A DNA stretch of 64,000 bases from Octopus sinensis (taxonomy: Eukaryota): the NCBI RefSeq assembly GCF_006345805.1, contig NC_043003.1:32922001-32986000 (forward strand). The letters are read 5' to 3'. Each line of letters opens with the position of its first letter. Positions within the stretch are counted from its first letter, which is position 1. The notes under the pieces are model-generated. The model was not told where the DNA came from, made no database searches, and saw nothing but the letters and a program-made list of their open reading frames with translations. Positions 1 to 64,000 of the stretch are shown here, in pieces. A program made the position numbers and the translations under genes.

Positions 1-82
1 ACTCCCAAGACTGTAACCCCTCTTGATTATTATGTGGGGGCGCAGTTGAGCGAGAGAGCAACAAAACTCCTTGCAACATCAC
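1..82 (+). mobile_element. Tc1/mariner (maT-like) transposase 3' fragment
   Basis: Decayed S-x-D-C-N-P-L-D-Y-Y-V-W-G-A-V-E-R-E-S-N-K-T-P-C-N reading. Nearly co-linear with 21315-21395 in this window. Confidence 0.6.
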
Positions 83-272
83 TTCCTTCCTAAAGGCAAG
101 ACGTGCTTTTATCTGTCTCTTCTCAAAGCTCTAAAGTGCAGTACCGTGGATGGCGCCAGGTAACCATGTGTAGTGAACGTGCTCTGAAGGCATACTACTA
201 GGAACATACCCATAAAGGGTTTCGATACTACATTTTAATATCTCCTATCGAAACTTTAATTTTAAACATAAC

Positions 273-350
<78 letters not shown>

Positions 351-699
351 AATGTGTGTGTGTATATAAAAATATCGTGTACATAAAAACACATTAAGAG
401 GCTTTTTACTGAAATTAGTTAGAAACCATGGTCTAGGAACTAAATTAGATGGTAAACGTTTTTATTTTCAATCCTTTCGAGAATTTATCCCTAATTAGTG
501 GTTTGAGTTTTCTGCTGCTCTTTCTTGAATAATCGTGATGAAATAAATCATAGACTAAAATAATGTTTTCAGAAATAATTAACTATAGCTCATGATTGGG
601 ATCTCATAAAGGATTGCAATAAAGTTCGAAAGGACGCTTGCAGTTTTATTTCAAAGTTCCAGAGACAACCCTGGCTGAAATCCTACCTGTTGGGCATTA

Positions 700-1680
700 A
701 GAGTTGCTCTTCTGTTGGCAATGTCTTCCTAAACCCTTTTCCTGACTGCACCACAAGCTTTCATAATGAATTCCTCATCAATGTCCTTTTCCCACATCCT
801 ACGGGAGGAGGTTTTGAGGGCTTGCCGGTTACTCTGGGCTTCTCACGAGCTTTTCAGTCCAGTTCATTCCAGATGCTTGGGTCTATAGGGTTCAAATCAG
901 GTGATGAAAGAGACCAAGTGTCCTTATCCCAAAACCTGTCCCAAAATTTATCCACCGCACCTGTGTCACGAGTTTCGACTTGCTGGAACGTAAGCTTAAA
1001 GTCCTTAACGCTCTTATTTGTGGTTTCCCTCGTCTCTTGCCTCAAAATATTCAGAAAGAATCCAGGTCTTTACGTCTTTCTAAACCTGAACATAGCAAAC
1101 TCCTGTCAGTCTCCTATCCTTCTCAACCATGATCAATAGCATCTTCTTGCCATCAGAATCCATGCAGGCAAAACTCATTACCTTGATAGGGGGATTTTTC
1201 CACCTGAAAATGTCATTTTTCTCTCCTGTCAGTTGATTCTGTTTGTGTGCTTATATTGAGTGAAATTCTTATCTGTTTAAAAGATCACTCAATTTGTTCA
1301 AGATGATCTTTGCCCTCTCCAGTCTTCTAACATTTTGTCCTGGAGTAACACGATGCCTCACAGGTTTCACGTACGATTTCATTTTCATGTTTTCTGTGAT
1401 CGCTCATTGAGACTCCAAGCGCCTTATGGATTAAGTCGGATCCCTTCTGATTGCTATTTTCAGCTCCAGATTGAAATGATGATCCCTTTGCGAATATGAC
1501 CTTCTGATCCAGTTTTCCCCTCCACTGTTCCCTCTTTCTCAAACTTATTCACAATTCTTTTAACAGTTCTTGAAAGTACTTTTAAAGATAGAAGTCATTC
1601 AGAGAATGATTGTTGGTATCGTCACTGAAGGTTTGGATTATCTTAGCTCTCTCAACTTTACTTCGTCGGCAAGATATGGT
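700..1680 (-). pseudogene. Decayed maT/DD37D-like Tc1/mariner transposase
   Basis: Minus-strand pieces MKSYVKPVRHRVTPGQNVRRLERAKIILNKL, KVMSFACMDSDGKK and TFQQ...FWDKDTWSLSSPDLNPIDPSIWNEL (SPDLNP motif). Multiple stops and frameshifts. Confidence 0.75.
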
Positions 1681-1817
1681 GAGGTTGGCACAAAACGATT
1701 TCAGCCTGTCTTCCTTCTAGCTAAATATCTCTAAGGGCATTTTACTGATTCTTAGAAAAGCTGGTGTCAGTATGGCCGTAGATCTTATCCGGAAAACATG
1801 GAAAATAGCAAATATAT

Positions 1818-2212
1818 ACAATAATAAATCCCTGAACGAGGTATAGACAGTAACTGCACGACAATGTGAAGTATATTTGCCATCTAAATATGGCTAACCA
1901 CTAAGGGTGGATGTTACTGTAGCTTGTAGCTCCAGGAGAACATCTCATCCAGCTGGCTATTGACACACTTTCTGTGCCCTATCGGTATTTGCAAAGGGAG
2001 GTCATCCTTCCCTCGTCAACCTAATTGATACGCACGGACTGCAGTTTCTGGGTATTGACTCCTCATCAGCCCACGACCATCACCGGTTTTCGATGGAAGG
2101 GTCCCAATGCAAATATTTATATCCTTTTTCCAGTGTCTTTTCGTCACTGATCTTGAAAAAGTGTAAACAAGCAATAATAAATCTCTGAGCGAGGTATAAG
2201 CAGTAACTGCAG
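1818..2212 (-). mobile_element. Penelope-like pseudo-LTR / retrozyme-type non-autonomous repeat
   Basis: About 41-bp direct repeat at both ends (CAATAATAAATCCCTGAACGAGGTATAGACAGTAACTGCA at ~1818; CAATAATAAATCTCTGAGCGAGGTATAAGCAGTAACTGCA at ~2172), plus an internal hammerhead-like motif. Confidence 0.55.
2030..2076 (-). ncRNA. Degenerate minimal type-I hammerhead ribozyme
   Basis: Minus strand CGTGGG-CTGATGA-GGAGT-CAAT-ACCCA-GAAAC-TGCA-GTC-CGTGCG. CUGAUGA and GAAA core, palindromic stem III (ACTGCAGT), GUC cleavage triplet; stems I and II have mismatches. Confidence 0.6.
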
Positions 2213-2890
2213 TTACACAATACACAAACATACACACGCACATACACACAGACGCACTCATACACACACACGAACAAACACATACACACAGCACTCTGAC
2301 AAATACAAATTACACACATACAGACACACACACGCACAAGCGTGCACACATATACACGCATCATCCTGCTAAATATAAATCACACGCATACACGGACCCA
2401 TACACACCCCAATCTGAACTCTAAACCAATCAAAAACAAACCCACCACACAAGCAAAAGCACACACACACACACACAGAGAAACGTGCACATAGATACAC
2501 ACACCATTTTGAACTCTAAGACCAGTCCCCCAAAACCACTGAATATTTTGAACATTTTCAAGTAAACTGTTTAAACAAAAAGCTCCACTTAGCATTTTCT
2601 TATCATTGTCAAAGATTCTATTTTTTAACATTTTCTTATCATTATCAAAGACGGTATAACTGTATTTTAATACAATTGTGATTACCATTTTTTAACACAA
2701 CAAAGCCTATACAAAGCTTTACATTTTACTTTTAATAATCATTAAAAAAAAAAGTGAAACCGGTCAAGTCAATAAACGTCTCTAAAAGACCACTGCATTT
2801 TCAAACCCTCTCTCATACATACATACATACATACATACATACATACATACATACATACATACATACATACATACATTCATACATACATAC

Positions 2891-2927
<37 letters not shown>

Positions 2928-3035
2928 TATACATATGTTTGTTGTCTACACAACTTGACTTCGTCTTTTGTTCTTTTTTTTGTGAATTCCCTCTACCACG
3001 CACACACGTATATATATGTATGTATGTATGTATGT

Positions 3036-3132
<97 letters not shown>

Positions 3133-3439
3133 CAAAAAGATGCGAGAGATAAAAATGGGAAGAAGAGGACGTTAAGTGACTAATGGAATCGTAGAGAATA
3201 CAATAAACTCGATGGATATATATCATGCATATGCAGATATATACGCGCACGCACGCACGCACACTCACACACACAAACACACACACATACAAAAACATAC
3301 ACACATTGACACATGCACACACGCACATAAACACATACGTGGCCATGCAGATGCGCTGATAAATAGGGCGATTGATACATAGGCGACTACTGAGAGACAT
3401 TTAGATAGACTGATTGCTAGATTGATAACTATAAAGACA

Positions 3440-3870
3440 CACTGACATATGTATCTCTTACGGATTTCCCGTCTTCTCTGGCGAACGGAATCAGTCACGT
3501 TTGCGCTGTTGATGATGATATAACGTGAAACGTCACGCCTACAAGCTTGCTGACGTCATTTGGTATTAAGATGGCGTATGCAATGTGGCTGGTTCAGCAA
3601 AGAAGGAAAAGAACGAGAACATTTGAAAAACCGGACAACAGTATGCGGCAGTTCTTGCCGAATTTATTTAGCGAAATCAAGCTGAAATCCATTAACATTA
3701 TGGTGTGTGATAGCTGATGATATTTCCCAAGTATAAAATAATCACGTGCTATTATCAATTGAAGGCATCGCCGCAATGGACAATTGGCATGTGTCGATGC
3801 GATGCGTGAGGGAGACGCATGGCTAGCTTCCTCCGTTTGGAGCAAGCATTTGCAGAAGAGAAATGTCTTT
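3440..3870. promoter_or_regulatory. Candidate cis-regulatory island
   Basis: Non-repetitive, CpG-retaining stretch with a full CRE TGACGTCA (3551-3558), a YY1-type AAGATGGCG (3568-3576) and an E-box CACGTG (~3742). Confidence 0.3.
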
Positions 3871-4040
3871 GAAAACAGTTTAGATTTATGAGTATGTATG
3901 TATGTATGTATGTATGTATGTATGTATGTATGTATGTATGTATGTATGTATGTATGCATGTATGTATGTATGCATGTATGTATGTATGTATGTGTATGTA
4001 TGTATGTAGTATGTATGTATGTATGTATGTATGTATGTGT

Positions 4041-5000
4041 GAGCATTTATGAGTGCCTGTGTATGTGTATTTGCACGTGTGTATTTTATGTATATGTATG
4101 CAGATACAAATGTATGTGTAAATGTTTTGGTTTTATTATTCAAACATCTATAAAGAAAAGCCGGTATCTAAATAAGAATTATTCTTTTTCATTGGAATTT
4201 AGACACCATAACCACTTCACATATGTGCATATATAAATACATACTCTTATACATACATACATACATACACACAAACGCACACACATACATACGTTCATAC
4301 ATACATGCACATACATACATACATACACACATACACACATGCATATAGGTTACTCTCCCTTCTCCTTTCTATATGTATGTATTTATGTATGTATGTATGT
4401 ATGTATGTATGTATGTATGTATGTATGTATGTATGTATGTATGTATAGGTGCAGATTTGTGTTTTGTTTTATGTATGTATGTATGTATGTATGTATGTAT
4501 GTATGTATGTATGTGCGCATGTATGGATGCATGTATGTATATATGTGTGTATGTTTGTATGTATGTATGTATGTATGTATGTATGTATGTATGTGTGAGC
4601 ATTTATGAGTGCCTGTGTATGTGTATTTGCACGTGTGTATTTTATGTATATGTATGCAGATACAAATGTATGTGTAAATGTTTTGGTTTTATTATTCAAA
4701 CATCTATAAAGAAAAGCCGGTATCTAAATAAGAATTATTCTTTTTCATTGGAATTTAGACACCATAACCACTTCACATATGTGCATATATAAATACATAC
4801 TCTTATACATACATACATACATACACACAAACGCACACACATACATACGTTCATACATACATGCACATACATACATACATACACACATACACACATGCAT
4901 ATAGGTTACTCTCCCTTTCTCTTTCTATATGTATGTATTTATGTATGTATGTATGTATGTATGTATAGGTGCAGATTTGTGTTTTGTTTTATGTATGTAT
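4041..5000. repeat. Near-identical tandem duplication, period ~556 bp, bounded by (TATG)n
   Basis: GAGCATTTATGAGTGCC...ATAGGTGCAGATTTGTGTTTTG occurs from 4041 and again from 4597. Confidence 0.9.
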
Positions 5001-5983
5001 TCTCATGCATATCGTTGCACATCTAGACATGTTCTTGTATATTTAAATGATAAACTTCTGGGAAGTTTTACAAATTTTTACAGTTCCAGTGATGGATTGG
5101 ATCTGTAGTCTTAGAATCAGCTTTCTCCATTCTGATTTTGAGAAGCCTAATTTCTCAAGATCGGAACTTGGGCAGTGTGTTACGTATGTCTGTCTGTCTG
5201 TATGTATGTATGTATGTATGCATGTATGTATGTATGTATGTATGTATGTATGTATGTATGTATGTATGTATGTATGTATGTATGTACGTATGTTTGTCTG
5301 TCTGTCTGTCTGTCTATCTGTCTGTCTGTCTGTCTGTCTGTCTGTATGTCTGTATGTATGTATGTATGTATGTATGTATGTATGTATATGGCATAGATGT
5401 CATTGCACGTGAGTTTCTGAGAAATCTAACATATATATTTGTACACATACTTGTTTGTATGTCTACACGCATGTATATGCTTTTATTACTAACCAATCTT
5501 CTAGAATGTTGGATATATGGCTTGTAATTGTAAAGTTTTAATGAAATAATTAAACATGTTCATTCTTGTATTTGAAATTCATTTATTCAAAATTAGTAGT
5601 GCAACAGTTATTTATATAACTAAGCATCTCAATAATTACAGGCATACATTCAAATTATTATCTGGATAGTTTATGAGTAGATTCATCATTAAATGATAGT
5701 AGATATTCTCTTTTCTACTTGTCCTAAATATATTAGCATCTGCTTCTAATTTATTGTATGCGGAAACTTCTGAGGACCATAATTTTTAATTCTGTTTCCA
5801 TACCCAATATTTATCACACCGTTATATTTTCTATTCTTAAATATCTGTAGCACTCCTCAACCACCAGCAAAGAAATAGTCAGATCAGTGATAGAGATGTC
5901 GCCAGACTGATTCGTAGTTATCCCGCATTTTCAATCATTTGGGTACAATTCACTTTGCCAACCTCTCTATGGTTTTGAGAATT

Positions 5984-6790
5984 TTAATTAGGTGAAGCCT
6001 TCTTTTTCATCCCACTCATAGTTTTGACAACATGTCCAAATATTTCTTTCAGGTCATCTGCAAAAACGCCTTGTGCCAATTTGGTGTTTCTGTTGTCTCG
6101 AGATCTAATGATGTACTTTTCAATACAAATGATAAACGGGTCATTGCTCATGCCAACAGCAGTGAACACATACAGCCATAAGCACTAAAGGGGATAACAA
6201 AAAAATATAAGGATCATTGTATGTATATTCCTTTGTGTGCCGGCATTGGTGTTGTTGGTATGAATGAATATGTGTGTGAAAAGTTCGGCTTCTTTGACTG
6301 GTGGAGTTACTGGTTTCTTATTATCTTGTTCTTTGCTTTGCGCAACTCTGACCGCTTGTTGGGCCTCCTGTCGTATTTGATGTGATTATGGTGAGTTGTA
6401 AATATCGTGTTTTATCAGCGAACAGAAGGCCTTTAAGTAGTTTGTGCAACCACATATGTGACACACGGGGCTTCTGATTTCCAGTACGAAGTCGTTGGAC
6501 AAATGTTGGCAAAATTTTTTCCCAGAATCTTTTACTAGAAGCTGAATTTTGAATCCAGTTCTCGGCAATTTTTTCCTAGTTGAAAGCCGTTACATCGTTT
6601 GTACATTTTTCTTCAGCCGTTCACACCGACAACGAGCAGAAATGGAATTCAGGTAGTACTTACCTAGTGGTGCTCCTCGCTATTCATTACTCCACGTAGT
6701 TGAGAGTGAACACGTCCCTCGTGCACAAACTAACGGAATGGTGCTATATAAGTTCTTCTTTTTGAACTTTTACTTACCTCATCGGATCCG
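5984..6790 (-). pseudogene. Possible decayed gag-like ORF1 (L1/Tx1-type LINE) with a zinc-knuckle remnant
   Basis: CHICGCTNYLKAFC fits CX2CX4HX4C with H>Y. Coding-like composition over ~800 bp with scattered stops. The family assignment is inference. Confidence 0.35.
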
Positions 6791-7813
6791 TAGCTTTTAA
6801 GTTTAATGAAATATACACACCACCGCACACACCCATGTTAACATATACACAGGCTTACTAAAACTCTCTCTCTGTCACACTCGGTGTTAATACTCGCATA
6901 CTACATACTTCACATAAACGTATATAATTTCAACAAAGTTCACGCTGCTTTACGCACAATCAAATACAAAAAAAACATATACACTTAAAAATACACTGGC
7001 ACATACATAAAAAAATACCCACAAAAATACATACGTGTAAAAACAGCCATACACATAACTTTTGTCTTAGAAGTTTGATCAATTCCCAGGCCTTACCTAT
7101 GTATATTTTTTGTTTAGAAACCGACAAAAAGAAAACGTAGACCTAACGAAGCCATTATTCAAGCTCTTTGTTCCCTATCTCACTTTCCATCAAGTAATCT
7201 ATAATCTGATAAGAGCTCGCTTTGATTTCTTTTTCTTTATATTCTTCAAGCGTGGCTTGGATTTAAAGTTAAGAAATTAGGTGCGCAACCAGTTGTTTCC
7301 GTGTTCGAAACGAGTGGGAAATGTCAAGAAGTTTGTCGATTGTAAATACATACATACATATGTTAGTGTGTGTGTATTTGTGTGTGTGCATGTGTTTGCG
7401 TGTGTTTGTGTGTATGTGTGTATACATACATACATACATAAACCTAACCACATATATATATTTATATGAAGCGTATACATATAGAATTCTTTGTTATGAC
7501 AAAAGTATTCAATTGCTGATGGAATGGTTGGTGATGCCGTTGTGGCACAACGTGCCTTGGTCATCTAAACTCGGCAAAGTTCTTCTTCTTCTTCTTCTTC
7601 TTCTTCTTCTTCTTCTTCTTCTTCTTCTTCTTCTTCTTCTTCTTTCTCTCTCTCTCTCTCTCTCTCCTTCACTACACACACACACAACGGACACATATAT
7701 TTACACATGCGTACAAATGTATGTATGTATGTATGTATTTATGTATGTATGTATGTAAGTATGTATGTATGTATGTATGTATGTATGTATGTATGTATGT
7801 ATGTATGTATGTA

Positions 7814-8370
7814 CGAAGTATGATTAGTAAGTACCCGGACTGTTGCCATAGTAATGAAGCTAAAGCACGCAGTGTAAAGCAGCTGGTCGCAGATTGACCT
7901 TGAACTCTGCTGTGCATGTGCACTAAGTTGTAACGTTCTAGCTCACTTCTACTGTATACAGCAGTGTTTGGAAGGAAGGTGTGGAGCGTGTGACTGTCGC
8001 ATCGACTATGATGAAGTTGTCATGGCGATAACTGCTCAGAGGCCTATGCAAAGTTGCAGAAAGTGTATGGAGAGGAGTGTTTAAGCCGCACACAAATGTA
8101 CGGGTGGCTCAGCTCAGACGTTTCTAAGATGGCCGAAAAATGTCGATAGTGACGAACTTTCTGGAAGACTCGCAACTAGTAGAACTGAGAAAAAACATTG
8201 CAGATGTGTGTGCAGCTGTGAGGGGAAGTCGTCGAATCACCATCCATGAGTTATCAGAGGATGTGCGGATTAGTTACGATTCAGTTCTCTTTGATCAGCT
8301 AAAAGCAATTTTGGAACAAACTTGGCAGACACGCGTCTCATACCCAAATCTTCAGTGATAATGAACTGAA
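7814..8370 (+). mobile_element. 5' part of a mariner element with an internal micro-inversion
   Basis: TA + CGAAGTATGATTAGTAAGTACCCGGAC TIR-like start. HTH remnants YAKLQKVYGEECLSRTQMYGW and RRITIHELSEDVRISYDSV. The continuation QFIITEDLGMRRVSAKFVPKLL lies on the opposite strand (8288-8362). Confidence 0.8.
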
Positions 8371-8372
8371 CT

Positions 8373-8746
8373 GCTGCTTTTCCTGCGTCTCTGTCCCTTT
8401 TGTGCGTCAGGGGTTTGGTTGATATTTCTTGTTCCTGGATTGCAAACGCATACCCTTCAAAGTGAGAGTTAGCAATCCGGCTGTTGGTCCATAATAGACT
8501 GCTTTGATGATCAATGTCACTATCATTCCGGAGCTTTCTACTTACATATCCATGCATAGTCTTCTGTTGATACACGCTCATCCTTTAATCTGATGATACG
8601 TTGCAGTAGAGTTTTGTGACTTCTTCGGGAATATATTTGAGGTTATCAGAGAAGGAATGTTGCTCAAGGAGCTGCTTTCCAAGTCTCATGATGTTTTTGA
8701 GCCTCATGTATGCAAACTTGTTCAAAGGATGCATTTCGACACTTGC
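8373..8746 (-). mobile_element. R4/Dong-clade non-LTR retrotransposon internal fragment
   Basis: YQQKTMHGY...DHQSSLLWT...HFEGYAFAIQEQEISTK aligns by eye with WQEKPLHGKY...DKEKSQQWL...ETEGFLIAAQDRSLPTR of the Dong copy at 36269-37114. Confidence 0.7.
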
Positions 8747-8780
<34 letters not shown>

Positions 8781-10332
8781 TGTATGTATGTATGTATGTA
8801 TTATGTATGTATACCAGTATGCAAGCCTTTATTTAGAGATGAATTATCAGCCGAACCGTTGGAGAGTCGGATACAATGACTTGTGGCATTTATTTAAACT
8901 CTTTGCGCACTGAGTTCAATTCTCACGATCCTCTTTAATGTAGATTAAATGAAAAATTACCACTCAAGCACGGTAGACAGCCTGAATTATTAAAATGTCG
9001 GATGAGACAATTTGCCATGTCCCTTCTGATTCTTTTCTCTCTGCTATACTACTTGTGCTAAGCTGTGTCAAACTTGCCTTTCTCTTGGAAAACATAGATG
9101 AAAGACAATCAGTTGCATGAGAACTACTAGACAAATAAAACAAACGTTGGAGAGAGTCTTTCCAAATAGAAAGAATCTTCCTAGATGTAGTTACAAAGTC
9201 AAATCTGACGGATGGAAGCCTATATATTCTCATGAAGAATAATAATAGTTACCGAGATAGGCGAAAAAGACTTGGTCTCTTTGAATTCAATGAACAGTTG
9301 CAATACATTATTTTGCACTGAGTTACGGGAACTCACACGTCACGCTCAGTTAGAAATACTGTAAAACAACAACTGGCCCGTTGGGAGCACGTAGCCAAAG
9401 ATACTACCGACTGTTTAGCAATTGTGATGCAAAGAGAGAGAAAAAAAGAAGAAAAAAACAACGGGAAAAAAATCGCATTTGGAAGAGGAGGAGGAGGGTT
9501 TTAACCAATTATTTGCTGCTAGTAATTACGAAACTGGTGTCTTATTTTAATGACACTAATAAGGACAAATGTGAAAGAGACAGCAGTAGATCTCAATGAG
9601 AAATTAACTTTGTACAGAAAGAAAAGCTACTAAATGCCTGAAATCACGTTAATCCAATGCTTTGCCGATTTTGTCAATCTACAACATATTTCATAATTGC
9701 TAATAACATTTATAATACCTCTACTATATGTTTATCAAAACGGTGCTTGTATTTACATAAAACATATCGAATCTATACGTTATCAAGCCAATTACGCTAA
9801 GATCTAAGGAACATTTGGTATTTATAGAAGAATATTACATCATTCACTAATTAAAGGTTTTTGATGTTATCCTAAAACTTACTGATAGAAGTTATATTTG
9901 ATACAAGATCTGTTAGGTCCAAGATCGACAAGCTATAATATCTATTAGAAAAAGTAAACATACTCTTAGATAAGAAATATGTCATTATAACATTGTATGC
10001 TTCTCTAGGCTTTGGATAAAAATATACTGGAGAATTCAATTCAAAATTTCTTAAGTTTCTGTAGAGTTTTGCATCCTTTATTAAAGAGATTGTGAGGTCT
10101 ACAAGATGTCTAACCGAGTTCGCTTAACTTCCTAAAGACCCCAACCGAAAACCCCGAAGCTACGTTTACTTCCGGCAGTAAACCGGTTCAATATTCTACA
10201 ATATTATAAACTGGCATTAATTTCTTTTGCAAAGTTTGTGATCTTTGATATTCTTACAAATTTATGAATAAATACTCTCTATTATTACGCTAAGCTCTTA
10301 TAAACATTTATCTATTTGCCCACCTGCTTTGC

Positions 10333-10509
10333 ATCTTCTTCTTCTTCTTCTTCTTCTTCTTCTTCTTCTTCTTCTCTTCTTCTTCTTCTTCTTCTTCTTC
10401 TTCTTCTTCTTCTTCTTCTTCTTCTTCTTCTTCTTCTTCTTCTTCTTCTTCTTCTTCTTCTTCTTCTCTTCTTCTTCTTCTTCTTCTTCTTCTTCTTCTT
10501 CTTCTTCTT

Positions 10510-10538
<29 letters not shown>
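10333..10538. repeat. Long (CTT/AAG)n microsatellite
   Basis: About 200 bp of CTT units with two phase slips. Confidence 0.95.
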
Positions 10539-10540
<2 letters not shown>

Positions 10541-13444
10541 TGTATATATATATATATTAGTATGTACAAGTACATACGCATATACACGAAGGGCATTCAA
10601 AAAGTATTCGCCAAAATTTATGCCGCGTGGGAAAAATCCATAGGGTGGAAGGTGACGCCATTTTTCTACGTGACCATGAAAGAGGGAAGGGGAGAGGGAG
10701 AGAGAGAGAAGGAGAAAGAGGGAGAGAGAGAGAAGACCACGAAGAAATTATGGCTTCCAAGGCCCATATTTCGTTGAGAGATTGCAGTTCGACTATTACA
10801 ATTACAATACTCTCTACATATCTTATTTTATCAACCTTTGAGTAATAGAACATGAAACCAACCCGAACGGGACATCGATGTCACGACGTAAAGTTGTGTA
10901 ATTAAATACTGCAGGTCCTTTTATCTGTCACTCTGTGGATTGTATCACTCCGCCATCAATTCTAGATCAGGCAAAACATTAATAAAACGATTAGTTGCTT
11001 TTTATTCTTAAGAATTAACGCTAGAATATTAAATAGCAAATAAAATACTGATCTCCTGGAGCACAAACATATATTCAAGTAATAGTGTCAGCTTATTGCT
11101 TTATTAGCAGTTTTTCTACATCCAGCTTTATTATAACAATAATCATAATAACTGCAGAAGTAATTACATAAAACCACACACTTAAATGCTGCACGTGTCA
11201 TAAAAGTTCGTGTATATTTCCCTTTCATATTTTGCTAATTCCACCATCGCGTGTAAAAGAAATAATATAGAAAAACGTGATACCGGTAAAAACGTGAATT
11301 ATAGAATTCGTTGCTGGTATTTTCTGTGACGAACACATAAGACATACGTTTCAGTGTAATCTCATACGCACGGACACGTTTAGGTTTTCAAATAGGATCG
11401 AAAATTTTCGAATACATTAAATATGTTTACGTAGACCACTCAATTTAACTTCACCGCTGTAATTTTTAATCATAGTTGATGCGCGCGTGTGTGTGTGTGT
11501 GTTTGGGTGGGGAGAAGAGAAGAGAAAGAGTGAGAGCAAAAGAAAAGAAAGAAGGAGAGAGAGAGAGACAGAGAGTGTTAATGCGTTTGATATCGGATCT
11601 TTGAAAGATTGGAAATGCTTTGCTATAATTGTTTTTGTTTTTGAAGAAGACAAGAGGTGAGAAGTCAGAACATTAAGTTCACGACACAGTTTCAATTCTG
11701 TGTTGTAGGTAATTCAATTTATTTATGGCCTATCATTAACTACAAATATAAGCAACGATGGAGATGTAGAAACAAAAGAGGAGACTATGCTGCTGCTGCT
11801 GCTGCTGCTGATAACGACGACGACAACGATGATGATGGTTATGACAATAACGACGACAATGGCGATGATGATGTCGATGAAAGCTAACTGACAGAGTTGT
11901 TACAAGGATGGATAAATTGCCTTATGGTGCTTGTATAAACACTCTGCACTTTGAGTTCAAATCCCGTTGAAATCAAATATACCATTCGTCCTTTAGAAGT
12001 CGATAAAAATGTAACAATCCAGAGCTGTGGATTTTCAGAATTGCTCGAGCATCGAGCAAAAGGACTTGGGGTATCTGTTCCAGCGCTTTGCTTTGGGATG
12101 GTAACACTTGAGACGACGCTGGAGCCACGTTGCATCGGTGGCCTACAGAAAAGAGAGTTGTATGCATGGCAAATTTATAGTCCTCCACGATTTTCCTTAC
12201 TCGAGTCTAACACTAACTAACTAATCCTTCATGACGATTATGTCGATAAAGTTCATAATGTTGGTAATGTTGTTGCTGTTGGTTAGTTCCACGTAAATTC
12301 TGATTAAACATTCCGTTAATGAATACGCTCCAGTGAAGACACTCCAAGCTTGCTTCCAGTCTCTGTATCAGAACTGCATTATCTGAAGTATCCTTCCCTT
12401 TTAAAGAAGATAATCTGTAGCTCGAGAGAGATTTGATTGCTATACCTAGCAAGCTGAGTGACCACTTAAAAGATCCCCTCATTGGAATCTCATTATAATT
12501 ATGTTTGATCACAAAGCAATTGGGTTCGCAAAATTGTTAATATGTCAGACAAAATGCCTTGTATGTTTGTTCTAGTTTTTTATATCCCGCATTCAGATCA
12601 CACCGAAATCAACTTTGCCTTTTTATCCCTCTAGGGTTGACAAAACAAAGCGCTAAGTTTCATATGATTGACTATTATCTCCTTCAAAATTTAAGGTCTT
12701 GTGTTTATATTAGAAGTAATTATCATTTCTTCCAGCTTTTTAGATTAAATGTTGCTGACATCATCATTGTCTTTCATCCTCTAAACTTTTTAGGCCATTG
12801 TCTAATAGATTTCTACGTAGTAAAAAGCAATTAGTTTATATGTTGATGATGATAACCAGCTATATGATTAACGGTTTCTACTTACACGACTGATCAAACC
12901 AGCCACATTACTGGTGTGGAACAATCGATCAGATATTCAGTACATTTGGTGTTTGATATTTTTGGTTGAAATATATGACAATAGTTTTAAAATGTTCAGT
13001 GTTTAGTTAAAAGACTTAGAACATATTCAATGAACCTTTATCAGGGACCCTGACAGTTATGGGAGAAGGAAAGATGTCAGCCTCAGAGTAGAAACTTCAT
13101 CCGAAAGCTTGAAATGGATTGGACTTCCCTGAAGACATCTAAGATTCTGATCGTGACTATGCAAGAACCGGATCGATCTCCCAGGTGGACTTCTAAATGT
13201 AGTTTCTGTATAACAAATTTTACCCACATGGTTTCGGTCAACGCCAGTCAATAATAAAATACATTTAGCAACTCAAGATGCGGTGTAGTGGGATTGAACT
13301 TGAAATTACCAATTATAAATCGTAATTCTTAACCATATAACCATACAAACATTAGAAATAAATATAACATAAAAAAAAAAAAATGTTCATAAAGAGACAA
13401 ACGAGCCCTATATTCTGTACGTAAATGCATGTCTATGAAAATAA

Positions 13445-13870
13445 TAGGGCGGTAGAGAGAATCGTTACAACGTCAGAAAAAAGACCTCGTAATATTTCTT
13501 CTTGTTCTTTACGTTCTGATTTCTAATCACTCCGAGGTCAGCTTTGCTTTTCATCCTTCCTGGTGCCAGTCGAGTACTAAGGTCGACTCACCACCTCCTT
13601 CAAATTTTACGGCTTGAGCCTATATTAAAAATAATTACGTGCCGAGATTAAGGTAAAAATTAATAATGCCCAGGATAATCACAAGCTGCAAATTTGTTTA
13701 GAAAAGGATCAGGCAGTTATACTGATAACTCTATTTGACTGCTAATGAATTTTACCGATTCTGAAGGGAAGCGAAACAAAGAGGGTCTCGGCGGTATTTT
13801 ACTTTTGAACCAGAACAAATGCTGCAAAGTAGTTAGTTTGTTATTCTAACGATTCTGCCAATCAACCGCC
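13445..13870. mobile_element. Two old SINE family B copies in inverted (tail-to-tail) orientation
   Basis: Plus copy GGCGGTAGAGAGAATCGTTA...GAGGTCAGCTTTGCTTTTCATCCTT. Minus copy ends TAACGATTCTGCCAATCAACCGCC. Confidence 0.6.
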
Positions 13871-15538
13871 ACACAAGACAGCATCATCACGAACTCCAGA
13901 ACAAAAACTTATCTCCAGAGAGTAACAATCTGGAATGAATATTAATCGATCATTTGTCTTTTGATTTACGTACACGACTAATACTTATATTGTTTATTCG
14001 TTTCAACCACTCCACTGTGATTATGATGTTGTACTACCTCCAAGTCAATCATATCAACGAAAGTGGCATTTAATTCAGTCTGCTACTTATTCTAAGCTTC
14101 CTGTACCATTTTAACTAGAGACTCCGTGACAAGCAATATAAAACGAAGAAATCTCAGCAAAGTCTCCTTCCCATTCAATAGGGTTTCGCAGCAGTTACTT
14201 TTGTTCCTGCGTGAAACTGTGCATACTAAAACACCGAAATTTATATCTTTAAAAAGGAAGAAACAAAACTGCTATTTTGGTGCCACTAATGCGGTTCTTT
14301 GGTGTCTAATTTTAAATCGTTTGCTGTTAATATAGTTCTATAAACTTGACACAATATATTGCAACAACCCACTCTATTAATTAACAAGAATACTGAACTG
14401 TTATATTACTGCAACTGAAGTGGTTATTTGTTAGTGAATTGTAAGCCATTACCTGTATATATCATTTTATAAAGTTAATGGAAACTTTTAATCTCAAAGG
14501 AATTTCTAACCAAAGGAAAGCGACTAATTGGGTATCTAATCTTAAAAATACACCTATACTAGTAAGTAGTAGTAGTTGACATTCACCGAAATAGTGATTC
14601 TAGTATCAGATCCACTCTAGCAAATCAGAAGTTAATCTCGCAAGCCCATGACCAGGAACATCAGTTAGAAGTTGTGAACGTCTCACTACTCAGAATCAAG
14701 TGTACAAACGATCGCGTGTATCTTTTTGTCCGTGAAATTTCAAGTAATGGAGTTTTGAGAAAAACTGTTAAATATTTTAATACAATTGTGCAGACTACTT
14801 TTTCATTCACAAACACTCTCACACACGCATGTATATGGTAATAGTCATAAAACGATCACGAAATAATTCGTCGATGAAGGAAACAATATATTTTAAGATT
14901 AGAGAATAAACTGAAAAAGAAAATGTATTCAAGCCTCATTAATATGGTTTCACTGTTCTGATACACTTCGTATGTATGTATGTATGTATGTATGTATGTA
15001 TGTATGTATGTATGTATGTATGTATGTATGTATGTATGTATACATGTATGCATGTATGTATGCATGTATGTATGTATGTGTGTACGCGCACGATTGTGTG
15101 TGTGCATGTATGTATTTATGTATGTATGGTATGAGAGCGGGTTGTATATGTATTCCATTGTCACATTCACTGACATCCGTCTTCATTTTCGCTCATTTTG
15201 CTTTTACTGCCGATCGTATCTGCAAAACATGGTTAAATAGACAGCGCTCTCTAAGACTCTCGTCAAAATTGAAATTAATGCACACAGACACACGCGCACA
15301 CATGCACAGACATGGACACAGACATGGACATGCACAGACACACAAGCACACACACACACATACACACAAACACTCACACATACACATAGACGTATATATT
15401 TTTTGATATTTTAGTATATATATATATACACACACACAAAGATATATAAACACCTACGTATGTATATATGCATATATATATATACATATATATATTATAT
15501 ATATATATGTAAATATATACATATATATATATACATAC

Positions 15539-15579
<41 letters not shown>

Positions 15580-15587
15580 TATATATA

Positions 15588-15638
<51 letters not shown>

Positions 15639-15789
15639 CATATATATTATACATATATACACATCTCTATATATATGCATGTGCTAATTAATATGCAGTG
15701 TGCATGCTGAATACGTTTATATTTTATTTCTATTTTTTTAGTGTCATTTCTGTTGCTATCGTTGCTAACACTGACAGTCATATGTTTTC

Positions 15790-16018
15790 ATTTCATCATC
15801 ATCATCATCATCATCATCATTATCATCATCCTCATCATCATCATCATCATCATCACCACCATCATCATCATCATCATCAATGGTCACCGTCACCAACTAC
15901 CACCACTACACCTACCTTCTTGAGAGCAACGTACACCATGAACAATGCTTTCCTTTTCTTTCTTTATTGTTGCATGCTAATTTGATATTGTTGTTCTTGA
16001 TGCAACCACCATCACCTT

Positions 16019-16071
<53 letters not shown>

Positions 16072-16133
16072 ATACTGCTGCTGCTGCTAATACTGCTGCT
16101 ACTGCTGCTGCTGCTGCTGCTGCTTCCGTTGCA

Positions 16134-16190
<57 letters not shown>

Positions 16191-16323
16191 ATTCTTCTTC
16201 TTCTTCTTCTTCTTCTTCTTCTCTTCTCTTTCTTCTTCTCTTTCTTCTTCTTCTTGTTCTTGTTATTCTTCGTCTTCTTCTTGTTCTTCTTGTTCTTCCT
16301 CTTCTTCTTCTCTTCTTCTTCTT

Positions 16324-16354
<31 letters not shown>

Positions 16355-16372
16355 TTATTATTATTATTATTA
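15790..16372. repeat. Compound trinucleotide array (CAT)n-(CTA)n-(CTG)n-(TTA)n-(TTC)n-(TTA)n
   Basis: Directly visible. It explains the poly-H/I/L/F/S ORFs here. Confidence 0.9.
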
Positions 16373-16871
16373 TAGCAGCAGTTGATGTTGTTATTTTAAT
16401 GTTTGGTTTGTCTTGTTAGTATTATTATCATTGTCATTATTTTCAATTTCAACGCATTCTCTCATTTTCGTTGTTGTTTGGCGCTTTAGGGTTCAGGCTT
16501 CCAAGACACGAATACTGCCATGTTGTGTTGTAAAACACAATTAAGCACATAACGAAGATAAGATAAATTTTTAATTGGTCATCAAAATGCAAGTGGAAAA
16601 CACTATTACAAACTAAAGCTTGTCCACAGATCGTCTCTCTCTAATTAATCACCCCGCACCTACGTACGTTACTCTATGTCATACGAGCGCATCTTGCATA
16701 TTTAGCAGTGATTTTACAATCTTTAATTTTCCCCTTTCAATGGCGCAGTATACATACATATACACATATATACATGAATGCATATTCATACACACACATA
16801 CATATGTTCGAGTATGTAAGCATGCATACACACATCACACACACACAAACACACAGACAAAGTCACATATA

Positions 16872-16913
<42 letters not shown>

Positions 16914-17770
16914 ATATAATTATATATTATATATATATATAATCACATACATACATTTATATATATATACAAATATATATATTTACTTAGCACTAAATTG
17001 CTTTTAGCATACATCTAAGTACACACAATCTCGCTCAAACTATACACTCTCTTAAATGCATAGAGACATGAGCAAGTTTGCGGAGATCCGTGTCATACAT
17101 GTTAGACTCACCGTGCATTCATTTTTATTTCTGTCCATATATATATATATACACACACACATATGTATATATATATATATATATATATAAATATTTTTTC
17201 TTTAGTTTTGGCTTAACAGGTCTCAATGTTTGTGTTATTGTTATTCTCCTTGTCCTGTCCTTTACTGTTTATATTTTGTACTGTCTTTACTGTCTTGTTG
17301 TTGTTACCAATTTTACCCCTCCGCAAAAAAATCTCAAATTTTATTTAATTTGCCTTTTGCGGGAAGGAATGTTTTATAGAAGTCGTGTCTCGCCTTGACC
17401 TTCGAAACGCAGAGTAGATGAAACAGAGGCGACTGAAGAAGAGGAATTATCCTTGTATTGTATATCCCGTACTCTATTCTTTCGTTGTTTAAGAAAAATG
17501 TCCATTTCCTTGGTTTTGTGTATATATTTTCGTTTCTCATTGTGTTCGACGTTTTTTTGGTGTCCTGTACCCATATATGCATGTATATACATGTAGAGGT
17601 AGGTAGTACATATATGTATGTATATATGCATATGTTTTATATTATTTATTAATTTATTATATGACGGAACGCACGCATCCATTTCTAAGTAAGTTTGTTC
17701 TATATACATATATATATATATATATATATGCATATATATCTACTTAGCTATGTATATATAATGTGCATAT

Positions 17771-17801
<31 letters not shown>

Positions 17802-18335
17802 CATATATATAAATATTATATTATATAAATGCTATTTCAGCTATACATATTCACGCAATCACCCTTACGTGATGATACATGGATACATGCTATGCCTACA
17901 TACCTATAACAGAGATTTTGTATATGCTTGGTACGAATTTATGGTATATTCATACATATACTATGATGAAACATTTGGAATCTCTTGAACGGTCTATGCC
18001 AGATTTGGAGTTATTCATATGAATATAACTGCGAACGTACATTATGATATATATTAAAAGCTAAAGATGTTTGTCGTAGGCAGAAACGCCATGATGCAGT
18101 GTTAAACACCTAGCAGTAATCACTTATTTGCATTTTGAATTAAAATTCCCATAGACCTCATTTTGTTTTTATTCCAACCGCATAGCATTCATAAAGTAAG
18201 GACTCAATCAAATTTTTTTTTTGACTTAACCTGGTATCCTCATTCGTGATTTTATATCCTTATGCCATAAATTTAATAAATGAACCTCCTTTATATCATA
18301 TTTCGAACTGCCACTCTTGGTTCTCTGTGTCGGGC

Positions 18336-18565
18336 GTACCTTAAAGTGGAGCGTTTTTTTCTTATCTGATTTTCAATTTCGTGATGGCAAATCAAAATAA
18401 CTAGTGCTTTTTTTCCCCACTTTTTCCACTTTTCGATGCATGATTGGAGACAGAAGATATTGTGGCACAGTTCTAAGCTTTAACACCAGTTATTTTGACG
18501 TCAATTTTACGGCACAACCCCATGATGAATTCGAAAACCGAAAAAATCGCTCCACTCTAGTGTAC
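18336..18565. mobile_element. Old MITE with degenerate long terminal inverted repeats
   Basis: GTACCTTAAAGTGGAGCGTTTTTT...TCAAAATAACTAGTG versus CACCAGTTATTTTGA...AAAAAATCGCTCCACTCTAGTGTAC. Confidence 0.55.
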
Positions 18566-19348
18566 ATAGGTACGTGTAAAAAAAAGACACCCTTCTCACT
18601 TCCCCCCAAAACCCAACCAAAGAATTAAACAAAAACAAGCAAAACAAAAGGACCTGACTATATATAGGGAATAATACATTATAAAATCCTCCTGTGTATT
18701 TCCGCGAGATGTATAGCATCTCACCTTAAAGGTTTCTTCTAAGTATTCGTAGACAATAAACCTGTCGGAAAGCCCAAAACGAAATACATTACCTGCAGAA
18801 CATAAAGAGGGGCTTTTGCGAAATCAAAACAGATCATTAGCCACACCATTTCCACCTGCGAGATAATGTTACCAACATAGTAACTCTCGAAATGGCATGA
18901 TATTATAGGAAGAGCAGTCTTGATTAAAATAAGTAAGAATAAAGATAATAACTAATGAAGATAAAATGATGACATTTAGATTATTGCTGAGAATGAATAT
19001 TGGTGGATGCTAAACGTTATAGCTCGCGACTGATATCGTTATTAGGACCGAAAAATAAAGTATGATCAGCATAGATATTCTGTGCAGCTGATTCCAGCGT
19101 GGTGAAACCAAATAAATTAAAGAAACAGCTTACAGTTGTTTCTAGGATATTATGGATATCCTTATTTCGAACTCAAATATTTACCTCTATCTAACCATCT
19201 CATGTCATCTGATGAAAACGGATATCCATAATATCACAGAAACAGCCGTAAGACTATATCTGTATCTTTTCCTTATAAATGTCCTGGAAATTCCTAACAG
19301 CCTTGGCTTTGTTATCACATTTTGTCAAATATATATATATATATATAT

Positions 19349-19399
<51 letters not shown>

Positions 19400-19539
19400 G
19401 TGTGTATGTATGTGTGTGTGTGTATGTGTGAGTGTGTATGAAAAATCCTGGAATGTTTCACGCATATCTTTGGGATTGTAAGCCGTATCAGATCCTAAAA
19501 TTGCAGCCAATGCATAATAGTAAAGATACAATCGTTTCT

Positions 19540-20179
19540 ATATGGGATCTTAAGTTCTCCTGTACCGTGTGGCGCATTGGGTGATAATGCTTCTCCAACG
19601 TGTCAATGGATTTGAGGTCATCGATGAAGGAGCGAAACCAAGTTGCTTTTAATCGCTCTTCTTTTCTCTTGCCATGCGATGGCTTCCACAAAATGGTGGT
19701 TTTAGCATGCTGCGAAGATGGTAATCGGAAAGGTATGGTAGCTGAAATACATTGAGTCTCCGCGCGATCTTTGCCGATGTCTTCCACATTTCCGCCGTGT
19801 TTATTGCCGATGGTATGACGATACTGTTGAAGAGGTGCACTTTGGTCTTGGTGGAGATCACCCTGCCTGCTCAGTTAGGTTTGAGTCTTTGAAAGGCAAC
19901 CGAGGCCTTCCCGATCTGGCAGGCAACGTCGCATTCGGCGTCTCCGTCGTTGGCCACGACGCTGCCCAAATAGGTGAACTCATGAACTTCTCCGATTTGG
20001 TGTTGTCCAGTCATCAAGGGGACAACATTTTTGTTCCCATCGACATATTCAATCCTCATGGTCTTCGTCTTGTTTGCACTAATGCAGAGTCCGATCTTGG
20101 CCGCCTTCCGTTCCAATCAATCTGTCATTGTGCGAATGACATTCTTCGTCACTCGAGGAGCGCGATGTCATCGGCGAAG

Positions 20180-20180
<1 letters not shown>
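19540..20180 (-). mobile_element. RTE-clade LINE, 5'-truncated RT C-terminal fragment
   Basis: FADDIALL, AAKIGLCISANKTKTM, VHEFTYLGSVV, RIGKA-like QIGKASVAFQRL, ISTKTKVHLFNSIVIP, RRLNVFQL. Stops and frameshifts present. Confidence 0.9.
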
Positions 20181-20234
<54 letters not shown>

Positions 20235-20738
20235 TTTGGGGATTTGGTTTGCAAGATTCTTTATGTGAGTTCGTGTGTTGAAGCATATTCTGTTGGAAAT
20301 TTTACCGGTGAATGTGTTGAATCATAAAGCACTAAAAGAGAATGACTCTCCCCACACACAACAGAATATATATATATATATATACACAGGCATACATTTA
20401 CACTCCAACATATACGTATATAATAAATGTATATATTACATATGTACACACACATATATATACACATATACATCCTCCTATCACCCTCCTATCACTCACC
20501 TACAACCGCAGATGTACAAGCATATGCATATCTGTAAAAAAGAAGGAGACGTTTGCATGAAAGTCGCACTTATGCACCGGACACAGTCCTACACTCATAT
20601 ACATACATACACGCGTACACATATATACACACGCACACACTTATACATTTAATATATACATAGATATACATATACTCACACATGTACACATTCACAAAAT
20701 TAAAAAGGAAAAAATTAGCATACATATATACATACTTA

Positions 20739-21649
20739 CAGGGTGCGATGGGTAAAGTGTCCCCATTTCATATTTTTAATTTCGCGTATGCGCTTTGTCT
20801 GTTTTTGATTTTGTCGGCTACAGAGTATTGTAGAATCAGTTGCGCACCGTCTGTGAGAAGACCAGCACTACGACGCAATTCACTCTGCCAGAAATTTGGA
20901 AACGACATGATGCATGGCTTGGCGTTCGCGCCGGAAGCACCAACAAGAAGTGTTTGAGTGTCAATCTGATGACAGTACAATCTGAGGACAGTACAATCTG
21001 AGGACAGTGAAGGCTGAGGACATGTACAGGGAGGGATAAAAATCAAACATCCAGTCAACATCATGGTGTTTGGAGTGATCACTAGTGATGGTGACGTTAT
21101 ACTTCCATTCATATTCCACATGGCCTCAGACTCAACACGGAGGCCTACATCAAGTGTCTGGAGGAGATAGTTCTGCTCTGGATCAAGAAGGTGGCCGCTA
21201 GTAGACCCTATGTCTAGCAACAAGACTCTGTATCATGCCACACAGGCAGGAGAACCCAGTAATATCTGTCAAATAATTTCTGCGACCACACCACCCCTAC
21301 CATCTGGCCACCTAACACCCCAGACTGCAACTCACTTGATCATTATGTGCGGGGTGCAGTTGTGCGAGAGACTAATAAAACTTCTTGCAACACTAAAGAT
21401 GAACTGAAGGCAAGGATTATGGCAGCAGTCACCAAATTAAACAAGGAGACCGCTCACAATAGTTGCAGGAGGTTTCGAAGTCATCTGGAGGGTCCGTGGT
21501 TGAAGCCAATGGCGATTTTATTGAATAGACTTACTCTTTAGTATTTCAAGATATTTTAATGTAATTTTGGTAAATATATGTTAAAATGAGATATCAGTGT
21601 TATTTTCATCTTTGCGTAATTTAGACGTCAGTTTATTCACAACACTCTG
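20739..21649 (+). mobile_element. Internally deleted maT-like Tc1/mariner element
   Basis: TA|CAGGGTG ... CACTCTG|TA termini. Remnants KHPVNIMVFGVITSDGDV and WPPNTPDCNSLDHYVRGAVVRETNKTSCNTKDELKARIMAA. Confidence 0.8.
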
Positions 21650-21659
21650 TATATATATA

Positions 21660-22063
21660 CTCTCTTACTCTTTTACTTGTTTCAGTCATTTGACTGTGGC
21701 CATGCTGGAGCACCGCCTTTAGTCGAGCAACTCGACCCCGGGACATATTCTTTGTAAGCCCAGTACTTATTCTATCAGTCTCTTTTGCCGAACCGCTAAG
21801 TGACGGGGACGTAAACACACCAGCATCGGTTGTCAAGCAATGCTAGGGGGGACAAACACAGACACACAAACATATACACACATACATATATATACATATA
21901 TACGACGGGCTTCTTTCAGTTTCCGTCTACCAAATTCACTCACAAGGCATTGGTCGGCCCGAGGCTATAGCAGAAGACACTTGCCCAAGATGCCACGCAG
22001 TAGAACTGAACCCAGAACCATGTGGTTGGTAAGCAAGCTACTTACCACACAGCCACTCCTGCG
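21660..22063 (-). mobile_element. Bipartite tRNA-derived SINE, family A (full length)
   Basis: Head GCAGGAGTGGCTGTGTGGTAAG (A box)...GGTTCAGTTC (B box), central (TA/TG)n spacer, tail GGCGGTGCTCCAGCATGGCCACAGTCAAATGACTGAAACAAGTAAAAGAG. Many copies in the window. Confidence 0.9.
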
Positions 22064-22071
22064 TATATATA

Positions 22072-22220
22072 TACGGCGGGATTCTTTCCGTTTCTTTCTA
22101 CCAAATCCACTCACTAGTCTTCGGTCGGCCTGAAGCTATATTAGAAGACACTAGATCGATGTGCCACGCAGATGGATTGAACCCAAATTCATGTGATTGA
22201 GAAGCAAAGTTCTTCACACT
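22072..22220 (-). mobile_element. SINE family A, older left-arm copy
   Basis: Similar to 21905-22050. Confidence 0.7.
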
Positions 22221-23212
22221 GAGACCCTTCCAATCCCCGCTATACACACGCATATATCGCCAAATACACACTGACCCTCACCCTCTCTCACACACACGTA
22301 CACTGAAAGACTCCTAATTAGTATTGGATCTGCTTCGGTCATTCACCTTACTCTTTCAATTTACTATAATGGCTTACTTGCCACTATCGGCACAATAGTT
22401 TCTGTTGTGTGAGTAACACCATTAATACCATCATAACAACCAATAATTAATGAAACAAGATAGATTTCCATACAATTTCATATCAATTTCTTTCCATTCC
22501 TCTCTGATGTCTCTCTTCTTCATTATCTTGCTCACTTTCTCTATCTATCTGACTGTCTACTTCTCTGCTTGTCATTCTCATCTCTGTCTGATTGCCTCTC
22601 CATCTCTCTATCTCCGGTTTTACTGTTCTGTATCCTAACTCGCTATTTACAAGCTTTCATAATTATGTATATTTCTTTTTTTTTTTTTTTCGTTTTCTTC
22701 CATAGACTTCTCTCTTTTTGTTTCCATGCCTATTTGTAGTTTTATCTTGTTATCTTCTTTTTAAAATGCTCTTACCTCTATCCTCATTATTCTCGAAGTG
22801 TTCGAGTCTTTCAAGCCGTTATATTTGGTCCATCTTTTCTTCCCACTCCCCTAACATGACTGAGGCGAATTGCCTATGCGCAGGAAATACGCATATGACA
22901 GGGTCTCATATATACAACAGAGTGAGATGAAAAAGTTAAGCTCATTTGTGATTATCTATGCAATAAAGAGAAAACAACCACTGAACGGTAGTTTATACAC
23001 ACACACACACACACACACATACACACACAAATATAATCTAGTCTTTACGAGACTAATAACCTGGTATAGAACTCAAAAATACGTATGTTGCAGAACAGAG
23101 TGTTAGATGCGTATGGATCGGTAATAATAAGAAATGGCACAGGAAACACAATGGTTATTCCTAACAAGGCCATTGTTTTCCCGTGTCACCTCTTTTTCTC
23201 ATATATATAATA

Positions 23213-23596
23213 CTAGCAGTATCGCCCGGCGTTGCTCGGGTTTGTAAGGGAAATAACTATATAAGCATTTTTAGAGATGTAAAGTAAAATAGCCATCTCA
23301 ATATGGCTAACCACAAAGGGGGGTGTTACTGTAGCTTTTTACGTTCTGAGATTTAATAATACATTTTTAGAGAGTTACTTCCCTTATATAATAGCAAAAT
23401 AAATGGATTAAAAATGGGAAAAAATAATGGTAAATTTTTTTTAAATCGTAGACTCATTGTAGACGCGCGATAATACCCAGAAGGGCTCGATATGAATCAC
23501 GACTATAAGATACCCGCTTTTGGTTACACTGCACCGCAAAATGTGGGAGTAGTTAGGAATCTAAATCGGAGTAGACGGACACACAACCTTACTTTT

Positions 23597-23607
<11 letters not shown>
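23213..23607 (-). mobile_element. Non-autonomous Helitron
   Basis: Minus-strand 3' end CCCGAGCAACGCCGGG hairpin + 8 nt + CTAG|T. The 5' end merges into (TA)n followed by AAAAGTAAGGTTGTGTGTCCGTCT. Confidence 0.8.
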
Positions 23608-23638
<31 letters not shown>

Positions 23639-23858
23639 TATTTTTGTATATGTATAGCAGAGAAAAAAAAACCCACAAAGACGAGGTAAAAAACACACCG
23701 ACAAAGATGATATATGAGGTTTACGCTCACATACAGAAGTCATTTACATTTTCAGCATAGAAAAAGAATAGGCGGGAGTTGGGGAAAGAAATGGAAAGAG
23801 TAAAGAATACACGTGTCTCAAATAAGTCACCATATACATATATGTATATGTGTACACA

Positions 23859-23915
<57 letters not shown>

Positions 23916-24365
23916 GAGAACAAAGTGAAAAATGGGAGAAGAACGCAAAACATCCGCACAACTAGGTGATACAAAAAGGGACTACAAAACATCCAGATAG
24001 ACGATACAAAAAACAAGGAGGGGTCATTCGAAGCTTTATATCCTCATTCAAGAACCAGATCATCCTCGCAATTTCGGTTGATTAATCTTGACATATATAT
24101 ATGTGTGTGTGTATGTATGTATGTATGTATGTATGTATGTATGTATGTATGTATGTATGTATGTATGTGTATATATATTAGAAGTACTAAAGTTGTCGAG
24201 AACTCAACTGCCAGTTAAACATATCTGAAATCTGACGATTATTCTATGTATGAAAGCGCTAATTTAAATTTATGAGCATTACAAAATATATGTTTTAATG
24301 TTAAAATACAATAATAAAAAATGTGAAAACCAGACCGTTTAAACTTTATTCTATTCAAATGATAG

Positions 24366-24404
<39 letters not shown>

Positions 24405-24445
24405 CATATAAAATTAATTAATTAAGAATTAATAAGCTTAAGTAG

Positions 24446-24709
24446 TACTTTATAATTAGGGTTCAGCAAAGATTTGCTTCACCACATACCGAAGTTTAGA
24501 AATAGCAGTCAAAAGACCTTAGCTATTTCTTCTACTTTAAAAGGGACTCCCAGAAAAACCTAAGTACTTGAAAACAATCTACGCAGGCAAAGAGAAAAAA
24601 TAACGAAAATCAATCCATATTTGAAGAAATAGCTAAGGTTTTTTGACTGCTATTTCTAAACTTCGGTATGTGGTGAAGCAAATCTTTGCTGAAACCTTAT
24701 TATAAAGTA
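24446..24709. repeat. 87-bp near-perfect inverted repeat with ~90-bp spacer
   Basis: 24446-24532 TACTTTATAATTAGGGTTCAGCAAAGATTTGCTTCACCACATACCGAAG...GCTATTTCTTC is the reverse complement of 24623-24709 with a few mismatches. Confidence 0.9.
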
Positions 24710-25733
24710 TATATATATATATACATACATACATACACATACATATTTGAATATATATGCAACTCTACGGTAACAGTGGGAGTGAGATAGTAGATCTGAA
24801 AAATAAAAAGCAGTACATTGCAGCAAAGACATGGTTTCAAGAGTTGGTGTTGATCACAAAACAGTCTATAATGTCATGAAACGCTACAGTGAGACAGGTT
24901 CAGTCGACAGCAAGCCCATTCCTGGTCGAAAATAATCCGTAAGGAAGCAATTGGTGGATGTTGCCCGAAAGAGAGTGTTGCGAAATGCACAGCGGAGCAC
25001 GAGGCAAATGGCTAAATGACTCGATATTTCCAAGACAACAATGTGACAGGTCGTGCACGTAGATTTAAATTGTAAGTCCTTAAAATTGCAACTTCGACAC
25101 CCGATTTCAGCCGCTGCCAAAGCAATTCGACTGGACACGTGCAAGAAAATGGCAGATGCGATTCAAAGCACCGGTGACAATGTCATCATCTAGTCGGACA
25201 AACAGATATTCACTGTGAAGGCTGTGGAGAACACTCAAAATGACAGGATTTTGGCAACGAGGTCGGTTGTTGTTGCCGAAGGCGCTCGTCAGGTGCTTTG
25301 CCGAATGAAACCCGCCAGAATAATGATTTGAACGGTAGTGTCATCCGATGGTGGAAAATTTTTTCTGATCTTTATTAAAGAGGGGACGAAGATAAATTTA
25401 CATGAAAATGTTGGAGGATAACTGAAGCGCTTGGAAATAATTACGTGTTCACGCAAGATGGCACTTCTTCTCATACGTCCAATGCACCACAATAGAAGCT
25501 ATTTCAGCGGATTTTGGGACAAGAATGTGTGGTCCTTCTTCAACCCAGACATCAAACCTATGGACTTCGATATTTGGCCCATGAGAATTTCCTACAAAAA
25601 TAACCCCAAGATTCCGAGTTCGATTCCAAGCAGTGACCTGAACAATAATAATAATGATAATAATAATAATAATAATAATAATAACATCTAAGAATACCTT
25701 AGAAATGAGAACCTAGGTTCGAAATTTCCCCAA

Positions 25734-25779
25734 GATACCTGGAGAAGGCTGGAAGGTATATCAGCCGAAACGTTGTGTT
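25734..25779 (+). ncRNA. Minimal type-I hammerhead ribozyme motif (core mutated in this copy)
   Basis: GATAC-CTGGAGA-A-GGCTG-GAAGGTATAT-CAGCC-GAAACGTT-GTGTT. The paralog at 38295 has canonical CTGATGA. Stem I GA(C/T)AC:GTGTT, stem II GGCTG:CAGCC, palindromic AACGTT as stem III. Confidence 0.7.
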
Positions 25780-25805
25780 AACAACAAACAAGATGAGGAC
25801 AAATA

Positions 25806-26034
25806 ATTCTTTATTAACCACAAGGGACTAAACATAGAGTGGACAAACAAGGACAGACAAACGGATTAAATCAATTATATCGACCCCAGTGCGTAACTGG
25901 TACTTAATTTATCGACCCCGAAAGGATGAAAAGCAAAGTCGACCTCGGCGGAATTTGAAATCAGAACGTAGCGGCAGACGAAATACCGCTAGGCATTTCG
26001 CCCGGCGTGCTAACGATTCTGCCAGCTCGCCGCC
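25806..26034 (-). mobile_element. tRNA-derived SINE family B (MetaSINE-like core), full length with 16-bp TSD
   Basis: Head GGCGGCGAGCTGGCAGAATCGTTAG, core GAGGTCGACTTTGCTTTTCATCCTTTCGGGGTCGATAAATTAAGTACCAG. TSD AAGATGAGGACAAATA (25790-25805) / AAGATGAAGACAAATA (26035-26050). The Meta-domain label is from memory. Confidence 0.9.
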
Positions 26035-26106
26035 AAGATGAAGACAAATATCCGTCGAATGTAAATAATGTAAAAATATCACCGTTCTGAAGAGAGTTGC
26101 ATCATA

Positions 26107-26524
26107 GGCGCAGGAGTGACTATGTGGTAAGTAGCTTGTTTACCAACCACATGGTTCCGGGTTCAGTCCCACTGCGTGGCACCTTGCGCAAGTGTCTTCT
26201 ACTATAGCCTCGGGCCGACCAAAGCCTTGTGAGTGGATTTGGTAGACGGAAACTGAAAGAAGCCCGTCGTATATATGTATATATATATATATATATATAT
26301 GTGTGCGTGTATGTTTGTGTGTCTGTGTTTGTCCCCCTACCATTGCTTAACAACCGATGCTGGTGTGTTTACGTCCCCGTCACTTAGCGGTTCGGCAAAA
26401 GAGACCGATAGAATAAGTACTGAGCTTACAAAGAATAAGTCCCGGGGTCGATTTGCTCGATTAAAGGCGCTGCTCCAGCATGGCCGCAGTCAAATGACTG
26501 AAACAAGTAAAAGAGTAAAGAGTA
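26107..26524 (+). mobile_element. SINE family A, full length
   Basis: High identity to the reverse complement of 21660-22063. Confidence 0.9.
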
Positions 26525-26873
26525 TAGGATCATTTAAGTCGTCCGGCGTGCGTGTGATTCTGTACTCGGCTGTCTACGTGCGACTGCGAAGGCGAAAGGC
26601 GGACATATTGAATGAAACGTATCTTGATATGTTACATGACCTTATATCCTATTTCCTTATATCCTAAAGAACTCGTGTTTTTATGCCGTTTGCTAAAAAT
26701 TATGGCTAAAAATCTACCGGGAATTCTTTACGGCGCTCTGTGTATTGTCCTACATGTGTAGAACAGTGAACTGGAAAACGTCGATTATCTTAAATTATCA
26801 ATGTAGCTAGTAATCAAAACTTCCCCGATAGGTATTTAAAACATGAACACAATCACCACGTATAATTCTAATA

Positions 26874-27223
26874 CTGTGAAGGCGCATGGCTCAGTGGTTA
26901 GAGCGTCGAGCTTACGATCGTGAGGTTGTGAGTTAGAATCCCGGACCGGGCTGCGTGTTGTGCTCCTGAGCAAGACACTTTATTTCACATTGCTCCAGTT
27001 CACTCAGCTGTAGAAATGAGTTGCGACGTCACAGGTGCCAAGCTGTATCGGCCTTTACCTTTCCTTTGGATAACACTGGTGGCGTGGAGAGGGGAGGCTG
27101 GTATGCATGGGTGACTGCTGGCCTTCCATAAACAATCTTGCTCGGACTTGTGCCTGGAGAGTGGGGGGGTAACCTTCTAGGTTGCAATCCCATGGTTTGT
27201 GTCGTGACCGAAAGGGGGTCTCA
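26874..27223 (+). mobile_element. tRNA-derived SINE family C (CORE-like central domain) with 12-bp TSD
   Basis: A box TGGCTCAGTGG, B-box-like GAGTTAGAATCC, core CTGAGCAAGACACTTTATTTCACATTGCTCCAGTTCACTCAGCTGTAGAAATGAG. TSD ATAATTCTAATA at 26862 and 27224. Confidence 0.85.
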
Positions 27224-27316
27224 ATAATTCTAATAAAATCCACTAACCGAAAAATTTTGGATAACACAGACAACGCAGAATAATGTGGAGTTTAGGTATT
27301 ACACCCACTGATGGAA

Positions 27317-27359
27317 GTAGCACACCTATTTCAGCCTTATTAGCTCTCCTCAGTGATAC
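27317..27359 (-). ncRNA. Decayed hammerhead-like motif
   Basis: GTATCA-CTGAGGA-GAGCTAATAAGGCT-GAAATAGGT-G-TGCTAC. Core and stems I/II are recognisable, but the cleavage position is G and stem III is broken. Confidence 0.35.
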
Positions 27360-30300
27360 ATATTCTTTTTTGTTGACAAAAATGAACAGTGTACAGTTAA
27401 AAAAATATAGACCAGTGACTTTGATTCTGTTTTATTTTCATCCTTATACGTTCTTCGATAGTCTTTCAGCCTTTGATTTCTGTTTTTGTATTTGTGGAAG
27501 CATCCTGATATCCTGTGTGTTTGTATGAATTACTGTACTGATTGGTTACTTGTCTTACTACAGTAAGCAGTAGTTTTCATATTGCTGATGATTGTTATGA
27601 TCAAGTTGATAGGGTTAGACAAAATGGCCATATTGATAGTATGGTAGTTGTCGGTGTTGTTATTTACAACTAACTTACTTCTAAGCATAGAAGCCTATAC
27701 TCATAAGCGTTCCACCCTTGACATCCTATCGTTCAAGAAGCATAAACGCATTTCTGACTTCTATATTGAAAACACTGTGACCTTATACTTTTAAAGATGG
27801 CAGGGTATGATTCATTTGATGGTAATTTGTATGCTATTTCTCATCATCATCATCCTCATCATCATCGTCGTTGTCTTCGTTGTCATCATCATCATCATCA
27901 TCATCATCACCGTCATCATCATGATGTTTGACCTTAACCGCCGACGTCAATCTGAAAACTAATGCTTCCAGTAAAATAAGAACTCAAAACGTTCTCAGGA
28001 AATGATGCTATCACAAATGCACGGGGACACAGACACAAGCACGCAAACAGAACAAGTGGTCGAGGGACAAAGAATCAATGTTTCGTAGAACCGAGAAAGT
28101 AAACATAATCAGCATCACTGTATTCCTTCTATTTCCTATTGATCGCTTTTAACAGCAGGTCAGGCGATCACGCAGCAGCAGCAGCAGCAGTAGCAGCAGC
28201 TCCACTCCACTCGTTGGTGCGTTTGATGTTCATGTTCAGTGGAGTGTGTGACATTGCAGTTGGTATCAATGTCGATGGATTTCTTGGTGATCAGTGGTGT
28301 TGGAGGATAGCGATAAGTGGATGTTGCTATTGTTGCTGTTGTTGTTGTTGTTGTTGCTGTAGTACTTGTTGTTGTTGCTGTTTGTTGCTGGCTATAGGTC
28401 ATCCTTAATAAAAGAAACAAAAAATAACCAACGGTGTCCCAGTCATAGTCATTTAATTATTTTCTTTCAGGCATAAGGGTACCTTCGACTACGTCATCCG
28501 ATATGTACAGTTTTAAAATGGTTGGATATTATTATTTAGCTGCTATTTCTCGCAAGTCAACAGATCAGTGAAGGCTTACGGCCCATTCCCTCTTTTAGTG
28601 TATCTTTGGCGAACATATCATTATGTTTTCAGGAGAGCTGTAAGTCGGTCGAAGGTGATGTTGCTGCTATTTCTATAAGGTCAAGCGAATACAATGGTTA
28701 AAACTGCCCGAAATCTTTTCGTATTTTAAGAAAGAGGGACATAGTTTAGGGAGATTTAACTACTATTTCTATAAGGTTGAAGAATTACAATGGCTAAAAT
28801 AATATATGAGGTTTTGTTAAAAAAAAAAAGCAGGGATTTAATCTGAGGGAGATTTGGCTGTCAATTTTAGAAAGTTGGGATTTCCTCGATGGTTCGTTGC
28901 GGAAATGGTTTTATTTGTGTCTGTTTTTATCGTTGTTGTTGTTGGGGTAATAAAGAGCGACGTCAAATAAGTAGAGTTGTGAGTTCAAATCCAGCCAGCA
29001 CGAATTTTATCTTTCATTCTTTCGCGGTTGATAAAATAAGATACCAATAAAGTACAAGGTCGAAGTGTCAACGAACTCAATCACGAATTTATTAGCCTTA
29101 TTATGCCAGACGGAGAAACAGTTATTAGTGCTGTATTCATAGAAGTTAATCGTCGTAGTTATAGTAAAGAGAAATAGCGTTGGTGGCAATGTCTTGCTAT
29201 TGCTATTAGTGGTGTTGTTAGGTTTGGTGATGATATTGTTGGTGGTTTTCATGTATTGGTGTAGACAGTGCCGGTGGTACTGAAGATGGTGTTCAACAGA
29301 GATTCTAATAAAGAAGACGATGGGGGAAAGATACAAATCGGAACAGAACGATACGGAAATTAATGCACAAAACTCGTCCTCATTGAGCAGTAGAGGCCAC
29401 ACTTTTTATAACACAAGGTAATGGAAGTTTTCTATTGATGCTCCTGTTGTTGTTGTTGTTGCTGCTGCTGCTGTTGTTGTTTTGTTGTCGTTGTTGTTGT
29501 TGTTTTCATCATTGCTACAATTGATGTTGTTACTGTTGGTTGGTGTTTCTTTGACTACTCAAGCAAAGAATAGTCGTAATGAGGAAGAGCTGGAAGAAAA
29601 CCACCCCAGCATTGCAAGCGGCTTATTTGATGGAATTATTTGACGGAATCTGTCAAGAGGAAGTTTGAATGGCTTAGAATCTGTTAGTTCTTTAGGTAGC
29701 TTCAGGGAAAAGAGATAATGTTAAAATAGTGCTTCTCCAATCGAAGTGAATAAACATTGTGATAAATAATATTTATGTGTTAAGAGGTAGATTTCTTTAA
29801 ATGTTTGCTAAGGATAGATGCTACAGGCTCTAACTTTGATGAAATCTGAAGAAGACATGGTAGATAGGCATCGTTTGGATAAAGTTTGGGATAAATCATT
29901 TGGATAATGTTTCTTTGTTTGCTTGTGTATTTATTTGCTTTCTTTCTCTTATAGCTACTTTCTCTTACACATGCGCTGTACGTTGAATAATGCTTTAACT
30001 TTGACCGTTGATTTTTATCGTGATCGAGTTCTGCCTTAACTTTAATTCTTATTATTCTGTTGTGGTGCATAATAACTAGAGAGGCGGGGAAATAAGGGAT
30101 CGCTAAAACATACAAAAGAAACAAATAAATAAATATATAAACAAAATAAACGGTTAAGATTTAGCAATGACAAGACTGTCCTATTGTTCAAGAGTCACGC
30201 GCGTTCTATTTGCGTTAAATTAGCATAACAACATCTGAGTAAGAAGAATTTCCTGCGTAGAGTTGCGAGGGAAAGAACAGAAGTTTTTAGACAAAATACA

Positions 30301-30409
30301 CACACACACACACGTGTGAGGTCTACTTTATAATTTTTATGAGTAGAAATTTTGACTTCAAATCTTAACACAAAACCAGAAATTTCAATTCGAAAATTTA
30401 TAATATCGA

Positions 30410-30560
30410 ACCCAGAGTTCAGCTGATACTTATTTTATAGACCCCGAAAGGATGAATGGCAAAATTAACGTTGGTGGTATTTGAACTCAGCACATGCAGA
30501 CGGATGAAATGCCGCAAAGTATTTTCGCCGGCGTGCTTAACGCTTCTGCCAGCTCACCGA
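30410..30560 (-). mobile_element. SINE family B copy
   Basis: GACCCCGAAAGGATGAATGGCAAA...TTGAACTCAG...TTCTGCCAGCTCACCG. Confidence 0.8.
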
Positions 30561-30593
30561 CATATGTAAATAGAAATATTTCCTTCAAACATA

Positions 30594-31885
30594 CGAGGGG
30601 CGTTCAATAAGTAATGCTCCTGACCCACTTCCCATAGCAGTAGAGCAACGAAACTTGGCACAGTTATTAGTCTTTTTCTACATAGGAATCACTCAGAGTT
30701 ACGCATTTGTCCCATCGTTTGAGGCAGCGCTGGAAGCCGTTTTTGTAGAAGACCCCAGCTTGGTCCTCCAACCGCGACGTGACTTTAGAAATCAAGGCTG
30801 CATCATCTGTGAAATGCTTTCCTTTCAAAAACAACTTCATGGCTGGGAAAAGGTGAAAATCAGAGGGTGCAAGGTCAGGATCGTAGGGGGGATGGGGGAG
30901 GAGTTCATAGCAGCACGCCTGTGTTTCTGATCTGGCGACAAGCGAGATGTGGACCAGAGCGTTGTCCTGCAGGAGGAGGATGCCTTTGCTGATCTTGCCC
31001 CACCTCTTGATTTTGATAGCTTCTCTTAATTTCCTCAAAAGTGAAGCATAATAGGCTCCTGTAATTGTGGTACCCTTTGCCAGGAAATCTGTCATCACTA
31101 CTTCGTCCTGGTCCCAGAAGACTGTGAGCATGACCTTGCCAGCGGAGGGCTGCACCCTTGCCTTCTTTGGAGGAGGTGAGTCACGGTGCTTCCACTGCAT
31201 TGACTGGGCTTTGGTCTCTGAATCATAGTGATGGACCCAGGTTTCATCCTGTGTAATCAGTCTTTTGAAAAATTTTGACTCATCTTCTTGGCACATCTCC
31301 AAATTCATCCTCGAGCACTGGACGCGTTCTTGCTTCTGGAAAGGCGTGAGCAACCTGGGAATCCATCTGGCAGACACCTTTTGCATATGCAAATGGTCAT
31401 GAATGATAGTTTCCACAGACCCGGTACTAATCTTGACCTCATGGGCTATTTGGCGAATAGTTATGCGTCGATCTTCCAAAATGGCAGCCTCAACTTGACG
31501 GACAGGTGTCTCATCAATGGCAGAAGGGGGGTGACCAGATCTGGGAGCTGTTTCCACAGAGTTCCGACCATGTTTGAATTCACGATGCCAGCGTTTTACA
31601 AGGTCATATGATGGGCATCATCACCATAAGTTACTTTCATTTCATCAAAAGTCTCCTGTGGTGTGCGTCCTTTCAAATACAAAAACCGGATCACTGCTCG
31701 ACATTCAACAGGTTCCATTTCACACTTGACTCAGTTCAAACACCTGTAAATCAGAAACCACAATTAGCTTAGAGCTGTAATTTGCCACTTAATCCATAGA
31801 GATAGAAATAATTGCACTTGCTAAATTTCAGCTAGATCAAACAAATGCAAGTGGGTCAGAGACATTACTTATTGAACGTCTCTCG
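30594..31885 (-). mobile_element. Full-length mariner transposon (DD34D, irritans-like), ~1.29 kb
   Basis: TA flanks; TIRs CGAGGGGCGTTCAATAAGTAATGCTCCTGACCCACTT / AAGTGGGTCAGAGACATTACTTATTGAACGTCTCTCG. Confidence 0.95.
30667..31718 (-). pseudogene. Mariner transposase, ~350 aa when a single frameshift near 31613 is repaired
   Basis: Starts MEPVECRAVIRFLYLKG. WIPRLL linker, TQDETW, LQDNA, and YDPDLAPSD with 34 residues between the 2nd and 3rd Asp. The 1052-nt span is 1 nt short of a whole number of codons. Confidence 0.92.
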
Positions 31886-31909
31886 TATCAATATACTAAT
31901 GTAACTAAC

Positions 31910-31984
31910 GGGGATGTAGCTAACGGGGATGTAGAGCGTTAGCTTTGATCTGAAATGCCACGGGTTCGATTCCCAGCATCTCCA
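31910..31984 (+). pseudogene. tRNA-Ala-derived pseudogene or SINE head
   Basis: Acceptor stem GGGGATG/CATCTCC-A with G3:U70 (Ala identity element), T arm GGGTTCGATTCCC. D arm replaced by a CTAACGGGGATGTAG duplication; anticodon arm decayed. Confidence 0.7.
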
Positions 31985-32069
31985 CACAGCATGTTTCTTT
32001 GGGTATTCTTTTTAAATGGCGGTGCCACAGTATAGTCACAGCCTTTAGTTTGAAACATATAAAGGATAT

Positions 32070-32255
32070 ACATGATAGATCGTTAGCCACTACACACATT
32101 TTTTTCTCTCCTTGTTTTTTCTGTGTCCCTTTCTGTAGGAGAGCGTAGGCTCGAAACGTAAAAGACTTTTTCTATTCCTAAGCGTTATACTAATACATCT
32201 GTTTGTTTTGTACACCACCTGTCTTCGTCTTTTGTTTTTTTCGTAAACTCTCCCT
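32070..32255 (+). mobile_element. Short Penelope-pLTR-like repeat with a variant hammerhead motif (32129-32164)
   Basis: CTTT-CTGTAGGA-GAGC-GTAG-GCTC-GAAACGT-A-AAAG. Homologous inverted copy at 60880-61070. Confidence 0.55.
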
Positions 32256-32402
32256 ATATATATATATATATATATGAAAACCCCACTAGAATGGGAGAAA
32301 GCGCTAATAATCTGAATGATATGATATATATATGTAAAAAATGTAATATATAAATAAATATCTATAAATATGAATCATCCGATCTTCTGATTACCTCATT
32401 TC

Positions 32403-32436
<34 letters not shown>

Positions 32437-32437
<1 letters not shown>

Positions 32438-32808
32438 CGTGGCACTCCGTCGGTTAGGACGACGGGGGTTCCAGTTGATCCGACCAATGGAACAGCCTGC
32501 TCGTGAAATATACTGAGCACTCCACAGACACGTCTACCCTTAACGTAGTTCTTGGGGAGATTCAGCGTGACACAGTGTATGACAAGGTTGGCCCTTTGAA
32601 ATACAAGTACAACAGAAAAAGGAGGAAAGAGTGAGGGAAAGTAGTAGTAAAAGAGTACAGCAGGATTCACCACCACCCTCTGCCGGAGTTCGTGGAGCTT
32701 TAGGTGTTTTCGCTCAATAAACACTCACAACACTAGGTGTAGGAATCGAAACCGCGATCCTACGACCACGAATCCGCTGCCTTAACCGCTGGGCCACTGC
32801 GCCTCCAC
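32437..32808 (-). mobile_element. tRNA-derived SINE family D, full length
   Basis: Head GGAGGCGCAGTGGCCCAGCGGTTAAGGC...GGTTTCGATTCC; tail GGAACCCCCGTCGTCCTAACCGACGGAGTGCC. Confidence 0.85.
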
Positions 32809-32869
32809 TGTGTATGTGCACACACACACACACACATACAGACACACACACAGACACACACACACACGC

Positions 32870-32917
<48 letters not shown>

Positions 32918-32919
32918 CA

Positions 32920-33130
32920 TCCGGCAACCCTGCTGTACTCTTTCACCACAACTTTCACTCTTTCTTCTTGTTTCTGTTGTACCTGTATTTCAAAGGGCTA
33001 CCTTTGACACACTCTGAATCTTCCCCAGAACTACGTTTAGGGTACACGAATCTGTGGAGTGCTCAGTCACCTGCACATTAATTTAACGAGCAACTGGAAC
33101 CCTCGTCGCCGCAACCGACGGAGTACCACG
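32920..33130 (+). mobile_element. SINE family D, 5'-truncated copy inverted relative to 32437-32808
   Basis: CCTGCTGTACTCTTT...CTACGTTTAGGGTACACG...GGAACCCTCGTCGCCGCAACCGACGGAGTACC. Confidence 0.8.
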
Positions 33131-33461
33131 TATATATATAAGCGAACTTGATTACAAGGGCCAATTTTTTCTTTCGTGCCATATCAGTTAAATCTATAAA
33201 GAGGATTTCTGAACTTTAATAAACTGCTCCACTTTTACTGTGTAAACTTAACGTAAATTTAGCCTGCGATATTTTACTAGTTTATCCTCTATCTTCTAAT
33301 TGATTCAGTCATCGGACTGTGGCCATGCTGGGGCACCGACCTGTAGGGGTTTTAGCCGAATAAATGGGCCCCAAGAAATTTTCTTTATTCATTCTTTATC
33401 AGTATGTTATCTCGGTTGTGTGAGCTACTTCCTTGGAATCTAACTATCGGATGAATCTACT

Positions 33462-35013
33462 AACAGGCCCCGTGTGAGGACGGTGTCCCAGCTGAGATCT
33501 ACAAGGCCGAGCCTGATGTATTCGCAGCCTGGTTCCATCGTGTTTTCTGTGCTGTGTGGGCAATGGAGCGTTTTCCTGATGACTGGAGCGAGGCAACTCT
33601 TTTACCTTTCTTCAAAAAAGGTGATAGAAAGCTGTGGTCCAACTACAGGGGCATCAACTTGATCGATGTGGCTGCCAAAATCTTTGCAATCCTTCTTCTG
33701 AAGAGGTTCCAGGCCATCCGTGATGTCCGTACTCGTCCTTCTCAGGGCGGCTTCCGTCCCGGGAGAGGGTGCCTTGATCAAATCTTCATTCTCCGGCGAG
33801 TCCTGGAACAGCGGTGGGCGCACCAACAAACTACCGTTCTCTGCTTCATCGATTTTGCGGCTGCCTTCGACTCGGTGGATCGGGAGTCCTTCTGGCGTAT
33901 TATGCAGGCAGACGGTATCACTGTGAAGCTGCTAAACCTCATACAGGGCTACTATCGTTCAACGAGGGATCGTGTGAGGGTCTATGGCGTGGAGACGGAG
34001 TTGTTTGATGTCACTACCGGTGTTCGACAGGGTTGTGCGCTCTCGCCAACCCTATTCAATTACGCCATCGATTACATTCTCAACACTGCGCTTCGGGACT
34101 ACCCGGGCGTAGAGACTGGAAGAGGAGTGGTAGTGACGGACCTGGCCTACGCAGATGACATCGCGCTCTTGGGCTGTAACCGGGCAGATGTCCAAGATGC
34201 TCTCGAAAGGGTATATGCGGCAGCGACAGCTGTTGGTCTTCGGATCAAAACCAAAGTGATGGCGTCTCTGGTGCAGCATATGACTGGCAGCCAATCGTTC
34301 TCGAGGGCGTGGAGCTGGAGGATGTGGAGTCCTTCGTCTACCTGGGTTCAACTGGCCAGCGCGCAGCCGAGGTCGAGCGTCGCATAGGTGCTGCCAGATC
34401 CACATTCGTGCGCTTCCAGTGGTGCCTGTGGGACAGAAGAGAGATCTTCTCGGTGACCTAAGGGCGAATCTACCAGGCCGTTGTTCCTACTATCCACCTC
34501 TATGGTTGGGAAACATGGCCTATGAGGGTAGTCGATCAGCAAAGGCTGGAGGTTTTCGACAATGACTGTCTCCGCCGCATTCTTCGCTGCCGACGCATTG
34601 ATCGGGTTCCTACAGCCAGTCTTCGTCATCGCCTGAATCTCCGGCCCCTCCCTTCGATGCTTCTACAACGGCGTTTAAGATGGTTCGGTCATGCAGCCCG
34701 GCGACCAGAGGGTGAGCTGATTCGCGATGTCCTCCTCCCACCTCCACTTCCCAACTGACGCAAACGCATGGGTGGGCAGCTGAAGACCTGGTCAACGATG
34801 ATAAAGGAGGACCTCTCCGAACTCTCAGGTTCGCCGGTGGTCGGTCTGCGCAGATGGAACCGCGAATGGCTCGCTATTTCCAGTGACCTCACACAGGGCC
34901 GTCAAGCGTGGACCGCCATGGTTCGTGATGCCGTCAGGACCAGAGAAGAAGCCGGCTCAACCCGCCCTGGGTGAATGCCGTCACAAGTACAAGTACACAA
35001 GTAGAAGTACAAG
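33462..35013 (+). mobile_element. RTE-clade LINE, 5'-truncated, RT domain through 3' end
   Basis: APCEDGVPAEIYK, NYRGINL, QGGFRPGRG, FIDFAAAFDSV, GVRQGCALSPTLF, LAYADD, RRLRWFGH, ...AGSTRPG*. (CAAGTA)-type tail; a few stops and frameshifts; visibly GC-richer than the flanks. Confidence 0.95.
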
Positions 35014-35268
35014 CAGGAACTTATAGATTTGGAAGCACAAGGTTGTTTAGTGATATATCTATTGACAGTTATTCACAGATCTCTTTATTCAATGGTAAGT
35101 GTATTTTCATAGCTGCAGAGATAAATTCATACTCACCAGCTGCCACCATAGAGAGAAGAGGAGAGGTGTAGAGAGAATCATATCTGCAGTGATACTCTGT
35201 CTTTATGGTAGACAGCAGCTACCTCTATAATTCTATAGACTGATAGAGGGTGTGTGAGAGAGATAGAC

Positions 35269-35353
<85 letters not shown>

Positions 35354-35793
35354 TAGATACATAGAGAGTCAGAGAAAGGAAGAGCGGGAGAGAAGCATAA
35401 TTAGAGGTTAAGATTTAATCTATGACTAATTGTGATGCTGGTGATCTTGTGCTACAAGAAGCAGTGGTTTTCAAATCAGTGTTTTGTATCTTGAGCGATT
35501 GTCTTTTAATCTGTGAATTAAATTGGTGAGACTGAATCTGTGGAAGTTAATCAGGTGAAATGGCTTCCACAATTTCTCCAGAGGATCGGTCTTGTGATAA
35601 ACTCTGTCACATTGATTCTGCATAAAAATTATGTTCATAGTGAGAGTGTTTGTGGGAGCAATAAGCAAACAAGTATACGATAATTCAATGAATTGACTGA
35701 TTAGTTAATCGAATACCTGAAATACTCCAGTCATCGTCGATACTGATGTAGATCCACCTTTCAATATTTATTTGTTTTCTGTTATGCAGTATA

Positions 35794-35847
35794 TGTCTTG
35801 GGGAAATTTCGAACCTGGGTTCTCATTCCTAAGGTATTTTTCGATGC

Positions 35848-35905
<58 letters not shown>

Positions 35906-38026
35906 TAGTTTTATTTTTATAGTGTGCTTTCACTTCACTACCGAGCGCAGCTCTGTGTGCCTTGGGTATGTGCTGTGATTTGTTGTGATGCTTTGATGGT
36001 TATTGTATGGAAAGGATTCTGCGTAGGATGTGTGCAGTGCCTAGTAGTGCAATTTTCTGTATGTTATATGTGTTTGTAAGTCCTGGTGTTTTTGTTATGT
36101 ATTTGTCTGAATATTTTTTTATCATGCCTAATGCATCTACTATGATAGGAATTGTTTCTGTTTTCAGATTCCACATTCTAGTTACCTCTATTTCCAGGTC
36201 TTTGTATTTTGAGAGTTTCTCCATTTCTTTTAGAGACACGTTGTCATCTGCCGGTATTGATACATCAATTAGAAAGCATTTTTTTCTTCATGATCTCTGA
36301 CAACTATATCTGGTCTGTTGGCCTTAATTTCTCTATCTGTGTGTATCGGCATATCCCAGAGTATGGTTGCTTTCTCGTTTTCTGTGACCTTTTCTGGTGT
36401 GTGCCTATACCATCTTTTTTCTGTTGTTATTCCATAATGTTGGCATAGCTTCCAATGTATGTAGGTTCCAACTCTGTCATGTCTGTGAATATATTCCTTC
36501 TTAGCCAGGACTGGGCAGCTAGAGATAATATGATTTATTGTTTCTTGTCCATCTCCACATATTCTGCAGTTACTTGTAATATTTCTTTTCATTACATGTT
36601 TTTGGTAATTTCTGGTGGGGAGGCTTCGGTCTTGTGCTGCAATTAAAAATCCCTCTGTTTCTGCTTTGAGTCCTGAGCTTCTCAACCATTGCTGGGATTT
36701 TTCTTTGTCTATTTCTTTTGCGTTTAGTTTAGTCCAGTATTTACCATGAAGGGGCTTTTCTTGCCATCGTTTTATCATGGTTCGTTGCTGTTCTACTTTT
36801 AGTTTGGATTTCATTTGTTTTATAGCTTTTGTTGTTTCTTCATCTTCTTCTTCTTCTTCATGTTTATTAGGTGGTATGATTTCTTGTTTGTATTTGTCAG
36901 CTTCCTTAAATACTGAGAAGAGTTTTTTGTTTTGCTCGTGTTTTGCCGCTATCTGGATCAGTTTTCCTTCCTTCTGAAGTAGATATTTTTGCAGTCCTAT
37001 GGTGGTTATTTTATAGTAGTTTCCCAGCTGTATAAGGCCTCTACCACCTTCTATACGTTGTATATATAGTCTTTCTATGTCAGATTTTGGGTGATGCATC
37101 CTAGATACTGTCATTATTTTTCTTGTTTTCCTATCTATTTTGGTCAGTTCATTTCGTGTCCAGTTAAGGATATTGTAGCTGTAACTTATAACTGGGACAG
37201 CTAAAGTGTTGATACCTATTATCTTGTTTTTAGCATTGAGCTCTGTTTTTAGTATTGATCTAACTCGTCTATAATATTCTTTTTTTTATTTTCTCTTTCA
37301 TTTGTGTGTGTTGTGTCTTATCTAATTCATGGATTCCTAAGTATTTGTAAGTTTGACTTTAGTCTAATTCTTTTATTTCATTGGTTTTATCTAGTGTGAT
37401 GTTGTTACTCTTAACTAGTTTTCCTCTTTTCATGGTTACTTTGGCGCGTTTTTCTAATCCAAATTTCATATCTATTTCTTTGGTAAATCCATGAACTGTC
37501 TTTAATAGTGTTTCCAGCTGTTTGTCATTTGCAGCGTATAGTTTTAGGTCATCCATATATAAAAGGTGGCTGATCGTTTTGCCGTAACATTTATATCCGC
37601 ATCCAGTTCTATTTAGTATATCAGATAGAGGTGACAGTGCCAAGCAGAATAGAAGTGGAGAGAGCATGTCTCCCTAGAATATTCCTCTTCTAATGGGGAT
37701 GTCTTTGGTTTTCATGAGTCCCTCTTTTGTTTGGAGGTGTAGGACTGTTTGCCATTTATTCATAGAGTGCTCTATGAATTTTATGATTGTTGGTGCTACT
37801 TTGTTAATGGCTAGTGTTTCGAGGATCCATGTGTGGGGGATGCTATCAAACGCCTTTTTGTAGTCAATCCAGGCCATACTGAGGCCTTTCTTCTTTCCGT
37901 GGCTGTCTTCAGTTATGGCTTTATTAATCATTAGTTGATCTTTACAGCCATATGAGCCTTTGCGGCATCCTTTCTGCTCTTCTGGGAACAGTTTGTTTTC
38001 GCCCAGGTGCTTGTTCAGCCTTTGCG

Positions 38027-38092
<66 letters not shown>

Positions 38093-38148
38093 TCCATTGC
38101 TTGGGATCGAACTCGAAATCTTGGGGTTAGTAGCACGCACTCTTAACC
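35794..38148 (-). mobile_element. Family H (tRNA-head/(AAT)n) copy split by the Dong insertion
   Basis: Head at 38148-38090 (GGTTAAGAGTGCGTGCTACTAACCCCAAGATTTCGAGTTCGATCCC), (AAT)n 38089-38027, Dong, (AAT)n 35902-35848, body CATCGAAAAATACCTTAGGAATGAGAACCCAGGTTCGAAATTTCCCCAAGACA to 35794. Confidence 0.85.
35903..38026 (-). mobile_element. Dong/R4-clade non-LTR retrotransposon (RT + restriction-like endonuclease), 5'-truncated, inserted in (TAA)n
   Basis: EQKGCR, WIDYKKAFDS, LSPLLFCL, YMDDLKL, YKYLG, CCHC finger CRICGDGQETINHIISSC, RHD, NRPDIV, IDVSIP..KEMEKLSKY. (TAA)n on both sides; at least two stops and two frameshifts. Confidence 0.95.
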
Positions 38149-38174
38149 CCAAGATTTCGAGTTCGATTCCAAGC

Positions 38175-38237
<63 letters not shown>

Positions 38238-38397
38238 TATAATATCATCGAAAAATACCTTAGGAATGAGAACCCAGGTTCGAAATTTCCCCAAGACACC
38301 TGATGAAGGCTAGAGGGGTATATCAGTCAAGATGAGGACGAATATCCGTCAGATGTAGATAATGTAGCTAATTCCTCATCTCTTAAATATAGAACTG
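38144..38397 (+). mobile_element. Family H copy, head-to-head with 35794-38148; hammerhead partly deleted
   Basis: Has GACAC-CTGATGA-AGGCT (38295-38311) but lacks the ~23 nt CGAAACGTTGTGTTAACAACAAA present in the 25.7-kb copy. Confidence 0.85.
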
Positions 38398-38974
38398 AGT
38401 TACGCAGTATGTTTTTGTGCGGGTCTTTGATGATGCATGCTAAACCACCAATTCTGCGATCACATGTCCTGGAAACAAATCTTTGGTCCTGACTTGCAAC
38501 TCAAATGAATACTGAAGAGCCCGGCTTGTGTTCTGTGAATTAGATCACATTCTAATGTCTGACCTGTTGTAATTTTTATTTAGCCCCAGGTCAGTCCTGC
38601 TTAAGAAGACTTACAATGAAATTTAATGTAGCCATGGTCATTAGCATGTTCTGTACTGCACTGGTCAGTGTGTTCTGCCTCTTTCAAAATACAGTAGAGT
38701 GTGATTTACATTAAATTTAACTACTATTACTACTAAGTCGAACAACTATACAGACGATCCTTCGTTGATTTTCTGAAAATTAAGTTGTATTATTTTTATT
38801 TTTCGTGGCTTCGTGAGAGGAGTAAAAAAAAATGCCCATTTCCTTTTTGTAACTCTCCAAATTTGGTGTGGGTAAAAGAAAGAGTTATCTTAAAGCTGGA
38901 GACGTGACATAAATGCATCCAGCCGAATGAACTCTCCTTAAAAAGCCTAAAAGAAATTATGGAAAACACGTAAT

Positions 38975-39182
38975 GGTTTCAAATCTTGGCACAGGGCCAG
39001 CAGGATTTTAGGGGAGGGGGAAGTGAATTACACCTACCCCAGCACTTGACTGGTATTTATTTTATCGATCCCTAAAGGATGAAAGGAAAAGTCAACCGCG
39101 GCTGTATTTGAAATCAGAATTTAAAGTCGGAACAAATGCTGATATGCATTTTGTCTGGTGCGGTAACGAATCTGCCATCTCG
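38975..39182 (-). mobile_element. SINE family B-related copy
   Basis: CTGGTATTTATTTTATCGATCCCTAAAGGATGAAAGG...TCTGCCATCTCGC. Confidence 0.75.
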
Positions 39183-39603
39183 CTGTCCAGATTTAGTAAC
39201 CTTTAGGAGGGACAAACAAGAGCGTCTAATAATTGACGTGTCAGAGCCAGAAGATCAACATATCATCATGAAAGAAAGAGAAAAGAAAGATAAATATAGA
39301 AACCTGAGAATTGAGATCGCTAAGATGTGGCAGCTACGAGATTCAAACATAAAGGTTATCCCTATTGTCATCGGAGTATTGGGTTTCATACCAACTAATC
39401 TAAAAAAAGCATCCGAAAACCTTAGAAATACCCTACAATCTAGACGTATTGCAAAAATCGGCATTACTTGGAACTGCACGCATATTGCGTAAAGTACTGT
39501 CTGTCTGAGGTCCTTGTTGTGACTTCACAAAGAGTACAACCTCCCGGTAGACATAATATCTTCAGTCATCAACCTCACGATATACTCTGCGACCTCTATG
39601 ATG

Positions 39604-39655
<52 letters not shown>

Positions 39656-39680
39656 TAATAACAATCATAATAATAATTCT
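39183..39680 (+). mobile_element. R4/Dong-clade 3' fragment (RLE domain, 3'UTR, (TAA)n tail)
   Basis: PDLV...IIDVSEPEDQHIIMKEREKKDKYRNLRIEI...IPIVIGVLG...LQKSALLGTARILRKVL*, followed by (TAA)n. Confidence 0.9.
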
Positions 39681-39878
39681 TTCTAATATATGCAAAAACC
39701 CTGAAATTTGTTGGGTAGGGGAGAGTCGATTACAAGGACTCCAGTGCTGAACTGGTACTTAAATTATTGACTCTGAAAGACAAAGTCGACTTCGATGGAA
39801 TTTGAACTCAGAGCGTAAAGGCAGACGAAACGTCGCTAAATCTTCTCTCCGACGCGCTCACGATTCTGCTAGCTCGAC
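39680..39878 (-). mobile_element. SINE family B-related copy
   Basis: AAAGTCGACTTCGATGGAATTTGAACTCAGAGCGTAAAG...ACGATTCTGCTAGCTCG. Confidence 0.75.
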
Positions 39879-40565
39879 ATATTGTCCCGTACCAAAACAA
39901 TAAATAATAATGTCAGTAAAAATGCAGCAATAATAGTAATGTGTAGAGCACTGTACTTACAATTGCGTTTTAATTTCATTTTGTAGCTCTTTAAATAATT
40001 TTTGAGTCCATTGCTGCTGTGGAAATGCCATGAACACCTCTACTTCCATTATACCCTAACCCCTACTTCTATGAATATATTACTGCATAATCTTATCAGG
40101 AGACTTTCATGAAGTAAATATCTGATTAGTTAGTTTTCCTCACAATTCATGCATTAGTTGAATGGCTTCTACTCACATATTAATGATAAAAGGGTGAAAT
40201 TAATTGATTTTAGGTGGTGACAGGATCAGAACCAAAGGTTAAGAATAATATCTTTGATATATAAAACTTCTAGATACAGGCCTCGAGGCAGTCAGCTTGG
40301 CATTGTTAAGCTATTGAAAGGTAACTTAATCATTATCCAGTCTTTCTAGTGTTTCATCTAATCTGGTCCAAAATATGATAGTTAATTTGTCTGTGCGAAA
40401 GTGTCTTATGACTGTATGGTTGTCTAGATATGCATATTTTGTGTAAGTCAGCACATCACACCAATGTGAATATAGAAACGCACAGATATTCACAAATATC
40501 TATATAAAAAGAGGCATTCACACTAATGAACTTTTGCCTATATTTTCGCAGATATGTGTGGACTC

Positions 40566-40604
<39 letters not shown>

Positions 40605-40621
40605 AGCATGTGTGTACGAAT

Positions 40622-40667
<46 letters not shown>

Positions 40668-40681
40668 GTACACACACACTC

Positions 40682-40716
<35 letters not shown>

Positions 40717-41488
40717 CTCATATACAAATATACGTAGATGCACTCATATACATGTATACATGCGAGTCTTTGTAATCTTATATCAGATATCAATATAAAA
40801 ATCAATACATACATATACTGAAATGCATTCATACTCATACATATTCATGTTTATACATCTGTGTGCTTTTGTGCTTGAATCTATGCACGCAAAACTTCAG
40901 CCATCCAGTCGTTTGTGTTAACAAAGAATACACAAACTTACCAAAGTATTGAACTAACTCCAAGACGTATACAACTCCAAATTGATAAATGAAGGAAAGT
41001 AAAGCATAACATTTATTATTATTTAGTTGTATCACCCAAAGTTTTATGTTGTCACTTGACTAGTTTCAACCTTGCTTCATATCTTTTGATGATTTTTAAA
41101 AATGTGTTAGTCGGAAAAGGAAGGGTAGAATTCATGACCCTTTTCGTGAAAGGAGGGAATTGGAATTGTTTTCTATGTGGAAAAGGGCACCCGAATTCAG
41201 ATGTTAAATCTCCCACCCAAGTGCAGTTGTGAGTTCCCACACAGCTTATATTTATTGATATTCATTCATAAAAGTTTAGTTAATCTGATTTCGCATATTG
41301 AGAGATGATCCCGAAACCACGTTGCTGTGAAGGGAATCTCTTAAACAATAGCGCTATCTGTACTTATTGAGATACAATTATCTAACATGCGTTCAGATCG
41401 ATTCAACCATATAAAATTATTTTCTCTCTAGTAATTTAAAGTTTTGTGCTACTATCACGTATTTTATGTTGCAATAATATCAATATTA

Positions 41489-41660
41489 AAAGGCGGGGAG
41501 TGGTAGAATCGTTAGCACCCCGGGCAAAATGTTTAGCGGCATTTCGTCCGTTTTTACGATCAAATTCTTATGAAGTTGAATTTGACCTTCATGCTTCCGA
41601 GGTCGATAAAAAAAGTACCAGTTAATTGACTTAACCATTTTCCGATATTGCTTTGAATTC
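41489..41660 (+). mobile_element. SINE family B-related copy
   Basis: AAGGCGGGGAGTGGTAGAATCGTTAGCA...TTCCGAGGTCGATAAAAAAAGTACCAG. Confidence 0.75.
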
Positions 41661-42848
41661 TTCCTGTAAAGAAAGGAATAGTTTCTAAATCCAGGACCAC
41701 CTTTCGGTTAAAGGATTTTATATAACGATAACATGAAAAATTTCCTCTGTTGAAATTCCTAAACGGCTTGCATAATTTTTACTGTTCCCCTTGCAGAATG
41801 AATTTGCAGCTCAAGAGAAAAGATTATATGTGACTGGAAATACCAGATTTTTCACATGAGGTACTTGAAAGTTTAGCTATATACGTGTATGTTCTTGTAT
41901 AAATTTTAAAATTTCTCGCTTTGAAAGTGTCAATTACTCATCCAGAGTGTAATCAATAAAAAACCCATCAAATTTATAGTTGCGTATGTGTATCTATATT
42001 CTGTGCACATATTTGTGGGTGCATAAATGCATATATTTGCAAGTATACATATATTTACATGAGTATGTATATACATTTTTGGTTGAACATAATGCTAAAC
42101 TTGTGGAATGTTTAAATTATTTTGAGTTTCACTAATTACTTGTAATTCTAACTTTTTAGTTAGCCATATCCTTTCTTGTTTGTTGATATTTAGCTTCTTA
42201 AGACTGATGCTGAGAGAGGTAATTTCAAACCCGTTTCCCTCAGTAATTACCAGTATAAATCTAATTTATATAATACTCCTATAATTACAGGTTTAACCTA
42301 ATTTTTATCCTTAATTTGACATTAAATAATTTAGATCACAAGGTACAATTTTCTTGTGACACAAATCATTATAGTTTGCTTCATATTCTTACATCTTCCA
42401 GAATGAATCAAAACACTTATGAAGCGGAACCGCAGTATTTTATATTGACTATTCTTTAATATCTCTGGTTAAATTTGGTTAAATTTCTTATTAATTATTT
42501 TTCATTCAATTACTAACTCATTTATGCTGGTGGAGTTTTCTACTGTCAGCTTTAACTTTTGGATATTCAATTTTTACTCAAGTGTACTCTCTTTGCAATC
42601 TCAAAACATTATTTCTATGTAATATTTGAGACTGTGGGAAGGAAATGTTGTCCGTTTGTAATTGATGAGTATCGATACATGGCTGATTGTTTTACATATA
42701 TCAACCTTTTTTTGTTCTCTGACTCCATGATAAAATATGTTTTATTGTTTTGGCTTGGCTTATTCTTTGATATCCTCAGTTGATTGCTTCATAATCATGG
42801 AAATAAACATTAATATGTCCGTATTCCATTTGTATTTCCTATCAACAG

Positions 42849-43325
42849 TAGTGGTTCTAAACCGGGGTCTACATGACACTTGGGGTTCCATGTAACATTT
42901 CGTTGTTAAAATTTATGTACAACAACTTGGTTTTAGTCTACAATGCACAAAATATTAAAAAAAATTTTTAATGAAATTCTTTTTAATATTTACTATTATA
43001 TTTAAGGCGATGAGCTGGCAGAATCGATAGTATGTCGGGCGAAATGCTTATCAGCATTTCGTCCGTCTTCACGTTTTGAGTTCAAATTACATCAAGGTCA
43101 ACGTTACCTTGCATCTATTCGGTGTCGATAAAATAAGTACCAGTTGAGTACTGGGGTCGATGCAGTCGACTTACTCCATTCCCGAAATTGCTGGTCTTCT
43201 ACCAAAATTTGAAATCAATATTTAATATTAAATGCATAACAACATTTTTTAATGGCAAAGGGGGCCAGAAGTGTAAAATAAGAATCATAGTGATCCACAG
43301 ACAAAAACCTGCTTGAGAACCATTG
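42849..43325. mobile_element. hAT (Charlie-like) MITE with a nested SINE B (43005-43220)
   Basis: TIRs TAGTGGTTCTAAA / TTGAGAACCATTG; 8-bp TSD ATCAACAG / ATCTACAG. Confidence 0.75.
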
Positions 43326-44088
43326 ATCTACAGTGTTTACCACCGTCGACCTCAATTCAATGGACTCTTTATCGAGTCAAATATGGGCTGTCTTTCAGCA
43401 GGTATATGTTTCTTCTTTTAAAAATATTTTCTTGAAATATATATGATTTAGAATAAATTTCAGTTGTTTATATCCTCTTCGTCTTTTAGCTTATAATACA
43501 TATAACATGCATGTTGCAGTGGTAATTGAACGGGAATGCTCAACTCTGCTGAGAGGTATAAAATAATGGCAGTTGAATCTAGCTTGCTTTCACACCTGAT
43601 GTTTAAGATTTCTGTATTCATGTGTCATAGAAATATGTTTCCATACAGGTATTTTGTACTGTCTCCTCTTTTGGGAATAAAATTACTACCAGCAACCCTC
43701 TTCTCGCTTTCAGCAAATGACACTCGCTTTCATAATGGTATTATTTTCATAAAATTTAGCTCTAAGTGAATTTCCAAAATCATAACATTCTTTTAATAAA
43801 ACCAACAGAGTGAAAATTCCTGCTATGTTATAGCAATTACATAAGTCTTAATTGATTCTATAACTCCCAGAAAATGTGCTTTATGATTTCGATTTCATAA
43901 TTATAACAAAACAAACACACCCTGAATGCATTCAAACGAGTCAAATCAGTGAATGTTGTTCGGGATCTTGTATATGCAGTTGTTCGCTACGGTTTTCCCC
44001 TGAAGAATGAAGAAAGTTGAAACTTTCTATGTTATGACAATAAAGGCGACAACAGTGAGTTGTTCTTCCGTCTGTTTACTAAACATGG

Positions 44089-44218
<130 letters not shown>

Positions 44219-45002
44219 GTGTATGAGTTTGTGTGTATGTGTGCGTATGCGTGTCTATAGATGTGTGCATGCATGCTTATTACAAATGCAAAGTGAAAAA
44301 ATTTTTCCGCAAATGTTATATATATATATATATGTGTGTATATATATACATACATATACAAACATACATATACAAACATACATATATATGAATGTATGCA
44401 TATAGGTGTCTATACGTATATACTACATACGCGCGTTCATACACTCATATATAAACACATTCTTACATACATATTACGTACGTACATACATGCATACATA
44501 CATATGTACTCTTGTGGCCACATGAGAACAAACAGGATATTTTACTAGGTAGAAATTAACGAAAAAGAATGCTTCATTAAAACTGTAAAACAAACCTCAG
44601 AAGCTCGCTCACACACACATACACACACACACACAGAAAGCTAAAAAGCAAAACCCAAACAGTAACACGTCATAATGTACTGTTTTTTTTCGCCCCCTAC
44701 TTGTAGCATACGATGTGCCTTGAAGGATACAGCGGTGTAGTGGTGATTAAAATGTCCCCACCGAGAGACGTGCCTTGAGCGAAAATGTCAGCAATGCAAT
44801 TTTAACAGTTTAACACGCCAACGCCGGCTGCGGTCTGAATGTTGCAAAGCACAAAATGAATTTGACAAGTAGCATTTGCAAGTAGAGAAGAGACAAGTAG
44901 CAAAAATCAAAAACCACAAAACAAAGAGAAATACAACGTATAAGGGAATATATATATATATAATATATATATATTATACTAATATAATATATATTATATA
45001 TA

Positions 45003-45046
<44 letters not shown>

Positions 45047-45219
45047 TATGTATGTATGTGGTATATATGTATTTATATGTGTAAACAAATAAATGTATAT
45101 ATTGCATACATATGAATAAATATATATGATACACACATATATATATGCAGGTAGGTAGATAGATAGATATAGATTATACATACACATTTATATAGATATA
45201 ATATAGATATATATATTAT

Positions 45220-45275
<56 letters not shown>

Positions 45276-45666
45276 AAACATACATATATATAAATTTGTA
45301 TGTATGTATATCTATATATCTATCTATCTATCTACCTACCTACCTACCTACCTATATATAACCATATATATGTGTGTGTATATATATATAAGCATATATA
45401 TGTATGTATGTATAAGTATACATAAATATATTTATTCATATGTATGCATATATACATTTATTTGTTTACACACATATATATATATATATGTATATATATA
45501 GACATTTTCATATATATATATTTATATATATGCACACCTGTTTATATCACTAAATACATAATTATCTATCTGTTTATCTATTCTATCTATTTATCTATTT
45601 ATCTATCTATCTATCTATCTATCTAATCTATCTATCTATCTATCTATATATCTATATATCTATATA

Positions 45667-45717
<51 letters not shown>

Positions 45718-46179
45718 CATTCATACATGCATACATACATACACACACAATGCACGCGCGAACACACACATATGCATATATGTATGCGCATATGTGTTTG
45801 TGTACATGCGACGAGAGATTTTATATGTGTTAGCTGTTGAAAGACCTAAATTTATACAAAATTTCATCTAGCTAATATCTAAGAAATGAAACAAAGAAAC
45901 ATCAACAAAGACTGCAATAAGAGAATACAAAATATAATAAAGGAAAACATAGATATAACACAACAGATAAGACAAACAAAATAAACAAAAGGATGTATGC
46001 AATAGAAAAATAAACTGTATAAAAGACTAGGAAAATACGTGGAAAACATAAACATACACTAGCGCACGTAGAAAGCACAATCAATATTATATATATGCAA
46101 GCGTGTCCGCGTGTTTATAAATTTATATAAGTATATATATAAAAGTACATACGTATATATGAATATATAGTTACAAGAA

Positions 46180-46225
<46 letters not shown>

Positions 46226-46703
46226 TAGATAGATAGATATGCATGCATATTTATATGTACATATATATATATATATATACCACATACATATCGTTATATA
46301 TTTCTTTATGCATATATATATATCTATATATCTATATATATATATATATATCTATATATATTAATGTGTACGTGTGTGTTTGTGTGAGTGTGTCTTTGTT
46401 TGTGTATACCAATGTTTTCTATGCAAATTGTATATTCACAGACAAAATTATGTACTAGCTATGTAAGCATGTATATGCATTTATATACATAAATATGTAT
46501 GAATATTTGTATACATATGTGTGTGTTGTGGGTGTGTGTTTGTGCGCGCGTATATTAGTCTGTGAGTGTGCGTGCTTGTGGTTGTGTTGTGTGTGCTTGG
46601 TGTGTATACCTATATATATATACATATATGTATATATATGTATATATATATATACATATAAATAAATATAGATAGATATATTTATATATATATATATATA
46701 TAG

Positions 46704-46736
<33 letters not shown>

Positions 46737-46767
46737 TATACACATATATATATATTACATATATATT

Positions 46768-46827
<60 letters not shown>

Positions 46828-46829
<2 letters not shown>

Positions 46830-47073
46830 TGATGCATGAGATATATACGTATACAAACACACACACACACATACGCCACTAAATGGTGTAATACAGAATA
46901 AATTAATATGAGAATGTGTCGTTGTAAGTTTTTCTTAATGATTGTGAAAATTTATGTCAAGATTGTGTTTGTGTTCAACGTGTTTTGTGACATAGCGTAG
47001 TTTCATGTTTGTGTAAAACTCTATAATAAATTAAGGCTAAAACAAGGGCTGCATATTAAATATAACTATATAC

Positions 47074-47144
<71 letters not shown>

Positions 47145-47167
47145 TATATAACAAATATATATATTAC

Positions 47168-47221
<54 letters not shown>

Positions 47222-47490
47222 TATATATAATATGTATGTATTGATGCATGAGATATATACGTATACAAACACACACACACACATACGCCACTAAATGGTG
47301 TAATACAGAATAAATTAATATGAGAATGTGTCGTTGTAAGTTTTCCTTAATGATTGTGAAAATTTATGTCAAGATTGTGTTTGTGTTCAACGGTTGTGAC
47401 ATAGCGTAGGTTTCATGTTTGTGTAAAACTCTATAATTAAATTAAGGCTAAAACAAGGGCTGCATATTAAAATATACTATATACGTACAT
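46828..47490. repeat. Tandem duplication, period ~412 bp, bounded by (TA)n
   Basis: ATTGATGCATGAGATATATACG...GGCTAAAACAAGGGCTGCATATT at 46828 and 47240; the copies differ mainly by small indels. Confidence 0.9.
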
Positions 47491-47518
47491 ATATATATAT
47501 ATATTATATATATAATAT

Positions 47519-47553
<35 letters not shown>

Positions 47554-47924
47554 TTATTTATTTATGATTTATTTATTTATATACATACACACACAGACAC
47601 AGATACAGGCAGAGAAACACTCACACACGCACACACTTATACATATACGTATGTGTATGTATGTATGTATGTATGTATGTATGTATGTATGCATGTATGT
47701 ATGTACAGTCGTGTATATCTGTGTGTGCATGTGTGCAAGCATATTTATATCTACATACACGACTTTTATATCCGCTCCTATGTTCAGCCTTTCCGATTCT
47801 CGTTAACTTTTTTCTCACTTTCTCATTACCCTATCATTCGCTTTTATGCATTTTCTTTATTTTGATTTCTGTACGTGCAAAGAGAACATGGACAGACATG
47901 AGGATGTAAAGTTGCTTATATACA

Positions 47925-48881
47925 CAGGGCGTTCGGGCTAAATTTGATAAATCGTGTTAAAGGGAAAAGAAACACAAGATCCCATTCAAAAATAAAAATA
48001 TTAAAAAAAAAATCAAAATATGTCATCTAGATTATGATTGGGAAATAACCGTTTACTTAAAACTGCCGTCCTCGGCCTCTACTGCGGGCTAGAGATGGCT
48101 CCAGACCCTGGTACTTGCATTCCTCATTGTGTCTCTGGAAATGTCTGCGAACGTTTCCTTGATCCCGATTACCAGGTTAGCCTTTGTGTTGCAGTCTGAG
48201 CAGTTGTCTTTCTCAACTACACCTCACACATAGTAATCCATGGGTTTATAATAGGGGTCACCAGCTTGGCCTTTATGCTGCAGTCAGAGCAGCTGTTGTC
48301 TTTCTCAACTACGCCTTTCTCATAGTAATCCATGGGTAAATTAGTAGGCAACGATTTGGAGCTGGTGAAGTTGTAGATATTCTCCGACAACAACGTCTGA
48401 CTCTTTCTGGAAGTATTTCCAGGAGAGGACTCTTGCTGCCACACATACAGCCTTCCTATAGTCACCCTCTGCAGCCAGAGTTTGATCACAGCCTCTAGTA
48501 GCTTTACATGACCGTCTACATTGAGCCTATGACCCTGTGGTGATTGCAGTTACAACACTTCCCGCATCACATTCTGCAAGCCACAGGTTCATCGTCTCTG
48601 TTGCAGTTGTTCATATCGCGTCTTGCAGCCTTTACCAAGTTCATAAAGCATTGAACAGTAGTCTTGATGTCAGCATTTTGATATTCGGCGCCAAGCATCA
48701 TGACACAGGTAGCTCTATTCCGGTACTCAACTGGCTTCTAGACCTCAATGTCTCCTAACTATTTCTCAAATATAATTTTATCCTTTATGCTCCCCAACGT
48801 CGTTGACTGTTTATCAAAGCATCAAGGTGCTCTTGGAAAACGAAGATACACAAAATCGTCAAATTCCCTCCGAACACCTTG
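47925..48881 (-). mobile_element. Internally deleted maT-like Tc1/mariner element
   Basis: Imperfect TIRs CAGGGCGTTCGGGCTAAATTTGA / TCAAATTCCCTCCGAACACCTTG. Remnants YVWQQES and PMDYYV.GVVEKD; internal ~89-bp tandem duplication at 48171-48336. Confidence 0.75.
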
Positions 48882-49032
48882 TATACATCCTAAACACATG
48901 CAGGCATGTTCAAATATGAACGAATATATATATAAGAAGGAGTATCCTTCTGCGACTATGCGCACGAGTATGCGTTTATGTTGTATTCGCATACATTATA
49001 TGCATACAGTCAGGTATATGTATATATGCATA

Positions 49033-49555
<523 letters not shown>

Positions 49556-50268
49556 GAATGCGTGTGTGTGTGTGTGTGTTTGTATTTTTGTATGCATATA
49601 CATATATATACACATAAACATGTATCTATATATTGATAGATAGACAGAAAGAGTGAGAGACAGACAGACGGGCAGGCAGACAGATAGTTAGATACATCGA
49701 TAAATATAACGATCTGGAAAGGAACACATGTGTTTCTTTCGAGTGTTTCGAGAGTTACCGTTGCAGACAGGGTTTTTCTGCATCCAAATTTCTTTGCATC
49801 ACAATCGGACTATAACTAACCCTTTTCTCTTTTGAGTTTGATATTGCGAAGAGGCAGATCATGTTGATTAAAACGAATCAAGAAAATTGTTGGATAATGA
49901 GCAGAATCACTGAAGTCAGCTTCCGTCTGAACTCTCTGGTACTATCTGAATTGGGCTGAAATATGTTAATTCATGAAGATGTGAATGTGAGAGACAGACA
50001 CAGAGGCAGAGAAAGATTATATTAATAAAAAAGACTGCTGATGAAGAAATAACAAAATTTCATGTGAATATCTGACAGCGTTTCTGTACCGTATAACTAA
50101 TCCTTCTATTTAAAATACAACTCCATTGCAACTTTCTGTCTCTGTATTCCTTTTCTTGATTGCCCCGTATTTCAACCCAAGGGTTCCTCGGAACCTGGAT
50201 TTTTGTTTGATCTTAGACAGCATTCTAGTGGTTTGAATTTGGGTCTCTCCGTGAAATTCATGCATGTG

Positions 50269-50331
<63 letters not shown>

Positions 50332-50340
50332 TGTGGGTGT

Positions 50341-50742
50341 GTGTGTGGTAAGAAGCTTACTTATCAACCACATGGTTCCAGGTTCAGTCACACTGTTTGG
50401 CACTATTGACAAGTGTTTTTACTATAGCCTCGGGTTAAGCAACGCCTTGTGAATGGATTGCGTAGGCGGAAACTGAAAGAATCCTGTCGTATATATGTAT
50501 ATATGTATGTGTGCCTCTTTGTGTTTGTGTTCGTCCCTCCACCCACAAATCGCTTGACAAGCGATATTGGTATGTTTAAGTCCCTGTAAATTAGCGGTTC
50601 GGTTAAAAGACCAATATAATGAATACTAGGCTTTAAAAAACGTCCTGGGTTCGATTTGTTTGAATAAAACCATTCAAGGCGGTGCTGCATCATGGCCGGA
50701 GTCAAATGACTGAAACAAGTAAATGAGTAAAAGAATAAAAGA
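50341..50742 (+). mobile_element. SINE family A
   Basis: Homology to 26107-26524. Confidence 0.85.
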
Positions 50743-50773
50743 ATACGTACATACATTTCTGCATATATATATA

Positions 50774-50805
<32 letters not shown>

Positions 50806-50832
50806 ATATATATGTATATATATATGCATATA

Positions 50833-50948
<116 letters not shown>

Positions 50949-51462
50949 TTATATATATATATATAATAATATATTTCCGTAAAAAATTCAAGTCTACTAA
51001 GAAACATTATTGTGAACGTAATTTAAAAAATGAAATTTTCATAAATAAAATAATGTAAACTAACTTAACCTTCTATAATGATAGGTTATTTTAGGCCAGA
51101 CAAGTTTATTTATGTAAATATACAAAATTCATTTACATTACAAATACATTTCTCTATATTAAAAGCTCTGGTAACAATCGGTTGCTTATAATCACATCCT
51201 AAAGCAACCACACAATTGCAGAGTGTCTAAAATTATTAAAATGCGACATTGTGGTTATATGAGATAGAGATAGTAGTCAATTCTTTTTTAAATCACACTG
51301 CGTCGTCTTAAGAATGAACAAGTTCGATAACGTACATTGGGATATAACCTATGCAAGAAATATAGTGTGATGAAGTAGTCATGAATAAAGCGTCACGAAT
51401 AAAGTGTCATGAAGTTTACAGTGTCTTTCAGCATAGGGTTATCTTATTAAAGCTAAATTGGT

Positions 51463-51494
<32 letters not shown>

Positions 51495-51533
51495 AAGCAA
51501 CCGAATTTCTTACTTAAACTAAATTCTGAAATA

Positions 51534-52266
51534 CGGGGTAGGGCTGAAACGTTCATAAAGTTCATAGCCTAACTATGAAGGAGTGATGGTAGAACCATTA
51601 CATCTTGCATAATTTCAGCTCTTCTTATTAACAATTCCATTCTTATTAATAATTCCTTTGAACTAGAGCCAATGCATGCAGTGGAAGCAATCCTCCTCAG
51701 CTGCTGCAAAGAAGGCCTTGGTAGTTTCATCAGCAGGGAAGTTGATGGCCTCAGGTTTTCAGGATGCAAAAGGCATTATGTTTGTTGACTATCTTCGAAA
51801 GGGCCGAACCATTAATGGAAAATATTACGAGTTCTGCAAGGCTATCAAGACCAAAGGTCCAGGAAAACTGATGAAAGCAGTCTCTTCTTATTAGGACAAT
51901 GTTCCAGCATGCAAGTACCTTGGTTTCAGTGGCTGGTGTGCATGACTGTAGTATCGAACTTGTTGATTACCTTCCCAGTTTTCCTGATTTGGCCCTATCT
52001 GACTATTATCTGTTCCGCAGCATGAAAAAACACTTGGCTTGGAACCAGTATCAAAGTGATGATGATGTCATCTGCTGTTGACTTTTTTTTTACCAACAGG
52101 ATGAAAGCTTCTTCACCAAATGGGAACCAAGTACTGCAACACTGATGGAAGAAGTGTGTGGACATCAAGTCTGGGGAGGGACTATGTTGAAAAATAAACC
52201 TCGTTTGGTCGCATTCCTTGAGAGTGTCTTGGTCAGCCTATGAAGTTTTCATGCAGCCGAACTTCG
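51534..52266 (+). mobile_element. Internally deleted irritans-like mariner
   Basis: MQWK..SSAGKLMAS..DAKGIMFVDYL..TINGKYY, QDNVP, FPDLALSDYYLF, GDYVEK*. Degenerate TIRs with TA flanks. Confidence 0.85.
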
Positions 52267-53918
52267 TAATGTCAAATTCGAATTTTGCATGTCAATAAAT
52301 TATTTTATTTGATCGCTAATCTCCGGTTCAGAATGAAACATATTTGTAGATCCAATAAATTTAGTTGTTGTGAGAAGGCAAACGGTTGATATTTGTAATA
52401 TAGAACCTTCGTCCGACTATAGAAAACATGAGACCTTTTTTCAGTACACAACAACCAAACTCTAATGGGATTATAAATTCTTTTTACTTTTTATCAGGAG
52501 ATAGATGCGAGTTGTTTTTATTCGGTCTGGGTCTCTCCTCTCTGAATTTCAATTCCCCCGAGGTCAACTCAGCCTTTCATAGAGTTGATCATGTTCCAGT
52601 GCAGAGGGTTGGATCAGATGAAATGCTAGACTGTCCGATAAGATTTCTTGCGGTAGTTGTTCCGGTCCCTTCATTCTGTTTCGTTCCTTGACTTTACCTA
52701 GGATAATATCAGTACGGCGAGGATGAAACCTAATTGCATGTCTAACTAGTGGTATTCAGTCGACCTGCTAGAAATAGCAGTCACATTTCTCTCAAATTAC
52801 ACGTCACTATCTTAAACACGTAAGGATAAATTGAAGAATCCACTTAACTATATGGTAAAGGGGAAAATGCTTTAATCATAGATTAAGCCAAATTTGACCT
52901 GATGAGAATAACATTACAATATCTGTATTGACTGCAAAAAGTTCTGCATCGTATCTGGCTATAATTTATTATTCATAGTTCCACAGTCGGAGACATTTGA
53001 TTGCTGTTTGTCATATATTTACTACATTAAACCGAGTGCTATTTGCAGAATAGAAAATGGGTGTTGGGGTTTTACGTACGCTGGGCTATGTGCCGAAGGA
53101 TTTGAAATTCAACTTCCAATATTTAACACGTCTGCTTAGCCTTCGTATGCCTTTAGCAGAATTCATTTTGTTGTAGTATTTGGGATGTCTTCGTTCTGAA
53201 GATAACTTCCATCCTTTTCTCACCTCACATGGAGGCTTTTAAAGGAACTATTAGTATTGATTAGTGCTGTCCCTTCCTCCTCTAAACAAGTGTAAAATAA
53301 ATTAAACAACTATAATCACTAGTTGAATTGAAAAGACCAAGCACTCACACTTCAAGCTACCAGTATTTTACTTATAATTAGATATTGCTGACTCTTCACC
53401 GCCGTGTTGAAGCGTTTCTACAGAAGGGAGATGAATTGTTGCAGACTTTCAATCCCACAAATATTCTATTTAAATCCGGGGCTTTAAACTATTTAAACTG
53501 ACCGAGTCAATTTTGGGTAGTGAACAGAGGTTGGATACTGGAGTGGCAAATTATTTTAACTCAGATCACTCATGTAATGCCTACAAGGGTGTCATTGTAT
53601 GATTGGCATGGTGGATAGCAGCATCAGATGGTTGTCGACAGAAAACGCTTTTCGTTGTTTAAGGAAAGTTTTTTTTTACGTTCAGTGTACAAATCCAACG
53701 TACGAAACAAGTGATCTGGAAGTCCTTACCCAAACGCTTCCGCTCATTGTTCGAGTCATTGAATTGTTCTCAAACTTCAATGAATGTGGATATGTATATT
53801 AAACAAGGCATATTACACACACACAAACGCAAACACAAAAAAACGCACACACAAATGCACGCACAAACGGATACACACGCATACACACGCACGCACCTAG
53901 ACAGACGACACACACACA

Positions 53919-53959
<41 letters not shown>

Positions 53960-54279
53960 ACACACATACCACACCACGCACAATACTTTTTCTACCATTT
54001 GTAAACTTGTATTTTCTGTAATTCGGCATTTACTTTTTACTACATTGACAATTCTCTTGGCAAATGCCCTGGCAGACATTCTAATCGGCGTTGACTAGTT
54101 TGAAAACAATTTAAGAGATATCATTCCATCTGGCCCGAATGCTTGATAGAAAGTGGGGCTGACCAGGATGTATTGACAACCAGGTTGTGTTGTCAATCTA
54201 ATTCATGGATGAAATCTAATAACCAAGAAACCGTAGGGTCTTTGCCATAGTTTTCTACACAATTACCGTTTATTTTTTT

Positions 54280-54467
54280 AATTGTTTCAGTCATTCGACT
54301 GCGGCCATGCTGGAGCACCGCCTTACAGAAATCGACCCCAGGACTTATTATTTGTAAGCCTTGTACTTATTCTATCGGTCTCTTTGCCGAACCGCTAAGT
54401 TACGGAGACTTAAGCACGCCAAGATCGGTTGTCAAGTGACGGTGGGGGGAGTAAACACATACACGCA

Positions 54468-54540
<73 letters not shown>

Positions 54541-54710
54541 GTATATATACTACGGGCTTCTTTCAGTTTCCGTCTGTCAAGTCCACTCCCAAGGCTTTGG
54601 TCAGCCCAAGGCTATAGTAGAAGACACTTGCCTAAGGTGCCACGCAGTGGCACTGAACCCAGAACCATGTCGCTGGAAAGCAAGCTTCTTAGCACACACC
54701 CACTCGGGCA
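54280..54710 (-). mobile_element. SINE family A
   Basis: Homology to 21660-22063. Confidence 0.85.
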
Positions 54711-55421
54711 CTTATAGTATAAGAGATTTCACTAACAAGGCTTGTATCAAGTTGAAGCTATGTTATATGACACACAAAATACCGGACAATTGGTTTGAAC
54801 CGGGTACCATGAAATTTGTTTTGTAATGATTTAGTAAGGAGAGAAAGGCAATGCCTACGACCTTTTACTGGCTTTCCTGACCGAGAAGAAGTTATCTGCA
54901 AAGCATAGATGTAGCTCTAATACATGTGGTAGAAGAGACTCCGACATGACCGCTCAAATTGCTTGGTGATGATGTTAAACCGGGCGACGTATTAAGCCTA
55001 CTATCCAAATAGACCATGAACTCAGAACATCAGGAACCGAAAGAAATACAGTAAAGCATCCGTTCCAAAGTCCTAATCATCTTACCAGTTCATCGTTTTA
55101 GACTAATTTATTCACCGATACATTCCTACATCGGTGAATAAATTACCGCCTGTGAAGGCCATATTAAGACCTATAGAAACCTATAGAGGTCCTAAGATTG
55201 AGGTGCCTCCATATATATAATAAATCATTGAATACATTTTTATATTTCAGAGTGAAGCTAAATTAACACTAAAATGGAAAATAACGTTTGTGTTTGTATA
55301 ATTCCACTTTATTTATATTTGAAAAGTTTTTCTACTTTATTATTGTAACGTTTTTGATCAGATCCACAAAATTAATCTTACGTAACACAACTGCTTCTAT
55401 ATGTAGGCATTCCGAAAATTA

Positions 55422-55986
55422 TTAAGTTGTCCGGAAAGTTCGTGCTGATTATAGTAGCTTACCTTTACACTTATTTTAGAACATGGTTGAGTCCATAAAA
55501 TAGGATTTAACTACACCTCCATTTAGAATACAGTTTAAGCAATCTTTTCGTGGAAGAAGGTTTATGTTCCTATAACCTATGTTAATTCTGTAACCTTTTA
55601 AAATAGAAGATAAAAAAGTTCATTTTCGGCACTTGATGCTTTGGGAACCAGACAAAAATTGCTGCAGCTCGGCTGGGATGTATTACCCCATCCTCCATAT
55701 TCACCAGATATTGCTCCTTCGGATGTCCACTTATTCAGGTCTCTGCAGAATAGTCTTAATGGTAAAAAATTCAATTACTTGGATGATGTAAAAAGATACC
55801 TTGATGAATTATTTGCCATGAAACTACCTCAATTCTGGGAAGAGGGTATTTTCAAGTTAAAGAAAAGATGGAGACGCATTGTGCAACAAAATGGTTCATA
55901 TTTGGCTGATTAAAAATGTAATGGCAAGTATTTATTGACCTTTTTCTTTCCTTTAAAAATCAGCACAAACTTTCCGGACGACCCAA
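55422..55986 (+). mobile_element. Internally deleted mariner (mellifera-like)
   Basis: TIRs TTAAGTTGTCCGGAAAGTTCGTGCTGATT / AATCAGCACAAACTTTCCGGACGACCCAA with TA flanks. N-terminal EDKKVHFRHLML is joined to TRQKLLQLGWDVLPHPPYSPDIAPSD...QNGSYLAD*. Confidence 0.9.
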
Positions 55987-57094
55987 TACGTTATCAAGTT
56001 TAAAGTGATTTCTTTTGTACCGTAAAACGCTTACTATTTCTGTAGTTCTCCACTTCCCTTGAAGCCCTAAAAACGTGCTTTGTTTTTGCTTAATGGTTAA
56101 TGCAGCGCTGCCGCATGTCTAAAGACAAATTTGATCACGGTAGGATTTGAACTCAGATCAAGCGCAACATAGAAGGATAAACAGACTAATACATTTCGTC
56201 TGACTCTCTGACGCTTCATCCAAGTCGCCATGATTATGTAGCGAAGTTATTAAATCCTGGCAAGTTATATTCAGTAATGTAGCCTGCCTGTTGATAGCGG
56301 TGGAGTGCTTTCTGAAATTTACAGATAAGCTGGAAGTTTGAGATTAATACAATACCCAAACACGGTGTGAATACATGCACCGACTGACTCATCTACTTTT
56401 CATCTTTGTTAAGCTTTTGATGTCCTTTCAATTTGTTGTTTGTTCGTTGAAGTTATTGTTGTTTTTTCGCCGTCGTAATGTTGTTGCTGTTGTTGTTGTT
56501 GTCATTGTAAGGGGAAAAAAAGGTGACGACGGTGGCGATGTCATCGTTGTTGTTGTTGTTGTTGTTCTTGCCGGTGTTGCGTATTCTTTAGCGGATTTGT
56601 TAATTTCTCTCTATTGTGTATGTGCTTGAAGGTGAACGATTACGTGCGCGTGCTTGCGTGTATGTATGTGTGCGCGCACGTGCAGCATGTATGCAAGTGC
56701 ATGTGTGTGCGTGTGTGTGTGTGCGCGCGTAAAGCATTTGCAGAAACCTGTATATGAAGAGAAGTTCACAGAAACGGAGGTAAAGTTTATTACGAATCGA
56801 AGGTATTAGTAATACTGTACAGTGTTTCTTTGTAAAAAGATAAGGGTGTAATTTCCATCTTAAATTTCTCATTTCCCGTTCACTGTTTACGGATAACAAA
56901 TAGGACAGAAAGAAGGGGGAAAAAGAAGAGGAAATAAAATGAAAGATAGTAAAATACAAAAAAAAAAGAAAACAAATAAACAAACAAGCAAACAAATAAA
57001 ATGTATTGAACTGTTCTGCATGTGTAGTGCATGATGTAAAAAACTACGTAAACGACATTACAGCAACAATAACAAAATCAATCGAATCAATAAA

Positions 57095-57150
<56 letters not shown>

Positions 57151-57164
57151 AATAGTAATAATAA

Positions 57165-57240
<76 letters not shown>
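57095..57240. repeat. (GAT)n-(AAT)n compound microsatellite
   Basis: Directly visible; explains the poly-M/poly-I ORF. Confidence 0.9.
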
Positions 57241-57241
<1 letters not shown>

Positions 57242-57437
57242 GCAACATTAACAACAACAATGTATTCATGTATGTATTTATGCATCTATATATGTGTGTA
57301 TCTATCTATCTCAATCGATCAATCTGTATATCTTTTAGTCTGTCTCTGTCTTTGTATCTGTGTGTGTATGTGTGTGCATATATATAATATATATATATAT
57401 ATATTGTTATATTTCGGAATTGCACAACAAATATATA

Positions 57438-57497
<60 letters not shown>

Positions 57498-58122
57498 TAT
57501 ATACATATATATATATAACGATAAGCTACCATCAACAACAATTATGAGACCTACGGATGTTGTCAAAAGAGAGGGTTTAAGAGATGATATATTGCCAATA
57601 TATATCTGTGATAACTGATATATTGGGTGAAATCTCGATTTAGAGGTATGATGGAAAACTGTTCCAAAAGACTATCATCGAGTACAATCCACTTGACTAG
57701 GTGACTTTGTTGCCGTAGCGTTATTTATTAAGGTCTAGTTGACGGGTGTCTTGGAAATCATTTTCTATGTATTTGCACGGGTTAACACATATATTTACAT
57801 ACACGCATGCGTGCGCAGTGATAGATAAGCGCAAACATATTCATATATGCATGTGAAAATGTATGCTTGCATGTATCTATCTATATACCCGCGCAGAGTT
57901 ACACTTTTTACGTACAAACACAAACACACAGACGCAGACAAACACACACACATACAGACGCGCACAAACTCACACACACATAAGAGAAGCATGGGTAGAG
58001 ATGCATAAAATAAGAAGTTGCTTAATGCTTAAATACTGCCTTAGGCAAGTGTGTTTGTGTGTGTGTGTGCGTGTGTATAACGGCGGTGCATCAGCATGGC
58101 CGCAGCTCTGGGCTAAAACTTA

Positions 58123-58192
<70 letters not shown>

Positions 58193-58204
58193 TAAGTTTT
58201 AGCC

Positions 58205-58239
<35 letters not shown>

Positions 58240-58291
58240 TATATATACATATATACATACATATATATATATATACATGCATATATATACA

Positions 58292-58331
<40 letters not shown>

Positions 58332-58413
58332 TACACACATTTATAGAATGTATGTATGTATCTATCTGTCTATCTATCTACATATCTATCTATCTGCCTA
58401 TATACATGTATAT

Positions 58414-58572
58414 GCGCAGGAGTGGCTGCGTGGTAAGAAGCTTGCCTCAACCACATGGTTCCGGGCTCAGTCTCACTTCGTGGCACTTTGGGCAAGTGTA
58501 TTCTACTATAGCCTCGGGCCGACCGAAGCCTTGTGAGTAGATTTGTTTGACGGAGACTGAAAGAAGCCCGTC

Positions 58573-58657
<85 letters not shown>

Positions 58658-58880
58658 TATATACATATATATATATATGTATGCTTGCATTTGTGTGTCT
58701 GTGTTTGTCTGCTCGTCATCGCTTGACAAGCGATGCTGGGTTTTTATGTCCTGTAACTGACCGATTCGACAAAGACTAACGATAGAATAAGTACCAGGTT
58801 TACAAAGAATAAGCCCTGGGGTCTATCAGTTCGATTAAAGGCGGTGCTCCAGCATGGCCGCAGTCAAATGCGTGAAACAA
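58414..58880 (+). mobile_element. SINE family A with expanded internal (TA)n
   Basis: Homology to 26107-26524. Confidence 0.88.
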
Positions 58881-58928
58881 GACAATGTACATATATATAT
58901 ATACATATATACATACATATATACATAC

Positions 58929-58996
<68 letters not shown>

Positions 58997-59266
58997 ACCA
59001 GGCTGAAAGAAAAAACAAGAAAACAACAAACCAGTAGGTTCGATTCATATATATGCATATATGTATATATATATATATAAATACATATGTGCATATGACA
59101 TATGCACATATGCACTTTTCATTTGACAATTTTTCTCATGGCAATATGATAAATTCAAAGCTATTGTCTCTATATATGCATTCATATGCATTGTGCACGG
59201 CTTGTACTTCATGATATAGCTCTCCGATTCTCTTTTTGTTTGATATCTCTATTTAAATAACTTAAA

Positions 59267-60344
59267 ATGCGTGACCTGTCAGATTTCCAAAGTGGACAAA
59301 TTGTTTGAACGTGGATGGCTAGGGTTTCATTGCTTAAAACTACTGAATTGTTTAAAATTTCGTGAGGTGCAGTCTTTAAATCCTTGTTGGCATTCTAAAC
59401 CCAAAAGAAAACCAGTTCTAGCGAGTATGATTCTATACACAATGGAAAACTCGCAGACAGGAGTCGCAGAATAGTGCAAAATACGTATTATGTCTAAAAA
59501 CACATCAATCTAGAGTAGCCAAAGTAACAGTATAGCTAAATCACCACCTTGTCAACCTTGTGCCAGCCAAAACCGTTTGTCGCAAACTCCATAAAGTCGT
59601 GGGAGAACGGCATTTGATAAACCTCTCCAGCTTCACCCCGATCTATATTGTTAAACGTAATGAATGGTGACTAGACTGTCAGAAGTGTTCAATGTCGCAA
59701 TGAGACAATATCATCTTCTCTGATCAATCCTCATCCTGCCTTTATTTCCACTTGTTTGCGAGTGTATTCTTGGAGGCAACCCATAGAAGCCGTGGACTCT
59801 GTCCTTGACCCCACTACTATGAGCATAGAGGTGGCTCTGTGACGAATTCCGTAGTCAGATCAGGAAATACTTTAGGCTTCTTAATTGATTTAAATGGCAC
59901 AATGAACGCCAAGGACTGTCCGAGTATTTTAGCTGATCATGTACATTCTATGGTACAATCATCGTCTGTTGATGGTAGCGTAAACTCCCACGTCAATAGT
60001 GCCTCGACTCACACCATAGTTGTCATTCTAAAATGGTAGGAAGAGCATAAAAGGGAAGTAGACTACTTGGATTAACTTTTACAATTACTGGATCTCAGTA
60101 AGAGCGAACATTTATGGTGTATTTTAGAATAGCAATACAGGAATCGCTTCCCTCCGAAATCGTCAGCGAAACAGCTAAAGTAGGTTTTATGTGACGAATG
60201 GCACAAAATTTACCTGACCACTTAAAAACATGCGAATCAATTCCTCGACGTATTAAAGCTGTGATTGATTTGATACCAAATGTTCACCAACTTCGTTATA
60301 AAATAATAAATTTTCCATTTAATGTTTCCAATAGTTTGCCCAAC

Positions 60345-60348
<4 letters not shown>
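59267..60348 (+). pseudogene. Highly decayed Tc1-like transposase
   Basis: MRDLSDFQSGQIV start, GTMNAKD..SILADHVHSM, PDLN-like LLDLSKSEHLWCILE, ESIPRRIKAVI, TIR-like end TTTGCCCAACCCCT. Confidence 0.75.
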
Positions 60349-60378
<30 letters not shown>

Positions 60379-60444
60379 GTGTGTGTCCGCGCGCAAGCAA
60401 GCATGTGTATGTATAAGCGCGTGTGCATATATTCTGGTATTCTA

Positions 60445-60843
60445 TTATTTGCTTCAGTTATTTGACTGCGGCCATGCTGGAGCACAGCCTTTTAGTCAAA
60501 CAAATCGACTCCAGGAGTTATTCTTTGTAAATCTAATACTTATTCTATCGGTTCTTCTGCCGAATCGCTAACTTATGGGGACGTAAACACATCAACATTA
60601 GTTGTCCAGCGATAGTGAGGGGACAAACAGACTCACACTCACATACACACACACACACACCACACACATACACATACACACACTCACATATATATACGAC
60701 GAGCTACTTTCAGTTTCTCTCTACCGAATCCACTCACAGGGCTTTGGTCGGCCAGAGGCTAGAGTAGAAGACACTTGCGCAACGTGCCACGCAGTGTGAT
60801 TGAACCCGGAAGCATGCTGTTGGTAAAGAAGCTACTTACCACA
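60445..60843 (-). mobile_element. SINE family A
   Basis: Homology to 21660-22063; internal spacer is (CA)n. Confidence 0.85.
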
Positions 60844-60845
60844 TG

Positions 60846-60877
<32 letters not shown>

Positions 60878-60879
60878 GT

Positions 60880-61070
60880 TCAAATCTACAGAAAGCAAAA
60901 GACGAAGACAAATGAGGGAACAAAATGTATTAGTTTGACGCTTGGAAAAAATGGAAAAATCTTCGGCGTTTTGAGCCTAAACTCTTCGACAGATAGACTT
61001 GAGAAGAAAAAAAAAAAAACCGCAAAAAAAGGAGGGACAAAAATGTGTAGGGATTAATCGTTCAACATGA
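60880..61070 (-). mobile_element. Older copy of the 32070-32255 pLTR-like repeat
   Basis: Minus strand CTGTCGAA-GAGT-TTAG-GCTC-AAAACG, with shared flanks TGTCTTCGTCTTTTG and CTACACATTTTT. Confidence 0.55.
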
Positions 61071-61457
61071 TCTGGAAGAATTGTTAGCATAGAGGGCAAG
61101 ATGATGAGAGGCATGTCATCCGTCTTTATATTCTAAATTCATATCCCACGAAGGTCATCTTTGTAGATGTTACATTTGTATGAGGTACACATAAGAGTTG
61201 AAAAGTATAGGAAAATGTGTTTTGTAGAGTAAACATATATCAAAACAGGAAATTTTCCGTATTGTTTATTCACCATCACACGTGAATTTTTATTCTTTTT
61301 TTTGCTTTTCAGTCTGAAGAATTTCTAATAGGCGATATTTGATATGTTTCTCCAAAACGTACGGTTTTGTCACTCCTATTAGCAAATGAAACACATAATC
61401 GTGAATAAATAAGTTTTTCCAATCTCCTTTATATATATATATATATACATACATACG

Positions 61458-61555
<98 letters not shown>

Positions 61556-61785
61556 AGTGTAGATAGAAACAAAAATATAGACACGTTCACGCACATACGT
61601 GCAGAAGGGCGTAGGGTGGTTTATTAATGTTAGTTTAAGCTAAAATTGCATAGATTGCAACTATTAGTTTCACGTTTTACAGATCCTCGAGCAGTAAATT
61701 TAACAAATGAGACACTTTTACAATTATATGGCATATAAACTGCTAAACCTTTGGAGAAACACGTTAACGTTTACACACACACACA

Positions 61786-61841
<56 letters not shown>

Positions 61842-61849
61842 TCAACACT

Positions 61850-62117
61850 TGTAAGCTCAATGGTTAGACCATCGAGCTTACAATCGTGAGGTTGTGAGTT
61901 CGAATCACGGGCCGGGCTGCGTGTTGTGTTTTTGAGCTAGTCCCTTTATTTCAAGTTGCTCCAGTTCACTCAGCTGCAGAAATCAGTTGCGACCTCATGG
62001 GGGCCAACCTGTATCGGCCTTTGCCTTCCCCTTGGATAACACTGCCCGGACTTGTACCTGGGAGGGTAACTTTCTAGGTGCAATCCCATGGTCAGCCATG
62101 ACCTAAGGGGGTCTCAG
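61850..62117 (+). mobile_element. SINE family C, internally deleted
   Basis: Homology to 26874-27223. Confidence 0.85.
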
Positions 62118-62681
62118 CATATCAACACAATTTAAAGAATTTGTTAATTCAAGAAATATATTCCTTTTATTTCATGCATTTCTCTCACAAACTGTCGTCT
62201 GTCTCTCTGTATGTACATTTGTCTATGTGTCTGTCTCTCACTCTCACACACTCAGACCCTCTTATTTACACATAGAGAAACAACTTTAATCATATATGTC
62301 TATCGTGCGCGCGCGTGTGCAGTGTGCGTGAGTGTGCGTGAGTGTGTGTGCGTGTGTGCGTCTGTGTGTATGTTTTTGTGTTTATATTTCTGTGTGTGCT
62401 GTACGTTTATGCATGTATTATGTATATGTGAATGATCTCATTCGCTTTATACGAGAGATACGAGAGTGTAGTTTTGTGAAGTGACTCTAGACTCAAAGAT
62501 TAGAAATTCTTAGTCAACTTTTCTCTGTGACTGTGTGTTCGTGTGCAACATAAAGCGATATCAGAGACTGCTGCGAAGACAAGCGGATCCGCATGCAAGG
62601 GAGATAACTGCTGAAGTCTAGGGAGGACAACTTCATACAATTTGTATACTTTCACTTTCTCTTCTCTTTTTGGCACACACA

Positions 62682-62719
<38 letters not shown>

Positions 62720-62944
62720 CACTGTCACATACACACACAATATGGATATACCGACTCATACTCCAAAACATACATACACACTGGTATCCAGTGGGCAGTG
62801 TTGCTGGGTGGTTAACTTGTACGGTTCACATCGACTATTTCACAGTGTCAGGTTTCAATCCATCTCCTCGGAAAATTGGGTATGTGCCATCTACCATCTA
62901 TTAGAGCCTCTAACAGAGGCCAAGTATGAGCAATTAGACAGATG

Positions 62945-63125
62945 TAGGCATGGCTGTGTGGTAAGACGATTCTTCCCAACTCCATGGTTTAGAATTCAGT
63001 CCTGCGTCATGACAGCCTGGTAAAGTAGTTTTCTACTACAGCTCCGGGCCGCTTAAAACATCGTGTGTGAATTGGTATATCGAAAAGTGAAAGAAACCCA
63101 TCGTATATGTATGTGTTTGTGTGTG
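62945..63125 (+). mobile_element. SINE family A, old left-arm copy
   Basis: GGCATGGCTGTGTGGTAAG...GAAAGAAACCCATCGTATATG. Confidence 0.7.
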
Positions 63126-63200
63126 TGTGCATGATGTATGTATGTGTGTATGTATCTGCCTGTCTGTCAATCTATCTATCTGTCTTTCTGTCTGCCAGCA

Positions 63201-63232
<32 letters not shown>

Positions 63233-63558
63233 AATCTATCTATCTATCTATCCATCTTTCTATCTATTTATCTATGTATCAATCTGTCTGTCTGTCTGTC
63301 TATCTATCTATCAATCCTCTGTCTGTCTATCTATCTATCAATCCTCTATCTGCCTATCAATAAATCTATCTATCTGTCTGTCTGTCTATCTATCGATCTA
63401 TCTCTCTGAGGTTAAAAATAAATTTGTATGAACGTCATTTTCGTATTTATATGATCGTCATGTTTATATGATCGTCTGTGTTTCTCCTTATTTCTCTTAC
63501 ATATGCTCTGTAGCTCATAACTAACATGATCATATACAGAAAGGCGTGGCTCCGTATA

Positions 63559-63938
63559 GGCGCAGGCGTGGCTGTGTGGTGAGACGGTTGCTTCCCAGTA
63601 ACATGGTTCCAGGTTCACTCCCACTGCGTAGCACCTCGAGTAAGTATCTTCTATCATTGTCTCTGGCCGACTAAAGCCTTGTGAGTGGATTTGGTAGACA
63701 GAAACTGAACGAAGCCCATTGTGTACGTATGTGTGTATTGTGTGCATCTTTGTGTCTGTGTTTGTTCCCCACCACCGCTTCACAACCGGTGTTATGTGTT
63801 TTCGTTCACATAAATTAGCGGTTCGGCAAAATTCACTTGCAAGGCTTTGCTCGGCCCGAAGCTATAGCAGAAGACACCTGCCTAAGGTCTCACGCAGTGA
63901 GACTGAATTAGGGACTATATGGTTAGAAAGCAAGCTTC
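63559..63938. mobile_element. SINE family A (+, 63559-63830) fused to an inverted family A fragment (-, 63831-63938)
   Basis: The plus copy breaks at TTAGCGGTTCGGCAAAA and continues as the reverse complement of the left arm (CAAGGCTTTGCTCGGCCCGAAGCTATAGCAGAAGACAC). Confidence 0.8.
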
Positions 63939-64000
63939 ATAAGATGTAGTTAATACAGTATGAGCTTATCATTCATCTTAAACTTTATGATAGTATGTCA

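Follow-up and report, generated by a model that had tools for sequence, protein, structure and literature searches.

The hammerhead-bearing repeats found in the window (the whole 64-kb stretch of DNA under analysis) are terminal repeats, or pLTRs, of an autonomous Penelope/Poseidon-type element and not stand-alone SINEs. On balance, we favour the reading that this is a protein-coding Penelope-like element (PLE) whose tRNA-derived 5' end serves as an RNA polymerase III (Pol III) promoter, the repeats of the window being its solo pLTRs. The first-pass annotation had presented them as a self-cleaving SINE mobilised by a PLE; the part given to Penelope-type enzymes as makers of the copies stands, whereas the separate chimeric non-autonomous SINE does not, the unit being the PLE's own pseudo-LTR. 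The putative Penelope/Poseidon placement is based on domain order, a layout like that of the element PAc and motifs presumed to be typical of the group.

An autonomous element with reverse transcriptase (RT) and GIY-YIG domains that shares the 3' part of the unit, which the same annotation had suggested looking for, was found. Its layout is pLTR-ORF-pLTR over about 2.9 kb, with the pLTRs directly oriented on both sides of the ORF, the detailed order being head-(AAT)n-ATG-hammerhead-tail-ORF-33 nt-head-(AAT)n-hammerhead-tail. The majority sequence (2935 nt) has an 835-aa RT plus GIY-YIG frame from +122, which opens inside the pLTR and reads through the ribozyme; an 847-aa relative, 57% identical, retains the peptide encoded across the hammerhead. 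At loci carrying the ORF N-terminus the coding part is immediately preceded by the 3' end of an equally oriented unit in 29 of 30 cases, while at loci carrying the GIY-YIG end the stop codon is followed by about 33 nt and then by the head in 28/30, continuing into the body in 26/30. Two single loci, L193 (majority positions 88-2913) and L163 (218-2935), each span both pLTRs, with 90-91% identity. RVT_1 was detected in two of four single-copy frames (E 3e-10 in L184). Pfam returned no significant family for the GIY-YIG fragment of the family or for the 551-aa frame of L183, and the GIY-YIG assignment was made not by a direct Pfam match on these fragments but via a relative with a Pfam-called domain, which the C-terminal part matches at 43% identity (E 2e-14).

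The copies display the other traits of PLEs as well: besides the RT and C-terminal GIY-YIG ORF, the direct pLTRs and a minimal hammerhead, there is an inverted 5' partial copy (an inverted piece lies upstream in 47/90 arms) and an optional tail of 30-40 nt, the 3' ends clustering at +240-250 and +270-295. No tandem units were seen among the loci examined, all being solo or head-to-head. Exact 20-mer counts rise from 708 at the GIY-YIG end and 858 in the 3' UTR to 4938 in the head, 7366 in the body and 11524 in the 3' part, the step on entering the head being 5.8-fold over 58 nt. None of the copies examined has an intact ORF, and the family, with about 6% non-CpG decay, is probably extinct or nearly so.

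Three family arms occur in the window, at 25601-26072 (+), 35794-38148 (-) and 38144-38397 (+), and they derive from two insertions, not three. A B box, an (AAT)n tract and the common body are present in every arm, so that the proposed relatedness of three copies is sound, but the second and third are not separate copies, being two arms of one head-to-head insertion. Similarly, the head motif GGTTAAGAG...GCTACTAAC attributed to all of them exists in copy 2 only and is missing from copies 1 and 3, which start at about unit position +35; the A box (+8..+18) is retained in no window arm. Both insertions, each devoid of an A box, are probably dead.

Insertion 1 (25601-26072, +) is a solo pLTR covering unit +36 to about +244, 5'-truncated, tail-less and interrupted by a SINE. 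Along the plus strand it comprises the 3' half of the tRNA-like head (25601-25640; B box 25618-25627, A box missing), an (AAT)n-type tract (25641-25682) that in the full element is the 5' leader of the ORF, an ATG (25705-25707) matching the start codon of the 835-aa ORF at unit +122, and the remnant of a minimal type-I hammerhead (25734-25779), with a predicted cut after 25774. The unrelated SINE (25806-26033) lies between 17-nt duplications (25789-25805 and 26034-26050) and is presumably on the minus strand, as assumed from its family. The best candidate for a target duplication of copy 1, 9 nt with a mismatch, was not accepted.

The inverted arm of insertion 2 (35794-38148, -) covers unit +17 to +154 and consists of head (38148-38090), AAT tract (38089-38027 and 35902-35849) and body (35848-35794). 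It is 2.35 kb long because a 5'-truncated LINE (35903-38026, -), with RT, zinc finger and a REL-type endonuclease motif, sits inside its AAT tract; from these motifs we take this LINE to be R4/Dong-like. The forward arm (38144-38397, +), from unit +35 approximately to +275, includes a B box (38161-38170), the AAT tract (38175-38237), a CTGATGA core (38300-38306) and the PLE tail (about 38367-38397). The two arms meet over five common bases (38144-38148) and are flanked by 12-nt target-site duplications with one mismatch (35781-35792 and 38399-38410, +), a repeat as good being found in 4 of 400 random flank pairs. As had been noted, no copy is intact: the core of copy 1 (25739-25745) reads CTGGAGA, copy 2 ends just short of the hammerhead core, and a deletion of some 26 nt has removed GAAAC from copy 3.

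Judged by its sequence, the head is tRNA-derived and marks the 5' end of the element. The tRNA-like head with a B box described earlier was borne out, the majority sequence having an A box at +8 and a B box at +53, as fits Pol III. A tRNA model built from the genome's own tRNA genes matches the head in register (best 30.3 bits), comparison with 10 tRNAs gives z values of 4.1-7.5, which do not distinguish the closest isotype among the ten, and the tRNA score is 56 for the head against 19 or less in 84 other segments of the element. ARAGORN reported no tRNA at the window arms or in any of 13 head-bearing loci, and both box patterns are retained in 37/89 copies. A search for tRNA heads near 80 related metagenome PLE loci and six loci of a second family gave only two weak matches, both at a distance of about 2-3 kb from the ORF segment that had been matched, many of the contigs being too short to include element ends.

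The 5' ends of the copies converge on this head. They fall at -22..+20 in 68 of 90 head-bearing copies, and 26 of the 35 copies at risk end at -16..+9 of tRNA position 1, where the end hazard is 0.054 per nt versus 0.004 and 0.003 on the flanking sides (P ~2e-19, for an interval chosen after looking). In every ORF-bearing copy whose 5' pLTR extends as far as the head, the pLTR starts inside it, at +1, +1, +1, +4, +30 and +32; the count is small (n = 6 distinct copies).

The tRNA-like head likely acts as an internal Pol III promoter for the whole element, and transcription would then begin at tRNA position 1. In the majority sequence there is no sense run of four or more T, compared with 31 such A runs. 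The expectation is 5.3 under base shuffling (P 0.007) and 2.6 for the coding part under synonymous shuffling (P 0.04), and the absence becomes unremarkable under Markov nulls (P 0.10 with dinucleotides kept, 0.29 with trinucleotides kept). T4 runs occur in 41/41 related PLE stretches from metagenome contigs, although these are single decayed copies set against a majority sequence, and single copies of the present PLE carry about one run per kb. Within the same genome, a second PLE family has 16 runs in 1.9 kb and an A-rich LINE only one in 1.66 kb. The lack of a T4 terminator is suggestive, fitting Pol III without being decisive. RNA reads of a related organism showed no pile-up of starts or ends, including at the hammerhead site, with equal strands and 78-87% of the reads continuing into the flanks; this speaks against Pol III use but is treated as uninformative, since standard RNA-seq cannot show short or uncapped RNA.

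The same anatomy could also be served by Pol II, an explanation that we regard as rather unlikely. The coding RNA would be driven by a promoter inside the pLTR, like that of Drosophila Penelope, or arise by read-through, and the head would be a captured SINE head driving only short pLTR RNAs or coinciding with a Pol II start. The head is as similar to further SINE heads of the genome (up to 49/75 identical) as it is to tRNAs, the T-run case is weak under the Markov nulls, and the promoters of PLEs, in the parts of PMC8557442 consulted, sit in the pLTR and are tied to spliced transcripts of Pol II type. Pol II would also remove one objection to the Pol III reading, the translation of an uncapped 2.9-kb RNA, and Kojima, in the passages available, holds that weak Pol III processivity rules out such use for autonomous LTR elements (PMC10886601). 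Nevertheless, the copies carrying the ORF also start at or within the head (6/6), and T4 runs are absent from the entire ORF, not from the pLTR alone, while being present in every related stretch.

A second alternative, now largely refuted and judged very improbable, is an independent tRNA-headed SINE lineage that acquired a PLE 3' end and amplified from its own source copies. Most copies are indeed SINE-sized and start at a tRNA-like head, which in the family's majority sequence has the two promoter boxes typical of SINEs, the persistence of both boxes in some copies makes secondary amplification possible, and Sm-alpha, a tRNA-related hammerhead SINE, offers a precedent as far as its description was consulted. 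Against this, head, AAT tract and body all belong to the autonomous element, so that no non-autonomous family exists apart from its partner. Moreover, the majority sequence of 65 short copies is identical to that of 52 long ones, and so are the variants; there is no fixed difference, and the divergence is 6.2% and 6.4%, respectively; the only common non-CpG head variant occurs in both, and the lowest P values among 34 columns (0.016-0.04) concern mostly CpG sites and are biased by copy picking. Least probable of all is that the pile-up at +1 reflects RT stalling or cDNA fold-back at the 5-bp inverted repeat straddling this site, or RNase P-type cutting of the tRNA-like fold, for although about 7 of the 26 ends are local fold-backs and the ends scatter over some 25 nt instead of marking a single base, about 19 are not fold-backs, none of the six ORF-bearing 5' pLTRs extends past the site, and RNase P is disfavoured by the poor pairing that the majority sequence shows in its acceptor and T stems.

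The minimal PLE-type hammerhead rebuilt by the first-pass annotation as a consensus does exist intact, with 761 exact 46-nt matches genome-wide and none for the reversed-pattern control. Rfam gave no hammerhead or tRNA for the window among 150 of 185 matches listed, which were mostly microsatellites matching miRNA models, nor among the matches listed for one near-majority copy. The same layout with other stems is found in other PLE families (12 matches in 80 metagenome loci; none in shuffles). Across some 90 copies, the 10 stem pairs show only two two-sided standard-pair changes, which is what a single young family of dead copies would be expected to give. A weak excess of copy ends at +190..+195 (6/90) was rejected as an in vivo cleavage footprint because a palindrome adjoins. 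The predicted ribozyme does not differ essentially from known minimal PLE-type hammerheads: a 5-bp helix I, a 5-6-bp helix II and a loopless palindromic helix III are common to both, as is the predicted need for a dimer, and in the present motif the cleavage triplet ends in U. Cleavage by this motif would be expected to require dimerisation or the assistance of a protein.

The closest known system is PAc (Poseidon_Ac of Anolis carolinensis; PMC11167929), which has in common the pLTR-ORF-pLTR layout, RT followed by C-terminal GIY-YIG, an ORF that starts in the pLTR and includes the cut site of the hammerhead, two 3'-end classes 30-40 nt apart (the tail) and inverted 5' partial copies. The portions of that work consulted describe no tRNA-like segment or Pol III promoter, whereas in the present element the pLTR has a tRNA-derived head and an (AAT)n leader at its start, and solo pLTRs are the prevailing kind of copy. 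Sm-alpha/Sj-alpha of schistosomes (PMC2770079, PMC6765202) also place a tRNA-related Pol III promoter before a hammerhead in a short repeat but, in the excerpts available, are non-coding, often tandem and of demonstrated cleavage; here, the same order of parts lies in the end-repeat of a protein-coding element with solo or head-to-head copies. Non-LTR retrozymes, non-autonomous PLE derivatives (bioRxiv 10.64898/2026.07.22.740005), are likewise short pLTR-related hammerhead units dependent on PLE enzymes, yet in the available text their defining trait is a tandem of units in head-to-tail order that includes two or more hammerheads, and no tRNA head is described. Finally, the TRIMp3 elements Cassandra, Helenus and Ajax (Kojima 2024, PMC10886601) carry a small-RNA-derived Pol III promoter in a terminal repeat, regenerated each cycle, but are presented in the passages seen as non-autonomous LTR elements below 1 kb, in contrast to the 2.9-kb autonomous PLE.

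In the proposed model, the element RNA would start at the tRNA-derived head through the internal Pol III promoter, and the PLE protein would bind its own RNA and start cDNA synthesis at a point some 120-155 nt inside the ORF, as was shown in vitro for PAc (PMC11167929). Where synthesis begins at the junction of the 5' pLTR with the ORF, or on the short RNAs of solo copies, only 250-277 nt would be left to copy before the RNA 5' end, and SINE-sized copies would result in their tens of thousands, roughly half of them with an additional arm in inverted orientation; uncleaved RNA would be the template of the copies spanning the hammerhead. The boldest version, about which we are evenly divided with a slight lean to doubt, is a PLE transcribed end to end by Pol III from a captured tRNA/SINE head. 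T-run terminators would have been eliminated from its 2.9 kb, and translation of the uncapped RNA would start at an AUG between the (AAT)n leader and the hammerhead; the SINE-like copies that the element sheds would show how ribozyme SINEs of the Sm-alpha type can arise from a PLE.

Autonomous retrotransposons are classically assigned to Pol II (or to host Pol I co-transcripts), Pol III being left to non-coding SINEs only. A PLE RNA made from a tRNA-derived A/B-box promoter would break this division and would raise the testable question of cap-independent translation. In the titles, abstracts and passages searched, no tRNA-headed pLTR or Pol III-driven PLE was described, and Repbase, Dfam, SINEBase or the repeat library of PMC13282606 may already contain the family. 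Even if the Pol III reading were wrong, the pile-up of 5' ends would allow the transcription start of a PLE to be read from genomic DNA and would support the internal-initiation model of PAc in vivo. Repeats of these genomes that look like tRNA-SINEs are, in their tens of thousands, pLTRs of an autonomous element.

The three arms of the repeat lie where the first-pass annotation placed them and with the defects it listed (window 25601-26072 on the forward strand, 35794-38148 on the reverse strand and 38144-38397 on the forward strand). The 46-nt hammerhead that it had reconstructed from them also exists as such, with 761 exact matches in the 2.72 Gb of genome searched and none for the control. 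Its view of three separate copies had to be abandoned, as the second and third copies form a single head-to-head insertion, joined through 5 bases in common; only its forward arm has a tail, and a 12-nt duplication with one mismatch flanks the whole (equalled by 4 of 400 random pairs). The A box is kept in none of the window arms. Copy 1 is interrupted by a different SINE, six more relatives of which (74-77% identical) occur at window 13458-13558, 30394-30562, 39026-39192, 39726-39876, 41492-41624 and 43006-43180. ARAGORN also called a tRNA-Gln(TTG) at window 31910-31985 (+), degenerate-looking in alignment with this genome's tRNAs, which may be a pseudogene or a SINE head.

The AAT tract of copy 2 is interrupted by a 2.1-kb LINE fragment with RVT_1 and zf-RVT matches (window 35903-38026, reverse strand). 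In many copies this tract is adjoined by LINE-like 3' ends, of at least three different recurring kinds, that part the head from the body (besides the window fragment, genomic loci L003, L014, L030, L038, L047, L233, L259, L315, L331, L336, L352, L363, L372 and L380); LINEs use the (AAT)n tract as a landing pad. TAA repeats are targeted by R4/Dong-type elements. Short internal deletions of 10-60 nt, often between short repeats, are numerous in head and body at loci L061-L090 and at window 38327, being compatible with both template jumping by the reverse transcriptase (RT) and later repair.

The nature of the unit became apparent from its surroundings. Coding sequence was found directly 5' of the head in at least 6 of 30 loci from the first genome search, and among 30 further loci gathered with the peptide encoded upstream of the head, 28 showed a stop codon followed by about 33 nt and then the head, with 26 running on into the body. 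The frame extends upstream of the GIY-YIG-end region into the RT. In 29 of 30 loci chosen for the N-terminal part of the ORF (three of which represent a single insertion present on three contigs, and another two the arms of one insertion) the 3' end of the unit lay directly upstream in the same orientation. The resulting majority sequence (2935 nt, depth of at least 24 across the internal part) consists of a 277-nt pseudo-LTR (pLTR), 2381 internal nt and a second 277-nt pLTR, and two single loci (L193 and L163) each span nearly all of it. It carries a single 835-aa frame, with its ATG at +122 (counted from tRNA position 1), which translates through the hammerhead and tail; none of the single copies examined had an intact ORF, the longest frame being 551 aa. 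The C-terminal domain aligns with a relative bearing Pfam GIY-YIG. An 847-aa relative from another source (57% identity) keeps the hammerhead-encoded peptide, which is present in 2 of 24 long relatives, both in one cluster. Identity to the relatives P0001-P0009 is 55-70%.

The same layout has been described for PAc, the Poseidon-type Penelope-like element (PLE) of Anolis carolinensis, where the hammerhead is likewise the place at which the ORF begins, and where the RT has two internal start sites, one on each side of the tail (PMC11167929). PLEs have also been reported to form inverted and tailed insertions, which match those of the octopus element (PMC8557442). Taken jointly, it is almost certain that an autonomous element has this anatomy, that the unit is its pLTR and that the short copies originated as solo pLTRs.

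The first-pass annotation had proposed instead a Pol III-transcribed, self-cleaving SINE mobilised by a PLE, and the short copies are indeed like SINEs in their Pol III-type head and absence of an ORF. However, short (n=65) and long (n=52) copies present no fixed difference and have equal non-CpG divergence (6.2% versus 6.4%), which makes the short ones products of the autonomous element, with no separate lineage. Since both box patterns are kept in 37 of 89 copies, some secondary copying from short copies may nevertheless occur.

The distribution of copy ends points to the head as the origin of the element RNA. Genome-wide counts of exact 20-mers rose from 708 at the GIY-YIG end through 858, 4938 and 7366 to 11524 in the 3' part, a step of 1.2-fold across 102 nt and then of 5.8-fold across the 58 nt holding tRNA +1; given exact-match rates of 0.31-0.36, they correspond to some 24,000-32,000 arms. 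Among the first 90 of the 4938 head matches by position (four being one duplicated locus), 68 end at -22 to +20 and 22 continue into the ORF end. The first 90 of the 11524 3'-part matches, where the two arms of one insertion were in a few cases counted separately, end in the body (27), at the AAT tract (22, several of them LINE-split) or reach the head (41); of the latter, 6 end at +15 to +36, 26 at -16 to +9, and 9 continue. At the start of the head the end hazard is 0.054 per nt, versus 0.004 and 0.003 on its two sides. The ORF-bearing 5' pLTRs extending to the head, six distinct ones, begin at +1, +1, +1, +4, +30 and +32, none with an upstream tandem continuation, and at locus L392 an ORF-end piece is joined to the tail without a head. 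DNA contigs of a related organism (organism B) show a depth step at the head-start position too. The simplest reading, and very probably the correct one, is that the element RNA starts at the head. The element stretch was found in sequencing runs of five organisms, with the ORF start in contigs of three of these. Loci L148, L149, L203 and L204, four copies identical also in their flanks and contained in a 1-Mb span of contig C1, reflect either segmental duplication or a repeat in the assembly.

That the head is tRNA-derived, as first annotated, was upheld by a covariance-model match in register together with pairwise tRNA scores above those of other element windows. The model, made from 14 of the genome's own tRNA sequences, gave matches beginning at G+1 (best 30.3 bits) in most of the 59 loci scanned at E up to 5, and pairwise comparison with 10 tRNAs gave z values of 4.1-7.5, the head scoring 56 versus 19 or less for 84 other element windows. 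The A box is at +8 and the B box at +53, and pairing is poor in both the acceptor and the T stem. Because other SINE heads of this genome resemble the element head about as well as tRNAs do, capture of a SINE head and capture of a tRNA gene are equally likely origins. Locus L279 contains a cluster of tRNA-Cys-type genes, seven in 3 kb, with four of them spaced by about 156 bp and one having anticodon ACA.

Bearing on Pol III transcription of the whole element, T runs of at least four, the terminator signal, are absent from the sense strand of the majority sequence, compared with 31 A runs; the expectation is 5.3 T runs by base shuffle (P 0.007) and 2.6 when the coding part is shuffled synonymously (P 0.04). 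T runs occur in all 41 related PLE stretches used as controls (median 4.3 per kb), each of at least 1 kb and chosen out of 80 metagenome loci, and a second PLE family of this genome, with higher T content, has 16 in 1.9 kb. On the other hand, Markov nulls gave P 0.10 and 0.29, an A-rich LINE of this genome has just 1 T run in 1.66 kb, the 41 controls are decayed single copies, and RNA reads of organism B over the element showed symmetric read-through only. For the full element, an uncapped coding RNA also leaves its translation to be explained, and autonomous partners are expected to need Pol II (Kojima, PMC10886601). On sequence grounds, Pol III would be a reasonably likely polymerase for at least the pLTR RNA, its use for the full coding RNA being conceivable but somewhat doubtful. 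The second PLE family (L443-L462), which we take to be Neptune-like by its motifs, is younger-looking, with open frames up to about 640 aa and a T-rich 3' end; no tRNA-like match was found in its 6 scanned loci.

The hammerhead core is intact in 35 of 87 copies spanning the region. The motif is of the minimal type (as described in PMC4209133), its predicted cleavage probably depending on a dimer, and stem covariation within the family gave no useful signal. Hammerheads of this layout, but with other stems, were also found elsewhere, in another family of the genome and among metagenome loci (12 matches in 80 loci; none in shuffles). Other minimal hammerhead families with this core and different stems were seen at L066 and L432 (one family), L474, L477, L480, L500, L509, L517 and others. 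Copies running from +1 through the predicted cut site, which lies after unit position 191, point to RNA templates that were not cleaved, as in PAc (PMC11167929).

Several of these features have precedents, namely hammerheads in pLTRs, inverted insertions (PMC8557442), PLE-derived retrozymes (bioRxiv 10.64898/2026.07.22.740005) and schistosome tRNA-hammerhead SINEs (PMC2770079, PMC6765202). Passages from two cephalopod genome papers report Penelope-like elements and SINEs and count hammerheads, with no mention of this architecture, and no description of a tRNA-headed pLTR was found in the titles, abstracts and passages searched. The feature is real and, filed as a SINE in the first-pass annotation, is best regarded as a variant Penelope/Poseidon-type element whose pLTR opens in a tRNA-derived, probably Pol III, promoter.
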